Source: Candidatus Binatia bacterium (lineage in GTDB: Bacteria > Desulfobacterota > Binatia > UBA9968 > JAJDTQ01). From it: a stretch of DNA of 64,000 bases. Location of the stretch: contig OY762897.2 of assembly GCA_963666515.2 (NCBI GenBank), forward strand, positions 3,072,001-3,136,000, in the 5' to 3' direction. Below the pieces are notes generated by a model, which did not search any database, was not told the DNA's origin, and saw nothing but the letters and a program-made list of their open reading frames with translations. The stretch's first letter is position 1. Every line of letters begins with the position of its first letter. Of this stretch, positions 1-64,000 are shown piece after piece. The position numbers and the translations under genes were made by a program.

Positions 1-1007
1 GCGAGCCCCAGGAAACGCAGACAGTTCTCCGAGGCCACCCACTCCCGCTCCTCCTCTGTGAGCCCCAGCTCGTCGAACTCGTCCTCCGGTGACTGGTCCC
101 GGAACATGAACGGGTAGTCGGAGCCGATGACCACCTGGCTCGCGCCCACGGTGTCGATGAGGTAGCGCACCGTGCGGTTGTCGAAGAAGACGTCGTCGTA
201 GAAGAACATGCGGGCGTAGTCGGAGGGCTTCCGGGGCATCAGCGCCTGGAAGTTGGGGTTCTTGTGCCAGGCGTTCTCCAGGCGCGGCAGGAGTTGGGTG
301 AAGGTGCCGCCGCCGTGGCTGAAGCACAGCCTGAGCCCCGGGCAGGCTTCCATGAGTCCGCCGGTGATCATGCTGGCGATGCCCAGCGCGCCTTCCAGCG
401 GGAACGCGACGATGTTCTCGATGAACCGCGGCCCCGTCACCCGGTCCATGAAGGTGGCGTGCTGGGCGTGCACGAAGATGGGCAGGTCCAGCTCCTCCGC
501 GGCCTTGAAGAAGGGCAGGAACTCGGGCTCCCCCAGACTCTTGCCGTTGACGTTGCTGAGCACCTCGAGGCCGTGAAGGCCCAGGGACTTGACCCGCTCC
601 AGTTCCGCCGTCGCGAGGTCCACGTCCTGGAGCGGCACCGAACCCAGCGCGTAGAAGCGGTCCGGCGCTTGGTCCACCATGCGCATCTCGACCTCGTTCA
701 GGTAGCGCGCCAGGTCGAGCCCGTCCCGGGGCTCCAGCCGGTAGGCGAGCAACTCCGGCATGGGCGACAGCACCTGGCGGTCCACCGCGTAGTCCGGCGC
801 GGCCATCTCCCGCAGGCGCCGGGGCACCGACCAGCAGCGGTCCAGCACCGTGCGGAAATTCCGGCCCGCGATCATGACGTTGGCGGTGTCCGGTCCGGTG
901 TGGTCCATGGACGGCCAGCGGTCGCCCGCGGCGCGGTCCCCCACCGGAGGGAAGTGTTCGGGAACGATGTGGGTGTGTGCGTCGATGACCATGAGCGGTG
1001 CTCCCAT
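1..1007 (-). CDS. Amidohydrolase-2 family protein (ACMSD-like decarboxylase/hydratase), 3' end runs off the window
   Basis: Manual translation (absent from ORF track because it has no stop in the window): [16 protein letters not shown]...PIFVH...SHGGG...IGSDYPF...ENCLRFLGL. HxH metal motif and ACMSD-type motifs; alternative start at 992. Confidence 0.85.
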
Positions 1008-1031
1008 ACGGAATTTGCGAGTCAACTCCGG

Positions 1032-2324
1032 TTACACGCTACTCGCCCGGGGCGGGGCCACGATGAACAGGCTCAGGAAACCGGAAATCACGAGCGTCAC
1101 GGCGAAGATAGTGAAAGGAACCGTGTAGCTGCCCGTCCAGTCGAAGAGAAAGCCGAAGAACGGAGGCCCTAGGGCCGCAAAACTGTGGGTCATGAGAATC
1201 CCCAGGCCCCGGATCTTGCCCATCGACAGACGACCGAATATCCGCGCCCACACAACGTCCTGCAACACCATGTTACCACCGAGCCCCACCCCGTAGAAGA
1301 AGAACCCGACATAGACGAGAGTCAGGGAACCGGAGGTGATGGCCACGGTCAGACCGGCGGCCTGAATCAGGAACTTGGCCAGAGTGCTCCAGCGTATGTC
1401 CACGCGGTCCGCGATGAGGCCCCAGACAAGCGGTGAGCCGAGCTGGGTGGAAGCAATGACGCTCAGAGCGCCGACGGCACGCAGATCCGAGTAACCGAGG
1501 TCGGTGACATAGGCGAACACGTGCAGATTGACGCCGGTGACGCCGACCGCGGACACGCCGAAAACCGCGACGATCAACCAGAAGGCCCGGGTCCGCAGAC
1601 CCGCCTTCCGGCTCCAGATGCGGGCCTCGCTTGCCGCGTACGGCTGCGACGGTGGGGCCCTCCCCCCGGTCACGGCCACGGGATTCAAACCGTCCGGATT
1701 GAGCCCCATGTCCTCAGGGGACCGCCGGATGTAGAACAGGGCGGGAGCGACGATCAGCACCAGGGTCAACACACCGAACACGGCCCAGGTATGACGCCAG
1801 CCCAGCCAGGCCAGCAGGGGCACGACCAGGAACGGCATGACGATCTTCGCGAAGCCGATGCCCATGCTGGAGACCGCGATGGCCCGGCCGCGTTTCCGGA
1901 CGAACCACCGGGCGATCATGATGTTGATCACCATGTAACCCAGCAAGGCGTCGCCCATCGTCACGAAAGTCCAGCGCACCAGCACGAACTGCCAGAAGTC
2001 CTCGACTTGGCTGAGGATGAAATAGCCCACGGCCGCCACCAACGCGCCCGCGGTTACGAGCCACCGGCTGCCGTGCCGGTCCACCAGCGGACCCACGAAC
2101 GGCGCCATGAAAGCACCGATGAGCCCCTCTCCCGAGCGCAGCAGCGAGAAGACGCCACGGGACACTCCCAAATCCAGCGTCATCGGTTTGAGGAAAATGC
2201 TCAGGGTGCTGGCAAGAGCGAACGAGGAGGTGACGTTGCCGATGAACCCGACGGCGACGATGTACCAGCCGTAGTAGACCCGGCTCGATGCGTGTGCACG
2301 ATGCGCTGAAACCGGCGTGACCAC
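1032..2324 (-). CDS. MFS transporter
   Basis: About 12 hydrophobic segments, YYGW N-terminus, motif A (GPLVDRHGSR), WFVRKRGRA. Confidence 0.9.
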   Translation of the reverse strand: MVTPVSAHRAHASSRVYYGWYIVAVGFIGNVTSSFALASTLSIFLKPMTLDLGVSRGVFSLLRSGEGLIGAFMAPFVGPLVDRHGSRWLVTAGALVAAVGYFILSQVEDFWQFVLVRWTFVTMGDALLGYMVINIMIARWFVRKRGRAIAVSSMGIGFAKIVMPFLVVPLLAWLGWRHTWAVFGVLTLVLIVAPALFYIRRSPEDMGLNPDGLNPVAVTGGRAPPSQPYAASEARIWSRKAGLRTRAFWLIVAVFGVSAVGVTGVNLHVFAYVTDLGYSDLRAVGALSVIASTQLGSPLVWGLIADRVDIRWSTLAKFLIQAAGLTVAITSGSLTLVYVGFFFYGVGLGGNMVLQDVVWARIFGRLSMGKIRGLGILMTHSFAALGPPFFGFLFDWTGSYTVPFTIFAVTLVISGFLSLFIVAPPRASSV

Positions 2325-2451
2325 CTGTCACGGGTAACAGGGTTCGCGGTGCATGGAAAGCGCGGCACCCGCGACCGTGCACGCGCAAATGGACGGGACG
2401 GCCGGTGTTTTGTTAGTTAGACTGTTGCAAACACGGCGACGACGCCTGCAA

Positions 2452-2480
2452 CCGTCATTCCGGCGGAAGCCGGAATCCAG
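2452..2480 (+). repeat. CGTC-type REP palindrome
   Basis: CCGTCATTCCGGCGGAAGCCGGAATCCAG; near-identical inverted copy at 20866-20894. Confidence 0.8.
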
Positions 2481-2502
2481 GCGGCAGGGAAAAGGAGAAA
2501 TC

Positions 2503-3414
2503 ATGCGCGTATTGATCACCGGCGCCGGACTTATCGGCTCCCACGTGGCCGCGGAACTGAGTTCACGCGGGGATGAGGTGACGTTCTTCGACGTGGTGGC
2601 CAAACCGGACTATGTCCGGCACGTCACCGGCAAGGACCTGCCGCTGATCCGCGGCGACATCTGCGACTTGGCGGCCCTGATGGACGCCTTTCTGACGGTG
2701 AGGCCCGATTGCGTCATCCACCTGGCCGCTTCCGTGGGCGAAAACAACATCCCCAACCTCTATACCGGCTTCCAGGTCAACCTGGTGGCTACCCTGAACG
2801 TCGCGGAAGCGGTGCGGCTCGCGGGCGTGCGGCGGCTGGTACACGCCAGCACCCAGGCGGTGTACCAGGACGCCGACCCTGGTGAGCTGCTGCGGGAAGA
2901 CTCGCCCCTGGACGGCCGCGGCCGGGTGTACAACGCCTCGAAGCTGGCCTGCGAGCACGTGCTCAGGACCTTCGCCGCCAGGCAGGCTTTCGAGCTGGTG
3001 ATGCTGCGCTTCGCCGGGGTGTACGGGTATCGGGCCGTGGCCGGCGGCCCGGGGGTGGCGGTGCAGGAGGCGGTCTGGGCCGCCATGGCCGGGGAAGATG
3101 CCGTGCTCAACGCCTACGAGACCGTGGACTTCGTCTATGTCAAGGACCTCGCCGACGGCATCGCCCGGGCCGTGCACACCGCGCCGCTGGCCCACGACAC
3201 CTACAACCTCGGCAGCGGCGCCCTCACCACCGTGGAGGATGTCGAGGCGGCGCTCCACGCCATCTTCCCGGACATCCGCCTGCGCCGGGGCACGCTCACG
3301 CCCAAGCGCCCGCAAATGGACATCACCCGGGCGCGGAACGAACTGGGATATGCGCCGGAGTACAAGCTGGAAGCGGGACTGCGCGACTACATCGCCGAAC
3401 TGAACCGCGAGTGA
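2503..3414 (+). CDS. NAD-dependent epimerase/dehydratase (extended SDR)
   Basis: [12 protein letters not shown] Rossmann motif, YNASK catalytic YxxxK, RBS AGGAG upstream of ATG 2503. Confidence 0.9.
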
Positions 3415-3450
3415 TGAGATAGCACCTGCACCCCGTCGGGACCGGCACCC

Positions 3451-3540
3451 CGTCACCCCGGACTTGATCCGGGGTCCAGAGTGGAGCCGCCTGGATTCCG
3501 GGTCAAGCCCGGAATGACGGAAAGCGTCACCCCGGACTTG
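3451..3540. repeat. BIME-like cluster of CGTC-type REPs between convergent genes
   Basis: CGTCACCCCGGACTTGATCCGGGGTCCAG, inverted partner CTGGATTCCGGGTCAAGCCCGGAATGACG, then a truncated third copy CGTCACCCCGGACTTG. Confidence 0.8.
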
Positions 3541-3565
3541 GGGAGTACGGGGGACTGGGGGCGTG

Positions 3566-5245
3566 CTACGCCACACGCCTTGAGGCCGCGGCCTCCGTCA
3601 GCGTGGTGGTCGGCGACACGTACTCCAGGTCCGTCAGCACCTCGATGAGCGCGGGGCCGGGGGCGGCAAGGGCCTGCTCCAGCGCCGGCAGGAACTCGTC
3701 GTCGCGGGTGACCTTGAGCCCCAGGGCGCCGTAGCCGTTTCCCAGGGCGGCGAAGTCGGGATTGACCAGGTCGGTGCCGTAGTTCCTGCCGGGGTACTGG
3801 GCCTCCTGGTCCATGCGGATGGTGCCGTAGGAGCCGTTGGCGTACACCATCACGATGATCTTCACCCCGTACTGGCGCGCGGTGGCGATTTCCTGTCCGG
3901 TCATCAGGAAGCCGCCGTCGCCCACGTGGGCGATGACGGTCCGTTCCGGATGGGCCAGCCTGGCGGCCACCGCGCCGGGCACCCCCGTGCCCATGCTGCC
4001 CAGGTTGGGGACGATGTAGGAATCGGCGTGGTCGAATTCGAGGTAGCGCTGCACCCAGCCCCCGAAGCTCCCGGCGTCGTGGGTGTGGATGGTGTCCGGC
4101 GGTACGGTGGCCTTGATGTCCGCCATCACCCGCTCCATGGACACCGCGCCGGTGGGGCGCTCCGGTGGGGTGGCGTAGGCCCGTTGCCGGGCGTGATAGT
4201 CGGCGATCCAGGCGGCGCGAGCCTCGTTGGGGCCGGCGCCGTCGCGTTCCAGCGCCGCGGCCAGGGCCTTGCGCGGGTCGGCCAGCACGGCCATGTCCGG
4301 GCTGAAGTTCTGGCCGATGTTGCCGGCGTCGGCGTCGATCTGAATCGTCGCCAGTCCCGGATGGGGCAGCGTGTAGTTGCCGGACACCTGCTGGTTGAAC
4401 CGGCACCCGACGATCAGCAACAGGTCGGCGTCGTCGCGCACGATCTGCTTGGCGTGGTTGTTGCGGCTGCCGAGGTTGCCGACGTAGTGGGGATGGGTGT
4501 TGGGGAACACGTCCTGGCGCTTGAAGGCGCTCAGCACCGGCATCTGGAACTTCTCGGCAAAGGCCACCAACTCGTCCCGGGCGCGCGCGTATTGAGTGCC
4601 TGAGCCCGCCAGCAGCACCGGCCTTTCCGCCCGGTTCACGCGCTCCACCATTTCGCGGATCAGTTGCGGATCCGGACCCGGCCGGACCGCAGGATAAGGA
4701 CCCACCATGGCGATGTCCGCCTCTTCCTCCAGCATGTCCCGGGGCAGGGACACCACCACCGGACCCGGCCGTCCCGAGCGCGCCACATGGAACGCCCGCG
4801 CCATGATGCGGGGCGCCTCGCGCGGGTCGTTGATCTCGATGACCCACTTGGCGATGCTGCCGAAGAAATGGGTGTAGTCGATCTCCTGGCCGGCCTCCCG
4901 GCCGCGGTGCGACCGCGCCACTTGGCCGATGAGCAGGATCAACGGAGTCGAGTCGTACCTGGCAAGGTGCACCCCGATGCTGGCGTTGGTGGCGCCGGGA
5001 CCGCGCGTGACCATGCACACGCCCGGCGTGCGGGTGGTCTTGCCGTAGGCCTCAGCCATGAGGCAGGCGCTGCCCTCGTGGCGGTTGGTGATGAGGGTGA
5101 TCTCCGGGACGTCCCGCAACCCGTCCAGCAGGGCGATGTAGCTCTCCCCCGGCACGGAGAAGGCGTGACGCACCCCTTCGTTGCGCAGCGACCGCGCCAC
5201 CGCGTGGCCTCCCGACATCCTGCGGCTCTGCTGATCGACGCTCAC
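3566..5245 (-). CDS. Thiamine pyrophosphate-dependent enzyme (acetolactate synthase large subunit-like)
   Basis: VPGESY, RHEGSA, TRGPGATN, GRPGPV and TPP motif GDGGFLM...N. Confidence 0.9.
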   Translation of the reverse strand: MSVDQQSRRMSGGHAVARSLRNEGVRHAFSVPGESYIALLDGLRDVPEITLITNRHEGSACLMAEAYGKTTRTPGVCMVTRGPGATNASIGVHLARYDSTPLILLIGQVARSHRGREAGQEIDYTHFFGSIAKWVIEINDPREAPRIMARAFHVARSGRPGPVVVSLPRDMLEEEADIAMVGPYPAVRPGPDPQLIREMVERVNRAERPVLLAGSGTQYARARDELVAFAEKFQMPVLSAFKRQDVFPNTHPHYVGNLGSRNNHAKQIVRDDADLLLIVGCRFNQQVSGNYTLPHPGLATIQIDADAGNIGQNFSPDMAVLADPRKALAAALERDGAGPNEARAAWIADYHARQRAYATPPERPTGAVSMERVMADIKATVPPDTIHTHDAGSFGGWVQRYLEFDHADSYIVPNLGSMGTGVPGAVAARLAHPERTVIAHVGDGGFLMTGQEIATARQYGVKIIVMVYANGSYGTIRMDQEAQYPGRNYGTDLVNPDFAALGNGYGALGLKVTRDDEFLPALEQALAAPGPALIEVLTDLEYVSPTTTLTEAAASRRVA

Positions 5246-5305
5246 CGGTTCACCCCCGACCCTTCGCAGAGTTCATGGCCGTCCTCCTTGTCGTGTCGTC
5301 ACGCG

Positions 5306-5340
5306 TTGAATCCCCTAACGCATTTGTTGTCATGGGGCAA
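5306..5340 (-). promoter_or_regulatory. 35-bp conserved upstream element, copy 1
   Basis: TTGAATCCCCTAACGCATTTGTTGTCATGGGGCAA; 29/35 identical to 10888-10922; lies upstream of an RBS+ATG stub on the minus strand. Function inferred. Confidence 0.55.
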
Positions 5341-5427
5341 GGCGGGGTGGCTGAGACGGGCTTCCGTTGACTGTGGCGGTGTTTTCCAATATCAACAATC
5401 AAGTCCGTCCATATCAATTCGAACCCT

Positions 5428-7716
5428 ATGAACTCCGCCTTTCTGGACCGCTACATCGAGTTCACGTTGCGCCGGCGATGGCTGGTCCTGGCGTCGTCGG
5501 TGGCGGTGATGCTGGTCCTGACGGCCGGCCTCCAGTTCCTCGACATCTCCAACGACTGGCGCGACATGCTCGACGAGGACAATCCTCAACTCGTCGCATA
5601 CGACGCCCTGGAGGACACCTACACGGCCACCAATGCGGCGGTGATCGCGGTGGCGCCCAAGGGCGGGTCGGTATTCACCCGCGAGGCCCTCGGAGCCATC
5701 GAGGAGCTGACGGAGGCCGCGTGGGAGGTGCCCTTTTCCAGCCGGGTCGACTCCCTTGTCAACTACAACCACAGTGAGGCGGTCGAGGACGACCTGAACG
5801 TCGAACGGCTCGTGGACGACGCCGCATCGCTCAGCGATGAAGACCTCGCGCGGATCAAGAAGATCGCGTTGGGCGAGCCCAGCGTCGCCGGCCGTCTCGT
5901 CTCCCACGACGGGCGCGTTGCCGGACTGGTGATCAACTTTACCTTGCCCGAGCATTCGGACGCCGCGGAGATCGAGACCTACCACTATCTCCGCGGCCTC
6001 CTGGACAAGGCCCGGGCCGCCCACCCGGATATCGACTATCACGTGACCGGCAACGTCTTCGTGAACCAAGTCCTGACGGAGGCGGCCCAGGACGACATGG
6101 GAATTCTAGCGCCCGCCGCCTTCCTGGTCATCATCCTGGTCGGCGCCTTCCTGCTGCGCTCCCTGTCCGGCACACTGTGCATCGTCATTCTGCTCATCTT
6201 CGTGGTCGCGTCCACCATGGGCGTCATCGGCTGGGCCGGATTGCTGCTCAACGCCGCCAACTCCGGCATTCCCCTCATCATCATGACCCTGGCCATCTGC
6301 GACTCGGTCCACATCATCGGGACCATCAACTCCGGCATGGGCCGGGGTCTGGACCGGGACGCGGCGATTGCCGAATCGCTGCGGGACAACGCATGGCCCA
6401 TCTTCCTCACGACGGCCACGACGATGATCGGGTTCCTCAGCATGAACGCTTCGGACTCGCCGCCCTTTCGGATCCTCGGCAACCTGGTGGCGGTCGGCAT
6501 GCTGTTCGCCTACGTGTATTCCATGACGCTTCTGCCCGCGCTGCTGGCGGTGCTGCCGTTGCGCGGGCGCGCCGCGCGCGCCGGGGGTTCCGCCTTCTTC
6601 GACCGCCTCGGCGCCTTCGTGGTGGCGCGCCGCACGCTCCTGCTCTGGTCCGTGGCCGCAGTGGCGGTCGCCCTGGTGGCCGGCGTGCCCCGCGTCGAGC
6701 TGACGGACAACTGGACCACCCATCTGGACAAGCGTTACGAGTTCCGGCGCGACACCGACTTCGTCATCGAGAACCTGACCGGCGTGGAAACGCTGGAGTA
6801 CAGCCTGGACGCCGGGCGCGACGGCGGCATCACCGATCCCGACTATCTGCGCAAGGTCGACGCTTTCGCCGAATGGTACCGCGCCCAGCCGGAAGTGGCG
6901 CACGTCCAGGTGTTCTCGGACATCATGAAGCGCCTCAACAAGAACATGCACGGCGACGATCCGGCCTTCTACCGGGTGCCCGAAGACTCCCGGCTCGCCG
7001 CGCAGTACCTGCTGCTCTACGAGCTTTCGGTCCCCTTCGGCATGGACCTCAACAACCGCATCAACGTCGCCAAGTCGGCGACGCGCATGACCGTCACGCT
7101 CGCGAGGCTTAAGTCCGAGGAGCTGCGCGCGCTCGAAGTGCGCGGTCAGGACTGGCTCCGCGCCAACGCGCCCGACCTGGCGCGCGAGGCTTCGGGCTAC
7201 AGCCTCGTCTTCGCCCACCTGGCCATACGGAACACCCTGAGCATGTTGTGGGGCACGGTGACCGGCATGATCGTCATCTCGCTCATCCTCATCGGGATCT
7301 TCAGAAGCGTGCGCTTCGGCCTCATGAGCCTCGTGCCCAACCTCATCCCCTCGGCCATGGCCTTCGGCGTCTGGGGCTATCTGTACAGCGAGGTTGGGCC
7401 GGCCGGTTCCCTCGTCACCGCCATCGCCTTCGGCACCGTCGTCGACGACACGATCCACATCATGGCCAAGTACCTGAAGGCGCGTCGCGACGGCCTTCCC
7501 TCGCCCGAAGCGGTGCGCTACAGCTTCAATTCCGTAGGGGGCGCGTGCTTCACCACGACCATGATGCTGGTGCTGGGCTTCCTGGTATTCGCTACTTCGG
7601 GATTCGCCATCAGTTGGATGCTCGGCCTCCTGGTCGCGCTCACGCTCGGCTTCGCGCTGTTCCTCGATCTTCTGCTCCTGCCGCCCTTGCTGATGGCCAT
7701 CGACCGGAAGACCTGA
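5428..7716 (+). CDS. MMPL/RND-family lipid transporter (HpnN/BstA-like superfamily)
   Basis: Two repeats of TM + large periplasmic loop + 5 TM; TM4/TM10 motifs LAICDSVH and GTVVDDTIH. Confidence 0.9.
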   Translation: MNSAFLDRYIEFTLRRRWLVLASSVAVMLVLTAGLQFLDISNDWRDMLDEDNPQLVAYDALEDTYTATNAAVIAVAPKGGSVFTREALGAIEELTEAAWEVPFSSRVDSLVNYNHSEAVEDDLNVERLVDDAASLSDEDLARIKKIALGEPSVAGRLVSHDGRVAGLVINFTLPEHSDAAEIETYHYLRGLLDKARAAHPDIDYHVTGNVFVNQVLTEAAQDDMGILAPAAFLVIILVGAFLLRSLSGTLCIVILLIFVVASTMGVIGWAGLLLNAANSGIPLIIMTLAICDSVHIIGTINSGMGRGLDRDAAIAESLRDNAWPIFLTTATTMIGFLSMNASDSPPFRILGNLVAVGMLFAYVYSMTLLPALLAVLPLRGRAARAGGSAFFDRLGAFVVARRTLLLWSVAAVAVALVAGVPRVELTDNWTTHLDKRYEFRRDTDFVIENLTGVETLEYSLDAGRDGGITDPDYLRKVDAFAEWYRAQPEVAHVQVFSDIMKRLNKNMHGDDPAFYRVPEDSRLAAQYLLLYELSVPFGMDLNNRINVAKSATRMTVTLARLKSEELRALEVRGQDWLRANAPDLAREASGYSLVFAHLAIRNTLSMLWGTVTGMIVISLILIGIFRSVRFGLMSLVPNLIPSAMAFGVWGYLYSEVGPAGSLVTAIAFGTVVDDTIHIMAKYLKARRDGLPSPEAVRYSFNSVGGACFTTTMMLVLGFLVFATSGFAISWMLGLLVALTLGFALFLDLLLLPPLLMAIDRKT

Positions 7717-7809
7717 CTTCCCTTTCCCGACCCGTTGAAATGCAGTAGTCTTTAGGTAGTCGGCCCGAGTAGCCCCAAGCTACTTGCATGACGTACGGAG
7801 GTGAGGCTG

Positions 7810-9840
7810 ATGGCCCAATCGATGGCGCCCATGGCAAGTCCGCCGACGCTGACTTTGTCCGAAGAACTCATCCTGATGCTCCTGGACGAAGAGACCGGCT
7901 ACTTTCGCCAGGTGCCCGGGTGGAATCTGAACTGCGTGGTCGTCGGCGCCGTGCTTGCGGAACTCTCGCTCCGGTCCCGCATCGACACGGATCTGGAGTC
8001 CCTGACTCTTGAGGACCGGACGGAAACGGGGGACCCTGTCCTGGATTCCGTCCTGAAGGAAATCGCCGGCGAGCCGGAACGACGGAACGCGCGGTACTGG
8101 ATAGAACGGCTCGCTTCCCGCGCGGACGACATCATTGACCAACGTCTGGATCAACTGGTTGATCTGAAGATCCTCGTCCATCACCCCGGCGACTTCTGGA
8201 CGGTGTCTCCCACTGCCTGGCACGTGGGAGCGGACACCGGCTCCGGCGAAAGCACCGTCGTCGAGTACGTCAAGACGCGTATCAGCAGGATCATCTTCAG
8301 CAATGAGATCCCCGAGCCCTGGGACATCATCATCATCTGCCTGCTCGAGACCTGCGACATCACGCGCTTCATATTCCAACTGGATGACGAAACAGAGAAG
8401 CGTATCGAACTGATCTGCAAGATGGACCTGATCGGCCGGTCCATCGCCGATGCGGTCGCCGACAACATGGCCGGCCCGATGCTTCAGCGTCCCGCATTGA
8501 CCAAGACCATTCCGACCGTCCCCCTGCGTCACGTCATCTTCAGCCGTCACCTTCGCAGCGGCAACCTTCCGGCTCTCTTTGCCGAACTCGCAGAGAAGCA
8601 TGGTCCCGTATTCCGGATTCGCCCGCCGTTTGCGGAGCCCATGATCTTTCTGGCCGGACCACGGACAAATCGCTGGGCGCATCGGCACGGACGCATGTAC
8701 CTGAGAGCGAGGGACTACCTGGAGGACTTCGAGAAAGTCTACGGCGCTTCCGGAATACTGCCTGCGCTGGATGGCACGGATCATTTCCGATTTCGGAAAT
8801 CCATGCACCAGGCCTACTCTCGCGGGCGGCTGGCAGGGCGGCTGGATGATCTCTTCAGACACGGCCGAGCCCATATGGCAGGTTGGAAGGTGGGAGACTC
8901 ACTCCCCGCGGTGAAAATGACCCGGCGGTTGAGCAACGCTTCCATCTCTCCGCTCTTCAACAGTGTCGATTCGCAGGATCTTGTCGACGGCATGATCGAG
9001 TACAAGGAACGGGCGCTCTGCACTCACCTCATAAAAGTCCTGCCCAAGTTCATGCTTCATACCCCGGGGATGAAGCGCCGGGCGACCAACATCCAGGAGG
9101 TGCTGGACCGGGTCCAACGCATACATACACCCGCCCAGCGGGCCGGATGTCCTCGGGATTTCGCGGATGACCTGTTGAGCCTGCACAAGAGCGATCCGCA
9201 GTTTCTCCCGGAGTCGAATCTGCGTTTCGCCCTTTCGGCGCCGCTGATTGCCAGCATGTACGTGGGCGACATGCTTGGCTTCGCGTTCTACGCCATGGCG
9301 ACTCAGCCCGGGATGTACGAGAGAATCCGAAGCGAAGCCGATGCCGTCTTCGACAACGGCGACCCGGACAGCGACGCGTTCGACCCCTCCGTGATCGACG
9401 TCACCCGCCGATTCGTGATGGAGGTTGCGCGTCTTTACCCCATCGTCCCGGTGTCGGTTCGAACCGTGATGAATTCGTGCGTTGTCGAGGGCTACGAACT
9501 GCCGGAGGGATCACGGACCTTTATTGCCCAGTCGGCCGCGCACTACATGAGCGACGTCTTCCCCGAACCCTTTTCGTTCGACATCGACCGCTATCTTCCT
9601 TCGCGCAAGGAGCATGTCAATCCCGGATACGCCCCGTTCGGGGTGGGCACGCACACGTGCCTCGGACAAGCGTGGGTAGAACTGTTCATGGCTGCCCACG
9701 TGCTGCTTCTCGCGCATCACTTCACGATCAAGGTGCTTCCCGAGAACCACAGGCTCAAGATCGCCCCGTTCCCCTCGCTGTCTCTGAGCAAGAAGTTCAA
9801 GTTCCACGTCACCGAAAAGAGGCGCGAGATACCTGTCTGA
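7810..9840 (+). CDS. GPP34 (GOLPH3/Vps74-like) domain fused to cytochrome P450
   Basis: N-terminal about 220 aa LTLSEELILMLLDEETG..GAVLAELSLRSRI..TGDPVLD typical of GPP34; C-terminal P450 with EVAR (ExxR), FPEPFSFDIDRY and heme motif FGVGTHTCLG. GGAGG/GAGG RBS precedes ATG 7810. Confidence 0.85.
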   Translation: MAQSMAPMASPPTLTLSEELILMLLDEETGYFRQVPGWNLNCVVVGAVLAELSLRSRIDTDLESLTLEDRTETGDPVLDSVLKEIAGEPERRNARYWIERLASRADDIIDQRLDQLVDLKILVHHPGDFWTVSPTAWHVGADTGSGESTVVEYVKTRISRIIFSNEIPEPWDIIIICLLETCDITRFIFQLDDETEKRIELICKMDLIGRSIADAVADNMAGPMLQRPALTKTIPTVPLRHVIFSRHLRSGNLPALFAELAEKHGPVFRIRPPFAEPMIFLAGPRTNRWAHRHGRMYLRARDYLEDFEKVYGASGILPALDGTDHFRFRKSMHQAYSRGRLAGRLDDLFRHGRAHMAGWKVGDSLPAVKMTRRLSNASISPLFNSVDSQDLVDGMIEYKERALCTHLIKVLPKFMLHTPGMKRRATNIQEVLDRVQRIHTPAQRAGCPRDFADDLLSLHKSDPQFLPESNLRFALSAPLIASMYVGDMLGFAFYAMATQPGMYERIRSEADAVFDNGDPDSDAFDPSVIDVTRRFVMEVARLYPIVPVSVRTVMNSCVVEGYELPEGSRTFIAQSAAHYMSDVFPEPFSFDIDRYLPSRKEHVNPGYAPFGVGTHTCLGQAWVELFMAAHVLLLAHHFTIKVLPENHRLKIAPFPSLSLSKKFKFHVTEKRREIPV

Positions 9841-9845
9841 CGGTT

Positions 9846-10880
9846 CTAAAGTGGCTTGCGAGCCAGGAAGCAGTAGAGCGGCGTGAAGATGCCGGCTCGA
9901 CCGCCCGCGACGTAGGCGTCAGCGGTCCGATCCAGCAGCCGGACGACTTCCGTGGAGCCCTTGGGAAACAGCCGCAGCAATTCGGCCAGCTTCAGGCCCG
10001 CGATGAACGCCTTGCGACCCCAAGGAGTTCTGAGCAAGGTGTTGGCCAATTTCCCGTGCCGGCTCTCCATGGGCTGGTACCACGGCGTGGACGGCCCCTC
10101 CTTGACCTCCCTGTCCAACCCCTCGACGACGTGGAATCCCGCCGCTTCGAGGGCCTGATTCGTCGCCCTCATGGAACTGATGTCTTGCAGCGCAATGCCA
10201 CGCATGAGATCCCGCTTGATGGCCTGGTGCCGGCTGTCGTTCGGATCGAACTTGTCCGTCAGACACATGTCCTGCCCCCAGAACAGGGCTCCGGGTTTCA
10301 GGACGCGGAATATCTCCGCGAACGCACGTTGCTTGTCCGGTGCATGGCACGTTGACTCGATGGCATAGCCTCTGTCGAACGTGTCGTCTTCAATCACCGC
10401 CATGTCCATGAAACTGCAACGCACGTAGTCTACCTTGTGTTCAAGCCCTGCTTCGGCGTTCAGCGCTTTGGCCTTCTCCAACTGGATGGCACTGTTGTTG
10501 ATCCCCACAACCCGGACGCCGGACTCACGGACGACCCGGCGCATCGGGCCGCCGATCCCGCAGCCGACATCGATCACCGTCATGCTCTCCCGCAACTCCA
10601 GCTTGTCGATCATCAATCGCTGGTGCCGGACGATGGAATCCTCCACACTCTCCTGAGGCGTAAGGGGCGCGAAGTGCAAAGATTCGTTCCAACCCCACAC
10701 CATGAAATCGCTGCAAAGGTCGTAGTAGCCTCTTACCGTTTCGGTGTGATCGTACCCGCCAGCGCCGCCGTCCTTCGCCGTCGCCCGGTCGATCCAGCCG
10801 TCGAAGTCTCTCACGCGACGAGGGACGTCGGCCCCCCGGTACGCGTTCTTCAGCGCGTTCGATAATCTGGCGAGTTGCAT
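9846..10880 (-). CDS. Sterol 24-C-methyltransferase-like protein (SMT/ERG6 family)
   Basis: YYD..WGWNESLHFAP, SAM motif IDVGCGIGGP, YAIESTCHAP, C-terminal GGRAGIFTPLYCFLARKP. Start set at ATG 10880; the longer ORF extension overlaps the next gene. Confidence 0.88.
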   Translation of the reverse strand: MQLARLSNALKNAYRGADVPRRVRDFDGWIDRATAKDGGAGGYDHTETVRGYYDLCSDFMVWGWNESLHFAPLTPQESVEDSIVRHQRLMIDKLELRESMTVIDVGCGIGGPMRRVVRESGVRVVGINNSAIQLEKAKALNAEAGLEHKVDYVRCSFMDMAVIEDDTFDRGYAIESTCHAPDKQRAFAEIFRVLKPGALFWGQDMCLTDKFDPNDSRHQAIKRDLMRGIALQDISSMRATNQALEAAGFHVVEGLDREVKEGPSTPWYQPMESRHGKLANTLLRTPWGRKAFIAGLKLAELLRLFPKGSTEVVRLLDRTADAYVAGGRAGIFTPLYCFLARKPL

Positions 10881-10887
10881 GACGTGC

Positions 10888-10922
10888 TTGAACCCCCTAA
10901 CGCGTTTGTCGTCGCGGGACAA
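10888..10922 (-). promoter_or_regulatory. 35-bp conserved upstream element, copy 2 (directly 5' of the SMT start)
   Basis: TTGAACCCCCTAACGCGTTTGTCGTCGCGGGACAA; matches 5306-5340 with six transitions. Confidence 0.55.
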
Positions 10923-10984
10923 AGAGCCCGGCTGCCTGATCCGATGGTTCAACCATTGCGGGAGCATCCTGTACGGCCGGCGAT

Positions 10985-12034
10985 TCAGGAGGGCGTAGCG
11001 CCGCCGGTGTCGCACGGATCGGCATAGAACTGGGCGCAGTAGTGCCTGAAGGGCATGATCCTGCCGTCGGAAGCGCACAGGCGCGGGCGCGATCTATATT
11101 GCTTGCGGCTCCAGATGACCACGTCCTGCATGACGTCGCGCCGTTGCTGAGACGCCATGAACTTGTTCAACAGGGGGGCGCGCCATCGCACCGGCAGGAA
11201 CCCCAGGCCTGCGATCTTCCGCCGCGGCTTGCGTATCTCCCGTATCTGCGAGACCAGTGACAGGTCGATCAGCGTGCCGTCCACCGGGGTCGCCAGCACC
11301 CACAGGCGCGCGTCCATGCCGATGGAGTGCTCACGGATTTCCACGAACGAGTAGCCGAGCCCGAAGACGTGGGCGATGACCGACGTGTCGAAGCTGAGGG
11401 TTGTGACCCTGGCGATGGTTCGCTTCGTCTTGAAGTCGAAACGACTCTCGAGGAAGGGACCGTCCACGGACACTTCCCTGACGGGATTCACGTCATGGTA
11501 GCCGTGGACGTGGCGCAGGTGAGCGAAATCGACCGAATTCTCGGTCGTCTCCTGGGGATGGCCGGGAAAGCGCAGGGTCGTGATCTCGAAGCCGCTCCAA
11601 CCGGCCTGATCCGGCAGCTCCGGGGGCAGGCTCCATTGCGGCTCCCGCCCCCGGAGCCCCCACCAGGCGAAGATCAGGCCGAGAACTTCCCGCGTCGCGA
11701 AGACTCGTAATCTGGCGCTCTTGGGGGGAGGGGCAAAGGGCGTGGCGACGCACTGGCCGGTGGCGTCGAATTCGTAGCCATGGAAAGGGCAGATCAGCCG
11801 GCCGTCGCGGATGCGCCCACCGGCGGATGGCCCAAGATCGGAACCCAGGTGAGGGCAAACCGATTCGGCGACGCAGACGCGCCCGTCCCCGTCACACCAG
11901 ACGACGACGTTCTCGCCCATCCACGTCTTTTGGATGAGTCCGGCCTTTTTCAGCACGGCCTGGCGGGTTGCGACGAAGTACCACCCCTCGGGAAATGGGG
12001 AAGGCAAGGGGGCGTTCGTGGCCGACGTCCTCAT
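10985..12034 (-). CDS. Rieske [2Fe-2S] non-heme iron oxygenase/desaturase, Neverland/DAF-36/KshA-like
   Basis: CPHLG...CPFHG Rieske ligands, ENSVDFAHLRHVH iron motif, C-terminal DVVIWSRKQY..P.L...DG.I..FR...QFY typical of sterol-acting Rieske enzymes. Confidence 0.85.
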   Translation of the reverse strand: MRTSATNAPLPSPFPEGWYFVATRQAVLKKAGLIQKTWMGENVVVWCDGDGRVCVAESVCPHLGSDLGPSAGGRIRDGRLICPFHGYEFDATGQCVATPFAPPPKSARLRVFATREVLGLIFAWWGLRGREPQWSLPPELPDQAGWSGFEITTLRFPGHPQETTENSVDFAHLRHVHGYHDVNPVREVSVDGPFLESRFDFKTKRTIARVTTLSFDTSVIAHVFGLGYSFVEIREHSIGMDARLWVLATPVDGTLIDLSLVSQIREIRKPRRKIAGLGFLPVRWRAPLLNKFMASQQRRDVMQDVVIWSRKQYRSRPRLCASDGRIMPFRHYCAQFYADPCDTGGATPS

Positions 12035-12123
12035 TTGAGTCAATTTGTACCACTGTCGCGCCCGCTGTGCTAGATTGATAGCAAGATTGATAACGAAAGT
12101 TCGCCTGATCGAAGGGAAGGAAC

Positions 12124-12807
12124 ATGCCCGACGGAGTCGAACAGCTCAACGAGGACATCATCGCGGCGGCCAGGATTCTGAGCCGTGAGGGACTAGTGCA
12201 GGGTTTCGGCCACGTGAGCGCGCGGATCCCGGACTCGGACCTGTTCGTGATCACGCCGCGGGTCGCCCTGGAGCTGGTGGAGCCCGGGCAGTTGGTGGTG
12301 ATGAACCTGCAGGGTCAGGTGCTGGAAGCGCCGGCGCCGCCATCCTTCGAGACCGCGCTGCACACGGCCATCTTCAACGCCCGGCGGGACGTGAACGCCA
12401 TCACGCGGATCCACGCCAGGACCGCCAACATCTTCTCGGTGACGGACACGTCCCTGGACGCGGTGCACAACCACGGCAGCTTCTTCAGCGGCGGGGTGCC
12501 GGTCTTCAGGACCATCGACCTCATTTCCACCCGGGAACTGGGCGAGGGCGCGGCCGCGGCGCTGGGCGATGCGGCCGCGGTGCTGTTGCAGGGAAACGGT
12601 CAGGTAACGGTGGGGAGGACCATACCGGAAGCGGTGATGATGGCCATCTACCTGGAGGAAGCGGCGCAGGTGCTCTATGGCGCCATGCAGGTGGGCACGC
12701 CGCGCTTCCTTCCCCCGGAAGCGGCAGGCTCCCGGCAGAAGGAGGCCCTTCCGCCTCCGGACATGGAACGCGCCTGGAACTTCTTCAAGAGCCGGGTGGG
12801 GATGTGA
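12124..12807 (+). CDS. Class II aldolase/adducin family protein
   Basis: GHVSAR, ETALHTAIFNARRDVNAI..IH, LLQGNG. Confidence 0.85.
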   Translation: MPDGVEQLNEDIIAAARILSREGLVQGFGHVSARIPDSDLFVITPRVALELVEPGQLVVMNLQGQVLEAPAPPSFETALHTAIFNARRDVNAITRIHARTANIFSVTDTSLDAVHNHGSFFSGGVPVFRTIDLISTRELGEGAAAALGDAAAVLLQGNGQVTVGRTIPEAVMMAIYLEEAAQVLYGAMQVGTPRFLPPEAAGSRQKEALPPPDMERAWNFFKSRVGM

Positions 12808-12811
12808 AGGA

Positions 12812-13519
12812 TCAGCCCGCGAACTCGACGTCGAGCTTGGCGGTCTCCCCGGCCTTGACCTCCACTTCCTTGGTCTGCGTGCCGAGCTTCTCGTGCCAGA
12901 TCTGGACGTTGTACTTGCCGGCGGGCAGGTCGGTGAGGCTGAAGGCGCCGTCCTCGCCGGTGATGCTGTAGTAGGGGTTGCCGGCCACGAAGATCCAGCC
13001 GCCCATCCAGCCGTGGACGTCGCACTTGACTTCCATGATCTCGGGCTTGTCGAACTTCACCTTCAGCTTCTTCTTGAACTTGGGCTGCGCCCGGTTCATG
13101 GGCTTGTTGATCTTGCTGTAGGTGTGGATGTTGTGCAGCACCTTGTCCGGGTTGAGGATGGTGAGGTCGGCGCCGGCCGGAACCGCCAGGACGTGCGGGG
13201 CATACCGGCAACCGTTCTGGTCGAGGGTGACCCCCTTCTTCTCCAGCTTCTTGCCGCCCTTGACCTCGGCGATGTACACGATCACGTTCGCCAGCTTGCC
13301 GTCCTTGACCACCAGCGACTCGTCGTACTTGGGCGACTGGTCACAGCGTTTCTTGTCCTTGGTGACCTTGAGCTTCTTCGGTTTCGGGGCGGTGCCCTTG
13401 AAGAGCGCGACGCCGGAGATGCCTCCGCCCGCGGCGATCGCGGGCTGGTAAGCGCCGGCGGTCAGAGCAACAGTCACGAAAAGCGCCAGAACGGCGAGCA
13501 ACGGAAACCTGCGGTTCAT
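12812..13519 (-). CDS. Exported cupredoxin-like protein with carboxypeptidase-regulatory-like domain
   Basis: Signal peptide, DQNGCRYAPHV, HNIH and CDVHGWM (possible type-1 Cu ligands), C-terminal G.F.L.DLPAG.Y.V..WHE. Confidence 0.7.
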   Translation of the reverse strand: MNRRFPLLAVLALFVTVALTAGAYQPAIAAGGGISGVALFKGTAPKPKKLKVTKDKKRCDQSPKYDESLVVKDGKLANVIVYIAEVKGGKKLEKKGVTLDQNGCRYAPHVLAVPAGADLTILNPDKVLHNIHTYSKINKPMNRAQPKFKKKLKVKFDKPEIMEVKCDVHGWMGGWIFVAGNPYYSITGEDGAFSLTDLPAGKYNVQIWHEKLGTQTKEVEVKAGETAKLDVEFAG

Positions 13520-13557
13520 ATCATTCTCTCCTGTTCCGAATATTTTCTTGTTCCAGG

Positions 13558-16287
13558 TTAGCCCTGTTTGTCGGCTTCCTCAACACCTGTTCCGCCCGAT
13601 TCCGTCGCCGTCTCGCCTCCTGCCTTGGCCGTGGCCGCGGGCTTCAATCCAAGCGTCATGATGTAGTCGGTCAGCGCCTCGATCTGCTTCTTTTCGTCCC
13701 CGCCCAGGATGTCCTCGGGTCCACCGGGGTAGAATGACGGCATCTTGGTTCCCGGCTGGAGCGTCTGGGGGTCGAGTATCCACTTCTCGATCCAGTCCGG
13801 ATTGAGGCGCTGGCGGGCGAGGTTCAGATCCGGCGCCCAATCTTCCACCGGCCCTTCGGGCTTCTTGTCGCCCCGCACGTGGCAACTGCCGCACTCGAAG
13901 TAGTCGTCGGAGAACAACGTCCGACCGGCCTCCAGGTAGCCCGCTGGCACCTGTCCTTCGTCAACATGGACATAGGGGATCTCGATCCCGGAAAGGCCCG
14001 CGAAGTAATTCACGAAGGTATCCGCGTGGGGCCCGTCGAAGCCGAAGGTGGGCATGCGGATCTTGAGCCAGGGCCGGATGGCGTTTTCGGGGTTCTGCAG
14101 GAAGCCGAACAGCCAGTTGGCCTGGACCTTCTCGCCCTGGCCGTTGAGCGGCGGCGGCGCCAGGGTCGGGTTTTTCTCGTAGTACTTGCGGACGTACCCG
14201 CCCGTCCCGTCAATCTCGTGACAACCGACGCAGTTGTACTCCTGCACCTTGCGGCGTCCCGCGGAGATCTGCCGCGCCCGCTTGGAGTGATCGGCCTTGA
14301 AGGCCTCGGGCACCTTCCGCTCCACGAAACCGTGCAGCAGCACCCGTAGCGCCTTGATGTCTTCCTCGGGCAGGTCGAAGTGAGGCATCAACTGCTCCAC
14401 CCGCTCGGTGGCGTACACCCTCGGGCTGTGTATCTTGTTGAAGGTCCAGTCCTTCCAGGTGTGCTTGATGCTGGTGTCGTTGCCGAAGAACAGTTCCTCC
14501 AGGGGCTTCGAGCCGAAGGTGGTCAACTCGACGCCGATGCGGGACTCCTTCTCCATCCCCGGGATGTCGTGGCAGCCGGCGCAGCCGTACTTGCGCACCA
14601 GCTTCTCGCCCCTGGCGACGTTGGCGGGCTCCTCCAGGCGGGCCACCACATCGGCGTCGGGCTCGGGCTTCGTGCCCAGCGTCATCAGGTAGGCGGTCAG
14701 CGCCCGCGCCTCGTCCTCGGACAGCCGCAGGCTCGGCATGCGGGTGCCGGGATTGTAGCTCTTGGGATCCAGCAGCCAGTTGTAGGTCCAGCGGGGGTTC
14801 ACCTTGGCGGCGATGTCCTTCAGGTTCGGCACCAGGTCCTTGCCGGCGATGCGGGTGGTGAACTCGTCCTCGGCGAAGCCGTGGCAGCCCAGGCAACCTA
14901 CCGATCGGGCCAGCTCCTCGCCCTTCTTCACCATGGCCGTGTCGCCCGACCGGTACCCCTCCGGCGCGGGATGTTGCTTGAGCCAGGCATCGGCTTCCTT
15001 CCTGGAGACCGACCACAGGTACGCCGCCGCGGCCAGCGCCTCGTCTTCCTTGAAATAGAAGTGCGGCATGCGGGTATTGGGCCTGAACTCCCGCGGGTCC
15101 TCGATCCATTTCACCATCCACGCGGGGTCCAGCTTGGCCTGGACCTTGCGCAGGCTCGGCCCGACCTTGGGGATGTCGCCGTAGCCTTCCACCAGGTGAC
15201 AGCCGGTGCACCCCACCTGCTCGAAGATCTGCTGCCCCCGCGCCACCACCTGGGCGCCTTCGAGGCCGGCCACGTTGAGATGGCAGGTGACACAGTTGGC
15301 CTGCACGTCGTTGTCCTCCAGCAACGGGTGCTCCCAGAACTTCACGTTGCCGTGGGCCTGGGCCAGGCTGTTGACCGCCTCTCCCTGTCCTTCGTGACAA
15401 ACGGTGCAGCCGAAAACGCGCGGCGGATGGGCGGTGTCGCTCAAAAACGTCAGGCGTTTGGGATGGGTGGTAAGGGGCTGCGGCAGGTCGTCGAAGCCGG
15501 CGCGGTTGATGGCGATATGGCACGACTGGCAGCGGTCCACCCGTTCCACCTGCTGGTCGAAGTTGTTGCGGTCGAAGTCCTTGAGCACCACCTGCTGGAT
15601 GCTGGGGATCTTGTAGAGGGTGAACTGCGGGAAGCCGTCCGGGCCTACCGTGACGGTGGCGTTGTCCATCTGCCGCTGCCACTTGCGCTTGTCGCCCTCC
15701 AGCGCATAGAGCTGATCGTCGATCTTCTTGACGCCGCCCTGGACCTCCCTGATCTCCGCCTTGACGTCGGCGCGCTTCTTGCGCGCGGCGTCCAGGGCCG
15801 GCTCGAGGGCGCGTTGCTGGGCCTGCAGCTCTTGGATGTGCCTGCGGTAAGGGCCCGCGTCCTCGCCCAACTGGACCGCGTGGTCGAACTCGTACCAGGC
15901 CTCGTCCAGCTCGCTCTTGACGAACTTGACCTCCTGGTCCGCGTCGAAGTACTCGACCTCGACCCGCTGCTGAAGCTCCCTGAGTTCCGCGAGCCGTGCG
16001 CCCTTCTCGCCGCTCTCGAGGCTCTCCACCTCCGCGGCCCGTTGCTTTACCAGTTCCGCGTACTTCGGGTCCGCGTTCAGGCGCTCCTGCTCCTTGGCCA
16101 ACGCAGCCGCGGCGCGCTCGTAGTCCGTGCGGACGAACTCCGACTGGTGCACCTTCCACACCCGCCTGGTGATGTTGTCGTCGAACACCGCCCACAGGGA
16201 CACCACCACCAGCAGGATGGAGCCTACGAAAAAGACCGTCCCGTAGGACTTCTTCTCTTCATTGGGATCTACGCCGCGAACCGCCAT
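13558..16287 (-). CDS. Membrane-anchored octaheme c-type cytochrome of a Rieske/cyt b complex
   Basis: Eight CxxCH motifs (CQSCH, CTVCH, CVTCH, CTGCH, CLGCH, CAGCH, CVGCH, CGSCH), N-terminal TM followed by a coiled coil, repeated T(R/K)MP axial Met motifs. Confidence 0.9.
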   Translation of the reverse strand: MAVRGVDPNEEKKSYGTVFFVGSILLVVVSLWAVFDDNITRRVWKVHQSEFVRTDYERAAAALAKEQERLNADPKYAELVKQRAAEVESLESGEKGARLAELRELQQRVEVEYFDADQEVKFVKSELDEAWYEFDHAVQLGEDAGPYRRHIQELQAQQRALEPALDAARKKRADVKAEIREVQGGVKKIDDQLYALEGDKRKWQRQMDNATVTVGPDGFPQFTLYKIPSIQQVVLKDFDRNNFDQQVERVDRCQSCHIAINRAGFDDLPQPLTTHPKRLTFLSDTAHPPRVFGCTVCHEGQGEAVNSLAQAHGNVKFWEHPLLEDNDVQANCVTCHLNVAGLEGAQVVARGQQIFEQVGCTGCHLVEGYGDIPKVGPSLRKVQAKLDPAWMVKWIEDPREFRPNTRMPHFYFKEDEALAAAAYLWSVSRKEADAWLKQHPAPEGYRSGDTAMVKKGEELARSVGCLGCHGFAEDEFTTRIAGKDLVPNLKDIAAKVNPRWTYNWLLDPKSYNPGTRMPSLRLSEDEARALTAYLMTLGTKPEPDADVVARLEEPANVARGEKLVRKYGCAGCHDIPGMEKESRIGVELTTFGSKPLEELFFGNDTSIKHTWKDWTFNKIHSPRVYATERVEQLMPHFDLPEEDIKALRVLLHGFVERKVPEAFKADHSKRARQISAGRRKVQEYNCVGCHEIDGTGGYVRKYYEKNPTLAPPPLNGQGEKVQANWLFGFLQNPENAIRPWLKIRMPTFGFDGPHADTFVNYFAGLSGIEIPYVHVDEGQVPAGYLEAGRTLFSDDYFECGSCHVRGDKKPEGPVEDWAPDLNLARQRLNPDWIEKWILDPQTLQPGTKMPSFYPGGPEDILGGDEKKQIEALTDYIMTLGLKPAATAKAGGETATESGGTGVEEADKQG

Positions 16288-16331
16288 TCACTCTCCCTGA
16301 AGCACGCAGAGAATCTATCCGTATCTCGGCG

Positions 16332-16499
16332 TCAAGCCGCCTTGCTCTCCAACACGCGCCCAAGCCAGAACACCGTCACGCCGATGAGGGTCATGATGAT
16401 CTCTTCGGCCATGGCGATGCCCTGAAAGATGCCCACGAACAACGTGAAACCCACACCGGCAAGGCCCAGGGCCTGGACAAGCTTTGCTACATAGAACAT
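16332..16499 (-). CDS. 55-aa two-TM small membrane protein in the bc operon
   Basis: Manual translation MFYVAKLVQALGLAGVGFTLFVGIFQGIAMAEEIIMTLIGVTVFWLGRVLESKAA; ATG overlaps the upstream stop (TGATG coupling); below ORF-track cutoff. Confidence 0.75.
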   Translation of the reverse strand: MFYVAKLVQALGLAGVGFTLFVGIFQGIAMAEEIIMTLIGVTVFWLGRVLESKAA

Positions 16500-17269
16500 C
16501 AGATATTAAGCCAGGGGGTGACCATGATGTACTTGATGTTGAACACCAGCCGCAGGAACATCTTGACCGGAAGCCCCATCATGGTGATGAACAGAAAGGA
16601 GGTGATGGCGAAGCGGACGGCGCCCCACCGGATCATGAACTCCTTGCCCTTGATCCATACGACCCACTTGTAGAACAGCCACGTCGAGAGCACGTAGTAG
16701 ACCAGCACCAGGAACAGGCCGAAGCCCGCCTGGACCCAATAGTCCCGCAGACCCACGATGTAAGGCAGGTCCACGTTGGTCAGGGCCACCACCTTGTGCG
16801 GGTCCCACCGCTGCCAGGGCCAGAACAGGTTCCACCCCGGCCCGCGGAAGAACGTCCCGATGATGATCGTGACCACCCAGAGGACGTGGAAGCCGATGAA
16901 GAAGGTCAGGATCTCCCACTTGCGTTCCTTGAACGTGTAGTAGCCATTGCCCTTGACGTTGATGTCGATGAAGGGGATCACCATCAGGCCGATGATGATG
17001 AAGGTCGGCAGCACCACCCCGGCGTACCAGGGGTCGAAGTACACCAGCATCTCCTGCAGTCCGAGGAAATACCACGGCGCCTTGGAGGGGTTGGGAGTCC
17101 GGGCCGGGTTGGCGGGCTCCTCCAGCGGCGCGTCCACCAGCAGCGACCACAGCGTCATGGCCACCATCACGAAGATGGTCACCAGGAACTCGCCGCGCAC
17201 CAAGTGCGGCCACGTGTGAATCTTGTCGTCGATGACGATCTGCCGGCTTCTTTCCTCGGCCTGAGCCAT
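16499..17269 (-). CDS. Cytochrome b6 subunit IV-like (PetD/QcrC-type)
   Basis: WPHL..., APLEEPANP..TPNPSKAPWYFLGLQE (PEWY-equivalent), extra C-terminal TMs. Confidence 0.85.
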   Translation of the reverse strand: MAQAEERSRQIVIDDKIHTWPHLVRGEFLVTIFVMVAMTLWSLLVDAPLEEPANPARTPNPSKAPWYFLGLQEMLVYFDPWYAGVVLPTFIIIGLMVIPFIDINVKGNGYYTFKERKWEILTFFIGFHVLWVVTIIIGTFFRGPGWNLFWPWQRWDPHKVVALTNVDLPYIVGLRDYWVQAGFGLFLVLVYYVLSTWLFYKWVVWIKGKEFMIRWGAVRFAITSFLFITMMGLPVKMFLRLVFNIKYIMVTPWLNI

Positions 17270-17315
17270 GCGATGGCACCCTTTCCCTTAGCGATGAACC
17301 CGTGCGCCGATGAAC

Positions 17316-18086
17316 CTAGAGCGGAGGGCCGGAGAAGCCGTCCCGGCGGATGCGCCAGAAGTGCACGGCCATGAGCAGGCTGGCCACCAGCGGGATGAAG
17401 ATGCAGTGGAGGATGTAGAACCGCAGCAGCGTGTGCGGACCGATGTCGCCGCCGCCGAACAGGAACGCCCGCGCGTCGTAGATCGGGTTGGCGCCCACGA
17501 ACTCCGCGAAGGGTCCCTCGTGCCCCAGCAGGGGCGTGGCCCGGGCCATGTTGGCGCCCACGGTGACGGCCCAGATGGCGAGCTGGTCCCACGGCAGCAG
17601 GTAGCCGGTAAAGCTCAGCAGCAGGGTCAGCACCAGCAGCAGCACGCCGACGATCCAGTTGAATTCCCGCGGCGGCTTGTAGGAGCCGGTGAGGAACACC
17701 CGGAACATGTGCAGCCACACGAAGATGACCATGGCGTGGGCCGCCCAGCGGTGCATGTTGCGCATCAACATGCCGAAGGGCATGTCGAACTCCAGGTACT
17801 TCATGTCCGCGTAGGCGTACTGCGGCACCGGCCGGTAGTAGAACATCAGGTAGATGCCGGTCACCACCGTGAGCAGGAACATGAGGAAGGTGAGCCCCCC
17901 CATGCACCAAGTGAAGCGCATGCGCACGGCGTGCCTGCGGACCTTGGCGGGATGCAGGTGCATCCACACGTTGCCCGTGACCATCAGCACGCGGTTCCGC
18001 GGCGTGTCCTCGTAGCCGTGCCGGAAGATCGACTTCCAGACCTGGCTCTCGACGACGTCCTTCTTGATCTGTTCCAGGTTGATCAT
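17316..18086 (-). CDS. Cytochrome b6-type (short cytochrome b, PetB/QcrB)
   Basis: WCMGGLT (heme ci Cys position), RNMHRWAAH..HMFRVF, TGYLLPWDQ, RFYILHC...H. Confidence 0.92.
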   Translation of the reverse strand: MINLEQIKKDVVESQVWKSIFRHGYEDTPRNRVLMVTGNVWMHLHPAKVRRHAVRMRFTWCMGGLTFLMFLLTVVTGIYLMFYYRPVPQYAYADMKYLEFDMPFGMLMRNMHRWAAHAMVIFVWLHMFRVFLTGSYKPPREFNWIVGVLLLVLTLLLSFTGYLLPWDQLAIWAVTVGANMARATPLLGHEGPFAEFVGANPIYDARAFLFGGGDIGPHTLLRFYILHCIFIPLVASLLMAVHFWRIRRDGFSGPPL

Positions 18087-18094
18087 GGTCCGTC

Positions 18095-18619
18095 TCAAAC
18101 CTTGAGGATGCTGTTGGGATGCTGCTCGTCCGGTTCCCCGCCCGGCGCCATGCGGAACTTCCTGGCCTTGTCCACCACGAGTTGGCCGTCTTCCGCCACC
18201 GCGATCTCGAAGCGGTCCAGCGGCCGAGGCGCCGGCCCCTCGAAGTTCAGGCCCGACTTGAAGAAGCCGCTGCCGTGACAGGGGCACTTGAACTTGCTCT
18301 CAGCGGAGAGCCAGCGCGGCGTGCAGCCGAGGTGCGTGCACTCGGAGGAGACCGCGTAGAAGCCCGCCTCCTCGCGCACGATCCACACGCGGAAGTCCTT
18401 CTTGAACTTCTCGCTCACCTCGCCGATGGCGTAGTCGGACGGGAAGCCGGCCTTGAACGTGGAAGGCGGCTTGAAGAGCACCCGCGGAAACGCCGACCGC
18501 ATGAAGCCGAAGAGGGAAAGCAGGGAAAACACCCCGAACCCCAGCCAGCCAAGGCGGCCGAAGAAGTCCCGGCGGCTCCAGATGCCTCGCTCGATTTTCC
18601 GTTTCTCGTTCGTAGCCAT
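18095..18619 (-). CDS. Rieske iron-sulfur subunit (PetC/QcrA)
   Basis: Tat motif SRRDFF, CTHLGC and CPCHGS, GPAPRPL. Confidence 0.93.
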   Translation of the reverse strand: MATNEKRKIERGIWSRRDFFGRLGWLGFGVFSLLSLFGFMRSAFPRVLFKPPSTFKAGFPSDYAIGEVSEKFKKDFRVWIVREEAGFYAVSSECTHLGCTPRWLSAESKFKCPCHGSGFFKSGLNFEGPAPRPLDRFEIAVAEDGQLVVDKARKFRMAPGGEPDEQHPNSILKV

Positions 18620-18638
18620 CGCCTACTCCATCGCGTCC

Positions 18639-18989
18639 CTACTTCTTCTTGAACCAGCTTATCACGGCCCCCCAGACGATGAAGAACAGGCCGCCGGCCA
18701 TCAACGCCAGACCGACGGGCCCGAAGACGAATGAAAGGCCGAACCCCAACACGAGAAAAAGCACGCCGGCGCCCAGGGGATTCATCGGCGCCGGTGTGGA
18801 CCCGGTCGCTGCCTGTTGTGGTTCCTCGCCCCGGATCAGCTCCTCGCGCACCAGCGAGAAGGCGAGTTCCTTCAGATCCTCCCGCTTCTCCGGCTCGACG
18901 GAACGGATCAACCGGCCGATATGCTCGGCCAGCCGTTCGACTTCCGCTTCCGTCGACTCAGGGTCGGATTTTGGAGGTTCTGAAGCCAC
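18639..18989 (-). CDS. Hypothetical membrane protein heading the bc operon
   Basis: GTG start, helical N-terminus, two C-terminal TM segments; 19 bp upstream of the Rieske gene. Confidence 0.65.
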   Translation of the reverse strand: MASEPPKSDPESTEAEVERLAEHIGRLIRSVEPEKREDLKELAFSLVREELIRGEEPQQAATGSTPAPMNPLGAGVLFLVLGFGLSFVFGPVGLALMAGGLFFIVWGAVISWFKKK

Positions 18990-19004
18990 GGAGAATAGAA
19001 AACG

Positions 19005-19033
19005 TGAATAATATAAGCGACTACGGATGTCAA
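19005..19033 (-). promoter_or_regulatory. Possible sigma70 promoter for the bc operon
   Basis: Minus-strand TTGACA followed by an AT-rich TATATTATTC block; spacing imperfect. Confidence 0.35.
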
Positions 19034-19078
19034 CAGAGTCGTGTAAAACGACCTGCACACGCGCCGGATCCCCCAGAG

Positions 19079-19888
19079 CTAGGTCACCAGTCCCAGCACG
19101 TCCTTCATGCCGTAAAGGCCGTTCTCCTTGTCCGCGACCCACTGCGCCGCCCTAATGGCGCCGCGGCCGAAAGCGTCCCTGCTGTGGGCCCGGTGGACCA
19201 GCTCGATCCTTTCTCCGATGCCGCCGAACATGACGGTGTGCTCGCCTGCGATATCGCCGGCCCGGACGGAAAGGAGACCGATGTCGGTCTTCTTCCGCTC
19301 GCCGAACCCGCTACGGCCCTCCACGCCCACCCGTTCCAGCTTGCGCCCCAGGGCGTCGCCCGCGGCCCGGGCCAAGGCCAACGCAGTGCCGCTGGGGGCG
19401 TCTTTCTTGAACCGGTGGTGCGCCTCCACGATCTCCACGTCGTAGGCGTCGCCGAGGCTGCGGGCCACCTGACCCACCAAGCCGAGCAGCAGGTTCACCC
19501 CGAGGCTCATGTTGGGAGCGAGGACGGTGGGAGTCCGGGCCGCCAGGGTTCGGATCTGCCGGAGTTGCTTGGCGTTGAAGCCGGTGGTGCCGATGACGAT
19601 GGGAGTGGCGGTCTTGGCCGCGGCCTTCATGTGGGCGACGGAGGCGTCGGGGGTCGTCAAATCGACGATGACACGCTTTTCTCCAGCCGACGGCTCGATG
19701 CGGTCGATGATCTCGACGCCCAGATGACCGGCGCCGGCCACCTCTCCGGCGTCCTGACCCAACCTGGCGCTGCCGGGCCGGTCCACGGCCCCGGCGAGGG
19801 TGACGCCCGGAGTATCCTGGATCAGGCGGACCAGCGCGCTGCCCATCCTCCCGCCCGGCCCGCAAACGATCAGACCCAGCGTGCTCAT
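19079..19888 (-). CDS. dapB: 4-hydroxy-tetrahydrodipicolinate reductase
   Basis: GPGGRMG, GTTG, APNMSLG, EAHHRFKKDAPSGTA. Confidence 0.96.
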   Translation of the reverse strand: MSTLGLIVCGPGGRMGSALVRLIQDTPGVTLAGAVDRPGSARLGQDAGEVAGAGHLGVEIIDRIEPSAGEKRVIVDLTTPDASVAHMKAAAKTATPIVIGTTGFNAKQLRQIRTLAARTPTVLAPNMSLGVNLLLGLVGQVARSLGDAYDVEIVEAHHRFKKDAPSGTALALARAAGDALGRKLERVGVEGRSGFGERKKTDIGLLSVRAGDIAGEHTVMFGGIGERIELVHRAHSRDAFGRGAIRAAQWVADKENGLYGMKDVLGLVT

Positions 19889-19932
19889 GCCCGTGTCCTT
19901 TCTCGCGTAGAGATGCGCAGGACCGTTCGGGG

Positions 19933-20817
19933 TCAGGAAGGACGCTCGATCAATCCGTAGTCCGCCATGGCGCCGTTCAGCCGCTTCAGGTTGGACTCGC
20001 CCATTGGAGTCAGCGGCAGCCGCAACTCGGGGCCGCACTTGCCCATGAGGGACAGGGCGGTCTTGACGGGGATGGGATTTGTTTCGCTGAAAAGGCAACG
20101 GATCAGCGGCATCAGCTCGAACTGGATGCGACGGCCGGTGGCCCAATCGTCCCGCAGGCACGCTTCCGTCAGGTCAGCCATGGCACGGGGGGCGACGTTG
20201 CCGGTGGTGGTGATGACACCCTTGCCACCCAAAGTCATGAGCGAATAGACCAGCGAGTCCTCGCCGGAATACACCGCCAGGGAGTCGCCGCACAGCCGGA
20301 TGACGTCGATGGCCTGGTCCACCGATCCCGTTGCCTCCTTCACCCCGGCGACGTTGCCGATTTCCGCCAGCCGCGCCAGCGTTTCCGGCTCCATCTTCGA
20401 GGCCGTACGGCCCGGAATGTTGTAGACGATGAGGGGGATGCCCACGTGCTCGGCCACCGCCCGGTAATGGCGGTAGATGCCCTCCTGGGTGGGCTTGTTG
20501 TAGTAGGGCGAGATCAGCAGCGCGCCGTCGGCGCCGGAGTCCTCCGCGGCCCGGGTGAGGTCCATGGCTTCGCGGGTGGAGTTGGAGCCGGTGCCGGCGA
20601 TGACCGGGACCCGCTTCCCTGCCGCGCGCACCACCGCGTCGATGACCGCGTGGTGCTCCTCGTGGTCCAGGGTGGCCGACTCTCCGGTGGAGCCGCACGG
20701 CACCAGCGCGTGCGTTCCCTGCTCGATCTGGAACTCAACCAGCACCTCCAGCGCGGCGTAGTCCACCTCGCCATCCTTGAACGGCGTGACCATGGCCGTC
20801 ATCGATCCGGTAAACAT
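19933..20817 (-). CDS. dapA: 4-hydroxy-tetrahydrodipicolinate synthase
   Basis: TAMVTPF, GSTGE, PYYNKP, YNIPGRT, GVKEA, NPIPVK. Confidence 0.96.
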   Translation of the reverse strand: MFTGSMTAMVTPFKDGEVDYAALEVLVEFQIEQGTHALVPCGSTGESATLDHEEHHAVIDAVVRAAGKRVPVIAGTGSNSTREAMDLTRAAEDSGADGALLISPYYNKPTQEGIYRHYRAVAEHVGIPLIVYNIPGRTASKMEPETLARLAEIGNVAGVKEATGSVDQAIDVIRLCGDSLAVYSGEDSLVYSLMTLGGKGVITTTGNVAPRAMADLTEACLRDDWATGRRIQFELMPLIRCLFSETNPIPVKTALSLMGKCGPELRLPLTPMGESNLKRLNGAMADYGLIERPS

Positions 20818-20865
20818 GTCGTCCCCCCTTGGCCCTTGCGTTATTTCCTTCCCCGCCCGACCCCC

Positions 20866-20894
20866 CTGGATTCCGGCTTTCGCCGGAATGACGG
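20866..20894 (-). repeat. CGTC-type REP palindrome
   Basis: Reverse complement CCGTCATTCCGGCGAAAGCCGGAATCCAG, one mismatch to 2452-2480. Confidence 0.8.
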
Positions 20895-20935
20895 GTTGCG
20901 GGACATCGCCGGCCACTCCCTATACCGATACCACC

Positions 20936-21757
20936 TCAAACGCGGATGCTGCCCTGGAAAACTTCCTGGGCGGGGCCGGTCATGTAGACCCGGTCGTCGT
21001 CGGCCCAGTGTATCTCCAGGTCCCCGCCGATGAGGTGTACCGTTATCTTCTTCCCGGTCCTGTTGGTCAAGGCTCCGGCCACGCCCACGGCGCTGGCGCC
21101 GGTGCCGCAGGCCCAGGTCTCGCCGGCGCCGCGTTCCCAGACGCGCATGCGCACCTCGTCCGGTGCGAGCACCTGGACGAATTCGGTGTTGACCCGGTTG
21201 GGGAAGAAGGCGTGGTGCTCGAAGCGGGGTCCCAGCCGGGGCAGGTCCAGCGCATCCACGTCATCGACGTAGAGGACGCAATGGGGATTGCCCATGGACA
21301 CGCAGGTGACCGCGTACTCGACGCCGTCGACGGTGAGCGGATGGTTGAGGATGCTGCCGTCGGCGTCTACGGGGATGTCCCGGCCGTCCAGCACGGGCCG
21401 GCCCATGTCCACCTCCACCCGGTCGCCCTTGAGCCGCGGCCGGATGATGCCCGCAAGCGTATCCACCGCGATCTCCTGCTTCTCGGTCAGGCCGTGCTCG
21501 TAGACGTACCTGGCAAAGCAGCGGATGCCGTTGCCGCACATCTCCACCTCGCTGCCGTCGGCGTTGTAGATCTCCATCGTGAAGTCCGCCGAGTCCGACG
21601 GCTTGACGGTGAGCAACTGGTCCGCACCTACGCCGAAGCGGCGGTGGCACAGGTTCTTCGCAATGTCCGCCAGGCCCGTCGGCTGCGCCTCCATGCAGTC
21701 CAGCACCACGAAATCGTTGCCGCAGCCGTGCATCTTGGTAAACGTGATCTCGGTCAT
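20936..21757 (-). CDS. dapF: Diaminopimelate epimerase
   Basis: KMHGCGNDF, EMCGNG, GNPH, ERGAGET.ACGTG. Confidence 0.96.
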   Translation of the reverse strand: MTEITFTKMHGCGNDFVVLDCMEAQPTGLADIAKNLCHRRFGVGADQLLTVKPSDSADFTMEIYNADGSEVEMCGNGIRCFARYVYEHGLTEKQEIAVDTLAGIIRPRLKGDRVEVDMGRPVLDGRDIPVDADGSILNHPLTVDGVEYAVTCVSMGNPHCVLYVDDVDALDLPRLGPRFEHHAFFPNRVNTEFVQVLAPDEVRMRVWERGAGETWACGTGASAVGVAGALTNRTGKKITVHLIGGDLEIHWADDDRVYMTGPAQEVFQGSIRV

Positions 21758-21770
21758 GGGCTCCTCCGCT

Positions 21771-23023
<1,253 letters not shown>

Positions 23024-23036
<13 letters not shown>

Positions 23037-23518
23037 TCGATGCTGACCTCGTTGGACGGCCCGCTGAGGGAACCGTCGGACAAACGGACCCGGACCCGAT
23101 ACCGGTACACCCTGCCGGACTGAAGCTCCGTATCCGTGAACACGTAGTCGGACCGCTTGAAGAAGCGGCCTTCGTCTTCCACGTTGATGACCGCCCGCTC
23201 GCTGTAGGCCGCGCGGCAGTCCGGACAATCCGCGGCCGTGCTCTTGCGGAACACCACGAACGCCGCGAGGTCCGTGAGCGGCCGGCCGTCCAAGGCCTTG
23301 CGGGGATGCGACCAGCCCAGGCGGATGCTGCGGTCCTGCAGCCTGAGCGTCAGGTCGGTGATGGCCACGGGCATCAGCAGCTCGGGCGCCCGGGGCGCTC
23401 CCTTCCTGCCGCAGCCGACGGCCAGCAACGCGGGCAGCAGGAGCATGCACAACAAACCTGCACCGTTCACTCGAAGGAGTCTGGTGCCGGCACTTCCTCC
23501 AATGCCCGAAACCGTCAT
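23024..23518 (-). CDS. Lipoprotein, LptM/YifL-like N-terminus plus fibronectin type III-like domain
   Basis: Lipobox LAVGC followed by GRKGAPRAP; W..P...Y/F.V.R...FTD..L..G..Y.YRV....G..S.PSN FN3 pattern; upstream of lysA-dapF. Confidence 0.7.
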
Positions 23519-24891
23519 CACACCCCCAGCTTCCTCAACCGGCGGCGGACGTTGGCGGAGGCGGTGCCGCCGGGCGCGCGACGGCGCTCGACGACGGCGC
23601 GGAGCGTCAGGACCTCGTAGACGTCCGGGCCGATGGCCGGGCAGTAGCCCTGAAGCTCCTCCAGCGACAGGTCCTGCAGCTTGCGTTGCGTGTCGATGCA
23701 GTGGCGCACGGCGCCGCCCACCACGTCGTGGGCGGCGCGGAAGCTGAGGCCCCGGCCCACGAGGTAGTCCGCCAGGTCCGTGGCGTTCATGAAGCCGTCC
23801 TCGGCCGCGGCCAGCATCCGCTCGCCTCGCACCTCCAGGCCGTTGAAGAGCTCCCGCGCCATCAGCAGGCACGCGGTGACCGTGTCCACGGTGTCGAACA
23901 GGGGTTCCTTGTCCTCCTGGAGGTCGCGGTTGTAGGCCAGCGGCAGCCCTTTCATGATGGTCAGGAGCGTGTTGAGGTTGCCGTACACCCGCCCGGTCTT
24001 GCCGCGGATCAGCTCGGCTACGTCGGGGTTCTTCTTCTGCGGCATCATCGAGCTGCCGGTGCAGTAGGCATCCGGCAACTCGACGAAGCCGAACTCCTCG
24101 CTGGACCACAGGATCAGCTCGTCGGCCATGCGGCTCAGGTGGACGAACAGGATGGCGGACGCCGACAGGAACTCCAGCACGAAGTCCCGGTCGCTGACCG
24201 CGTCGATGCTGTTCTCGGAGAGGCGCGGGAAGTTCAGCAGTTTCGCCACGTAGGCGCGGTCGATGGGAAAGCTCGTGCCGGCCAACGCGCCGGAGCCCAG
24301 GGGCATGACGTCGGTCTCCGTCCGGCAGTGGCGGTAGCGGCTCTTGTCCCGCTCGAACATCTCCACGTAGGCCAGCAGGTGGTGCGCGAACAGCACGGGC
24401 TGGGCCCGCTGGAGGTGGGTGTAGCCGGGCATGAGCACGCCCTCGTTCCGTCGCGCCGCGCCCGCCAGCGCCTGCTGCAGCGCGTCGAGGGCTCCCAGGA
24501 TGCCGTCGAGGGCCTCCCTCAGGTAGAGGCGCATGTCCAGGCTCACTTGGTCGTTGCGGCTCCGGGCGGTGTGGAGCTTCTCACCGACGGCGCCGATCTT
24601 CTCGGTGAGTCGCCGCTCGATGTTCATGTGGATGTCTTCATCGGCGACGCTGTAGGGGAACGCTCCGCTCTCGATCTCCTTCTGCACCGCGCGCAGTCCG
24701 GCGACGATCTTGCGGGCGTCGCCCGCGGGGATGATGCGCTGCTTGCCTAACATGCGCGCATGGGCCGTGCTGCCGGCGATGTCGTGCCGGTAGAGGCGCC
24801 GGTCCACGTCCACGGACGCGGTGAAGGCCACCACGGAGTCCGCGGTGGAACCAGCGAACCGGCCTCCCCAGAGCTGTTTCTTCTTCGCCAT
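23518..24891 (-). CDS. argH: Argininosuccinate lyase
   Basis: LWGGRF, HTARSRNDQ, GSSMMPQKKNPD. Confidence 0.97.
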   Translation of the reverse strand: MAKKKQLWGGRFAGSTADSVVAFTASVDVDRRLYRHDIAGSTAHARMLGKQRIIPAGDARKIVAGLRAVQKEIESGAFPYSVADEDIHMNIERRLTEKIGAVGEKLHTARSRNDQVSLDMRLYLREALDGILGALDALQQALAGAARRNEGVLMPGYTHLQRAQPVLFAHHLLAYVEMFERDKSRYRHCRTETDVMPLGSGALAGTSFPIDRAYVAKLLNFPRLSENSIDAVSDRDFVLEFLSASAILFVHLSRMADELILWSSEEFGFVELPDAYCTGSSMMPQKKNPDVAELIRGKTGRVYGNLNTLLTIMKGLPLAYNRDLQEDKEPLFDTVDTVTACLLMARELFNGLEVRGERMLAAAEDGFMNATDLADYLVGRGLSFRAAHDVVGGAVRHCIDTQRKLQDLSLEELQGYCPAIGPDVYEVLTLRAVVERRRAPGGTASANVRRRLRKLGV

Positions 24892-24967
24892 GCTGGTTAT
24901 GTGCCCGCGACGTCCAGCCGGAAGTTCGCGTGCACGATGAGCCGGTGTTGTTTCTTCGCCATGCCGG

Positions 24968-24972
<5 letters not shown>
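24881..24972. repeat. Direct duplication of the argG/argH junction
   Basis: TTCTTCGCCATGC(T/C)GGTTATG at 24881-24901 and 24952-24972. Confidence 0.75.
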
Positions 24973-26167
<1,195 letters not shown>

Positions 26168-26225
26168 GAACGTCTCTCCGTTTGACATCCGGATTCCAGG
26201 AGCCTGTCCGAGTAGTCGAATTTCA

Positions 26226-26250
26226 GGGGGCGACCGCGGGTCGCCCCTAC
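26226..26250 (-). repeat. GTAG-type REP overlapping the argF stop codon
   Basis: Minus strand GTAGGGGCGACCCGCGGTCGCCCCC; its TAG is the argF stop. Confidence 0.7.
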
Positions 26251-27167
26251 GCGGCTACGCCCAGGCACCACACCATCAGCGCCTTCTGGGCGTGCAGGCG
26301 GTTCTCGGCCTGGTCGAACACCACGGAATGGCGGCCTTCGATGACCTCGTCGGTGATCTCCTCGTCGCGGTGGGCGGGCAGGCAGTGCATCACCGCCACG
26401 TCGTCCTTCGCCCGAGACACCAGTTCCCGGTTGACCTGGAAGGCGACGAAGGCCCGTTTCCGATCGCCGGCTTGCCCCTCCTGGCCCATGCTCGCCCACA
26501 CGTCGGTGTAGATGGCGTCGGCGCCACCCACGGCCTCGGCCGGATCGTGCGTGACCGCCACGTCCGCGCCCGCGGCCGCCGCCGAGTCGAAGACCTCCCG
26601 GTCGGGCTCGAAACCCTCGGGACAGGCCAGCGTGAACCGGAACGGCAGCTTTTCCGCGGCCAGCAGCCAGGAGTGCGCCACGTTGTTGCCGTCGCCCACG
26701 AACGCCACCTTGAGCCCTTCCAACCGCCCCTTGCACTCCTGCAGGGTGAGCAGGTCCGCCAGCACCTGGCAGGGGTGGTAGAGGTCGGACAGCGCGTTGA
26801 TCACCGGCACGGAGCCGAAGGCCGCCATCTCCGTCAGGATGCCCTGGGCGAAGGTGCGTACCGCGATGATGTCCACCAGGCGGCTCAACACCCGGACGCA
26901 GTCGGCCGGCGTCTCGCGCTCGCCCAGTTGCACCTCGTCGGGCCCCAGGAACAGCGTGGCGCCTCCCAGCTCGGTCATGCCGATATCGAAGGTGGCCCGG
27001 GTCCTAAGGCTGGGCTTCTGGAACAGCAGCGCCAGCTTCTTTCCCGCCAGCAACGGCCGCAGGCGTCCGTCCCCGCGTTCCCGCTTGAGGGTCGCGGCCA
27101 GGGAGAGGACCTCGTCCAGGTCCACCCGGGTGAGGTCCCGCAACGTCAGTACGTCCCGCTTCTTCAT
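26247..27167 (-). CDS. argF: Ornithine carbamoyltransferase
   Basis: SLRT, HPCQ, DVWASMG, HCLP, QAENR. Confidence 0.95.
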
Positions 27168-27172
27168 GCCCG

Positions 27173-28360
27173 TCACACCCGCGCCAGCACCCGCTCCAGG
27201 ATCCCCAGCGCCTCGTCCACGTCGGCCTGCTCGATGGTCAGCGGCGGCACCATGCGGAGCACGTTGGGTCCCGCCAGCACCACGAGCAACCCTTCCTTCA
27301 TGCATTCCTGGACCATGGGGCCGCACTCGCGGTCCATCTCCATACCCAGGAGCAATCCCTTGCCGCGCACCTCGCGGATGAAGCCGAAGCGCTGCGCCAG
27401 CGCCTCCAGTCCCTGCCGCAGCGCGCCGCCGACCTCCTCGCAGTGCTCCACCAGGCCGGCTTCCAGGATGGTCTCCATCACCGCCAGCCCCGCCCGGCAT
27501 ACCACCGGGTTGCCGCCGAAGGTGGAGGCATGGGATCCCGGCGGAAAGCTCTTGGCGACCTCTTCCCGCGCCAGCATGGCGCCCAGAGGAAGGCCGCCGC
27601 CCAGGGCCTTGGCCAGGGTCATGACGTCGGGCGCGACGCCGAAGTGCTCGTAGCCGAACAGCCGGCCGGTGCGCCCCATGCCCACCTGCACCTCGTCGAA
27701 TATCAGCAGCAGTCCCTTGTCGTCGCAGAGCTGACGCAGCCCGCGCATGTAGGACACGTCCGGCACCACCACGCCGCCCTCGCCCTGGATGGGCTCCACC
27801 AGGATGGCCGCGGTGCGTTCGTCCACGGCGTCCTCCGCGGCGTCCAGGTCGTTGAACGGCACGTGGCGGAAACCCGGCGGCAGCGGATCGAAGCCGAGGC
27901 GGATCTTCTCCTGGCCGGTGGCCGTCAGGGTGGCCAGGGTGCGCCCGTGGAACGAGTTGAGGGCGGTGATGACCTCGGTCCTGCCTCCGGCCTGCTCCGA
28001 GCCGTAGCGCCGCGCCAGCTTGAGGGCGGCCTCGTTGGCCTCGGCGCCGCTGTTGCAGAAGAACACCCGGTCGGCGAAGGAATGGTCGCAGAGCGCCTTG
28101 GCCAGCCGGGCCTGGGGCTCGATGTGATACAGGTTCGAGACGTGGATCAGGGATCGCACCTGCTCCGACACCGCCTTGGCCACCGCCGGATGGCAGTGGC
28201 CGAGGCTGTTGACGGCGATGCCGGCCACGAAGTCCAGGTACTCCTTGCCGTCCGCGTCCCACACCCGCGCCCCTTCCCCCCTCACCAGCGCGATGGGGAA
28301 ACGCGCGTAGGTGTTCATCACGTGCGCTTCGGTCAACTGTTGTGCTTCAAGGTTTGACAT
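27173..28360 (-). CDS. argD: Acetylornithine aminotransferase
   Basis: NSGAEANE, FHGRT, EPIQGEGG, DEVQ.GMGRTG, AKALGGG; arg operon context. Confidence 0.95.
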   Translation of the reverse strand: MSNLEAQQLTEAHVMNTYARFPIALVRGEGARVWDADGKEYLDFVAGIAVNSLGHCHPAVAKAVSEQVRSLIHVSNLYHIEPQARLAKALCDHSFADRVFFCNSGAEANEAALKLARRYGSEQAGGRTEVITALNSFHGRTLATLTATGQEKIRLGFDPLPPGFRHVPFNDLDAAEDAVDERTAAILVEPIQGEGGVVVPDVSYMRGLRQLCDDKGLLLIFDEVQVGMGRTGRLFGYEHFGVAPDVMTLAKALGGGLPLGAMLAREEVAKSFPPGSHASTFGGNPVVCRAGLAVMETILEAGLVEHCEEVGGALRQGLEALAQRFGFIREVRGKGLLLGMEMDRECGPMVQECMKEGLLVVLAGPNVLRMVPPLTIEQADVDEALGILERVLARV

Positions 28361-28366
28361 GGCGCC

Positions 28367-29248
28367 TCAGTCTCGAATCACCTCGGTTCCCACGCCCTGC
28401 TTGGTGAATATCTCCAGCAGGACGGCGTGCCGGTCGCGGCCGTCGATGATGTGGGTCTTGGTCACGCCGCCGTTCAGGGCGTCGACGCAGCACTCCACCT
28501 TGGGGATCATCCCCGACGAGATCACGTCCCGCTCGATGAGGTCGGCCGACTGGGAGATGGTGAGGGTGCTGATCAGTTCCCCCTCGCGGTCCCGCACGCC
28601 TTCCACGTCGGTGAGCAGGATGAGCTTCTCCGCGCCGAGGGCCGCGGCCACCCTCCCCGCCACCAAGTCCGCGTTGATGTTGTAGGTCTCGCCCTTCTCG
28701 CCCACGCCTACCGGCGCGATCACCGGGATGAAGCGGTTGCCGTCCAGGGAACGGATCACCGTGGGGTCCACCCGGACGATCTCCCCCACCATGCCGATGT
28801 CGATGATCTCGGTGCTCTCGCCGTCGCCCGGCACGGTCACGTTCATCTTGCGCGCCAGCACGAGCTGGCCGTCCTTGCCGCTGAGACCCACCGCGGCGCC
28901 GCCGTGCTGGTTGACGAGCGCGACGATCTCCTTGTTGACCTTGCCCACCAGCACCATCTCGATGATGTCGATGGTCTCCGAGTCGGTGACCCGCATGCCG
29001 CGCACGTAGCGGCTCTCGATGCCCATCTTCCCCAGCGTCTCGTTGATCTGGGGTCCGCCGCCGTGCACCACCACCACGTTGATGCCCACGTACTTGAGCA
29101 GCACGACATCCTGGGCGAAGCTCTGCTTGAGCGCCTCGTCCACCATGGCGGCGCCGCCGTACTTGACCACGAAGGTCTTGCCGAAAAAGCGCTTGATGAA
29201 CGGAAGCGCTTCCAGCAGGACTTCCGCCTTGCCTATGAAATCATCCAC
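28367..29248 (-). CDS. argB: Acetylglutamate kinase
   Basis: VKYGG, HGGGP, NINAD, GMIPK. Confidence 0.96.
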
Positions 29249-29273
29249 GTTATGCGACTCCGGTCCGGGGGAA

Positions 29274-30677
29274 CTACAGGATGTACCGGGACAGGTCCTC
29301 GTTCTTGAGAATGGCGTCCAGGCGCTCGCTGACGTACCCGGCGTCGATGCGGACCTCCCGTCCGGGCATCTCCGGCGCGGTGAAGGAGACTTCGTCCAGG
29401 AGCTTCTCGAGGATCGTATGCAGCCGGCGGGCGCCGATGTTCTCCATCTTCTCGTTGGCCTCGGCGCTGATGCGGGCGATCTCCTCGATGGCGTCCTCCT
29501 GGAAGAGCAGCCGGATATTCTCGGTCTCCAGCAACGCCATGTACTGGCGGATCAGCGCGTTCCTGGGCTCGGTCAGGATGCGCACGAAGTCGTTCTTGTC
29601 CAGCGAGCTAAGCTCGACGCGAATGGGGAACCGGCCCTGGAACTCCGGGATCAGGTCCGACGGCTTGGAGTTGTGGAAGGCGCCGGAGGCGATGAAGAGG
29701 ATGTGGTCGGTCCTCACCAGCCCGTACTTCGAGCTGACGGTCGAGCCTTCGACGATGGGCAGGAGATCCCGCTGGACCCCTTCCCGCGAGACGTCGGGGC
29801 CGTGCAGGGATTCCCGCCCGGCGATCTTGTCGATCTCGTCGATGAACACGATCCCGGATTGTTCCACCCGCCTGGTGGACTCGCCCACCACCGTGTCCAT
29901 GTCCACCAGCCGGGCCGCTTCCTCCTGGGTCAGCAGCTTCATGGCCTCGGGTATCTTCACGGTCTTCCGCTTGGACTGCTTGGGAAGCAGGTTGGAGAAC
30001 ATCTCCTTGATGTTCGACTCCATCTCCTCCATTCCCTGCGGGGTCAGCACCTCGATCATCGGCGTCATGCTCTGGGTCAGCTCGACGTCCACGTCGCGAT
30101 CGTCCAGCTTCCCCGCCCGGAGCATCCGGCGGAGCTTTTCCCGCGTGCCGGGCGACGGCCGCTCCGCCACTTGGTCGCCGTCCCTGTCGCCGTTGTCCGG
30201 GGCCTGGGGCTCCGGCAACAGCAGGTCCAGCACCCGCTCTTCCGCCAGATCCCTCGCCTTGATCTGGACCTTCTCCTGCTCCTCCTCCCGCACCATCTTG
30301 ACCGCCAGGTCCATGAGGTCGCGGATGATGGATTCCACGTCCCTGCCGACGTAGCCCACCTCCGTGAACTTCGAGGCCTCCACCTTGATGAACGGCGCCT
30401 GGGCCAGCTTGGCCAGCCTGCGGGAGATCTCGGTCTTGCCCACTCCGGTAGGCCCGATCATGATGATGTTCTTGGGGGCGATCTCGTCCCGCAGCTCCTC
30501 GGGCACGAGCTGGCGCCGCCAGCGGTTGCGCACCGCCACGGCCACGGCCCGCTTGGCGTCGCGCTGGCCCACGATGTAGCGGTCCAGCTCGGAGACGATC
30601 TCGCGGGGCGTCATGACGGGCGTCAACGACTGTCCGTCCGCCGTGCGGACGCTCATCTGTTGGCTTTCATCCTTCAT
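29274..30677 (-). CDS. hslU: ATP-dependent protease ATPase subunit HslU
   Basis: [33 protein letters not shown]; exact start uncertain. Confidence 0.96.
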
Positions 30678-30749
30678 AGGTCCGTCTTGGGGAAACTCCC
30701 GGAAAACCGTTGGCCCGCGCCGGCCGGGCAGGCCACGCATCACCCGGAA

Positions 30750-31280
30750 TCAGGGCAACTCCTCGATGGTCAGCTTGTCGTTCGTGTAGACGCAGATCGC
30801 CGCGGCCACCTTCATGGACTCCTCGGCGATGGCGCGGGCGTCGAGCGGGCTATGATGAACCAGCGCGCGCGCCGCCGCAAGCGCATAGTTGCCGCCCGAG
30901 CCGATGGCGATGACACCGTCGTCGGGCTCCACCACGTCGCCGTTGCCCGATACCACCAGGGAAGCCTCGACATCGGCGACGATCATCAGCGCTTCCAGCC
31001 GCCGGAGCACGCGGTCGGTGCGCCACTCCTTGGCCAGTTCCACCGCCGCGCGCCGGAACACGCCGCCGTGCTGTTCCAGCTTGCCCTCGAACTTCTCGAA
31101 CAGCGTGAACGCGTCCGCGGTGGCGCCCGCGAAGCCCGCGATCACGCGGTCGCTGTAGAGCTTCCGCACCTTGCGGGCCGTGTGCTTCAGCGCCGTGTCG
31201 CCGAGGCTGACCTGGCCGTCGCCGGCGACCACGATCCGGCCGCCGTGCCGCACCGCGAGGATGGTGGTTCCGTGAAACAT
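30750..31280 (-). CDS. hslV: ATP-dependent protease subunit HslV
   Basis: TTIL, GDGQV, GSGG. Confidence 0.96.
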
Positions 31281-31458
31281 CTTCAGTGAAATATCGTCAA
31301 TGAAGTCGGTCCGCGAGGGCCGCCGGTCTGAATCGCCGGTACAGGACCCGTGGCGTTCCGATCAAACCGACCACTCTAACATGAAACCGCGGACTTCGCA
31401 GGCCCTCACGTCTCGGGAACGGCGCCAGGAGCGTGTCTCCGGGCAGGCGGCCGGGCGC

Positions 31459-32370
31459 TCAGGCTCGTGGATGGGCGCGGTCGTAGACCGCGGTGAGCTG
31501 GTCGAGATTCACGTGGGTGTAGCGCTGGGTGGTGGAGAGGCTGACGTGGCCCAGCAGCTCCTGGATCGAGCGCAGGTCGGCACCGGCGTTCAGCAGGTGG
31601 GTGGCGAAGGTGTGGCGCAGGCCGTGGGGGCCCATGCGCACGGGAATGCCGGCCAGCCGCAGGTACTTGTCGACGATCCGGGCGACGCTGCGGGTGGTGA
31701 TCCGGGCGCCCATGCGGTTCAGGAACACCGGCTCCTCGCCCCGGGCCGCGCGGCCCCACCGGCCCCGCTGGTGCTCGGCGTAGTCCCGCAGCGCGGCCAG
31801 CGCCACCTCCCCGACCGGGACGATGCGCTCCTTGGAGCCCTTGCCGAAGACCCTGAGGACGCCCAGCGAGAAGTCCACGTCCCGCCAGTCCAGGCCCACC
31901 AGCTCGCTGACCCGGACCCCGGACGAATACAGCACCTCCATGACCGCGCGGTCGCGGGCAGGCAGAATGCCTTCCTCGGGCAGGCAGCCCAGCACTCGGA
32001 ACGCCTCGTCCACGGACAGGAAGGTCACCAGCGGGGCCTCCTGCTTGGGGGTCGAGAAGCCCACCAGCGGGTCCCGGGCGATGACGCCCTCACGCACGAG
32101 GTAGCGAAAGAATCCCTTGAGGGCGGCAAGCTTCCGCCCGATGGTGCTCTTCTTGCGGGTGTCGTGAAGCGTCTTCAGGTAGCCCCGGATCCACTGCGCG
32201 TCTACGGATTGCAACGCCCCGGCGCCCTCCAGGTCGAGCCCACTATCCTCAAGATAACCGCGGAACCCTTCGACGTCGGTCAGGTAGCCCTTCACCGAAT
32301 GGGGCGAGAACCGCGCCTGATCCCGCAAGTAGTCGCCGAAGCCCCCGATGTGCCGTGCGAATTCGTCCAT
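31459..32370 (-). CDS. xerC: Tyrosine recombinase XerC
   Basis: R, HGLR, LGH..Y catalytic residues, HPRA end, xerC-hslVU synteny. Confidence 0.92.
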   Translation of the reverse strand: MDEFARHIGGFGDYLRDQARFSPHSVKGYLTDVEGFRGYLEDSGLDLEGAGALQSVDAQWIRGYLKTLHDTRKKSTIGRKLAALKGFFRYLVREGVIARDPLVGFSTPKQEAPLVTFLSVDEAFRVLGCLPEEGILPARDRAVMEVLYSSGVRVSELVGLDWRDVDFSLGVLRVFGKGSKERIVPVGEVALAALRDYAEHQRGRWGRAARGEEPVFLNRMGARITTRSVARIVDKYLRLAGIPVRMGPHGLRHTFATHLLNAGADLRSIQELLGHVSLSTTQRYTHVNLDQLTAVYDRAHPRA

Positions 32371-32405
32371 CGGATATGGTATGCGCCCCGCCTGCTTGAA
32401 ACGAG

Positions 32406-32433
32406 CACGGGCGGGTTTGGAACCCGCCCCTAC
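32406..32433 (-). repeat. GTAG-type REP
   Basis: Minus strand GTAGGGGCGGGTTCCAAACCCGCCCGTG. Confidence 0.75.
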
Positions 32434-32457
32434 ATCCCCGCCATCGCTGCAGCCTGC

Positions 32458-33177
32458 CTACAGCGCTGGAGCGTAGAGGTTGTCCGGCAGGCTCCGGATG
32501 TAGTCGACGGTCTCTTCCAGCGACACCACGTCGGCGTACTTCATGTTCATGTCGAAGAGGTTGATCTTGTGGGAAGACTGCCCCCGGTCGAAGGTGCACT
32601 CTTCCACGACGCTCACGCTGTAGTTGTACGAGAAGGCGTCGATGACGGAGGCTCTGACGCAGCCGCTGGTGGTGGTGCCGGCCACCAGCAGGGAGTCGGC
32701 GTGCACCTCGTTCAACATGCTGGTGAGCGGGGTGCCGAAGAAGGCGCTCGGCTTCTGCTTGCGCACCACCACCTCGCCCTTCTGGGGCGCGATCTCCGCG
32801 ACGATCTCGTTGCCCTTCTTCGCCAGGTCCTCGAAATCCTCGCTGCCGCGAGAGTTCTTGCCGTGCCAGCGGCCGAAGGCGACCGACTCCTCCTCGCCGT
32901 GGCCGGTGGTGAAGAAGATCGGCAGGTGCTTCTTCCTCGCCTCTTCCAGGAGCGTGACGATGTGGTCCACACCGACCCACCCCTCCTCGCCGCAACTGTT
33001 GCGGAAGCGCTTGACCGACTCCAGGATGGGTTCCCGCCGGTCGCCCACGAAGTTGTAGTTGACGTCGATGACAAGCACGGCCGGCCGCGAACCGAACCCG
33101 GCCTTGGCGCCGTAGCCGGACAGCGCGAACACTTGCTTGTCGCGGTCGGTCAGAATGTCGTCCCATGTGTTGGCCAT
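32458..33177 (-). CDS. Isochorismatase-family cysteine hydrolase (maleamate/N-carbamoylsarcosine amidase-like)
   Basis: LVID, KQKPSAFFGT, TTSGCVRAS catalytic Asp-Lys-Cys. Confidence 0.9.
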   Translation of the reverse strand: MANTWDDILTDRDKQVFALSGYGAKAGFGSRPAVLVIDVNYNFVGDRREPILESVKRFRNSCGEEGWVGVDHIVTLLEEARKKHLPIFFTTGHGEEESVAFGRWHGKNSRGSEDFEDLAKKGNEIVAEIAPQKGEVVVRKQKPSAFFGTPLTSMLNEVHADSLLVAGTTTSGCVRASVIDAFSYNYSVSVVEECTFDRGQSSHKINLFDMNMKYADVVSLEETVDYIRSLPDNLYAPAL

Positions 33178-33270
33178 GAATAGCTCCTCTCTGAATCAGC
33201 GCCCAGGTAACCACTGCGGCGGCCCTGGGGTCGGCATGTTTCTTGCACTTGTTCCCTGCGATTATTCCTG

Positions 33271-33289
33271 TTGACGGCACTTCCGTCAA
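33271..33289. promoter_or_regulatory. Palindromic operator candidate in divergent intergenic region
   Basis: TTGACGG-cactt-CCGTCAA perfect 7-5-7 inverted repeat. Confidence 0.4.
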
Positions 33290-33446
33290 GACGCGGTGTC
33301 CAGCTCGCGGCTGGCGCCGGGTGGGTCCTCAGGGACAGCTCCGTATCGGTGAGGGAGCGCGCATGGCGTTGTTCCGGGCACCGCTCGCGTTGTCTCGCCG
33401 TCCGGGGTCTTGTAGAATTTCCCGGAAGCGAACGGAGGACGCGATC

Positions 33447-34175
33447 ATGGTGATCTCGCACACGCCCGCGAGAGGAAACGACTCAAACACGGCTGTCGAG
33501 ACGGGTTCGCGTGGAACGACGCCGCCGCTGGAGAACGGCGACCGGTTGACCCGGGACGAGTTCGAGCGGCGCTATGACGCGATGCCCGACTTGAAGAAGG
33601 CGGAGCTCATCAAAGGAGTGGTGTACGTGGGTTCACCCGTTCGCTTCGGGAGACACGGCGAGCCCCACGCAAGGCTACTGACGTGGTTGGGCACCTACGC
33701 GGCCTTCACCGCGGGGGTTCAGCACGGCGGCAACGCGACCCTCCGCCTGGATTGGGACACGGAGCCCCAACCGGACGCCTTGCTGCGCGTGGAGGCCGAG
33801 GGCCGCGCCAGTTCGCGGGTCAGCGCCGATGACTACGTGGAAGGTGCGCCCGAGCTGGTGGCCGAGGTTTCCTCCAGCACGGTCTCCTACGACTTGCACG
33901 ACAAGATGGATGCCTACCGTAGCGCGGGCGTGAAGGAATACCTGGTCTGGCGCGTGGAAGACCGGGAGTTCGACTGGTTCCTGCTGCGCGACGGCGAATA
34001 CGTCCGCATCTCACCCGGTCCCGATGGCGTGCACGAAAGCAGTACCTTTCCGGGATTGCGGCTGGCGGTTGCGGCGCTGTTGGCCGGCGACATGGCCCGA
34101 GTCATGGGCGAGCTTCAAAGAGGTCTGGACGCCGCCGAACACGCCGAGTTCGTCGCCTCGCTGGCATCACCTTGA
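33447..34175 (+). CDS. Uma2-family (PD-(D/E)XK-like) endonuclease
   Basis: LENGDRLTRDEFERRY, ELIKG, PQPD, PELVAEV, K...Y...GV.EY; GGAGG RBS. Confidence 0.9.
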   Translation: MVISHTPARGNDSNTAVETGSRGTTPPLENGDRLTRDEFERRYDAMPDLKKAELIKGVVYVGSPVRFGRHGEPHARLLTWLGTYAAFTAGVQHGGNATLRLDWDTEPQPDALLRVEAEGRASSRVSADDYVEGAPELVAEVSSSTVSYDLHDKMDAYRSAGVKEYLVWRVEDREFDWFLLRDGEYVRISPGPDGVHESSTFPGLRLAVAALLAGDMARVMGELQRGLDAAEHAEFVASLASP

Positions 34176-34236
34176 CTCCATCCGTCACGCTCTCGTCGTG
34201 TTTGCACCGCTCTGTCTCCTGCGGCCCCGCAGTTCC

Positions 34237-34265
34237 TTGACTTGGCAAGTGCCAGATTCCATATT
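34237..34265 (+). promoter_or_regulatory. Possible sigma70 promoter of moaA
   Basis: TTGACT-17 bp-CATATT, with TGGCA-AG-TGCCA palindrome in the spacer. Confidence 0.4.
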
Positions 34266-34273
34266 GTTTCATC

Positions 34274-35287
34274 GTGCTGACCGACCGATTCCATCGCCCG
34301 CTCAGTGATTTGCGGATATCCGTGACGGACCGGTGCAACTTCCGCTGCACCTACTGCATGCCTTTCGACCACTACGACTGGATCGACAAGCGGGAGATCC
34401 TGACCTACGAGGAGATCTGCCGAGTGGTACGGCTGGCGGTGCCGCTGGGGGTGCGGAAGATCCGGCTGACGGGCGGCGAGCCGCTGCTGCGGCGCGACCT
34501 GGCGGACCTGGTGCGGCAGCTCTCCGGCATCGACGGCATCGAGGACATTGCGCTGACAACCAACGGCTCGCGCCTGGGCGAGATGGCCGGGGCGTTGCGG
34601 TCCGCCGGGCTGAACCGGATCAACGTGAGCATCGACAGCCTCGACCCGGAACGGTTCCGGAGCGTCACCAAGCGCGGCGACCTGGACGAGGTTCTCAGAG
34701 GGCTGTTCGCGGCGCGAGAGGCCGGACTGGATCCCATCAAGATCAACGCGGTCATCGAACGCGGCGTCAACGAGGACGACATCCTGCCGCTGGTGGAGTT
34801 CGGACGGGAGCACGGCTTCGTGATCCGGTTCATCGAATACATGGACGTGGGGACCGCCAACGCCTGGCGGCTGGAGCGGACCGTGCCGAAGGCGGAGATC
34901 CTGGAACGGATCAGCGAGCGCTATCCGCTGGAGCCTGTCGGCCGCGGCGACGGCAACGCGCCGGCCGTGGACTACGCGTTCCGCGACGGCAAGGGCACCG
35001 TGGGCATCGTGGCTTCGGTCACCGAGCCGTTCTGCGGCACGTGCAGCCGCGGGCGCCTGACCGCGGACGGCCGGCTCGTGACCTGCCTCTTCTCCCGCAC
35101 CGGGCACGACCTCAAGGCGCGGCTCCGAAGCGGCGCCGGCGACGACGAGATCCGTACCTGGATGGAGTCGGTCTGGGCCGGCCGGACCGACCGGTTCTCC
35201 GCAGAGCGGCTCGAAGCCATTCAGTCACCCGACGGCTATGACCCCGGACAACACGACAAGATCGAAATGATTACGCTGGGGGGGTGA
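34274..35287 (+). CDS. moaA: GTP 3',8-cyclase (molybdenum cofactor biosynthesis)
   Basis: CNFRCTYC, TGGEP, C..C.R..C, C-terminal LGG. Confidence 0.96.
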   Translation: MLTDRFHRPLSDLRISVTDRCNFRCTYCMPFDHYDWIDKREILTYEEICRVVRLAVPLGVRKIRLTGGEPLLRRDLADLVRQLSGIDGIEDIALTTNGSRLGEMAGALRSAGLNRINVSIDSLDPERFRSVTKRGDLDEVLRGLFAAREAGLDPIKINAVIERGVNEDDILPLVEFGREHGFVIRFIEYMDVGTANAWRLERTVPKAEILERISERYPLEPVGRGDGNAPAVDYAFRDGKGTVGIVASVTEPFCGTCSRGRLTADGRLVTCLFSRTGHDLKARLRSGAGDDEIRTWMESVWAGRTDRFSAERLEAIQSPDGYDPGQHDKIEMITLGG

Positions 35288-35367
35288 CACGCCGTCTTCG
35301 ATTCACGACGCGCGCGCCCCCCGACCGACGGCCCGCTCCTCCGAGGCCGCTTCACCAGGACACTCGA

Positions 35368-36453
35368 ATGCTCCTCATCAACAATGAAACCGTAGAGGAA
35401 ATCCTCGACATGAAAGGGTGCATCGACGCCCTGGAGACCGGCTACCGCGACCTGCTGGCAGAGCGCGCGGTGTACCGGCCGCGCATCGATCTGTACGTGC
35501 CCCAGGAGGACCCCGAGCGCATGTACCGCTGGGGGACCATGGAGGGCGCCTCCCGCTCCTTCGGCGTGTTCGCCATCCGCATGAAGTCCGACATGCTGGA
35601 GTGGCCCGAGGGGCGAACGGTGGAGAAGTACTGCATGGAGCCCGGCACCTACTGCGGGCTGGTCATGGTCTTCTCCGCGCGCAACGCCGAGCCCCTGGCC
35701 ATCATCAACGACGGCATCATCCAGCACATGCGGGTGGGCGCCTGCGCCGGTCTGGCCGCCCGCTACCTGGCCCGGGAAGACGCCGCGGTGGTAGGCATGC
35801 TCGGCTCCGGCGGCATGGCGGAGACCTATCTGCGGGCGTTCGCGGAGGTCCGCAAGCTCCGGGAGGTCAAGGTCTACAGTCCCACCCCGGCCAACCGCGA
35901 GGCCTACGCGCGCAGGATGAGCGAGATGCTGGGCGTGCCGGTGACGGCGCGCGAAGGCGTGGAGGAGGTGGTGCGGGGCTCCGACATGGTGGCCACCTGC
36001 ACCGACTCGGTGCGGGTGGTAGTAGAAAACTCCGGCTGGGTGGAGGACGGTGCCTTTGTCACCTGCGTCCGCAGCAACGAATGGGAACCCGGCATCCTCG
36101 ACCGCTGCGACGTCATCGTGAAGCTCGGGCGCGGCACCATCCACACTCTGGACGAGGGCATGCGGCGCATCGCCGGATACGCCTCCTACGTGGCCGGCAC
36201 CGAGGACGAAACGAAACGCATCGTCACACCCGGAGTTGATCTGTTCGCCGGTCAGCACCCCCTTCTCACGGATCTCATGGGGGGCACCGTCCAGGGCCGT
36301 CGGAAGGATTCGGACGTGGCATTGTTCCTGAACGACGGCACCCAGGGGCTCCAGTTCGCGTCGGTGGCCGGCTACGTGGTGCGGAAGGCGCAGGAGTTGG
36401 GCGCGGGCCGGGAGATTCCAAGGGAGTGGTTCACACAGGACATTCGGGATTAG
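35368..36453 (+). CDS. Ornithine cyclodeaminase/mu-crystallin family protein
   Basis: MRVGA, GMLGSGGMA, VYSPT, GLQFA. Confidence 0.88.
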   Translation: MLLINNETVEEILDMKGCIDALETGYRDLLAERAVYRPRIDLYVPQEDPERMYRWGTMEGASRSFGVFAIRMKSDMLEWPEGRTVEKYCMEPGTYCGLVMVFSARNAEPLAIINDGIIQHMRVGACAGLAARYLAREDAAVVGMLGSGGMAETYLRAFAEVRKLREVKVYSPTPANREAYARRMSEMLGVPVTAREGVEEVVRGSDMVATCTDSVRVVVENSGWVEDGAFVTCVRSNEWEPGILDRCDVIVKLGRGTIHTLDEGMRRIAGYASYVAGTEDETKRIVTPGVDLFAGQHPLLTDLMGGTVQGRRKDSDVALFLNDGTQGLQFASVAGYVVRKAQELGAGREIPREWFTQDIRD

Positions 36454-36483
36454 AGGTCCCTGTATTCAAGGGAGAGATGACGG

Positions 36484-37479
36484 ATGCTCAAGGTCATTCC
36501 GGTTGAAGAAGCGGTAGGGTTGCGTCTGGCCCACGACATCACCGAGATCATACCCGGCGGTCACAAGGGGCCGCGCTTCAGGCGCGGACACCTCATCGCC
36601 GAGGAGGACGTGCCGCGGCTGCTGGACGTGGGCAAGGCCCATATCTACATCATGGACCTCGGTTCGGACGAGTTGCACGAGGAGGACGCCGCCAAACGGC
36701 TGGCCCGGGCGGCCTCGGGGGACGGCCTGACGCTCACCGACCCGAGCGAGGGCCGGGTCAACCTGGTGGCGGAGCAGGACGGCATGCTGGACGTGGACGA
36801 GGAACTGCTCTTCCGCTTCAACGAGTTGGGAGACCTCATACTGGCTACCCTTCCCTCCGGGGAGTTCGTCCGGGAAGGCACAGTGGTGGGCGGCACCCGC
36901 ACCATCCCGATAGTGGTGAAGGAGGAGTTGGTGGAGCGGGCGGAAGCCCTTTGCAAGGACAGCCCCATGGTGTCGGTGAACGCCATGCCCGCGAAGAAGG
37001 TCTTCCTGCTGGTCACCGGCAGTGAGGTCTTCACCGGCCGGATCAAGGACGGCTTCGAGCCGGCGGTGCGGAAGAAGGTGGAGGGGATGGGCTCAACCCT
37101 GGAGCCGGCTACCCTGGCACCCGACGACCCGGACGTCATCGCGGGCCACATCAAGGACTTCGCGGACAAGGGCGCCGAGGTGATCCTAGTGAGCGGCGGC
37201 ATGTCCGTGGACCCCGACGACCTCACCCCCGAGGGCATCCGCCGGAGCGGCGCCAACGTGATCTCACACGGATTCCCGGTGCTCCCGGGCTCCATGTTCC
37301 TGATGAGCTACCTGGGAGACATCCCGGTCCTCGGCCTCTCCGGCTGCGTCCTCCACGATCCCGTCACCGCCTTCGACTTCATGCTGCCCAAGCTCCTGGC
37401 CGGCGCTCGCGTCACCCGCGAGGACATCCTGCGCATGGGCCACGGCGGGCTCCAGAAGAAGCACCGGCACCACCATTGA
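36484..37479 (+). CDS. Molybdopterin-binding (MoeA-related) protein
   Basis: AHDITEI, TGSEV, GGMSVDPDDLTP, PVLPGSM, GHGG. Confidence 0.88.
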   Translation: MLKVIPVEEAVGLRLAHDITEIIPGGHKGPRFRRGHLIAEEDVPRLLDVGKAHIYIMDLGSDELHEEDAAKRLARAASGDGLTLTDPSEGRVNLVAEQDGMLDVDEELLFRFNELGDLILATLPSGEFVREGTVVGGTRTIPIVVKEELVERAEALCKDSPMVSVNAMPAKKVFLLVTGSEVFTGRIKDGFEPAVRKKVEGMGSTLEPATLAPDDPDVIAGHIKDFADKGAEVILVSGGMSVDPDDLTPEGIRRSGANVISHGFPVLPGSMFLMSYLGDIPVLGLSGCVLHDPVTAFDFMLPKLLAGARVTREDILRMGHGGLQKKHRHHH

Positions 37480-37604
37480 AGCATAAAACGACCGGGCGAA
37501 GAGGCGTCTAGTTTTTCCACGAACACGCAACGAACCACCTCAGAAGAAGGTGGAGAACGCCCATGGGATCAAGCTGCGGTCTCGCACTTTCGTTGTGAAT
37601 GCAT

Positions 37605-37901
37605 TCATGAGAGGTAGCGATCTATCTCCAGCGCGCCGTGAAATACCCCGAGAATATCGATTGGCCTATCGTCCGCCAAGATATATGCAATCCGGTAGTG
37701 CCCATAAAGCAGTATCCGGATCTCAGCCTCCGGTTCAGAACGATATTTGTAACCGATTTCCGGATAACGCTTGAGCACCTGTACCTTTTCGTAGATTCCC
37801 TCCACCACTCTGGCGGCTGCGGTCGGATCGTCTTTTGCGATGTAGTCGTAAATGTCCCTCAACCAAGTTTCTGCCTCGACCGTCCACCTTATTTCTGCCA
37901 T
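37605..37901 (-). CDS. RelE/ParE-family toxin
   Basis: WTVEA..L.DI.DYIA.DDP.AA, YPEIG, YRIAY, ILGVFHG. Confidence 0.9.
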   Translation of the reverse strand: MAEIRWTVEAETWLRDIYDYIAKDDPTAAARVVEGIYEKVQVLKRYPEIGYKYRSEPEAEIRILLYGHYRIAYILADDRPIDILGVFHGALEIDRYLS

Positions 37902-38074
37902 GAGCGGATACGATGTTCCATTTCTTCGTTTGATATCACACGGGCTTCTCGAGAATCCGTGAGACCACGCTCCACCATGCGCTCAAACGCAAGCTCCCGC
38001 AGAATCTCATCGTACGTCGCATCCTCTGGCTGAGCCTCAATGACGTCCTTCATTTTCTGTTTCGCTGCAGTCAT
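37889..38074 (-). CDS. Cognate antitoxin
   Basis: Small acidic protein (PEDATYDEI..L.F..VERGL.D) overlapping the toxin start. Confidence 0.82.
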   Translation of the reverse strand: MTAAKQKMKDVIEAQPEDATYDEILRELAFERMVERGLTDSREARVISNEEMEHRIRSWQK

Positions 38075-38115
38075 GCGTCTCTCCCCCGACAGCGTCTTGA
38101 ATCCTTGAGTTCGAT

Positions 38116-38352
38116 TCACTCCTTGTACCAGATCGCTTGCCGGTAGTCTCGCACCCGGGGCCGCTTGGCGAGCTTGTCACTCTTGCAGAGCCAGCAACGA
38201 GACTTGCCGCAGCCGGCGACCTTCTGGCCTTTGCGGAATCTACCCGGCTGTTTGTCGCAGACGCATCCCGTGTCGGCACCCGCATGCAAGAGCCGATTGT
38301 GGGCGCGCCATACGTGCAGCGTACGTTCTCGTTCAACGGCCGCCCGTCGCAT
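38116..38352 (-). CDS. Small basic Cys-rich hypothetical protein (possible Zn-binding)
   Basis: H..H...CVC...GRFRK...CGKSRCWLCK; GAGG RBS; fills the operon gap exactly. Confidence 0.6.
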   Translation of the reverse strand: MRRAAVERERTLHVWRAHNRLLHAGADTGCVCDKQPGRFRKGQKVAGCGKSRCWLCKSDKLAKRPRVRDYRQAIWYKE

Positions 38353-38359
38353 TGGCGCC

Positions 38360-39070
38360 TCACACGGGAATCTGCGTCACCACGACGCGGCCGTCGCTCT
38401 GGAGACGGATGGCGTTGACGGTGCCGGCGTAGCTTGGGGAGCCGGAGTAGTAAGCGGGGATCTGCTGGTCGCCCACCGCCACGGCGCGGTTCCAGTGGCC
38501 CAGGGCCACGTAGTCGGCGCCGCTGGTGGTGAGGTTTTCCTGGCGGATCAGCCACGAGCCCAGCAGCACGTCCGATCCGGGCTCGTCCTCGACGTAGTGG
38601 CCGTGGGCCACGGCCAACTGCCAGCGGGTGCGGCGCTCCGGGGGTTCCGGGAGCGGCATCATGTCCAGGTAATCCACGTGGGGCCGGCCCCAGACCTCGA
38701 GGTCCAGCTCAGGAAAGTCGCTTCGTTCAGTCGTCAGCCCCAGGACGTGGACGTTGCCGGTGTTGGCGAACTCGGACCGGCGATAGACCGAGTCCGGGGT
38801 GAGCGGATCGTGGTTCCCCGGCAGGATGACGATGGGAAGGCCGGCTTCGGCCATGACATCCGAAACCTCCTCCAGGAGCCCGGCCCGCTGCCGGTTGTGA
38901 TCGAAGGTGTCCCCGGCGAGGATGACGAGATCGGCCTGCTGCGCGCGCGCCGTTGCAAGAACCTGCTGGAGCACCGGCACGTTGCCGGAGACATCGTCGG
39001 TCAGGACGCTGTCGGCGCCCAGATGCAGGTCGGACGTGTGGAGGATCAGGACTTCACGCGATGCGCTCAT
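38360..39070 (-). CDS. Metallophosphoesterase (SbcD/Mre11-like nuclease domain)
   Basis: SDLHLG, GDTFD, PGNHD, AHG, LGHW, YSGSP. Confidence 0.88.
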   Translation of the reverse strand: MSASREVLILHTSDLHLGADSVLTDDVSGNVPVLQQVLATARAQQADLVILAGDTFDHNRQRAGLLEEVSDVMAEAGLPIVILPGNHDPLTPDSVYRRSEFANTGNVHVLGLTTERSDFPELDLEVWGRPHVDYLDMMPLPEPPERRTRWQLAVAHGHYVEDEPGSDVLLGSWLIRQENLTTSGADYVALGHWNRAVAVGDQQIPAYYSGSPSYAGTVNAIRLQSDGRVVVTQIPV

Positions 39071-39105
39071 GTGTCAGGGTCTCTCTGTGCGTCACGGGCA
39101 GAAGA

Positions 39106-39131
39106 CACGGGCGGAGTGAAACCCGCCCGTG
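39106..39131. repeat. REP-related hairpin / possible terminator after korB
   Basis: CACGGGCGG-agtgaaac-CCGCCCGTG, similar to the REP at 32406. Confidence 0.55.
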
Positions 39132-39173
39132 AACGTCTCTTCGCAGGCTTGAGACGCGGGTGGCGCCGCCGGG

Positions 39174-40196
39174 CTATTTCATCAGCTCGGCGTTGATCCG
39201 GTCCAGTGTATCCGGCAACGGCTGTGTCGCGGCCTGGTCAAGGTAGGCCAGCGGCGTGTCGCAGAGGTTGAGGTCGTCTACGAACTCGGCCCGCTCCTCG
39301 TTGAGGTAGACGAGGCCGGTCAGGAACTTGTGCTCGGCCACCGCGGCGTGGAGCGCGGTCACGGCCTGCATGCGGTTGGTGGGGTCGTAGTTGTGGCCGA
39401 GCTTGTGCAGGGTGATCCGGGAACCGTCGTGCAGGGTGACCTCCTGGTCGGTGCCCTCCTGGTAGTCCACCTCGATGTTCTCGTAGGGCGGAATGAAGTC
39501 GATGTCGTGGAGCGGGTCCAGGTGCTCGCGGATGTACTTGAGGCTCTTGGTGGAGCCGGAATGGTCGTTGAACGTCACGCACGGGCTCAACACGTCCAGG
39601 ATGGCGGTCCCCTGGTGGGCGACGGCGCCCTGGATCAGCGGCGCGAGCTGCTTGCGGTCGCCGGAGAAGCTCCGGGCGACGTAGGTGGCGCCCAGGGTGA
39701 TGGCCAGTTCGCACAGGTCGATAGCGGGCATGTCGTTGATCTTGCCGCCCTTCATCACCGTGCCCTCGTCCGCGGTGGCGGAGAACTGGCCCTTGGTCAG
39801 TCCGTACACGCCGTTGTTCTCGATGACGTAGGTGATGTTCACGTTGCGGCGCATCATGTGGCAGAAGTTGCCGAGCCCGATGGCCGAGGTGTCGCCGTCA
39901 CCGGAAATTCCCAGCGGAATCATGGCGTGGTTGCCGACGTTGGCCCCGGTGGCCACCGAAGCCATGCGGCCGTGCACCGCGTTGATGCCGAACGCCTGGT
40001 TCATGAAGTAGTTGGGGGTCTTGGAGGAGCAGCCGATGCCGCTCAGCTTGATGACCTTGCGCGGGTCTACGCTGCTGGCGAAGAACGCGCGCATGATGGA
40101 CGCGGAGATCGCGTCATGGCCGCAGCCGCGGCACATGGTGGATTCCGCCCCCTTGTAGTCCTTCTCGGTCAGATCGACGCGGTTTGTCTTTGCCAT
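39174..40196 (-). CDS. korB: 2-oxoacid:ferredoxin oxidoreductase beta subunit
   Basis: CRGCGH, SGIGCS, HGR, GDGD, YGLTKGQ. Confidence 0.92.
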   Translation of the reverse strand: MAKTNRVDLTEKDYKGAESTMCRGCGHDAISASIMRAFFASSVDPRKVIKLSGIGCSSKTPNYFMNQAFGINAVHGRMASVATGANVGNHAMIPLGISGDGDTSAIGLGNFCHMMRRNVNITYVIENNGVYGLTKGQFSATADEGTVMKGGKINDMPAIDLCELAITLGATYVARSFSGDRKQLAPLIQGAVAHQGTAILDVLSPCVTFNDHSGSTKSLKYIREHLDPLHDIDFIPPYENIEVDYQEGTDQEVTLHDGSRITLHKLGHNYDPTNRMQAVTALHAAVAEHKFLTGLVYLNEERAEFVDDLNLCDTPLAYLDQAATQPLPDTLDRINAELMK

Positions 40197-42031
40197 GATT
40201 CGTCTACTTTCGTTTCGATGCCGTTGGTGGCTGCCTCGCGATGCTGCTCCACCTGCCGCACGATCTCGCCCGCGGTGGCGGGGAGTCCGTCGTAAATGAG
40301 AATACTGACGATCTTCGTGGCGAACTCCGGATACTCCTCCTTGAAGATCGCCGCCATCTGCCCGTCGCGGTTCTGCTCCATGAGGTAGACAACCTCGTGG
40401 GAGGCCACGAATTCCCGGACCTCGGCGGCCAGGGGCAGCGCCCTCAGCAGCAGGTGGTTGGTCTCGATGCCCGCGGCCCGGAGTCGGTCCCGGGCCTCGC
40501 GCACGGCCTCGTAGCTCGACCCGAAGCAGATCACGCCGGTGTTGACGTCCGGCTGGGCCTCGACCAGGGGCTTGGGAACATACGCGCGGGCGGTGTCGTG
40601 CTTGCGCCGCAACCGGTCCAGGACCTCCTTGTAGTCCTTCTCGTCTTCCGAGTACCGCGCCTGGTCATCGTGGCCCGAGCCGCGGGCGAAATAGGCCGCC
40701 AGCGGATGCTCGGTGCCCGGCAGGGTCCTCTGCGGCACGCCGTCGCCGTCCACGTCGCGGTAGCGCGCAAAGCTTCCTTGCTTTTCCAGTCCGTCGGCGT
40801 CGAGGAGCTTGCCCCGGTCGAAGGGCTCCTGCACCAGCTCCAGCGGATCCGAGCCCCACAGGTTCATGCCCAGGTCCAGGTCCATCATGACGAACACCGG
40901 GGTCTGGAAGCGGTCCGCCAGGTCGAAGCTCTTGCGTCCGAGGTCGAAGCAGGACTTCATGTCGTGGGGGATCAGGATGACGTGGCGCGTGTCGCCGTGG
41001 GAGGCCACGTGCATGAGCTGGATGTCGGCCTGCTGGGTGCGGGTGGGGAGGCCGGTGGAAGGGCCGCCGCGCTGGATGATGAAGTAGACTCCGGGTATCT
41101 CCGCGAAGTACTGGAGGCCGATGGTCTCGTTCATGAGCGACAGGCCCGGCCCCGAGGTGGAGGTCATGGCCCGCGCGCCCATCCAGCCGGCCCCCGCCAC
41201 CATGTTGGTGGCGGCGATCTCGTCCTCGGCCTGGATGATCGCGTAGGTGTTCTTGCCGTCCTTGTCCTTGCGAAGCCGCGGCATGTACCGTTCCAGCGCC
41301 TCGGCCAGGGAGCTGGACGGGGTGATGGGATACCAGGCGCAGAAAGTGACCCCGCCGTAGATGGCGCCCAGCGCGCAGGCGGTGTTGCCCTCGGTGACGA
41401 TCTTGCCGTCGTTGCCGCCGGGGATCTTTTCCAGCATGGAGAGGGACTGGCTCAGGTTGTTGTCGCGCATGTGGTTGTAGCCCAGCTCGATGCAGAGCAG
41501 GTTGGACTCGATGACCGCGGGCTTGTTGCCGAAGGTGTCGCTCAGCACCTCGCGGATCGTCTCCATGTCGATGCCGAAGAGCCAGGCCAGGGCGCCCACG
41601 TACAGCATGTTGCGCTGCTTGGCCCGCAACGGCCCCGCTTCCACGTGTTTCTGGACCAGGGCGTTGGCCGGGACGCCGAGATACTGGACGCCGTCGCGCT
41701 TCAGGTGGTCGGGCAACGGCTTGGTGTCGTCGTAGAGGATCAGGCCGCCGTCGCGCACCCGGTAGATGTCCTTGTCCGCGGTGTCGTCGTTGAACATCAC
41801 CATGACGTCGATGACGTCCTTGCGGCCCAGGTAGCCGTCGGCGTTGGCGCGGATCTGGTACCAGGTGGGCAGGCCCTGGATGTTGGACGGAAACATGTTC
41901 TTGGAGGAGCAGGGGATGCCCATCTTGAAGATGGACTTGAACAGGATATTGTTGGAAGAAGCACTTCCTGAACCGTTGGCAGTAGCGACGCTAATGCTGA
42001 GATCGTTGACAACGGGCATGTCGTTCTCCAT
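40169..42031 (-). CDS. korA: 2-oxoacid:ferredoxin oxidoreductase alpha subunit (gamma-alpha fused)
   Basis: NGSGS, YPITPS, AEDEIA, TSGPG, QRGGPSTGLPT. Confidence 0.92.
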   Translation of the reverse strand: MENDMPVVNDLSISVATANGSGSASSNNILFKSIFKMGIPCSSKNMFPSNIQGLPTWYQIRANADGYLGRKDVIDVMVMFNDDTADKDIYRVRDGGLILYDDTKPLPDHLKRDGVQYLGVPANALVQKHVEAGPLRAKQRNMLYVGALAWLFGIDMETIREVLSDTFGNKPAVIESNLLCIELGYNHMRDNNLSQSLSMLEKIPGGNDGKIVTEGNTACALGAIYGGVTFCAWYPITPSSSLAEALERYMPRLRKDKDGKNTYAIIQAEDEIAATNMVAGAGWMGARAMTSTSGPGLSLMNETIGLQYFAEIPGVYFIIQRGGPSTGLPTRTQQADIQLMHVASHGDTRHVILIPHDMKSCFDLGRKSFDLADRFQTPVFVMMDLDLGMNLWGSDPLELVQEPFDRGKLLDADGLEKQGSFARYRDVDGDGVPQRTLPGTEHPLAAYFARGSGHDDQARYSEDEKDYKEVLDRLRRKHDTARAYVPKPLVEAQPDVNTGVICFGSSYEAVREARDRLRAAGIETNHLLLRALPLAAEVREFVASHEVVYLMEQNRDGQMAAIFKEEYPEFATKIVSILIYDGLPATAGEIVRQVEQHREAATNGIETKVDESWQRQTASI

Positions 42032-42147
42032 GGTTGCGGGGCGAAATGAGTTGGGTGGCTATTGTAACAACGGAACGTAACCGAAACAAGGACTTAACCG
42101 TTTCTTGACCGTCGATTCCGGCGTTCGTCCCCGGTCTCCGCTCCGTC

Positions 42148-43008
42148 CTACCCCGGCGTGTAGTTCTCGTCCGACTCCCAGAACTCCTCGATCTCCTTCC
42201 AGGCCTTCCTGACCGCGTCGTCGATGTCGAGCGCCTTGGCGTACTGCAGCACGTCTCCCACCGAGACGATGCCGGCCAGCCCGTCGCCGTCGCCGGCCAC
42301 CGGCATGTGGCGGAACCCGTTGTCGCGCATGGTCGCCAGCACCTCCTGGACGGGAGTCGATCCGCCGGCGACCAGGGGATCGGGGGTCATGACCTCGGAC
42401 ACCGGCACCTGCCCCATGTCCCGGTCTTCCAGGGCGATCCGCGTCAGGACGTCCCGCTCGGTGAAGATGCCGGCGGTCCTGCCGCCGGCGGAGACCATGA
42501 CGCAGCCCGTCTGCTCCCGCACCATCCTGTCGATGACCTGGGTGACCGGCATGGAGGCATCCACCGTGGGGACCACGCCGGAGACCACCTCTCCCACCGT
42601 GCGGGAGTCAGGCATGTTCGCGCCCAGCTCCACCACCAGGTTGAGTATCCGCCGCATGGAGACCAGGCCGACCATGCGCCGGTCGTCGCCGTACACCAGC
42701 AGGTGGCGGTAGCGTCCCTGGTACATCCGCCCCAGCACCTCGACGATGGACGTGCCCTGGGGCACTCCCTGGACCGGGGTGGTCATGACCCGGCGAATGG
42801 GCGTCTTGTGCACGTCGAGCAGGCGGTTCATCACCCGTCTCAGGATGTCGGTCTCGGTGAAGATGCCGGCCGGGGCGTCGTTCTCGGTGAGAACCACCCG
42901 CCCCACCCTGCGGTCCACCATGAGCCGGGTCACCTCCCGGATGGAACTCGACGGCTCCGCGGTGATGACCGCGGTCGTCATGATCTCGCTTACCTTGTTC
43001 GACAGCAT
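42148..43008 (-). CDS. Protein with four CBS domains
   Basis: Repeated GIFTE.D / VMT / RH(L/M) / G.VS..D patterns. Confidence 0.9.
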   Translation of the reverse strand: MLSNKVSEIMTTAVITAEPSSSIREVTRLMVDRRVGRVVLTENDAPAGIFTETDILRRVMNRLLDVHKTPIRRVMTTPVQGVPQGTSIVEVLGRMYQGRYRHLLVYGDDRRMVGLVSMRRILNLVVELGANMPDSRTVGEVVSGVVPTVDASMPVTQVIDRMVREQTGCVMVSAGGRTAGIFTERDVLTRIALEDRDMGQVPVSEVMTPDPLVAGGSTPVQEVLATMRDNGFRHMPVAGDGDGLAGIVSVGDVLQYAKALDIDDAVRKAWKEIEEFWESDENYTPG

Positions 43009-43066
43009 GGGAAACCTCCGAGACGCCGGGAAGGCCCGCCAAAGCGCCGCCCCCGGCTACAAATCA

Positions 43067-43149
43067 GATTCGTGTCCCGTCCGGTCGATCGCGCACGAAC
43101 CGGCGCGTGAATCAGCGCATGAATTGACCGGACAGGACACGAATCCTAC
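43067..43149. repeat. Long inverted repeat with GTAG tag (REP/MITE-like)
   Basis: GATTCGTGTCCCGTCCGGTC (43067-43086) and GACCGGACAGGACACGAATC (43126-43145), 19/20 complementary, followed by CTAC. Confidence 0.65.
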
Positions 43150-43188
43150 ACTAAGATAACCACAGCATTTCGTCTTGCGCAATTTCTC

Positions 43189-44469
43189 ATGGAAACCGTC
43201 ATCGCCTGCCTCTTCGTCGCCTTTCTGTCCGCGGAACTGATCGTCGAAGCCCTGCTCAACGAAGCCAACATGCGGCACCTGGAGCGACAGTGGCGGCAGG
43301 GCCGGCTGCCGGACCTGTTCGCTGCCCGCATCAACCCCGAAACCCACGAGAAATCGGTACGTTACGCCCTGGCCCGGGGACGTTTCGCGCGCTGGTCCGC
43401 GGTCTACGGGACCGCGCTGACGCTGCTGGTGCTGTTCGGCGGCGTGCTGCCGTGGGTGGACGGGCTCGGCCGCGGCCTCGGCGCCTTCCTGCCGGTGGCC
43501 GAGGCCCCGGGCATCCTGTTCTGCCTCGCCGTCGGCGGCATCTTCACCGTGATGTCCCTACCCCTCGGGATCTACTCGACCTTCGTGCTCGAAGAGCGTT
43601 TCGGCTTCAACAAGACCGACGTGCGCACCTTCATCATGGACCGGCTCAAGGGGGTGGTCCTCGCCGTGGTGCTCGGGGCGCCGTTCCTCTACGGCGTGCT
43701 GTGGCTCATGAAGGCCACCGGCGCCTGGTGGTGGGTCTACGTCTTCGGCTTCGTGTTCGCGTTCCAGGGCCTGATGCTGGTCATCTATCCCACTCTGATC
43801 GCGCCGCTGTTCAACCGGTTCTCGCCGGTGGCGGACGACTCGCTGCGGGACGCCATCGCCGAGCTGGCGCAGCGGGTGGGGCTCCGGACCAGCGGCATCT
43901 ACACCATGGACGGCTCCAAGCGTTCCGGGCATTCCAACGCCTACTTCACCGGGCTGGGGAAGGCCAAGCGCATCGTGCTGTTCGACACGCTGCTGGAGCA
44001 ACTGGACCGCCCGCAGCTCCTGTCGGTGCTGGCGCACGAGATGGGGCACTACAAGATGCGGCACGTGCTCAAGGGTCTCGGCCTGAGCGCCGTCTTCACG
44101 CTGGCCGGGCTGTGGGTGCTCAGCCTGCTCCTGGACTACCCGCCCCTGTTCCGCACCTTCGGGCTCGCCGAGCCCGCCCACCACACGGCGCTGGTGATCT
44201 TCTCGCTGATCTCCGGACCGTTTACGTTCTGGCTGGCGCCCTTCATGAACCGCATCTCGCGCCGGCACGAGTACGAGGCCGACGGTTTCGCGGTGCGGCT
44301 GCTGGAGGACGGCAAACCCATGGAAGAGGCCCTGGTGGCCCTGACCGTCAACAACCTGAGCAATCCGACGCCCCATCCCTGGTACTCGGCCTACCACGAT
44401 TCGCACCCGGCCACCGCGGAGCGGGTGCGAGCGATCCGGGCCGCGGAAACCACACGAGGAACCCCATGA
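43189..44469 (+). CDS. M48 metallopeptidase (Ste24-like)
   Basis: Multiple TMs, DGSKRS.HSNAYFTG, HEMGH, EYEAD, SHP. Confidence 0.92.
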   Translation: METVIACLFVAFLSAELIVEALLNEANMRHLERQWRQGRLPDLFAARINPETHEKSVRYALARGRFARWSAVYGTALTLLVLFGGVLPWVDGLGRGLGAFLPVAEAPGILFCLAVGGIFTVMSLPLGIYSTFVLEERFGFNKTDVRTFIMDRLKGVVLAVVLGAPFLYGVLWLMKATGAWWWVYVFGFVFAFQGLMLVIYPTLIAPLFNRFSPVADDSLRDAIAELAQRVGLRTSGIYTMDGSKRSGHSNAYFTGLGKAKRIVLFDTLLEQLDRPQLLSVLAHEMGHYKMRHVLKGLGLSAVFTLAGLWVLSLLLDYPPLFRTFGLAEPAHHTALVIFSLISGPFTFWLAPFMNRISRRHEYEADGFAVRLLEDGKPMEEALVALTVNNLSNPTPHPWYSAYHDSHPATAERVRAIRAAETTRGTP

Positions 44470-45524
44470 CACGGATACTGGACAACGACGACGTGCGGCA
44501 GGCCATGGACATCGACGAATGCCTGGAGGCGATGGCCGCGGCCTACCGGGACCTGCCCGAAGGGCGGTCGGTGAACCGCCCGACCACCCACATCTACACG
44601 CACCACTCCATGGACGGCGCCTCCTACAGCTTCAAGTCCGTGGAGGGGGCGGTGGAGCGGTTCGGCACCTTGGCGCTGCGGGTGACCTCGGACGTGGTCC
44701 GGGAGGAGACCTACAACGGCTCGGTGCGGCTGGAGAAGCTGCCGCTGGCCGGCAGGGGGCTGTTCCTGGGGCTGGTGCAATTGTACAGCCTTGAGAACGG
44801 CGAGTTGATGGGCATCATGCCGGACGGGGTGATCCAGCAGACCCGGGTGGCCGTCACCAGCGCCTTGGGCGCGCAGGCGCTGTGCCGCCCGGAGGCTACC
44901 CGGCTGGGGCTCATCGGCACCGGCGGTCAGGCACGCGCCCACTTCCGCCTGCTCACCCACGTGCTCCCCATCAAGACGGTCAAGGTCTACAGTCCCCGCC
45001 CCGAGCACCGGCAAGCCTTCGCCGAGGAGATGGGCGGGAAAGACGGCATCGAGGTCGAGCCCACGGGCAGCGTGGCCGCGGCCATCGCCGGATGCGACAT
45101 CATCTGCACCGCCACCAGCACCTCGTCCCCCATCATCACGGGCGACATGCTGGAGCCCGGCGTGCACTACAACGCCATCCGCGAGTTCGAGCACGACGAC
45201 ACCGTCTTCGCCAGGGCCGACGTCACCGGCATCCACACGCAGATGGGGGGCATCCGGCACCACCTGCCTCCCGGCATCGACCACCTGCCGGGCATCCGCC
45301 AGGAAAAGCCGCGGGACTGGACCGTCTACCCCGAGATCTCGGACTTCCTGTCGGGCCGCGTATCTGGCCGCACCGACGCCGGCCAGATCACCTTCTTCCT
45401 CAACAACATCGGCACCGGAGTACAGTTCGCCGCCATGGGCCACTGCATCCTCAAGGCCGCCGAAAAGATGGGGCTGGGCAAGGAGGTGACGAGCGATTGG
45501 TTCCTGCAGGACATCAAGCCGTGA
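44466..45524 (+). CDS. Ornithine cyclodeaminase/mu-crystallin family protein (second paralog)
   Basis: TRVA, GLIGTGGQA, VYSP, GVQFA, WFLQDIKP; ATGA overlap with upstream gene. Confidence 0.88.
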   Translation: MTRILDNDDVRQAMDIDECLEAMAAAYRDLPEGRSVNRPTTHIYTHHSMDGASYSFKSVEGAVERFGTLALRVTSDVVREETYNGSVRLEKLPLAGRGLFLGLVQLYSLENGELMGIMPDGVIQQTRVAVTSALGAQALCRPEATRLGLIGTGGQARAHFRLLTHVLPIKTVKVYSPRPEHRQAFAEEMGGKDGIEVEPTGSVAAAIAGCDIICTATSTSSPIITGDMLEPGVHYNAIREFEHDDTVFARADVTGIHTQMGGIRHHLPPGIDHLPGIRQEKPRDWTVYPEISDFLSGRVSGRTDAGQITFFLNNIGTGVQFAAMGHCILKAAEKMGLGKEVTSDWFLQDIKP

Positions 45525-46741
45525 TGGGGAACGGCTCAGCGCAGCAGGGCTCGACGAAGCACGGCCCAACCCCGCACGGCGGTAGCGCGGGGGCTTTCTC
45601 CCTCTACGTGCATATCCCCTACTGCTTGAGCAAATGCCCGTACTGCGACTTCAACTCGCACGTCGCCGCCCGTATCCCTGAAGAAGAATACACGCGGGCG
45701 CTGCTGCGGGAGCTGCGCCATTATTCCGGGTCGGAGGCATGGGCGGGCCGCTCGGTGAAGACGGTCTTCTTCGGCGGCGGCACCCCCTCGACCTTCCAGG
45801 GAAGCAGCATCGGCGCCGTGCTCGACGAAGCCGCCAGACTCTTCGGTTTCGATGAAGCACCTGAGATCACGCTGGAAGCCAACCCCGGCGCGGTGGACGC
45901 GAGCCGCTTCCGGGACTACCGGACTTGCGGCGTCAACCGCATCAGCGTCGGCGCGCAGAGCTTCGACGCCGAACTGCTGCGGTTCCTGGGCCGGGTCCAC
46001 AGCGCCGACGAGACGCGCCAAGCCCTCGGATGCGTCCGGGACGCCGGCTTCGACAACTTCAGCCTCGACCTCATCTACGGCATTCCCGGCCAGACCGTGG
46101 ACGGCGTAAGCCGGGACCTCTCGCAGGCGCTGGAACACGAGCCGCCGCACCTGTCCGCCTACAACCTCACCATCGAGGAAGGCACGCCCTTCCACGCCCG
46201 CTACCGCCAGGGCCTGCTGCACCCCCTGGACGAAGAAGCCGAGATCGAGATGGCCGCCCTCATCCAGCGCACGTTGGAGCAGGCCGGGCTGGAGCGATAC
46301 GAGATCTCCAACTACGCCCGCCCGGGACGGGAGTCGCGCCACAACGTCAATTACTGGGAAGGCGGCGACTACCTCGGCATCGGCGCCGGCGCCCACAGCT
46401 ATCACCGCAAACCGGAGAACACCTTGGGGGAGCGCTGGCAGAACGAGCGGTCACCGGCGGGCTACATGCGGCTTGCGAATGAGGCCGGCCACGCAGTCAT
46501 CGAGCGCGAGCGGCCGGAGCTGCGTCAGGCCATGGCCGAACACCTGTTCACCGGGCTACGGATGATCGGCGGAGTTTCGGCGCCAAGCTTTTGCCGGCGG
46601 TTCGGAACAAAACCCGAGGACGCCTTCCCCGACATCGCGGAGTGGGTCTCGGAGGGACTGCTGGTCGAGGACGGCCAACGGCTGCGCTTTACGCCGCGCG
46701 GGTTGCTGCTGGCCAACGAGCTGTTCGTTCGGCTGGTGTGA
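45524..46741 (+). CDS. hemW: Radical SAM heme chaperone HemW
   Basis: LYVHIPYC...CPYCDF, FGGGTPS, YEISN, HNVNYW. Confidence 0.92.
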   Translation: MGNGSAQQGSTKHGPTPHGGSAGAFSLYVHIPYCLSKCPYCDFNSHVAARIPEEEYTRALLRELRHYSGSEAWAGRSVKTVFFGGGTPSTFQGSSIGAVLDEAARLFGFDEAPEITLEANPGAVDASRFRDYRTCGVNRISVGAQSFDAELLRFLGRVHSADETRQALGCVRDAGFDNFSLDLIYGIPGQTVDGVSRDLSQALEHEPPHLSAYNLTIEEGTPFHARYRQGLLHPLDEEAEIEMAALIQRTLEQAGLERYEISNYARPGRESRHNVNYWEGGDYLGIGAGAHSYHRKPENTLGERWQNERSPAGYMRLANEAGHAVIERERPELRQAMAEHLFTGLRMIGGVSAPSFCRRFGTKPEDAFPDIAEWVSEGLLVEDGQRLRFTPRGLLLANELFVRLV

Positions 46742-46748
46742 GGGAGTG

Positions 46749-47030
46749 TTACCCCACGCTCTTGAGCTTGCCCGTCACGAATTTGTGGAGTGTGCTTGAA
46801 ATAAGGGTCTGGTAGGGCATTCCTTCCTTGCTGGCTCTTTTCTGCAGGGCCTCCAGATCACGGGATGAGATCCGAATGTTGATTCTTTTGTCCTTCTGAA
46901 GGAAGCCGTGTGCGGCTTCCTCAAGTTCTCGCTTCGCTTCCTTGAAGTCGTTGATGCTTTCGAGTTCCCCGCGTTCAAAGTCCTGGAGGAGTTGCACTTC
47001 TTCCGCATCCAGATTGAGAGGGCTGCTCAT
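46749..47030 (-). CDS. BrnA/CopG-like antitoxin
   Basis: KDKRINIRIS..DL...A..EGMPYQTLISS.LH; overlaps toxin stop. Confidence 0.85.
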   Translation of the reverse strand: MSSPLNLDAEEVQLLQDFERGELESINDFKEAKRELEEAAHGFLQKDKRINIRISSRDLEALQKRASKEGMPYQTLISSTLHKFVTGKLKSVG

Positions 47031-47308
47031 TTCAGGTACTCCTTGGTGGCTTTTCTGCTCGGGATGATGGTCTTGAGGAACCGTGTTCCATCCTGCTCCA
47101 CGTACGGGACCAGATACACGTACCCTTCCATGTTCAGAACGATGATGCTCTGATTCGGATACCGGGACGCATTGGGATGTCTGATGATGTCCAGCACGTC
47201 GCCATTGCTGATGTGGAAGACGACATCCTCGAAACATACGCCCCGCGTCTTCTCAAGAAGCTCATTCTTCTCGTCATCCCAGTCAAATTCATGCACGTGT
47301 GAAAGCAT
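47027..47308 (-). CDS. BrnT-family toxin
   Basis: FDWDDEKN....RGVCFE, HPN...YPNQ, FLKTIIPSRK. Confidence 0.88.
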   Translation of the reverse strand: MLSHVHEFDWDDEKNELLEKTRGVCFEDVVFHISNGDVLDIIRHPNASRYPNQSIIVLNMEGYVYLVPYVEQDGTRFLKTIIPSRKATKEYLK

Positions 47309-47394
47309 CGCATGATGTGTGCCTTTTGTCAACACAATGGGAGGCCTTCCTGGCACTTGCCGTATAAGGGGATGCGAGCAAGTCCACCACCAGA

Positions 47395-47424
47395 TTGCAC
47401 AGCTACCCCATTGGGGTATATACT
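47395..47424 (+). promoter_or_regulatory. TA promoter with palindromic operator
   Basis: TTGCAC-18 bp-TATACT enclosing TACCCCA-T-TGGGGTA (47404-47418). Confidence 0.65.
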
Positions 47425-47429
47425 GCGCT

Positions 47430-47552
47430 GTGGTAGACGGTAACCGAAACCTAGACCTCGATGTGGCAGGTCAACGAGGTCAACACGGACGAAGACGTAC
47501 CGCTTCGGCTATCTCGACCGCACCGGAGGCAACACGGAAGGAGGCGAAGTGA
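47430..47552 (+). pseudogene. Decayed RelE/HigB-type toxin remnant
   Basis: Only about 120 bp between promoter and HigA-like gene; frameshifted TVTET*T..Q.....DED and YL..PEA fragments resembling a HigB N-terminus; stop overlaps antitoxin start (GTGA). Confidence 0.45.
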
Positions 47553-47845
47553 GTACCTTTGGCGACGATCTGGTCCAAGCTCTGCACGAAGCGCTCGCCC
47601 ATGCGAAGGGCAAGGGCCCCGCCACCGTATATGATCCGGTCACACCTCACGACGTCCGCAAGCAAGCGAAGCTAACCCAGGTACAGATGGCGCGATTGAT
47701 GGGCATGAGCCTTTCCGGCTACCGGAAGTGGGAACAGGGGACCCGGCGGGTCAGCGGCCCCGCAGCCATTCTGCTGCAGTTGATCGAAAAGGAACCGGAA
47801 GCGGTAAGGCGCGCATTGCTGGCATCGTCAAGAGGCGACCACTGA
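47549..47845 (+). CDS. XRE-family HTH antitoxin (HigA-like)
   Basis: L.EALAHAKG, LTQ..MA..MG.S.....KWEQG.R..SGPA..LL......PEAV. Confidence 0.88.
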   Translation: MSTFGDDLVQALHEALAHAKGKGPATVYDPVTPHDVRKQAKLTQVQMARLMGMSLSGYRKWEQGTRRVSGPAAILLQLIEKEPEAVRRALLASSRGDH

Positions 47846-47912
47846 TGTGTACTCCCAAAGCACGGACTCTCTGTAGTCACTGACATGACGAACTCGCTCC
47901 ATTGGTGTCACT

Positions 47913-48674
47913 ATGGCTAGCAAATCAGCGATTGAGTGGACCGACGCGACCTGGAACCCCGTGACCGGTTGCACAAAAGTGACGCGCGGTTGCGACAACT
48001 GTTATGCGGAACGCTTCGCCGAACGATGGCGTGGCGTGGTGGGACACGCTTACGAACAGGGCTTCGATCTCCGCCTGTGGCCGTCGCGACTGAACCAACC
48101 CGCCAAATGGCGAAAGCCGCGGATGATCTTCGTCAATTCGATGAGCGACCTTTTTCATAGACGCGTCGACCGCCGTTTCATCGACAAGGTATTCCATACG
48201 ATGGAAACGGTAGATCGGCACGTCTATCAGATTCTCACGAAGCGCAGCTCGCTCATGAGGGACTATTTGCGGCGCAGATACGCTAGCGGCTTGGCTCCCG
48301 ACCACATCTGGTGTGGCGTATCCGTTGAAGATCACTCAGCAAGGGCCAGAGTTCAGCATCTCCGAACGGCGCCGCTCACCGTTCGGTTCCTCTCGATAGA
48401 ACCGCTTCTCGGTCCCGTCGGAGACATTGATCTCGAAGGGATATCCTGGGTCATCGTCGGTGGTGAAAGCGGCCCACAGGCTCGGCCAATGCGGCCCGAA
48501 TGGGTACGCGACATCCGGGACCGCTGCGCTCGGGCCGGAGTGCCCTTCTTCTTTAAGCAGTGGGGCGGCCAAACCCCAAAAGCTGGCGGCCGTGAATTGG
48601 AAGGGGTGGAGCACAACGCCATGCCGAAGCATTCAACGGGGAAAGACGACAATGTCCTTCGAGTGGCATCCTGA
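47913..48674 (+). CDS. DUF5131 (phage Gp37/Gp68-like) three-Cys radical-SAM-like protein
   Basis: IEWTDATWNPVTGCTKVTRGCDNCYA, FVNSMSDLFH, ILTKR, EPLL, GGESG, FFFKQWGG. Confidence 0.92.
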   Translation: MASKSAIEWTDATWNPVTGCTKVTRGCDNCYAERFAERWRGVVGHAYEQGFDLRLWPSRLNQPAKWRKPRMIFVNSMSDLFHRRVDRRFIDKVFHTMETVDRHVYQILTKRSSLMRDYLRRRYASGLAPDHIWCGVSVEDHSARARVQHLRTAPLTVRFLSIEPLLGPVGDIDLEGISWVIVGGESGPQARPMRPEWVRDIRDRCARAGVPFFFKQWGGQTPKAGGRELEGVEHNAMPKHSTGKDDNVLRVAS

Positions 48675-49570
48675 CGAACCGCCACCTCTCATCGAGGCTC
48701 ACAGCAAGGCGAAACTTGAGGTATTGCGCAGCTACCTACGGGAGTATTTCGACAGACTGAACGTCAACCCACAGCGTGAGGAATTCAAGCTCGACCTCAT
48801 TGACGGATTCGCTGGGGGAGGTACCTTTCGCGACGGAGATACCGTTGTTTCCGGCACCCCGTTAGTTATGCTGGAAGAAGCAGCAGCAGCGAAAGACCGG
48901 CTGAACGAGAACCGGGTCAAACGACTACACGTCGACTGTAAATTCTACTTCATCGACAAGGAAAAGGCCCACACGGATCACCTTCGAAAAGCTCTTCAAG
49001 AGCATGGGCACAATATTGATGACGAAAGGATTGTCGTTCGGAACAGTCTGTTCGAAAATGAACTTGAAAATATCCTCAACTCGATCCGCCAAAGACAGCC
49101 TCGTTCCGGTCGAGCAATCTTTCTCCTCGATCAAACCGGGTTCTCTCAAGTGGAACTGGCACTCGTTTCCCGTATCTTCAACCAACTACCGGCGGCCGAA
49201 GTCATTCTGACATTTGCCGCAGATGCCCTTGTCAACCATCTGGCGCAGACGCCGCAGATAGCCAAGGCCGTCGCGCCGCTGCAGTTGACGGACTCGCAGA
49301 TACAAGACCTGATCCAATTCAGGGATGGGGACGGTGGCAGGGCGCTCGTCCAACGGACGCTTCGTGATCACACTCGAATTGTCACCGGAGCAACGTACGA
49401 CACGCCCTTTTTTATTCGCCCCAGATCGTCGCGGCGCGCCTTGTGGTTTCTCCATCTGTCAAGGCATCCGACGGCGCGCGATGTCATGATCCAGCAGCAT
49501 TGGAATATCCAGAATACCTTTGTGCATTACGGCCGTGGCGACTTTGGTATGTTGGGTTGGGACACATTAA
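48652..49570 (+). pseudogene. tcmP: Three-Cys-motif partner protein TcmP, 5' part (interrupted by IS)
   Basis: HSKAK...L..YL, IDGFAGGG SAM-like motif, directly after DUF5131; reading frame ends inside the IS left end. Confidence 0.82.
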
Positions 49571-51640
49571 CCCATCTTTAACATGCATGTGCGGATTTTG
49601 GGGTATTTGGGGGTGGGTAGAGCTTTTAAGGTGTTGAATTTATTGAGGTCAGGATTCTAGCGCCCTAATGTAGTGCCATAATTGTAAGATTTCCTTGATT
49701 CTCGTCCCGCCCTCTGATATCCTGCACCCATGTTCATCCGCCGCACCCAGACCCGCGGCGCCGACCGGGGCAGGAGCTACTTCACCCACCGCCTGGTGCG
49801 CTCCGAGCGCAGCGGCGTGCGGGTGCGGCAGCGCACCCTGCTCAATCTCGGCAGTGACTTCGAGGTGGCCCCGGAACATTGGGCGGTGTTGTGCGCGCGC
49901 GTCGAACAATTGATCGACCCGCAAGCGGTGCTGGTGGAGTTGGGGTGTTCGGAAGAGGTGGAACGGGAGGCCCAACGGATCGCCATGCAACTGGTGAGCC
50001 GGGCGCCTCGGGCGGAAGGCGGCGGAGGGGATGTGCAGGCCGTGGATGTGGACTCGTTGGAGTTGGTGCGCCCGCGCTCGGTGGGGGTGGAGCACGTCGG
50101 GCTTTGGGCCATGGAGCAGGTGGGGCTGGACGAATGTTTGGAAGGCCTTGGGTTCAACGGTCGGCAAAGGGCGGCAGCCATGGCGTTGATCATCGGACGC
50201 ATGGCACAGCCCGGATCGGAACGGGCCACTTGGCGGTGGTTGTGCGACCGCAGCGCTCTCGGCGAGTTGCTCGGCGTGGACTTCGAGAGCCTGAGCCTGA
50301 TGCGGCTCTACCGTGCCTCGGATGCGCTGATGGCCCATCGCAAGGCCGTCGAGAGCCACTTGTTCGAGCGGGTGACGGAGTTGTTTGGCCTGGGGCACAC
50401 GGTGACGCTGTACGATCTCACCAACACCTTCTTCGAGGGCGAAGCTCAAGGCCAGCCCAAGGCCAGACGGGGGCACTCGAAAGAGAAGCGCAGCGACTGT
50501 CCGCTGCTCACCCTGGGGCTGGTGCTCGACGGTTCCGGCTTCGTGCGCCGCTCCGAAGTGTTTGCCGGCAACGTCGATGAAGACAAGACCCTGGCGTCCA
50601 TGCTTGAAGCCCTCAAGGCCCCCCGCCAGGCGCTGGTGGTGATGGATGCGGGCATTGCCACCGAGAACAACATCGCCTGGTTGCGCAGCCACGGCTACCG
50701 CTATCTGGTGGTCAGCCGCCAACGCACCCGGCTGTTCGATCCCGAACTGGCTACCGCCATCGAGACCCGTTCCCAACAAAAGGTTCACCTGCACCGGGTG
50801 GTCGATGAGGACCACGACGAGGTGCGGCTTTACTGCTACTCCGAAGCTCGCGCCAAGAAAGAAGAAGGCATTTCCGAACGCTTTGCCGCACGCTTCGAGG
50901 GCGCCTTGCAAAAACTCCACGAGGGGCTCTCCCGCCCCCGCACCCGCAAGGCCCTCGACCATGTCTGGCAACGCATCGGGCGCATCCAGGAGCAAAGCCG
51001 GGGGGTCGCTCAGCATTACCAGGTCGAGGTCGTGGCCGACATCCAAGGCGACAAGGCCGTGGCCGTCACCTGGAAACGCCAGCCCCGCCCGGGCACCATG
51101 CTCACTCATCCCGGCGTCTATTGTCTGCGCACCAACCTCGACGACTGGGACCCGCAAGCCCTCTGGCGCACTTACACCATGCTCACCGACCTCGAAGCCG
51201 TATTCCGCTCCCTCAAGTCCGAACTCGGCCTGAGGCCCATCTTCCACCAAAAGCAGCACCGCTCCGACGGCCATTTGTTCATCACCGTCATCGCCTACCA
51301 ACTCGTGCAGATTGTCCGCCGCCGACTCGCCGCCTTGGGCGAGACCGCCAGTTGGACCACCTTGCGCCGCATACTCCAGGGCCAACACCGGGTCACCGCC
51401 ACTTTCCGACGCAAGGACGGCCGCACCCTGCATGTCCGCAAGGTCACCCAGGCCGAACCCCAGCAGCTTGAAATCTACAACGCTCTCCGCCTCGATTCCG
51501 CGCCTGGCGGTATCAAAAAGTTGATCGTCTGAACTCTCGGAATTCCCGTTGAATCACCAGAATGTAGTGCCAGAAGACCAAAATCGCCCCGCTAACACCC
51601 CGATTTATAACGACTTTCAAATACCCTTGTTAAACCTGGG
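49571..51640 (+). mobile_element. IS1634-family insertion sequence (2070 bp)
   Basis: Terminal IRs CCCATCTTTAACA / TGTTAAACCTGGG, TTAA target duplication (49567-49570, 51641-51644), single DDE transposase. Confidence 0.88.
49730..51532 (+). CDS. IS1634-family transposase
   Basis: LYDLTNTFFEG, RGHSKEKRSD, VMDAG, E.VFRSLKSELGLRPIFH, GHLFI. Confidence 0.9.
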   Translation: MFIRRTQTRGADRGRSYFTHRLVRSERSGVRVRQRTLLNLGSDFEVAPEHWAVLCARVEQLIDPQAVLVELGCSEEVEREAQRIAMQLVSRAPRAEGGGGDVQAVDVDSLELVRPRSVGVEHVGLWAMEQVGLDECLEGLGFNGRQRAAAMALIIGRMAQPGSERATWRWLCDRSALGELLGVDFESLSLMRLYRASDALMAHRKAVESHLFERVTELFGLGHTVTLYDLTNTFFEGEAQGQPKARRGHSKEKRSDCPLLTLGLVLDGSGFVRRSEVFAGNVDEDKTLASMLEALKAPRQALVVMDAGIATENNIAWLRSHGYRYLVVSRQRTRLFDPELATAIETRSQQKVHLHRVVDEDHDEVRLYCYSEARAKKEEGISERFAARFEGALQKLHEGLSRPRTRKALDHVWQRIGRIQEQSRGVAQHYQVEVVADIQGDKAVAVTWKRQPRPGTMLTHPGVYCLRTNLDDWDPQALWRTYTMLTDLEAVFRSLKSELGLRPIFHQKQHRSDGHLFITVIAYQLVQIVRRRLAALGETASWTTLRRILQGQHRVTATFRRKDGRTLHVRKVTQAEPQQLEIYNALRLDSAPGGIKKLIV

Positions 51641-51644
51641 TTAA

Positions 51645-51979
51645 GGGATTCGGCGACCCTTCCACTGTTTCAATTCGGTGAGCTTGATCATCAGCGAATG
51701 GAAGAGCAACTTCTGGAGTCACTTCCTGGAGAACTGTTCGGTCTGGTGTCGGAACAGTCAGTCACCCTGGATGCGTTGCGACACATGCTTGCAAATCGGA
51801 CAGCGGCCTGTTTTTCCGATCTTGACCGGGCTATTCTCAGACTCGTCGAGGAAGGAGAGTTCGAAATTCGCGATCCTGACGGCAAGGTGAGATCGAGATC
51901 ATTGAAGCGGTTGAATTCCACGGATCGAGTTGCGTTACCTGCAACGTTGTGGCTTCCGGGGTTACCCCGTCGGTCATGA
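51645..51979 (+). pseudogene. tcmP: TcmP 3' part
   Basis: Removing the IS and one TTAA gives GAC ACA TTA AGG GAT TCG..., in frame with ORF 51698-51979; reconstructed 417 aa. Confidence 0.82.
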
Positions 51980-54900
51980 GACCTTCACCGTAAGCTCTCC
52001 TGAGATTGCTGCAATACGGCGTGCCGTGTCCATAAATTGCTGGACTTCTTCGAAGCGCAACGGGCGTCCGAGGACGGCGCGTTCACGGTAGGAAAGCCAT
52101 TTCTTGAGCACTTGGTAACCGCCGAGTTTGTAGTTCCAAACGACGGTAGGGATGTTTCGCCAAAAGGCAGTGGCGTTGAGATAGACGTCGAAGGTCGTAT
52201 CGCCTAAGGTGGCCAGCGCGTTGCCCAGAGCGGCGTGTTCTTCTACCGTGTATGAGCGCTCTATGACGTGGCCCTGACCAGGCATAACCGCGTCGTCCTT
52301 GCCGTAGTGGCCCCAGCCTGCGGTAACCGCGAAATCGTTGGGTCCCATGTTGTGACCGGCGAGTGTAGCCGGTACGGCGATAGCGGCGATCTCCGGACGC
52401 AGCGGACCTTGCGTGACTCCGAGCACTGGGGTGTCGGGATCGAGCAGCGTGGCGAGTTCGCGGCCCCACACCGCCGATTCGGAAAGCACTTCGACTGCGT
52501 CTCTGACATCACCGTCCGGCCAACCGAGCAGCGGGATACGTGGCCATTCCATACGCAATGCGCCGGCATTGGCCTCCCGGTACGAGGGCCTGTGCAGTGT
52601 GGCGAGTATGTGATGGAAGAGGTCCTCGACACCCAAACCGAGGCGGTCGAGATAACGTTCTGCCGTGGCGGAGAGATTGGGGCGTCGTTGGCCATCACCT
52701 ATAACATCATCCCGCAACCAAGCTGGGAAATAGCTAGAAAGCCCATTGCCGAGATTGTCAGCAAGGTGCCGGACAACGGTTCCACGCGAATATCCTTCCT
52801 TCGCTTCACGCTCACGCGCTTCAATCCAGAGATTACCCTCAAAGACGTGCGGGTTGTAATCAACACGCTTTTCATCGAGGAGCTTCGTATCCTTCTCCCA
52901 GTACAGCCAGCGGTTGTCGAACGGCCGATAGGCGAAACGGACAAAACCGGCTTCGTCTGGGCCTCCGCGTTTCAGCAACTCGTCGCGCACTGCCTGTGCG
53001 CGGAATCGCGCCGTGGATCTCATAACGCTCGGATGACGCCGTGCAATTTCGTCATGGCTCAGTTTCACGTCAAAATAATCGGCTACGCGCGCCCGGAGCC
53101 GATCAAGGTCCACATCAACGAGAAAGCCATCCCGGCTGGTCTTGACGCCAGGGAACGACACCGGAAAGAGTTCTGGAAGCGCGGGCCAGCCAAACCAGTC
53201 GTCGCTGACGGGCATCGGCTTGAAGGGCAAACCCAGTCGGATATTGGGAACGAGCGTCGAATAGTCTCCATCCATTAGATCGGCAGAAAGGCTGTCCAAC
53301 AGGGCCTGTCGCCTTTCTTCGGCCCTTGCTTGGTGGAAGTCGCGGTAGAGGAGACGACGAAAAGTCGGGCTTGCAGCCACCTTGGTCTTCAATAGTAGGG
53401 CGATGCTCGTGCCAACCTTTATACCCGGAGATTGTCCTCGAAGCGCGAAAACCGTCTCACTGGTCCGTCCATCGGGAGCATATTCCGAAACGATGCGGTC
53501 ACCATGCAGGTTGTCGATGCGGATTGCGTCGAACGCCTCTAGGTAGCGCTCCCGCATGCCTGTGAATGACAAGCCGTCAAGCCATGAATAGTTGGAGATG
53601 AAGCAGACCACGCCCTGGCCGGTCTTCTCCGCGATGCGGCGTTCCGCCATGCGGAAGAAACGGACATAGAGGTCATTCAGCCCCTGTCCTTCGGGTCGGC
53701 GCACCCGCTTCGTCCTACGATAGGCTTCGGAAAGCTCCCGTTCTTCCTCCACAGCCATTCCCGCAAAGCCGTTGTAGGGCGGGTTGCCGAGGATCACGAG
53801 GATCGGCTTCTCCCGCTTTACCTGCTCCGCCCGGTCGCGTTCTTCCTCAAGCTCGGGGAAGGGCAGCGGCTTGGTGGTACGCGGCTCCCAGCCGGTCAGC
53901 GCATTGGTCAGGAACACGCCGGCGCGTTCGGTTTCATCATCGGCGAGGGGCGCATCGAGGGCCTGCATCGTCAATCCCACTTGCAGATGGGCGACGACGA
54001 AGGGGGCTGGCATGATTTCGAAGCCGAAGACCCGCTCGGTCGCCGCCTGCTTCACCCGCGCGCCTGTGAGCGCTCCGAGTCCCTGTCCTTCAAGATTGGC
54101 AGCGATCCGGCGCAGCACTTCGGCAAGATAGGCCCCGGTGCCGCAACAGGGATCGAGCACGTAGACGTTTTCCGCGGTCAGCCCTTCCGGGATGCCGAGG
54201 TCGTCCTTCAGGGCCTTGTCCACGCGGGCGACCATGTAGCGGACGACTTCCGTCGGCGTGTACCAGACGCCCAGTTGCTTCCGCAGGTCGGGATCGAAGG
54301 CTTCCAGGAACGGTTCGTAGAAATATGGCACGGCCTCGCCCTCGCTGAGGCGGGCGAAGAAGGCTTCCCGGTCGACGCGATCCAGCGCAGCCGCGGTCCA
54401 ATCCAGAACTTCGACGAGACCGAGCGGTTGAAGCCTGCCAGGGTCGGAAAGCTGCTGGAACAGCGCCCTCAGGACCGGGGCGCGCAGGTGCCAGACCGCG
54501 GTGCGCCAGTCGAATCCGCCTGCCGGCGTCGGCGTCTGCCGCGCCCACAGAACCCAGGCGGAGAAGACGCCGTAGAACAGCGTCTGCACCAGTGTCGAAC
54601 GGAAGAAGCGGGCGCCCTTGTCGCCTTCGAAGCGGACGCCAAGCGCCTCCTCCAGTGCCGACCGCACCGCCTTGAGCGATGGTGCATCACCAGCCGCCTC
54701 GACCCGCGCAAGACCGTCGCGCGCGTAGGAAGCGAGCAGCCAAGCCAAGTCCTTCGGCTCTGCGAGCGCCGCACGGTGCGCCAGCGCACGGGCCAGATAC
54801 TCGCCAAGGCCGGCGCCTACCTCGGCTGCGAAGGCGCGCGGCTTCTCCAGTCCACGCGCAAACGCTTCTTCGCTGTCCGCCAGACAGAACGATTCGAGGG

Positions 54901-55324
54901 TGGCCTCGCCGCCACTTGCGTCCGGGCCGACAAGCGCAAACTCGCGTAGGTTGGTCACCAGCACCAGCCGGTACCGGCCCCAATAACGGGAGACCTGGTC
55001 GCGCACGCCGGGCGCGTCCAGGTCCTCGCCGGAAGACTTGACTTCCACAACTCCACGCTCGGGAGTCTGGCCCTCGCGTGGCCGGCCCTTCTGCACCTGC
55101 TTCGCCGTGAACAGACCGAAATCGGGATGGCCGGCGCCCTGGTCGGCCAACTCGCCGACGCAGAAGACCTTGGGCTTGAGCGTGGCGCCGACGGCGTTGA
55201 GTAGATTGGCGAGCGGCCCGTAGGCGGACCTTTCCCCGGTCGCACTGCCGGACGCGCGCACCCTCCGCAGGTCGGTGAGGTAAGCCTCGACGGCGTTCGT
55301 CAGCTTCGTATTGGGTCCTGCCAT
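51974..55324 (-). CDS. Type IIG/ISP-like restriction-modification enzyme (N6-adenine MTase + specificity domain, putative N-terminal nuclease)
   Basis: PDF...VEVK at N-terminus, GVWYTP, LDPCCGTG, GNPPY, YRPFD.RW, GGYQVLKKWL. Confidence 0.88.
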   Translation of the reverse strand: MAGPNTKLTNAVEAYLTDLRRVRASGSATGERSAYGPLANLLNAVGATLKPKVFCVGELADQGAGHPDFGLFTAKQVQKGRPREGQTPERGVVEVKSSGEDLDAPGVRDQVSRYWGRYRLVLVTNLREFALVGPDASGGEATLESFCLADSEEAFARGLEKPRAFAAEVGAGLGEYLARALAHRAALAEPKDLAWLLASYARDGLARVEAAGDAPSLKAVRSALEEALGVRFEGDKGARFFRSTLVQTLFYGVFSAWVLWARQTPTPAGGFDWRTAVWHLRAPVLRALFQQLSDPGRLQPLGLVEVLDWTAAALDRVDREAFFARLSEGEAVPYFYEPFLEAFDPDLRKQLGVWYTPTEVVRYMVARVDKALKDDLGIPEGLTAENVYVLDPCCGTGAYLAEVLRRIAANLEGQGLGALTGARVKQAATERVFGFEIMPAPFVVAHLQVGLTMQALDAPLADDETERAGVFLTNALTGWEPRTTKPLPFPELEEERDRAEQVKREKPILVILGNPPYNGFAGMAVEEERELSEAYRRTKRVRRPEGQGLNDLYVRFFRMAERRIAEKTGQGVVCFISNYSWLDGLSFTGMRERYLEAFDAIRIDNLHGDRIVSEYAPDGRTSETVFALRGQSPGIKVGTSIALLLKTKVAASPTFRRLLYRDFHQARAEERRQALLDSLSADLMDGDYSTLVPNIRLGLPFKPMPVSDDWFGWPALPELFPVSFPGVKTSRDGFLVDVDLDRLRARVADYFDVKLSHDEIARRHPSVMRSTARFRAQAVRDELLKRGGPDEAGFVRFAYRPFDNRWLYWEKDTKLLDEKRVDYNPHVFEGNLWIEAREREAKEGYSRGTVVRHLADNLGNGLSSYFPAWLRDDVIGDGQRRPNLSATAERYLDRLGLGVEDLFHHILATLHRPSYREANAGALRMEWPRIPLLGWPDGDVRDAVEVLSESAVWGRELATLLDPDTPVLGVTQGPLRPEIAAIAVPATLAGHNMGPNDFAVTAGWGHYGKDDAVMPGQGHVIERSYTVEEHAALGNALATLGDTTFDVYLNATAFWRNIPTVVWNYKLGGYQVLKKWLSYRERAVLGRPLRFEEVQQFMDTARRIAAISGELTVKVS

Positions 55325-55363
55325 CGTTCTATTGCGGACAGACGTGCTCTCGTCGGCAGGGGT

Positions 55364-55396
55364 TCAGGCGGCCTCGAAGATGGAAACCGTCGTCAT
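55364..55396 (-). pseudogene. 10-codon stub resembling a Phd/YefM antitoxin N-terminus
   Basis: MTTVSIFEAA*, preceded by GACA-N3-TGTC palindrome. Confidence 0.35.
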
Positions 55397-55491
55397 AAAG
55401 ACAAAATGTCATTTCCTTCAGACTATGCAAGTCCCTGAAGCTGCAAGAGGGCGTTGCCCCACAAGGCAAGTCGGACGCCGCGAGGCGCGCC

Positions 55492-56238
55492 CTATGCCTT
55501 CATCCGGGTTGCGCTGAAGGCCGTGAACGGCGCTTGCGCCAGGAAGTCGTTCCAGAAGGGCTTGGCCTGCTCGGCCGGATCCAGGGCGGCGTCGATCCAC
55601 TGGAAGTCCGTGAATCCGGCGCTGTGCATAGCGGCTTCGTAGGCGGCGGGTTCGAGGTAGTAGTTGTCGAACTCGACGGTGCGGCCGTCGGGGTTGGTGA
55701 GGCGGTAGCGGACGGGGGCTCCCTCGCGCGGGGGCCAGACGCCGGTGCGTTCGAATCCGTATTTGGCCAGCGACGCGCCGGGCCTGGGCGGGTTGCGGAC
55801 GTTGTCGTTGAAGCCGACGAGACGGCCGCCCGGCCGGAGGGCGCGGAAGCAGGCGCGGCAGAAGCTTTCCAGTTCTTCCCGGTTCCGCGCGTAGTTCAGC
55901 AGGTAGATGGCGGTGACGACGTCCACGGGTGCGGCCGGCGTGAACGTGGCCGCGTCCGCGCAGACGTAGCGGCAGCCGGTTGGCCGGGCCTGTTCCTCGG
56001 CTTCGGCAAGGGCGATCATCTCCCCGGAGATGTCCACGCCGGTGACCTCAGCCGCGCCGGCCTGCTTGAACTGGCGCGAGTAGAACCCGTCGCCGCAGGC
56101 AAGGTCCAGTACGGTCCGCCCGCGCAGGTCCCCCAGCGCCCGGAACACGGTGTAGCGTTCGACGGAGTAGCGGAACGGGAGCTGCTTGGAGTCGCGGTAG
56201 CGCTCCGCGATGGCGTCGTATGTCGCCCCGCGGGTCAC
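55492..56238 (-). CDS. Class I SAM-dependent methyltransferase
   Basis: VLDLACGDG, GVDIS..MI, YLLNYA, LRPGGR. Confidence 0.88.
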   Translation of the reverse strand: MTRGATYDAIAERYRDSKQLPFRYSVERYTVFRALGDLRGRTVLDLACGDGFYSRQFKQAGAAEVTGVDISGEMIALAEAEEQARPTGCRYVCADAATFTPAAPVDVVTAIYLLNYARNREELESFCRACFRALRPGGRLVGFNDNVRNPPRPGASLAKYGFERTGVWPPREGAPVRYRLTNPDGRTVEFDNYYLEPAAYEAAMHSAGFTDFQWIDAALDPAEQAKPFWNDFLAQAPFTAFSATRMKA

Positions 56239-56241
56239 GCC

Positions 56242-57510
56242 TCAGGTGCCCATCTCCCACGAGGACAGGTAGCGCTTCTGCTCCCGGGTGAGCTTGTCCA
56301 TGCGGATGCCCATGGTTTCGAGCTTGATGCTCGCGACCCACTCTTCGAGGGACTGGGGCACGTCGTAGACCTGGGGAGAGAGGCTGTCGCGGTTCCGGAC
56401 GGCCCACTCGGAGGCCAGCGCCTGCGTGGCGAAGCTCATGTCCATGACCGAGGCGGGATGGCCCTCGGCTGCGGCGAGGTTGACGAGGCGGCCTTCTCCC
56501 AGGAGGAAGAGGCGCTTGCCGCCGGACAAGGTGTAGCAGTCCACGTGGTTGCGGACGTTCTTCTCGCGTTTGGTGGCCATGGCCGTGAGCGCCTTGAGGT
56601 CGATCTCGATGTCGAAGTGGCCGGAGTTGCAGATGATGGCGCCGTCCTTCATGGCCTTGAGGTGGTCCTTGCCGATGACGTGCATGTCGCCGGTGAGGGT
56701 GATGAAGAGGTCGCCGACCCTGGCGGCCTCCTTCATGGGCATGACGTCGAAGCCGTCCATGGAGGCTTCCAGCGCGCGCACCGGGTCCACCTCGGTGACC
56801 ACCACCTTGGCGCCCATGCCGCGGGCGCGTGAGGCCACGCCCCGGCCGCACCAGCCGTATCCCGCCACCACCACCCGCTTGCCCGCCAGCAGCACGTCGG
56901 TGGCGCGGATGATGCCGTCGATGGTGGACTGGCCGGTGCCGTAGCGGTTGTCGAAAAGGTGCTTGGTGGCGGCGTCGTTGACCGCGATGATGGGGATCCT
57001 GAGGGCGCCGTCCGCCTCCAGGGCACGGAGCCGGATGACTCCGGTGGTGGTCTCCTCCATGGAGGCCATCATGCCGCCGGCCAGGTGAGCGTATTCCTGG
57101 TGCAGCATGGACACCAGGTCGGCGCCGTCGTCCATGGTGATCACCGGGTGGTGGTCCAGGGCCGAGCGCAAATGGCTGTAGTAGGTCTTGTGGTCCTCGC
57201 CGCGCACCGCGAACACCGCCAAGCGCTCCTTCTTCACCAGCGCCGCGGCCACGTCGTCCTGCGTCGACAGCGGGTTGGACGCGCACAGCACCACGTCCGC
57301 GCCCCCGGCCTTGAGGGTGCGCACGAGGTTGGCTGTCTCCGCGGTCACGTGCAGGCAGGCGGAGAACCGCAGGCCCTTGAGCGGCTTCTCCTTCTGAAAG
57401 CGGGCGCGCACGCTGCGCAGCACCGGCATCTCCTGGTCCGCCCATAGGACGCGCTTCCAGCCTTCGGCGGCCAGTGAGGGGTCTGCGATGTCGAATTCAG
57501 GTTTTGCCAT
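56242..57510 (-). CDS. ahcY: Adenosylhomocysteinase
   Basis: [48 protein letters not shown]. Confidence 0.97.
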
Positions 57511-57514
57511 GTTC

Positions 57515-58699
57515 TCAGCCCTTGACCGCGGCGCTCAGCTTGTCGGCCCGGTCGGTCTTCTCCCAAGTGAAGTACGGGGCCTCGGGCTTGCGGCCGAAAT
57601 GACCGTAGGCGGCTGATTTCTCGTAGATGGGCGCCCGCAGATTCAGGGCGTCGATGATTCCCTTGGGAGTGAGATCGAAGTTTTTTCGCACCAGCTTCAC
57701 GATCTCGGCATCCGGCAACTCGCCCGTGCCGAAGGTATCGACGGCGATTGAGACCGGCTCTGCGACGCCGATGACGTACGCGAGTTGTATCTCGCAACGC
57801 CGGGCCAGTTTCGCGGCCACGATGTTCTTGGCCACGTAGCGGGCCATGTACGCCCCGCTCCGGTCCACCTTGGAGGGGTCCTTGCCGGAGAACGCGCCGC
57901 CGCCGTGCCGCCCCATGCCGCCATAGGTGTCCACGATGATCTTGCGGCCGGTGAGGCCGGCGTCAGCTTGGGGGCCTCCGATCTCGAAGCTGCCGGTGGG
58001 ATTGACGAGAAACTCCGTGTCGCTGTCGATGTACCGGGCCGGCACGACTTCCCTTATAACACTGTTGACGATGTCCCTCTTGAGATCGTCGTGCGTGATC
58101 TCGGAGTTGTGCTGGGTCGAAACCACCACGTTGCTAACCCTGTGCGGCCGGCCGTCCTGGTACTGAACGCTGACTTGGGACTTCGAATCGGGGCGAAGGA
58201 ACCCGGAGAGCGGAACCTTCCCGGATTTCCTGATCTCGGCCAAGTCGGACACGAGATCGTTGGCGAGTTTGATGGGGAGCGGCATGAGTTCGTCGGTCTC
58301 GTCGCACGCGTAGCCGAACATCATCCCCTGATCGCCCGCGCCCTGTTCCTTGTGGAGCCCCTGGCCTTCGGTGACCCCTTGCGAAATGTTGGGCGACTGG
58401 CTCACCAGTTTCACGAAGACTCCGCAGGTGTTGCCGTCGAAGCCCTTGTCCGGATGGTCGTAACCGATGTCGAGCGCCACCCGGCGCGCCACGCCCACGT
58501 AGTCCACCTTGCCCTTGCTGGTGATCTCCCCCGCGATCACGATCAGGTCGTTCTTGACCAGAGTCTCGCACGCCACCCGGCTGTCCGGGTCCTGCGCCAA
58601 GTGGGCGTCGAGCACCGCGTCCGAGATCTGGTCGCACATCTTGTCGGGGTGTCCCTCCGAAACCGACTCCGAGGTGAATACAAAATCTTTGTTCGTCAT
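57515..58699 (-). CDS. metK: S-adenosylmethionine synthetase
   Basis: [27 protein letters not shown]. Confidence 0.97.
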
Positions 58700-58732
58700 G
58701 GATGATTCCTGTTCGGCCCTTCCGTTGGTGTG

Positions 58733-59008
58733 TTAGTCGCTCTCGCGGAACTTGTCCTCGATGAGCTGCTCGATGGCGAGCATCGCTTCCTGGGCGTCCT
58801 CCCCCCTGGTCTCGACGCGGATCTTGCTGCCCTTGGCCGCGCCGAGCGTCAGGACGCCCATGATGCTGCGCGCGTTGACGACGTTGTCGTCCTTGGAGAT
58901 CTTCACCTCCGAGGAGAACTGGTTCACGGTCTGGACCAGCAGCGCGGAGGCGCGGGCGTGCATCCCGAGGCGGTTCTTTATCTCGAGTTTCTTCCTAACG
59001 CGGTGCAT
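58733..59008 (-). CDS. ptsH: HPr/NPr phosphocarrier protein
   Basis: GMHARAS, NARSIMG. Confidence 0.9.
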   Translation of the reverse strand: MHRVRKKLEIKNRLGMHARASALLVQTVNQFSSEVKISKDDNVVNARSIMGVLTLGAAKGSKIRVETRGEDAQEAMLAIEQLIEDKFRESD

Positions 59009-59011
59009 CGA

Positions 59012-59887
59012 TCATCTGTCAATGTCCCGGTGCCTCAACTGAATGCGCCACGGCGTCCCCTCGAGACGCCGCGCGAACTCGGCGGCCAGCACCACCGACC
59101 GGTGCCTGCCGCCGGTGCAACCGAAAGCCACGGTCAGGTTGCTCTTGCCTTCACGCTCGTAGTTGGGCAGCGTGAAGTCGAGCAACGCGCTCATGCGCTC
59201 CACGAAAGCACGCGTTTCCGCCCGGCCGAGCACGAAATCCCGTACTTCCGCGGCCAATCCGTTCCTGGCCTCCAACCCACTAACAAAAAATGGGTTGGGA
59301 AGGAACCTCACGTCGATCACCACGTCCGCCTCGGACGGGATCCCGTGCTTGTAGCCGAAGGACATGAGGAAGACCGACATCTGCCGCCTCCCCAGGGCCT
59401 CGACGCACGAATCCTCGATGACCTGCTTGAGGTCGTGGACGTTCAGATGGGTCGTGTCGATGACGCGGTCCGCGGAATCCCGCATCCCCGTGAGGGCCGC
59501 CCGCTCCCGCGCGATGCCCTCCTGGACCGACCCGCCGCCCTGGAGCGGGTGCGGCCGGCGCGTTTCGTTGAACCGGCGCAGCAGCAGCTCGTCGCTGGCG
59601 TCGAGGAAGATGACCTCCACGTGGTGGCCGGCCCGGCGGGTCTCCGCCAGCACGCCGTGCCACCCTTCGATGAACTGCGCGCCGCGCAGGTCGATGCCGA
59701 AGGCGACCCGCTGGATGCCCTCGCGGTAGCCTTGGCACAGGTCGATGAACCGGGGGATGAGCGCCACCGGCAGGTTGTCGATGCAGAAGAAGCTGTTGTC
59801 CTCCAGGACCCGCATGGCGGCGTTCTTGCCGGAACCCGACAGGCCGGTGATGACGACGATGTCAAGCAGGCCGGGCATGCGCTTCAC
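59012..59887 (-). CDS. rapZ: RNase adapter RapZ
   Basis: GLSGSGK, DNLP, ETRRPHP, DVRFLPNP, GCTGGRHRS. Confidence 0.94.
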   Translation of the reverse strand: MKRMPGLLDIVVITGLSGSGKNAAMRVLEDNSFFCIDNLPVALIPRFIDLCQGYREGIQRVAFGIDLRGAQFIEGWHGVLAETRRAGHHVEVIFLDASDELLLRRFNETRRPHPLQGGGSVQEGIARERAALTGMRDSADRVIDTTHLNVHDLKQVIEDSCVEALGRRQMSVFLMSFGYKHGIPSEADVVIDVRFLPNPFFVSGLEARNGLAAEVRDFVLGRAETRAFVERMSALLDFTLPNYEREGKSNLTVAFGCTGGRHRSVVLAAEFARRLEGTPWRIQLRHRDIDR

Positions 59888-59933
59888 GCGGACCCATCAC
59901 TGTCCCCCGCAGGCGGACCGGAAGGCGCCGGGG

Positions 59934-60395
59934 TCAGAGGTCCCTTTCCTTCTCCTCGATGAGGCTGACCACCTCCTCGGGCGTCTGGACGCGCATCAGG
60001 TGTTCCCGGAGCGAGGCGTCCTTCACCAGCCGGGATACACGAGCCAGCGCGCTCAGGTGCTCGGAGGTGGAGCCTTCGGGGGCCACCAGCAGGAAGAAGA
60101 GGTGCGTCGGGGCGCCGTCCTGGGCGTCGAAATCGACCCCTTCGGGGCTGCGGGCGAAGGCGACGAACACGCGCTCCAGTCCCGGCAGCTTGCCGTGGGG
60201 GATGGCGACCCCTTCCCCGATGGCGGTGCTGCATATCCTTTCGCGCGCGCGGACCACCTCGAGCAACCGTTGCGAGTCCTCGAACCCGTAGTGGCTCGAC
60301 ACCCTCGTCACGATCTCTTCGAGCACGGCAGACTTCTCCCGGGCCTGGAGGCTCGGAATGACCGCCTCGGCATCCAGAACGTCGGTGATTCGCAA
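59934..60395 (-). CDS. ptsN: PTS IIA (Ntr-type)
   Basis: RE...STAIGEGVAIPH; rpoN operon context; TTG start. Confidence 0.9.
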   Translation of the reverse strand: MRITDVLDAEAVIPSLQAREKSAVLEEIVTRVSSHYGFEDSQRLLEVVRARERICSTAIGEGVAIPHGKLPGLERVFVAFARSPEGVDFDAQDGAPTHLFFLLVAPEGSTSEHLSALARVSRLVKDASLREHLMRVQTPEEVVSLIEEKERDL

Positions 60396-60423
60396 CCGCT
60401 ACCCCCTTTGTCGACGCGCCGTC

Positions 60424-61872
60424 TCAGTCCGGCGCGGCCCGATCGTTGGCGAAAGGCTGCCGCCGCCGGGACGACGGCAGGATGCCGAGCTGTTCCCGGT
60501 ACTTGGCGACGGTCCGGCGCGCGATGTCGATGCCGACGCCTTGCAGCGCGCCGGCGATCTCCTGGTCGCTCATGGGTTCCCCGGGATCCTCGGACTCCAC
60601 CAGCTTCCTGATCTCGTCCCGGACCGATTCCGAGGATACCACGGCGGCGCCGTCGTTGCGGGCGATGCCGCTCTGAAAGAAGAATTTCAACTCGAACACG
60701 CCCTGGGGCGTATGGGCATACTTGTTGGAGGTGGCGCGGCTGACCGTGGACGGGTGCATGCCGATCTCCGACGCGACCTCGCGCAGCACCAGCGGCCTCA
60801 GACCGGCGACGCCGCGGTCCAGGAACTCGCGCTGGAAACGGAAAATGCTCTCGCTGACCCGGTAGAGGGTCTGCTGGCGCCAGTGGATGCTCTTGATGAG
60901 CCACATCGCGGCGCGGACCTTGGTATCCAGGTACTCCCGCGCTTGGCGGACGTCTTCTCCCCGCTGGCCGGCCAGACGCTGCACCAGCGGACTGACGCGC
61001 AGCGGCGGGACGCCGTCGTCGTTGAGCAAAACGAAGTATTCCCCCGCCACCTTCTGAACGGTTACGTCGGGGATGATGGTGAGGACCTCGTCGTCGTCGA
61101 AACCCCGCGCCGGCTTGGGCTCCAGACAGCCGATGAGGTGGGCGGCCTCGATCACTTCCTCCAGGCCGACGCCCAGGTCCGCCGCTATCCTGTCGTAGTG
61201 CCTGTACTCCAGGTCGTGCAGGTGGTTGGCCACCATCCTGGCGGCCACGCTCTCTCCCATCCCCGCATTGTGGAGCTGCAGCAGCAGGCATTCGCGCAGG
61301 TCCCGCGCGGCGACGCCCACGGGGTCGAAGAACTGGACGTACGCCAGCACCTCTTCGACCGCATCGGGCGGGGCGTGGACCAGTTCGCCGATCTCCTCCA
61401 CCGACGCCTCCAGGTAGCCCCGTTCATCGAGGTTGCCGATGATGTACGCGCCGATGCGCTCGCCGGTCCGGTCCAGCCCGGCCATGCGGAGCTGCCAGAG
61501 CAGGTGTTCCTGGAGCGTCTCCCGGCGGGTCACCGTGTTCTCCAGCGACGGGAAATCGGCCTCGTCCCGGACCGCCTCGGCGCTCCCCACGTCGTGGCGG
61601 GAATTGGAGTGGTTGTCCAGGTAGTCCTGCCAGTCCGCGATCCGGTCGGTGACCGTCATTTCGTGGATCGCTTCCGGCTCGCGCACCGTCCCGGCGCCGC
61701 CGTCTTCGTCGTCGTGCCCCTCCTCCAGGGCGGGGTTGTCCTGCAGTTCCTCGGAGATCCGTTGCTGGAGGTCGAGGTGGGAGAGTTGAAGGAGCTTGAT
61801 GGCCTGCTGCAACTGGGGCGTCATCACCAGTTGCGGCGCGAGTTTCTGCGAGAGCTTGATTCCGAGAGCCAT
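60424..61872 (-). CDS. rpoN: RNA polymerase sigma-54 factor
   Basis: MTPQLQQAIKLLQL, HPSTVSR, ARRTVAKYR RpoN box. Confidence 0.97.
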   Translation of the reverse strand: MALGIKLSQKLAPQLVMTPQLQQAIKLLQLSHLDLQQRISEELQDNPALEEGHDDEDGGAGTVREPEAIHEMTVTDRIADWQDYLDNHSNSRHDVGSAEAVRDEADFPSLENTVTRRETLQEHLLWQLRMAGLDRTGERIGAYIIGNLDERGYLEASVEEIGELVHAPPDAVEEVLAYVQFFDPVGVAARDLRECLLLQLHNAGMGESVAARMVANHLHDLEYRHYDRIAADLGVGLEEVIEAAHLIGCLEPKPARGFDDDEVLTIIPDVTVQKVAGEYFVLLNDDGVPPLRVSPLVQRLAGQRGEDVRQAREYLDTKVRAAMWLIKSIHWRQQTLYRVSESIFRFQREFLDRGVAGLRPLVLREVASEIGMHPSTVSRATSNKYAHTPQGVFELKFFFQSGIARNDGAAVVSSESVRDEIRKLVESEDPGEPMSDQEIAGALQGVGIDIARRTVAKYREQLGILPSSRRRQPFANDRAAPD

Positions 61873-61876
61873 CGGA

Positions 61877-62599
61877 CTACAGCCTGAATCCCTCGCCCAG
61901 GTAGACCTTGCGCGCCTTGTCGCTGGAGGCGATGTCGTCCGGGGTCCCCTCGGCCAGGACCACGCCTCCGCTGAGGATATAGGCGCGCGTGCATATCTCC
62001 AGGGTTTCCCTGACGTTGTGATCCGTGATCAGCACCCCGATCCCGGCGCCGGTCAGCCGTTGAACGACGGACTTGATATCGGCCAGGGCGATGGGGTCGA
62101 CGCCGGTGAAGGGCTCATCCAGCAGCACGAAGAAAGGCGACAGGATCAGCGCGCGGGCGATCTCGACGCGCCGCCTCTCGCCCCCCGACAGGGTGTAGGC
62201 CTTCTGGTCGGCCAGTTGCGCCAGCCCGAACGTTTGCAGCAGCCGCCGGCTGCGTTCCTCCTCCTCGTCCCTGCCGAGTCCCAGGGTCTCGAGGATGGCC
62301 AGCAGGTTCTGCCTGACGGTGAGGCCCCGGAACACAGAAGACTCCTGCGGCAGGTAGCTGATGCCCGCCCGCGCCCGGCGGAAGATCGGCGCCGCGGTCA
62401 GGTCCGTCCCGTCGAGGCTGACCTTCCCTCCGTCGGCCCGGACCAGGCCGATGACGATGTGGAACAGGGTGGTCTTCCCCGCTCCGTTGGGCCCCAGCAG
62501 ACCGACGACCTCCCCGCTCCTTACTTCGAGCGTCACCCGGTCCACGACCCGACGGCCTCGATACGCCTTCACGATTCCATCTGCGTTGAGAACGCTCAT
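61877..62599 (-). CDS. lptB: LPS export ABC ATPase
   Basis: GPNGAGKT, YLPQE.SVF, LSGGERRR, DEPF, ITDHNV. Confidence 0.95.
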   Translation of the reverse strand: MSVLNADGIVKAYRGRRVVDRVTLEVRSGEVVGLLGPNGAGKTTLFHIVIGLVRADGGKVSLDGTDLTAAPIFRRARAGISYLPQESSVFRGLTVRQNLLAILETLGLGRDEEEERSRRLLQTFGLAQLADQKAYTLSGGERRRVEIARALILSPFFVLLDEPFTGVDPIALADIKSVVQRLTGAGIGVLITDHNVRETLEICTRAYILSGGVVLAEGTPDDIASSDKARKVYLGEGFRL

Positions 62600-62626
62600 C
62601 GCCCGGGAGGAAAACGCGTGGACCGT

Positions 62627-63181
62627 TCAGCGATTCAACTGTCCGGGGAAGATCACCGCCCGGACCCGCCCCTCGCTGTTCTCCACCACGCTGCGGTCCT
62701 CTTTCATGTAGATGGTGATGCGGTCGCCCGAGATGCTGCTGTCGCCCTCGCGCACGGTGGTGTTGCCGGTCACGGTGATGGTCTCCTTCACGCCGTCGAA
62801 GACGGCCTTGTCGCCGGTCATCTCGCGTCCCCCGTGGCGCACCTGAACGTTCCCTTCGGCGGCCACGCTCCTTAACCCTCCGTCGCCGGCGTCATAGCGC
62901 GCGGACAGCACGTCGCTGGTGATCCTGACGTCGTCCCGCTCCACCAGGACGTTGCCCTTGTAGATGATGGTGTTGCTGTTGCGCCGAAGCTCCATGGAGT
63001 CCGCGGTGATCACCACCGGGGTGTCCGTGTCCGCAAACAGGCCGCGGCCGGCCGGCGCCTTGCTCCCGGCGGCGCCCTCGGCCGCAAGTCCCGTGGAGAC
63101 GAGTCCCGCAGGGATCATCGCGTGCAGGAGCACGAGGACAGCGAGGCGGAACGCGCGTCCGGTTCGTGCGCTACAGGCCAT
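62627..63181 (-). CDS. lptA: LPS transport periplasmic protein LptA
   Basis: Signal peptide, OstA-like beta-jellyroll (I.AD, GNV, G..I), GRV..I.P; synteny. Confidence 0.85.
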   Translation of the reverse strand: MACSARTGRAFRLAVLVLLHAMIPAGLVSTGLAAEGAAGSKAPAGRGLFADTDTPVVITADSMELRRNSNTIIYKGNVLVERDDVRITSDVLSARYDAGDGGLRSVAAEGNVQVRHGGREMTGDKAVFDGVKETITVTGNTTVREGDSSISGDRITIYMKEDRSVVENSEGRVRAVIFPGQLNR

Positions 63182-63779
63182 CGGCCGCCCTCGATGGGCC
63201 GGGAAGCCCCGCGTGGATGGTGGTTTTCACGGCGCCCTGAACCTCTATGGTCCCGGTCGCCAGCGAGTAGGTCATGTTCTCACCCTCGAATTCGACCCCG
63301 TCCACCACGGCCCTGAACCTGCCGGGGCTGACGATACGGCCGTCGGAATGAAGGTAGACGAGCTTGTCGGTGCGAAACCTCGCGTCCCGGTAGGTCACGT
63401 CCACCGCGCCGTCGAAAACCGCCCGCCGCAGGCGCCCGCCCGGCAGAAAAACGTTCCCTTCCCGGCCCCTGGCCTCCAGTGTCCCGCCGTTCTCCCGGTA
63501 GAAGGCCAGCCGCGGACGGCTGATCGCGGCCCGCTCCTCGGCCTTGAACCAGGTGGCCTCGGCCCCCTTGATCTCCCACGCCTTGCGGCCGTCCTCGATC
63601 ATGCTCCGGTGGAAGTTCCTGACCTGCAACGGCACTCCGGGCGTGAATTGCAGCACGTCTCCAGGGTCCCGGCTCGCCTGCTCCCGCATGTGTTGCGCCA
63701 CCTCGATACCGACGAAGATCGTCCCGGCGGCCAGCACCAGCAGGAGCGACAACCGTTGCGATAACCGTTTGGACCGCAT
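63171..63779 (-). CDS. lptC: LPS export protein LptC
   Basis: Single N-terminal TM, W.I.G..A beta-jellyroll pattern; synteny. Confidence 0.75.
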   Translation of the reverse strand: MRSKRLSQRLSLLLVLAAGTIFVGIEVAQHMREQASRDPGDVLQFTPGVPLQVRNFHRSMIEDGRKAWEIKGAEATWFKAEERAAISRPRLAFYRENGGTLEARGREGNVFLPGGRLRRAVFDGAVDVTYRDARFRTDKLVYLHSDGRIVSPGRFRAVVDGVEFEGENMTYSLATGTIEVQGAVKTTIHAGLPGPSRAADGL

Positions 63780-63853
63780 CCAGGCTCCAGGCTCTTGGGA
63801 TAGCAACTCCATCATGGGGTGTAAAGAAGCGGGCATGAAATTTGCGTACACTT

Positions 63854-64000
63854 CTAGCGGTCGTACTCCTCAAGCAGGGCGTCCCACCGGCCGGTGAGGC
63901 GCAGCAGCAGTTCCGCCACCTCGCGCACGGCGCCGCGGCCGCCCTCACGGACGGTGACGTAGTGCGCGTGCGGTTTCAGGCCGTCCCAGGCATTCTTCAC
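63854..64000 (-). CDS. kdsC: KDO-8-phosphate phosphatase, 3' fragment
   Basis: Manual translation ..HAHYVTVREGGRGAVREVAELLL..; upstream of lptC. Confidence 0.8.
   Translation of the reverse strand: MKNAWDGLKPHAHYVTVREGGRGAVREVAELLLRLTGRWDALLEEYDR

Follow-up and report, generated by a model that had tools for sequence, protein, structure and literature searches.

A Horizontally Shared Gene Block in a Binatia Genome That Probably Remodels Sterol-Like Lipids Made by Other Organisms

Introduction

Side-chain-alkylated steranes serve as fossil evidence for early animals, an interpretation that bacterial SMTs already complicate. Sterols are also modified by organisms that cannot make them, as exemplified by the sterol reductases of Coxiella burnetii and the sterol desaturases of Tetrahymena. 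The Binatia genome studied here (G000) resembles these organisms in possessing sterol-modifying enzymes, including an ERG4/ERG24 homologue, without a sterol cyclase; the enzymes and the organisms themselves differ.

In uncultured bacteria, including sponge symbionts, SMT genes were found to cluster with sdmA-like Rieske genes and, in some cases, with OSC or fused SMO/OSC genes (Brown et al., 2023, PMC10070321). The combination of SMT-family and sdmA-like Rieske genes recurs in the island described here. However, the published clusters were read as de novo synthesis pathways, whereas G000 and most carriers of the island module lack an OSC, and the SMTs that worked in vitro contain a Region I motif that is missing from the SMT of the island. 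The available main text of that article uses none of the terms “P450,” “Rieske” and “transporter.” In symbionts of the sponge Ircinia, among them Binatia, ERG24-CYP51-LSS clusters were described, and an enrichment of ERG24 and SMT homologues was reported, which in many cases lie dispersed across the genome (Kelly et al., 2022, PMC9531527). As with the island module, these sterol genes have spread horizontally, in that case through about ten symbiont phyla, according to the available text; in contrast to those clusters, the island contains neither LSS nor a true CYP51 and has a core of GPP34-P450, Rieske and SMT-like genes, accompanied by an RND pump gene.

Proteins that combine GPP34 and P450 domains were, in the available part of the relevant article, reported only from sponge symbionts and proposed to be secreted PI4P-binding effectors by analogy with eukaryotic GOLPH3 (Microbiome 2025;13:4, PMC11706023). 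This family, GPP34_L, shares the two-domain architecture and the spread over many phyla with the fusion of the island, but was read as an effector, whereas the island copy is situated within a sterol-type enzyme module; “sterol,” “methyltransferase” and “lipid” each have zero occurrences in the available main text. The first-pass annotation of the island was not aware of a characterized system with its four-gene combination, a view that has to be qualified as parts of it were published separately in the available sections of two of these studies (PMC10070321, PMC11706023).

Genomic Context of the Island

The window, i.e., the whole stretch of 64,000 nucleotides that was analyzed, contains the four island genes between two border genes that are not part of the module (Table 1). 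The ORF list and the Pfam matches agree with the initial description of four intact genes in two convergent pairs with the proposed domains, and five bases separate the end of the P450 gene at 9840 from the SMT stop codon, which begins at 9846. The GC counts given for two single lines were reproduced exactly (8941-9000, 32/60; 4201-4260, 49/60); when entire genes are considered, the decrease is modest, with values of 0.603 for the P450 and 0.615 for the SMT gene compared to 0.693 for the TPP-dependent enzyme gene, 0.671 for the aldolase gene and 0.648 for the window. Families of cyclases, epoxidases or steroid degradation, stated to be absent from the window, were likewise not found in 35 further ORFs at 18119-63764.

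Table 1. Genes of the island and its borders, with positions in the window.
Feature	Position	Strand	Remarks
TPP-dependent enzyme gene (left border, outside the module)	3566-5245	-	three TPP_enzyme domains
MMPL/RND pump gene	5428-7716	+	762 aa
GPP34-P450 fusion gene	7801-9840	+	679 aa; GPP34 at residues 19-220, P450 domain C-terminal
SMT-family gene	9846-10880	-	344 aa; longest ORF 9846-11078, 410 aa
Rieske oxygenase gene	10985-12043	-	ORF of 352 aa; probable start at the ATG at 12034, giving about 349 aa
Class II aldolase gene (right border, outside the module)	12124-12807	+	Aldolase_II 7.1e-35

The SMT probably starts at the Met at 10880, because relatives align to the longest ORF only from residue 51-67 onward and homologues in the database comprise 342-344 aa. 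The ATG previously assigned as the start of the Rieske gene is probably right, with alignments of congeners beginning at residue 4.

The TPP-enzyme and aldolase genes adjoin each other, free of the island, in four congeners (G003, G006, G011, and G013), and only pump fragments are present at the island site of G021, which identifies the island as a true insertion. The same two border genes enclose the island in all six syntenic congener loci (aldolase gene 91-96% identical in congeners), with a shuffled internal order. Gene content differs among congeners: G022 lacks the Rieske gene, and in G012 the SMT gene is truncated and the P450 gene partial. Across the seven genomes compared, of which six are cyclase-free, the dN/dS values of the four island genes range from 0.12 to 0.32, indicating purifying selection.

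Proteins Encoded by the Island

HpnN, MmpL and HAE3 are RND lipid exporters, with which the island pump shares an MMPL fold and a sterol-sensing-like domain (Pfam: MMPL 7.7e-33, Patched SSD 8.8e-08, Sterol-sensing 4.6e-07). It differs from them in falling below all equivalog cut-offs (HAE3 142 bits versus 352; HpnN, TIGR03480, 69 versus 752; NF052374 27 versus 1100), which rules out its assignment as an HAE3 or HpnN equivalog, and its nearest solved chains, MmpL4/5, reach just 35 bits. This HAE3-like inner-membrane lipid transporter is 90-96% identical among seven congeners, with a dN/dS of 0.12-0.16. The sterol import initially ascribed to it found no support, as its matches are to exporter-type HAE3/MMPL models and the direction of transport is not readable from sequence.

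Both domains of the fusion protein are recognized by Pfam (GPP34 1.7e-28, p450 6.9e-35), and two P450 signatures were found, the ExxR motif (EVAR) and the heme-thiolate loop FxxGxxxCxG (FGVGTHTCLG). The oxygen-activation motif of the P450 I-helix is (A/G)Gx(D/E)T(T/S); its Thr is not conserved in this family, of which six out of six aligned members exhibit Y[LV]GD[MA]. Taxadiene hydroxylase, CYP51 and CYP120 are the nearest solved P450s (57-74 bits). An identity as CYP51 was ruled out, since solved CYP51 chains align with residues 457-651 only and their score of 62 bits does not exceed that of unrelated P450s. The GPP34 domain matches Vps74/GOLPH3 with E values of 0.003-0.014, and a Val is placed by this weak alignment at the position of an Arg that we take to be the PI4P-binding residue of GOLPH3/Vps74. 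Reading the translation by eye, no signal peptide or membrane span was seen at the N-terminus. A stand-alone GPP34 gene also exists in G000. The fusion is only 64-66% identical to the congener copies, which are 83-92% alike mutually; its dS of 0.77-0.82 exceeds that of the flanking genes (0.31-0.55), and it branches outside the congener clade. The P450 of the window is therefore a xenologous replacement.

The methyltransferase carries Methyltransf_11 (3.9e-17) followed by Sterol_MT_C (2.5e-17; 63 bits versus a cut-off of 21.7), and its dN/dS is 0.19-0.31. Region II, the SAM motif defined as DxGxGxxGP, is present as DVGCGIGGP; in Region I, 84-GWGxxFHF-91 together with T78 was reported to be conserved in all functional SMTs tested (preprint 10.64898/2025.12.19.695621). 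The window SMT has FMVWGWNESLHF instead of the canonical GWGxxFHF, and its Region I reads DLCSDFMVWGWNESLHF. The motif is present as GWNESLHF, with S78, M81, N86, and L89 (residue numbers were assigned by offset from the motif). In the clade, the motif could be located in 45 members, all of which have Met81 and Leu89 (yeast positions), and was not located in two more, whereas SMT2 paralogues exhibit Y81 and F89 in 8/8 and GWG in 7/8 cases. This departure of the clade from GWGxxFHF and T78 renders a desmosterol-type activity doubtful. Consequently, the original assignment as an SMT holds for the SMT-family domains and Region II, but the altered sterol-binding Region I speaks against an ordinary C-24 SMT.

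Like both KshA and SdmA, the remaining protein contains Rieske (2.3e-16) and KshA_C (1.8e-23) domains. It differs from KshA, its best solved match (3.3e-21), in that the match covers residues 12-180 only, and from SdmA in reaching 37.4 bits with the equivalog model, whose cut-off is 600 (NF052579; residues 21-180 only), so that it is not an SdmA equivalog. The first-pass annotation had likened it to Neverland, of the Neverland/DAF-36 cholesterol 7-desaturases of animals; its best matches here are KshA and, weakly, SdmA. Metal ligands of Rieske oxygenases are arranged as CxH...CxxH in the Rieske center and as DxxHxxxxH at the catalytic site, and the translation contains CPHLG...CPFHG and DFAHLRHVH. 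It is the sole KshA_C match in the genome, exhibits a dN/dS of 0.22-0.29, and has no gene for a reductase partner within the island.

Distribution of the Module

Among 549 relatives of the fusion in genome_contigs, the best 80 loci were retained, 71 outside and nine within the genus. Relatives with 54-69% identity are present in MAGs of many phyla, and the 71 non-genus loci (from the best 80 of 549) are labeled as about ten phyla. Within 10 kb of the fusion, a KshA-like Rieske gene is present at 59 of these 71 loci (best 80 of 549), a gene of the SMT family at 42 and a flavoprotein gene at 34; five of the 71 loci contain a fused squalene-epoxidase/oxidosqualene-cyclase gene. No counterpart of the flavoprotein, a frequent member of the module in other genomes, was found in G000. 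Linkage of the pump is mainly genus-specific (9/9 genus loci versus 3/71 elsewhere among the best 80 of 549), so that the expected co-occurrence of all four genes was observed widely for P450, Rieske and SMT, and mainly within the genus for the pump. The block is one copy of a module that has been exchanged by gene transfer between members of many bacterial phyla. The data support the view that its genes are conserved and inherited together, and they link the unit to sterol chemistry in several independent ways.

Sterol-Related Genes Elsewhere in the Genome and Genus

The absence of cyclases and epoxidases extends to the whole genome (two contigs, 98.35% complete), in which PF13243, PF13249 and PF08491 (SQHop_cyclase_C, SQHop_cyclase_N, and epoxidase) had no match. 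No remnant of either enzyme was detected with the epoxidase-cyclase fusion protein of a congener as query, which returned a 30-bit flavoprotein match only. Of the 28 genomes of the genus, three contain a cyclase, compared to 14 with Sterol_MT_C. The three are G001, G012, and G021, whose epoxidase-cyclase fusion gene (1114 aa in G001, with a DCTAE motif, presumably of OSC type) lies beside paralogous GPP34-P450 and RND genes; these congener pump paralogues are 45-48% identical to the island pump. Of 50 module-bearing genomes of other taxa, taken irrespective of completeness, 39 had no OSC-type match and 25 lacked any cyclase.

An unlinked ERG4/ERG24 reductase gene of G000 scores 119 bits and matches the solved delta-14-sterol reductase 4quv with 1.4e-34. 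Of the 16 congeners with the island, 11 have a member of this family, compared to none of the 12 others (Fisher p 2.5e-4), an association that is overstated because congeners are kin. Furthermore, G000 carries hpnC, hpnD, hpnE, and ispH in a row (HpnE 398 bits versus a cut-off of 283), adjoined by a pump paralogue of 62% identity and a LolA-like gene, and squalene should consequently be available as a substrate. A SQS_PSY match was identified in 27/28 genus genomes, most of which have tandem genes, and in 49/50 outside module carriers compared to 8/14 control genomes.

Discussion

The lipid that the block remodels is probably sterol-like and produced by a different organism. With neither cyclase nor epoxidase in G000, and the same in most module carriers, the best reading of these sequences, to which we assign about an even chance, is that the module tailors sterols or sterol intermediates from outside, i.e., from a host or from neighboring microbes. 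This reading is favored by the epoxidase-cyclase fusions linked to the module or its paralogues, the relatedness of the Rieske protein to KshA, the matches of the pump to sterol-sensing and Patched models and the distribution of ERG4/ERG24; a clue to habitat is that the GPP34-P450 fusion, the published hallmark of the module, was reported from sponge symbionts only (PMC11706023). Points against it are the altered Region I of the SMT clade, a P450 that is not a CYP51 and lacks the I-helix Thr, the SdmA score below cut-off, the squalene supplied by hpnCDE, the SQS_PSY genes of nearly all carriers and the missing flavoprotein of G000. The initial proposal that the island tailors sterols rather than making or degrading them fits a genome unable to cyclize squalene. 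What persists of that proposal is the sterol-linked gene unit and the lack of a cyclase, while import, an ordinary C-24 SMT and wide linkage of all four genes do not.

In such a pathway, the GPP34 domain would tether the P450 to the membrane on its cytoplasmic side. Ring system or side chain may be oxygenated by the P450 together with the Rieske enzyme of KshA-like type. The divergent SMT would methylate a side-chain double bond, probably in a substrate other than the usual delta-24 type, the unlinked ERG4/ERG24-type reductase would reduce a sterol double bond, and the RND protein might move the lipid between inner membrane and envelope in either direction. Gene content, conservation, linkage, and distribution were observed; from these, we infer the substrate, each reaction, and the transport role.

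SMT-like triterpene methyltransferases of Botryococcus braunii methylate the double bonds of squalene. It is possible, though unlikely, that the module tailors endogenous squalene supplied by HpnCDE, with methylation by the SMT, oxidation by the P450 and the Rieske enzyme, and export by the RND protein. The hpnC-hpnD-hpnE-ispH row with its pump paralogue and LolA-like gene would suit this pathway, as would the near-ubiquity of SQS_PSY in the genus and in outside carriers, the lack of any cyclase in half of the latter, the changed substrate-binding Region I of the SMT clade, and the module flavoprotein, which has the amine-oxidase fold of HpnE and carotenoid desaturases. However, SQS_PSY is common in bacteria generally, as seen in the controls, and its presence therefore does not discriminate; hpnCDE is near-universal in the genus whereas the island occurs in about half of it; and squalene as a substrate leaves the linkage to epoxidase-cyclase fusions, the KshA-type Rieske enzyme, and the co-distribution of ERG4/24 unexplained. 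P450s depend on cytoplasmic heme and redox partners, which is difficult to reconcile with a GPP34-P450 protein that is secreted as an effector, binds PI4P of the host and prevents phagosomes from maturing, with neighboring genes unrelated to its role. We consider such an effector very unlikely: lipid-enzyme neighbors are kept across phyla (Rieske 59/71, SMT-family 42/71; best 80 of 549 loci), fusion paralogues lie directly beside epoxidase-cyclase genes, no N-terminal signal peptide or membrane span was seen by eye, and the match to Vps74/GOLPH3 is weak, with Val at the presumed PI4P-binding Arg. The stand-alone GPP34 gene of G000 is in its favor, as are the restriction of the fusion to sponge symbionts and the PI4P binding proposed in the available text of PMC11706023.

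Decay after cyclase loss, which would make the island a functionless remnant of a de novo sterol pathway, might account for the persistence of the epoxidase-cyclase fusion in three congeners, the pump fragments of G021, the truncated SMT and partial P450 of G012, and the variable content of congener islands such as that of G022. This explanation is nevertheless hardly probable in view of four intact ORFs under purifying selection in mostly cyclase-free genomes, the excess of Sterol_MT_C over cyclase in the genus, and the replacement of the window P450 by an intact foreign copy rather than its loss. The chance that G000 does make sterols, relying on an unrecognized epoxidase and cyclase or on genes that fall within the unassembled 1-2%, with the island performing late de novo steps, appears slighter still. 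Its completeness is indeed below 100%, and sponge-symbiont clusters were read as de novo pathways in the available text of PMC10070321, but four independent searches of the two-contig genome found nothing, and 25/28 congeners, several of them single-contig, also lack a cyclase.

The island shows a sterol-type enzyme set to be kept under selection in bacteria unable to make sterols, which points to a remodeling of sterols from the host or the community and thus to a process that falls outside the published de novo model. The GPP34-P450 fusion, so far a proposed symbiosis effector, would thereby gain a concrete candidate biochemical role, and an SMT clade with a distinct Region I is singled out. 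We very tentatively suggest, as a rather improbable extension, that the Met81/Leu89 clade, which accompanies the GPP34-P450 and Rieske genes, comprises sterol side-chain methyltransferases of other regiochemistry (e.g., methylating C-26/C-27 of delta-25 sterols, as required for the aplysterol-type sterols of sponges) acting on host sterols in symbionts that produce none. If so, the repertoire of “unusual sponge sterols” and its fossil record would partly be a joint product of host and bacteria. The genus itself provides natural comparison sets, as its genomes include those with the island present, absent or decayed and those with a cyclase present or absent.

Gene content and borders of the island

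The four genes that the first-pass annotation had described as a candidate sterol import-and-remodelling island were all recovered as open reading frames (ORFs) with their domains, and the stop codons of the P450 and the sterol methyltransferase (SMT) family gene are indeed separated by five bases. The start of the SMT gene is most likely at 10880 and that of the Rieske gene at 12034. Both 60-bp GC counts behind the previously reported lower GC content were exact, but the difference is small when entire genes are measured (0.603 for the P450 and 0.615 for the SMT vs. 0.67–0.69 in flanking genes). The island is flanked by genes for a thiamine pyrophosphate (TPP)-dependent enzyme and a class II aldolase. 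A scan of 35 ORFs in the remaining window revealed genes for arginine and lysine biosynthesis, molybdenum-cofactor genes, a 2-oxoacid oxidoreductase, a Type ISP restriction enzyme, a transposase and a SAM synthetase; none of these ORFs is a further sterol gene. Two promoter-like and three terminator-like sites were found between 5100 and 12300, a number not above that of shuffled sequences, and none of them lies between the convergent stop codons.

Features of the island and of related loci. Positions without a handle refer to the window; G000 is the genome holding the window, other G numbers are congeners, C1 is a contig and L numbers are loci.
Feature	Location	Strand	Remarks
RND/MMPL protein (pump), 762 aa	5428-7716	+	also matches Patched and sterol-sensing models
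GPP34-P450 fusion, 679 aa	7801-9840	+	N-terminal GPP34 domain (residues 19-220), P450 domain
Class I methyltransferase (SMT) with terminal Sterol_MT_C domain	9846-11078	-	longest ORF; ORF and domain search
Rieske protein with KshA_C catalytic domain	10985-12043	-	ORF and domain search
Multihaem cytochrome c, 909 aa, with cytochrome b genes	13558-18287		directly beyond the island; adjoins split cytochrome b genes; 84-89% conserved in congeners
DDE transposase, 600 aa, with restriction-modification gene	49730-55324		adjoins Type ISP restriction-modification enzyme, 1116 aa; possibly a mobile or defence insertion of its own
ERG4/ERG24-family homologue	G000:C1:1215964-1217025 (L110:9842-11029)		unlinked to island; between zinc alcohol dehydrogenase gene and dnaX
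Stand-alone GPP34 gene, 217 aa	G000:C1:730688-731284 (L111:9647-10300)		Pfam 3e-45; adjoins DDE transposase and STAS-domain protein
hpnC-hpnD-hpnE-ispH and facing operon	G000:C1:3464544-3473925 (L011)		outside the window; operon of unknown 417-aa protein, LolA-like protein, RND pump, MpaB/Lcp-type oxygenase
Stand-alone GPP34 gene	L022:5913-6539 (G013)		beside aldolase gene at empty island site
Decayed island copy	L021:8421-10374 (G021)		island site; three pump-gene fragments only
Decayed island copy	G012:C1:1143186-1144597		truncated SMT and partial P450
Epoxidase-cyclase fusion locus	L018:5039-14236 (G001)		2OG-Fe(II) oxygenase gene upstream of fusion
Module flavoprotein	L016:12049-13407		~452 aa, amine-oxidase fold

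Variation within the genus

The TPP and aldolase borders are common to the island in six congeners, with differing gene orders and orientations. Some of these loci add a second SMT paralogue (SMT2, 37% identical), the 452-aa amine-oxidase-fold flavoprotein, or both, and the Rieske gene is absent from one of the six. The TPP and aldolase genes adjoin each other in four island-free congeners (G003, G006, G011, and G013). When the junctions were aligned with these empty sites, neither a target-site duplication nor a repeat was seen, and sharing was limited to the TPP-proximal stretch.

Among the congeners, identity is 90–96% for the pump, which is similar to that of the flanks, 82–92% for the Rieske protein and 69–94% for the SMT. 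The P450 of the window is just 64–66% identical to the six congener copies, which are 83–92% alike mutually, and its dS is 0.77–0.82 vs. 0.31–0.55 for the flanks. In a FastTree phylogeny (branch supports not inspected), it groups with copies from metagenome-assembled genomes (MAGs) labelled Acidimicrobiia and Chloroflexota, outside the congener clade. Identity, dS and tree position together argue that the window P450 is a foreign replacement, in agreement with its lower GC content. For all four island genes, dN/dS is 0.12–0.32. The island is a true one. It is a real tailoring module, under selection and exchanged horizontally, in a genome that lacks a cyclase.

Co-occurrence outside the genus

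Six aligned fusion proteins served as the query against a collection of species-representative genomes, and the best 80 of 549 relatives, 54–69% identical to the window GPP34-P450, were kept as loci. Labels among these 80 include Dehalococcoidia/Chloroflexota, Latescibacterota, Gemmatimonadota, Nitrospirales, Acidimicrobiia, Alphaproteobacteria, Opitutales and others; the nine loci from the genus of the window carry the labels Binatia, Deltaproteobacteria or Thermodesulfobacteriota. Neighbors were counted by tblastn within 10 kb of the P450 gene.

Neighbors of GPP34-P450 genes among the best 80 of 549 relatives.
Neighbor	Loci outside genus	Of these, loci of at least 20 kb	Genus loci
KshA-like Rieske	59/71	48/57	8/9
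SMT family	42/71	34/57	8/9
Flavoprotein	34/71	28/57	7/9
Fused epoxidase-cyclase	5/71	3/57	
RND pump	3/71	3/57	9/9

Conserved co-occurrence of all four genes was thus only partly borne out: P450, Rieske and SMT genes co-occur widely, whereas the pump, found mainly in the genus, was added to the module at that level. SMT homologues labelled Nitrospira reach 77–78% identity, a result of cross-phylum transfer. The flavoprotein, 74–83% identical across phyla, is the most conserved gene of the module; no NCBIfam equivalog fits it, and G000 yielded no match with the query used. In the database protein P0008 (477 aa, on a single contig), a C-terminal Rieske/KshA_C part runs in-frame into a full island-type SMT. 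Either the Rieske and SMT genes are naturally fused here or the gene call is an artefact of the contig end.

Features of the encoded proteins

According to a 2025 preprint (10.64898/2025.12.19.695621), 25 residues are conserved in every SMT functional in vitro, including 84-GWGxxFHF-91, T78 and DxGxGxxGP, and residue 81 is placed in the sterol pocket. With residues numbered by offset from the motif, Region I of the window SMT reads DLCSDFMVWGWNESLHF, corresponding to S78, M81, W83, N86 and L89. The motif was located in 45 of 47 island-type SMTs, all 45 of which carry M81 and L89; position 78 is occupied by S (36), N (8) or T (1) and position 86 by G (28), S (13) or N (4). SMT2 paralogues, with the motif located in eight of nine, carry T78, Y81 and F89 in all eight and GWG in seven of them. 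The residues of the island-type SMTs imply that no SMT reported as active in that preprint is of their type. The window SMT may act at a different olefin position, on a different sterol, or on a substrate outside the sterols. A PDB sequence search with the SMT returned no solved true SMT, the top matches being generic methyltransferases.

The haem loop and ExxR motif of the P450 are present, while the I-helix threonine is missing (Y[LV]GD[MA] in all six aligned members), and CYP51 comes no closer to it than other eukaryote-like P450s do. For the GPP34 domain, matches to Vps74/GOLPH3 reach only E 0.003–0.014. KshA is the closest match of the Rieske protein (3.3e-21), whose score is far under the SdmA cut-off, and the earlier “Neverland-like” label is unsupported. 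The same holds for the “import” role assigned to the pump, which falls below every equivalog cut-off and is remote from solved structures, MmpL4/5 being distant.

Relation to published work

Sponge-symbiont SMTs, of which 24 were tested, are described as clustered with sdmA/sdmB and oxidosqualene cyclase (OSC) genes, and the main text lacks the words Nitrospir-, Rieske, P450 and transporter (Brown et al., 2023; PMC10070321). ERG24-CYP51-LSS clusters with horizontal transfer are reported from ten symbiont phyla including Binatia (Kelly et al., 2022; PMC9531527). A P450 domain occurs in 656 of 663 long GPP34 proteins, reported only from sponge symbionts, for which a PI4P-binding effector role is proposed; the words sterol, methyltransferase and lipid are absent from the main text (PMC11706023; Microbiome 2025). 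Literature searches retrieved nothing tying bacterial GPP34 and cytochrome P450 to sterol, nothing on sterol methyltransferase in Nitrospira, and nothing relevant joining bacterial sterol, Rieske, SMT and RND. Consequently, no association of the fusion with sterol-type enzymes has been published as far as searchable texts extend; supplementary gene lists may bear on it.

Sterol ties and possible substrates

The lack of cyclase and epoxidase genes noted earlier for the window extends to the genome, as a search of G000 (4.67 Mb in two contigs, 98.35% complete) yielded no cyclase domain, squalene epoxidase (SE) or fusion remnant. Of the 28 genomes of the genus, 14 have Sterol_MT_C but three a cyclase, and G001 alone has both; these absences speak against an endogenous sterol. 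A sterol substrate is supported by epoxidase-cyclase fusions, by their neighbors and by the ERG4/ERG24 gene of G000. The sole cyclase match in each of G001, G012 and G021 is a long epoxidase-cyclase fusion. That of G001 (1114 aa; SE 6.3e-25, cyclase N domain 1e-48, cyclase C domain 3e-53) has a DCTAE motif, which we take to be the oxidosqualene-cyclase form. The fusion gene is followed by a further GPP34-P450 (46–50% identity to the island type) and a further RND gene (45–48%) in G001, G012 (L019) and G021 (L020), an arrangement that gives this genus labelled Binatia a compact locus for putative sterol synthesis. G012 and G021 also have decayed island copies. In other phyla, the canonical-motif SMT2 paralogue tends to adjoin epoxidase-cyclase fusions.

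The ERG4/ERG24 gene of G000 (119 bits) matches the solved delta-14-sterol reductase 4quv at 1.4e-34, and the family had no match in 14 control genomes. It is present in 11 of 16 genus genomes with an SMT or island-type P450 and in none of the 12 others (Fisher p 2.5e-4, a value that overstates the association because the genomes are kin). Outside the genus, 50 of 65 module-bearing genomes were examined, their cyclase classes being judged from score class and open-frame length at genome completeness not known: 11 have OSC-type matches (175–197 bits), 13 SHC-type matches only (>420 bits), 25 no cyclase match and one a sub-threshold match. The best-supported reading, with roughly even chances of being correct, has the island acting on sterols that come from outside the cell.

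The main rival, in which the module would tailor endogenous squalene, is less likely, though hpnC, hpnD, hpnE and ispH are consecutive in G000 (HpnE 398 bits vs. a cut-off of 283) and lie beside a pump paralogue 62% identical to the island pump, together with a LolA-like gene. SQS_PSY genes were detected in 27 of the 28 congeners, in 49 of the 50 outside carriers and also in eight of 14 control genomes, and thus do not discriminate between squalene and sterol as substrate. Together with the facing operon, the hpn genes of the cyclase-free G000 resemble a locus that makes and exports squalene.

Follow-up and report, generated by a model that had tools for sequence, protein, structure and literature searches.

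Why would a bacterial cytochrome P450 carry at its N-terminus a GPP34 domain, the fold of eukaryotic GOLPH3 and Vps74? The question is raised by one gene in the window (the whole 64,000-nucleotide stretch of DNA that was analysed; features in Table 1), whose fusion a preliminary description had singled out. The fusion is already in print, and another function has been put forward for it: in Microbiome 13:4 (PMC11706023), Ferreira et al. (2025) reported it under the name GPP34_L, counted 656 examples among sponge symbionts and suggested that it is a secreted effector which binds PI4P. The window protein, which has its GPP34 and P450 domains in one polypeptide, is another member of GPP34_L and shows no architectural difference from that family. 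The architecture is the same in one ORF of about 675 aa, the homologs of the window protein are 62-69% identical, and their MAGs are of the same kinds, including Acidimicrobiia, Dehalococcoidia and Nitrospira 'SB' bins. Because the fusion has been published, the finding as first stated adds no new object, and the preliminary statement that such domains mostly occur alone in bacteria has to be qualified, as 656 of the 1381 GPP34 proteins of sponge symbionts are fusions (PMC11706023). According to the same paper, the GPP34 family is enriched in sponge symbionts, the fusion is exclusive to them and expressed in situ, stand-alone GPP34 genes (GPP34_S) occur beside P450 genes, and GPP34-Rieske fusions occur rarely. 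The main text and text supplement of PMC11706023 mention neither sterols nor MMPL, and in the literature on GPP34, P450, sponge symbionts and KshA/steroids no paper was found that ties the fusion to sterol metabolism. The explanation that we find best, at somewhat less than an even chance, is that the protein is a cytoplasmic oxidase of externally acquired sterol-like lipids in which GPP34 serves as a targeting or adaptor module independent of PI4P.

Table 1. Features of the fusion locus, with positions in the window
Feature	Positions	Strand	Details
MMPL/RND-type transporter with sterol-sensing-domain signature	5428..7716	+	762 aa; 93 nt upstream of the fusion ATG, same strand
Shine-Dalgarno GGAGG	7797..7801	+	8 nt ahead of ATG 7810; sequence reading
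GPP34-P450 fusion gene, GPP34_L member	7810..9840	+	676 aa plus stop, from the likely start; ORF listing, Pfam, homologs
GPP34 (GOLPH3/Vps74-fold) domain	7843..8481	+	aa 12-224; predicted β-hairpin aa 122-132; net charge -20
Interdomain linker	8482..8514	+	aa 225-235; aa 223-229 below pLDDT 50
Cytochrome P450 domain	8515..9837	+	aa 236-676; ExxR E538/R541; heme cysteine C617 (nt 9658-9660)
Sterol C-24 methyltransferase-like gene	9846..11078	-	convergent with the fusion, stop codons 5 nt apart
KshA-type Rieske oxygenase	10985..12043	-	352 aa; upstream of the methyltransferase, same strand

In the ORF listing the fusion occupies a single open frame on the forward strand, 7801..9840 (679 aa, GTG start). 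Translation likely starts at the ATG at 7810, because GGAGG, a strong Shine-Dalgarno sequence, stands 8 nt before it and the closest homologs are also 676 aa long. The N-terminus of about 220 aa that had been called GPP34-like, in frame with a full P450, was borne out by Pfam and by the uninterrupted ORF, the span 7810-8480 being aa 1-224 and thus the GPP34 domain. Both profiles proposed for checking it matched above their cut-offs: PF05719 (GPP34) covered aa 19-220 of the 679-aa form and profile positions 1-199 of 201 (E 1.7e-28, 100.5 bits, cut-off 29.1), and PF00067 (p450) gave E 6.9e-35 and 121.1 bits against a cut-off of 22.8. A scan of the fusion and its neighbours against NCBIfam returned none at a curated cut-off. 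The objection that the fusion might be an assembly artefact is answered by its homologs: since both Pfam domains were present in 120 of 120 homologs among the matches listed and a full-length fusion ORF was present in 69 of 71 related loci, the fusion is genuine. These 71 loci came from MAGs of Dehalococcoidia, Acidimicrobiia, Gemmatimonadota and Acidobacteriota; the MAGs of named relatives included Ca. Poriferisocius, Ca. Spongiisocius and 'SB', 'APA' and 'IRC' bins. Versions with a doubled GPP34 domain were also seen, with two GPP34 domains plus a P450 in P0138 and tandem GPP34 in P0132. The genome of the window holds a second, short GPP34 gene (L075), whose neighbours are a DDE transposase, a STAS-domain ORF and a UbiD-like gene, with no P450.

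P450 catalysis requires heme, NAD(P)H and redox partners. Judged from its intact motifs the P450 domain is catalytically complete: ExxR (E538, R541) and the heme-thiolate pocket FGxGxHxCxG (FGVGTHTCLG, C617) were invariant in 50 of 50 aligned family members. The acid-alcohol pair of the I-helix has the canonical form A/G-G-x-D/E-T; in the family, with the motif placed by eye, G486-D487 was conserved and the next residue was A, G, M or Q in 47 of 50. The P450 model superposed on CYP184A1, CYP51 and BM3 with a target-normalised TM of about 0.8 (Foldseek), its closest structural matches including BM3 and the heme domain of a CYP51-ferredoxin fusion, and the solved relatives found by PDB sequence search included taxadiene hydroxylase, CYP51 and CYP120. 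Identity as a CYP51 was rejected, as the best PDB CYP51 match spanned only aa 457-651 at 62 bits, structural identity was 18-19%, and there was no NCBIfam assignment. P450 BM3, the Methylococcus CYP51-ferredoxin fusion and TM-anchored microsomal P450s likewise join a P450 to an extra N- or C-terminal module, but the module of the window protein has the GOLPH3 fold instead of being a redox partner or a TM helix, and showed no cofactor motif.

Structure prediction of the GPP34 domain alone, the check proposed in the preliminary description, returned the GOLPH3/Vps74 fold, in which a β3/β4 hairpin projects from a helical core. The AF2 model (pLDDT 89.0, pTM 0.85) has strands at 122-125 and 129-132, and all eight Foldseek matches at E <= 0.001 were GOLPH3/Vps74 chains (best 9qpq_B, TM 0.72/0.70), the next match having E 0.55. 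In the PDB search, a profile of 43 bacterial GPP34 domains matched human GOLPH3 (1.4e-19) and yeast Vps74 (9.3e-18). The domain is thus like GOLPH3/Vps74 (PDB 3KN1, 9QPQ, 2ZIH) in fold, profile match and β-hairpin. It differs from GOLPH3 in being shorter, without the insertion before helix α6 in the alignment, in its strong acidity, and in its fusion to an enzyme in a bacterium, which has no Golgi. The PI4P pocket also differs. In GOLPH3 it consists of W81, R90, R171 and R174 in human numbering (Wood et al. 2009, PMC2806290), and the β-hairpin of GOLPH3/Vps74 is needed for both PI4P binding and oligomerisation (PMC2806290). By a profile alignment at about 16% identity, the equivalents of R90, R171 and R174 in the fusion protein are V45, D106 and I109. 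Across the fusion family these positions hold V/I/A/T, E/D/G and I/V, each being basic in 0 of 50 members, and the R90 position was basic in none of 43 more diverse bacterial GPP34 domains. W38 was kept in 49 of 50 members, its equivalence to GOLPH3 W81 differing between two alignments. The median net charge of the GPP34 domain is -20 (family range -25 to -14), that of the P450 domain +10. A pocket without basic residues in an acidic domain speaks against a PI4P-like or electrostatic attachment to anionic membranes, and on these residues the GPP34 domain most likely does not bind PI4P.

These observations bear directly on the proposal of Ferreira et al. 2025 (PMC11706023) that the proteins are secreted effectors which attach to the host's PI4P on the phagosome and keep the phagosome from maturing, the symbiont escaping digestion. 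The domain is genuinely homologous to GOLPH3/Vps74, a PI4P effector of eukaryotes, and the enrichment, exclusivity and in situ expression reported in that paper are in keeping with such a role. So is its distribution in the order to which the window belongs, where 23 of the 24 genomes examined from one genus had the GPP34 domain, against 0 of the 16 from other families, as expected of a lifestyle-linked acquired trait. The loss of all three basic pocket residues in 50 of 50 members, with an R90 position never basic in the 43 diverse domains, and the net charge of about -20 speak against it; the N-terminus, inspected by eye and hydropathy only, has no signal-like or TM-like segment; and the fused partner is an intact P450, dependent on heme, NAD(P)H and bacterial redox partners. 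The relevant sections of the paper contain no secretion or binding data. We consider the secreted effector very unlikely.

A role at the membrane would not need PI4P. The domain might, in the form of the idea that the preliminary description put first, be a direct peripheral-membrane anchor that uses its hairpin and another headgroup to hold the P450 on the cytoplasmic face with no protein partner. A hairpin of the GOLPH3/Vps74 type is predicted at aa 122-132, and aromatic residues in its region are conserved (F129 in 49, W130 in 43 and W137 in 47 of 50 members). The P450 would be expected to act on membrane lipids, and its closest solved relatives include membrane-anchored eukaryotic P450s. 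However, a charge of -20 and the lack of a basic pocket are ill-suited to the anionic bacterial membrane, the hairpin tip is polar (H-H-D/P-G-D in the family alignment), and lipid binding by the domain is putative. Direct anchoring is rather unlikely in our estimate.

The opposite charges of the two domains, -20 and +10, would also fit a domain that has no targeting role and acts within the enzyme, as an oligomerisation module, as a lipid- or substrate-handling domain, or as a regulator of the P450, for example through contacts with the basic surface of the P450. Split forms are reported to occur naturally, GPP34_S lying beside a P450 gene (PMC11706023); these forms, the double-GPP34 versions P0138 and P0132, the Vps74 tetramer and the dimer/tetramer interface at the hairpin of Vps74/GOLPH3 (PMC2806290) point in the same direction. 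Complex prediction of the two domains, GPP34 (aa 12-224) and P450 (aa 236-676), from separate alignments gave a score of 0.01 and a mark of 0.32 and counts neither way. The interdomain interface is putative, the linker is partly of low confidence, and a role confined to the enzyme leaves the recurrent adjacency of SSD-MMPL genes unexplained. We give such a role a small chance of being correct.

This adjacency begins with the gene upstream of the fusion. The transporter matched MMPL (PF03176, 7.7e-33), Patched SSD (32.5 bits, cut-off 23) and Sterol-sensing (30.3 bits, cut-off 22.3) in Pfam, and its NCBIfam relatives, HAE3 and HpnN-like, were all under their cut-offs. It is probably co-transcribed with the fusion. 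No promoter-like or terminator-like site was seen in the gap between the two genes, and a scan of 5200-12300 gave nothing above shuffle expectation. Three distinct MMPL subfamilies were found beside fusion genes. The window-type MMPL, 92-94% identical, adjoined the cassette in each of the 5 syntenic loci from the same genus; a paralog of 46-47% identity lay beside a paralogous fusion (47-50%) in 2 further loci; and a third subfamily, 25-28% identical over aligned membrane segments, was within 10 kb in 33 of the 71 loci of other phyla, in 22 of them with a gap of <=300 bp. The SSD-MMPL genes of other phyla were detected only through clustering of all ORFs in the 71 loci; tblastn of the window's neighbours against these loci gave no match to the window-type MMPL or to the aldolase, TPP enzyme, epimerase and MFS genes. 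The preliminary description had suggested that GPP34, putatively replacing a TM anchor, would dock the P450 on membranes or on the MMPL transporter to give access to lipid substrates. The reality of the fusion and of its fold, the lipid- and sterol-type neighbours and the recurrence of SSD-MMPL, in unrelated versions, beside fusion genes lend docking partial support, whereas a basic pocket found in 0 of 50 members and the net charge of -20 weigh against its PI4P-like or electrostatic form. Because the pocket is missing and the domain acidic, protein-protein docking is the more plausible form of the idea.

The genes on the other side of the fusion point to the kind of substrate. The methyltransferase matched Sterol_MT_C (63.2 bits, cut-off 21.7) and Methyltransf_11 in Pfam and is the sole copy in the genome; its translation probably begins further downstream than the GTG of the ORF listing, because its homologs are about 347 aa long (median) and the ORF counted from that GTG extends into the end of the Rieske gene. 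The Rieske gene is KshA-type by its domains, Rieske (PF00355, 59.9 bits) and KshA_C (PF19298, 84.2 bits), both over the cut-off, and its protein has KshA as best PDB match (3.3e-21), ahead by 8 orders of magnitude; 9α-hydroxylase activity is putative. Identity of the Rieske gene as SdmA was rejected, its sole NCBIfam match scoring 37.4 bits where the cut-off is 600. Neither the methyltransferase nor the FAD enzyme of related loci had a steroid-specific relative in PDB sequence searches. The single KshA_C gene and the single Sterol_MT_C gene of the 4.67 Mb genome both lie within 2.2 kb of the fusion.

This association was seen both within the genus and far outside it. In the window's own genus, KshA_C was present in 10 of 11 genomes with a fusion ortholog of 64-67% identity, each time within about 1.2 kb of the fusion, and in 1 of 13 genomes without the ortholog, these kin not being independent of one another. 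All 16 genomes examined from the order's other families lacked both genes. Within 10 kb of the fusion in the 71 related loci, a KshA-type Rieske gene was found in 53, SSD-MMPL in 33 and a sterol methyltransferase (SMT) in 15; at least one of the three was present in 62 loci and none in 9. Where an SMT was carried it often adjoined the fusion directly (gap <=300 bp in 10 of 13 loci carrying one). It was missing from most loci, those of Acidimicrobiia, where the commonest direct neighbour was an FAD enzyme that has LkcE, from lankacidin biosynthesis, as its closest solved relative and is not a steroid marker. This LkcE-like enzyme, a BVMO-like enzyme and an SDR were common among the fusion's neighbours. 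The genes conserved around the fusion encode lipid oxygenases, a methyltransferase and a transporter of the inner membrane and are not secretion genes, which is a further point against a secreted effector.

Could the cassette act on something other than a sterol? The 'sterol' labels might reflect family-level similarity only, the substrate being a hopanoid, another terpenoid or a polyketide-like product. No neighbour reached an NCBIfam equivalog cut-off, the best named NCBIfam relatives of the MMPL are HAE3 and the hopanoid transporter HpnN, the LkcE-like, BVMO-like and SDR genes are frequent neighbours, and 13 of 50 fusion-bearing genomes have a high-scoring cyclase match. Yet Sterol_MT_C marks sterol side-chain methyltransferases specifically and a gene of this kind directly adjoins the fusion in the 10 of 13 loci mentioned, the Rieske protein is closer to KshA than to any other solved protein by the margin given above, no PKS, NRPS or terpene-synthase family was found among the scanned recurrent neighbour clusters, and the window's own genome lacks any cyclase. 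A non-sterol substrate is in our view quite unlikely.

The cyclase content of the genomes bears on where the substrate originates. The genome of the window, 98.35% complete, gave 0 matches to squalene/oxidosqualene cyclase (PF13243), and the substrate is therefore most likely supplied from outside. Of 50 other fusion-bearing genomes 30 had no cyclase and 20 had one, so that outside supply is not general. The 13 high-scoring matches (425 to 450 bits, open frames of 643 to 942 aa) are presumably squalene-hopene cyclases.

The bacterial sterol clusters of SMT, CYP51 (ERG11) and SdmA/SdmB (Brown et al. 2023, PMC10070321) come from sponge symbionts, as the cassette of the window presumably does, and likewise have an SMT by a Rieske oxygenase and a P450. 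Those clusters hold true orthologs (ERG11 of about 31% identity, E ~1e-69; SdmA 44-47%), often with an oxidosqualene cyclase (PMC10070321), whereas in the window the Rieske protein scores 37 bits against the SdmA cut-off of 600, the P450 is CYP51-like at family level only, and the genome has no cyclase. Sponge MAGs also have their own KshA clade, cluster IV (Holert et al. 2018, PMC5790920). Steroid catabolism in Actinobacteria and Proteobacteria (KshA/KshB) shares with the window a KshA-type Rieske protein and a P450 acting, in the window putatively, on a host-derived steroid. The SMT of the window, in contrast, is anabolic, and its P450 is of another class than the small soluble bacterial P450s and carries GPP34. 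Among bacterial P450s, CYP125 has a role in steroid catabolism.

Taken with this evidence, the favoured reading of an oxidase of externally acquired sterol-like lipids would work as follows. The fusion would be a cytoplasmic two-domain enzyme in which a GOLPH3/Vps74-fold domain and a heme-thiolate P450 are joined by a short flexible linker. It would form part of a cassette that moves horizontally and transforms polycyclic lipids resembling sterols or steroids. The cassette's other members would be the KshA-type Rieske oxygenase, the SSD-MMPL/RND transporter and, in some lineages including this one, the sterol side-chain methyltransferase. The substrate would come from outside, plausibly from the sponge host or the host's food, and would be handled by the adjoining transporter. 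GOLPH3 is an adaptor that binds the membrane and the tails of membrane enzymes. By analogy, we infer that GPP34 may be a targeting or adaptor module which holds the otherwise soluble, basic P450 at a membrane partner. The prime candidate for that partner would be the adjoining SSD transporter, in the way that GOLPH3 binds membrane-protein tails.

The evidence departs from the sole published idea, that of a secreted PI4P effector, in the lost pocket, the acidic domain, the intact P450, the steroid-type neighbours and the often cyclase-free genomes. If the favoured reading is true, GPP34_L would mark a pathway of host-sterol transformation in sponge symbionts, bacterial GPP34 domains would gain a first concrete role, as enzyme adaptors, and a new candidate route would enter the debate on the bacterial share in the side-chain-alkylated sterol biomarkers of sponges. 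A wider picture, which we offer as a speculation of low probability, is that the GOLPH3 fold is an ancient adaptor of lipid-modifying enzymes to membrane machinery, and that sponge symbionts of many phyla share a mobile cassette of GPP34-P450, KshA-type oxygenase, SSD-RND transporter and sometimes C-24 sterol methyltransferase, with which bacteria that make no sterols import and remodel those of the host. Were this so, unusual sponge sterols and fossil steranes would derive in part from cyclase-free bacteria overlooked by surveys keyed to oxidosqualene cyclase.

The single open frame that holds the whole fusion is preceded by a Shine-Dalgarno sequence, and because this GGAGG lies 8 nt before the ATG at 7810, the gene most likely starts there and would encode a product equal in length to its closest database homologs. 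Residues of the fusion are numbered from this start. The preliminary description of a GPP34-like N-terminus in one frame with a full P450 was confirmed, both Pfam domains scoring above their cut-offs. Both domains were present in all 120 homologs listed (64-98% identity to the fusion), and an uninterrupted full-length fusion frame was found in 69 of 71 related loci, which ruled out an assembly artefact. The object itself is already known. Besides Pfam GPP34 and p450, the protein belongs to GPP34_L, a family in which 656 of 663 long GPP34 proteins are GPP34+P450 and which has been reported from sponge symbionts alone, in many phyla; the authors also describe P450 genes near stand-alone GPP34 genes and, rarely, fusions of GPP34 to Rieske or PotA (Ferreira et al. 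2025, Microbiome 13:4, PMC11706023). Two full GPP34-P450 genes stood side by side, as tandem paralogs, in 9 of the 71 loci (L008, L012, L016, L021, L037, L044, L045, L047, L062).

Coordinates of the fusion, its neighbours and related features (window positions unless a locus is named)
Feature	Position	Strand	Details
Epimerase/3beta-HSD-like gene, NAD-dependent	2353-3414	+	weak NCBIfam matches: HpnA 54 bits, SdmB 29 bits
MMPL/RND transporter	5428..7716	+	Patched and sterol-sensing-domain (SSD) signatures; directly upstream of fusion
Shine-Dalgarno GGAGG	7797-7801		sequence read
Open frame of fusion	7801..9840	+	ORF listing of window
Fusion gene, most likely extent	7810..9840	+	676 aa
GPP34 domain, PF05719	7810-8480	+	fusion N-terminus; 100.5 bits vs cut-off 29.1, profile positions 1-199 of 201
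Cytochrome P450, PF00067		+	downstream of GPP34 in fusion; 121.1 bits vs cut-off 22.8
I-helix segment	9253-9282		aa 482-491; motif placed by eye
Methyltransferase with Sterol_MT_C			convergent with fusion; 63.2 bits vs cut-off 21.7
Rieske oxygenase with KshA C-terminal domain			upstream of methyltransferase, convergent with fusion; Pfam
Respiratory cluster	12812-18619	-	235-aa cupredoxin-like/CarboxypepD_reg, 909-aa multihaem cytochrome c, split cytochrome b (323 + 256 aa), Rieske iron-sulfur protein
Stand-alone GPP34 gene, same genome	L075 9647-10300 = G000:C1:730688-731284	-	217 aa, 155 bits
Overlapping Rieske and GPP34 genes, Ca. Palauibacter MAG	L064 2779-6004		349-aa GPP34 protein; 14-nt overlap

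A GPP34-domain search of 1.84 billion representatives gave 1574 matches at E <= 0.001, and among the 45 long proteins examined, 27 were GPP34+P450 (domain identity 33-57%), including one of 872 aa (P0138) with two GPP34 domains ahead of one P450. Another 16 showed GPP34 alone, many looking truncated; the set also held one tandem GPP34 protein lacking a P450 (P0132) and one STAS+GPP34 protein of 358 aa (P0250). Next to the second, stand-alone GPP34 gene of the genome lie a DDE transposase, a UbiD-like gene and an ORF whose C-terminal part is a STAS domain. Since STAS occurs both fused to GPP34 and next to it, the two domains may be functionally linked.

The fusion was recurrently linked to steroid-type oxygenases, sterol methyltransferase and SSD transporters. 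The 71 loci came from named MAGs of Dehalococcoidia, Acidimicrobiia (including Ca. Poriferisocius, Spongiisocius and Aldehydirespirator), Longimicrobiales, Palauibacter and Vicinamibacteria. Within 10 kb of the fusion, a KshA-type Rieske homolog was found in 53/71, an FAD oxidoreductase with LkcE as best solved relative in 38/71, a second, small P450 in 35/71, an SDR in 21/71, a BVMO-like flavoenzyme in 17/71 and a sterol methyltransferase in 15/71. An SSD-MMPL from another subfamily (828 aa; only 25-28% identity to the window's MMPL over membrane segments) was present in 33/71, in 22 of these with a gap of at most 300 bp, and the window-type MMPL in 0/71. At least one of Rieske, SSD-MMPL and methyltransferase occurred in 62 loci; of the nine with none, four were short. 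In the Palauibacter MAG, a DDE transposase gene directly follows the overlapping KshA-type Rieske and GPP34 genes; these may be a Rieske gene coupled to a GPP34 gene, or else the remains of a GPP34-P450 gene that an insertion element cut short.

In the window's own 4.67-Mb genome, the Sterol_MT_C and KshA_C genes are each the sole copy of their kind. The best solved relative of the Rieske oxygenase was KshA (3.3e-21; next family 7e-13), and a KshA clade exclusive to sponge MAGs has already been noted (Holert et al. 2018, PMC5790920). SdmA was rejected as its identity (NCBIfam, 37 bits against a cut-off of 600). In the sterol-biosynthesis clusters described by Brown et al. 2023 (PMC10070321), true orthologs of ERG11 and sdmA are present, often together with a cyclase, which sets them apart from the cluster here. 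A search for squalene/oxidosqualene cyclase (PF13243) gave no match in the window's genome, which is 98.35% complete, and therefore the substrate, if a sterol, must be supplied from outside the cell. Among 50 other fusion-bearing genomes, 20 had a cyclase-family gene and 30 had none. In five (G041, G045, G046, G047, G049) the match lay inside frames of 1116-1166 aa, as in the fused squalene monooxygenase/oxidosqualene cyclase genes of the same study (PMC10070321); in 13 others it scored higher (425 to 450 bits; frame 643 to 942 aa, mostly 643 to 723) and may be squalene-hopene cyclase.

Comparison within the genus separated the cassette from its flanks. Same-genus loci (L081-L085) were syntenic and matched the window at 83-96% identity in their flanks (TPP enzyme, MMPL, aldolase, cytochromes); across 5428-12807 identity was 90-96% for the TPP enzyme, MMPL and aldolase and 83-92% for the genes of the cupredoxin-like protein and the multihaem cytochrome. 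The respiratory cluster just past the cassette was 83-92% conserved. Between these flanks the FAD enzyme, methyltransferase, Rieske and fusion genes varied in order and content, and identity was as low as 63-68% for the fusion, a level similar to that with homologs of other phyla, with 83-84% for the Rieske and 75-80% for the methyltransferase. GC3 was 0.77-0.83 in three genes of the locus, lower than in flanking genes (about 0.9). From these identities, the cassette genes look to have been replaced at a fixed site by recombination or horizontal transfer. The epimerase/3beta-HSD-like gene probably lies outside the cassette, since the genus keeps it as a flank (87-93%) but a search of the 71 loci of other phyla did not find it. 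Of the 11 genus genomes that carry a 64-67% fusion ortholog, 10 had KshA_C, always at most about 1.2 kb from it, against 1 of 13 genomes lacking such an ortholog; these counts are not a statistical test because the genomes are kin. Neither gene was present in any of the 16 genomes from other families in the order.

The MMPL was adjacent in 5/5 syntenic same-genus loci, and a sequence scan found no promoter-like or terminator-like site in the MMPL-fusion gap of the window. Two further loci had a 47-50% paralogous fusion beside a 46-47% MMPL paralog, and two with 32-37% fusions had no MMPL at the thresholds used. Because the window type, this paralog and the 828-aa subfamily each adjoin fusions, three different SSD-MMPL lineages stand beside GPP34-P450 genes.

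The P450 part looks catalytically complete, with ExxR (E538/R541) and the pocket FGxGxHxCxG with C617 invariant in 50/50 aligned family members. The full-length model (pLDDT 79.9, pTM 0.74) superposed on CYP184A1, the Methylococcus CYP51 heme domain and P450 BM3 with a target-normalised TM of about 0.8; CYP51 was rejected as the identity of this P450. Most P450s have a conserved threonine directly after the acidic I-helix residue, but with the motif placed by eye, G486-D487 was followed by A/G/M/Q in at least 47/50 members, a hint that oxygen may be activated in an unusual way or that the substrate assists catalysis.

The GPP34 domain kept the fold of its eukaryotic relatives but not their phosphoinositide pocket. 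A profile built on 43 GPP34 domains from bacteria matched human GOLPH3 (1.4e-19) and yeast Vps74 (9.3e-18), so that on sequence grounds the homology is solid. When the domain was modelled with AlphaFold2 (pLDDT 89.0, pTM 0.85), all eight Foldseek matches at E <= 0.001 were GOLPH3 or Vps74 chains (best TM 0.72/0.70; ninth match E 0.55), and the assignment to GPP34 held in both the full-length PF05719 match and the fold. The PI4P pocket of human GOLPH3 consists of W81, R90, R171 and R174, and binding is lost in the W81A/R90A and R171A/R174A double mutants and upon deletion of the hairpin (Wood et al. 2009, PMC2806290). In a profile alignment at about 16% identity, R90, R171 and R174 corresponded to V45, D106 and I109 of the fusion; 50 family members had V/I/A/T, E/D/G and I/V there, basic residues occurring in 0/50 at each, and the R90 position was never basic in the 43 more diverse domains. 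The pocket tryptophan may be retained as W38, kept in 49/50 members, its register against W81 differing between two alignments. The predicted hairpin (aa 122-132) was conserved, with H125 and G127 invariant and aromatics F129, W130 and W137. The 213-residue domain is very acidic, with a net charge of -20 (median in the family -20, range -25 to -14; pI about 4.4), and the P450 domain is basic (+10; family median +4). The PI4P pocket is lost; since its basic residues were looked for and are replaced, the domain does not match GOLPH3 in function as regards this pocket. The earlier idea that the domain docks the P450 was thus weakened as PI4P-like membrane binding, and gained partial support, from the recurrent SSD-MMPL adjacency, as docking on the transporter.

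Published work proposes that GPP34 is secreted as an effector, binding PI4P of the host and blocking the maturation of phagosomes, and GPP34 expression was seen in Aplysina aerophoba metatranscriptomes (PMC11706023). The words "sterol" and "MMPL" are absent from the main text and one text supplement of that paper, and our literature search found no paper tying sterol metabolism to the fusion. Inspection by eye and by hydropathy showed no segment in the fusion that resembles a TM helix or a signal peptide, the best hydropathy window being a core helix of the GOLPH3 fold. We tentatively favor, at less than even confidence, a cytoplasmic enzyme: the P450 would act in the cytoplasm of the bacterium on a sterol-like lipid acquired by the cell, and the GPP34 domain would be a targeting or adaptor module that takes the P450, via protein-protein contact, to a partner in the membrane, for which the SSD transporter is the most plausible candidate. 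Such a role would resemble that of GOLPH3, which binds the tails of membrane enzymes. As to the chemistry, the methyltransferase argues for tailoring of sterols, and the KshA type and the BVMO, SDR and CoA-transferase neighbours argue for a catabolic route. The cytoplasmic enzyme offers a testable alternative to the secreted-effector hypothesis for GPP34_L, and may link this family to the transformation of host sterols by bacteria without a cyclase.
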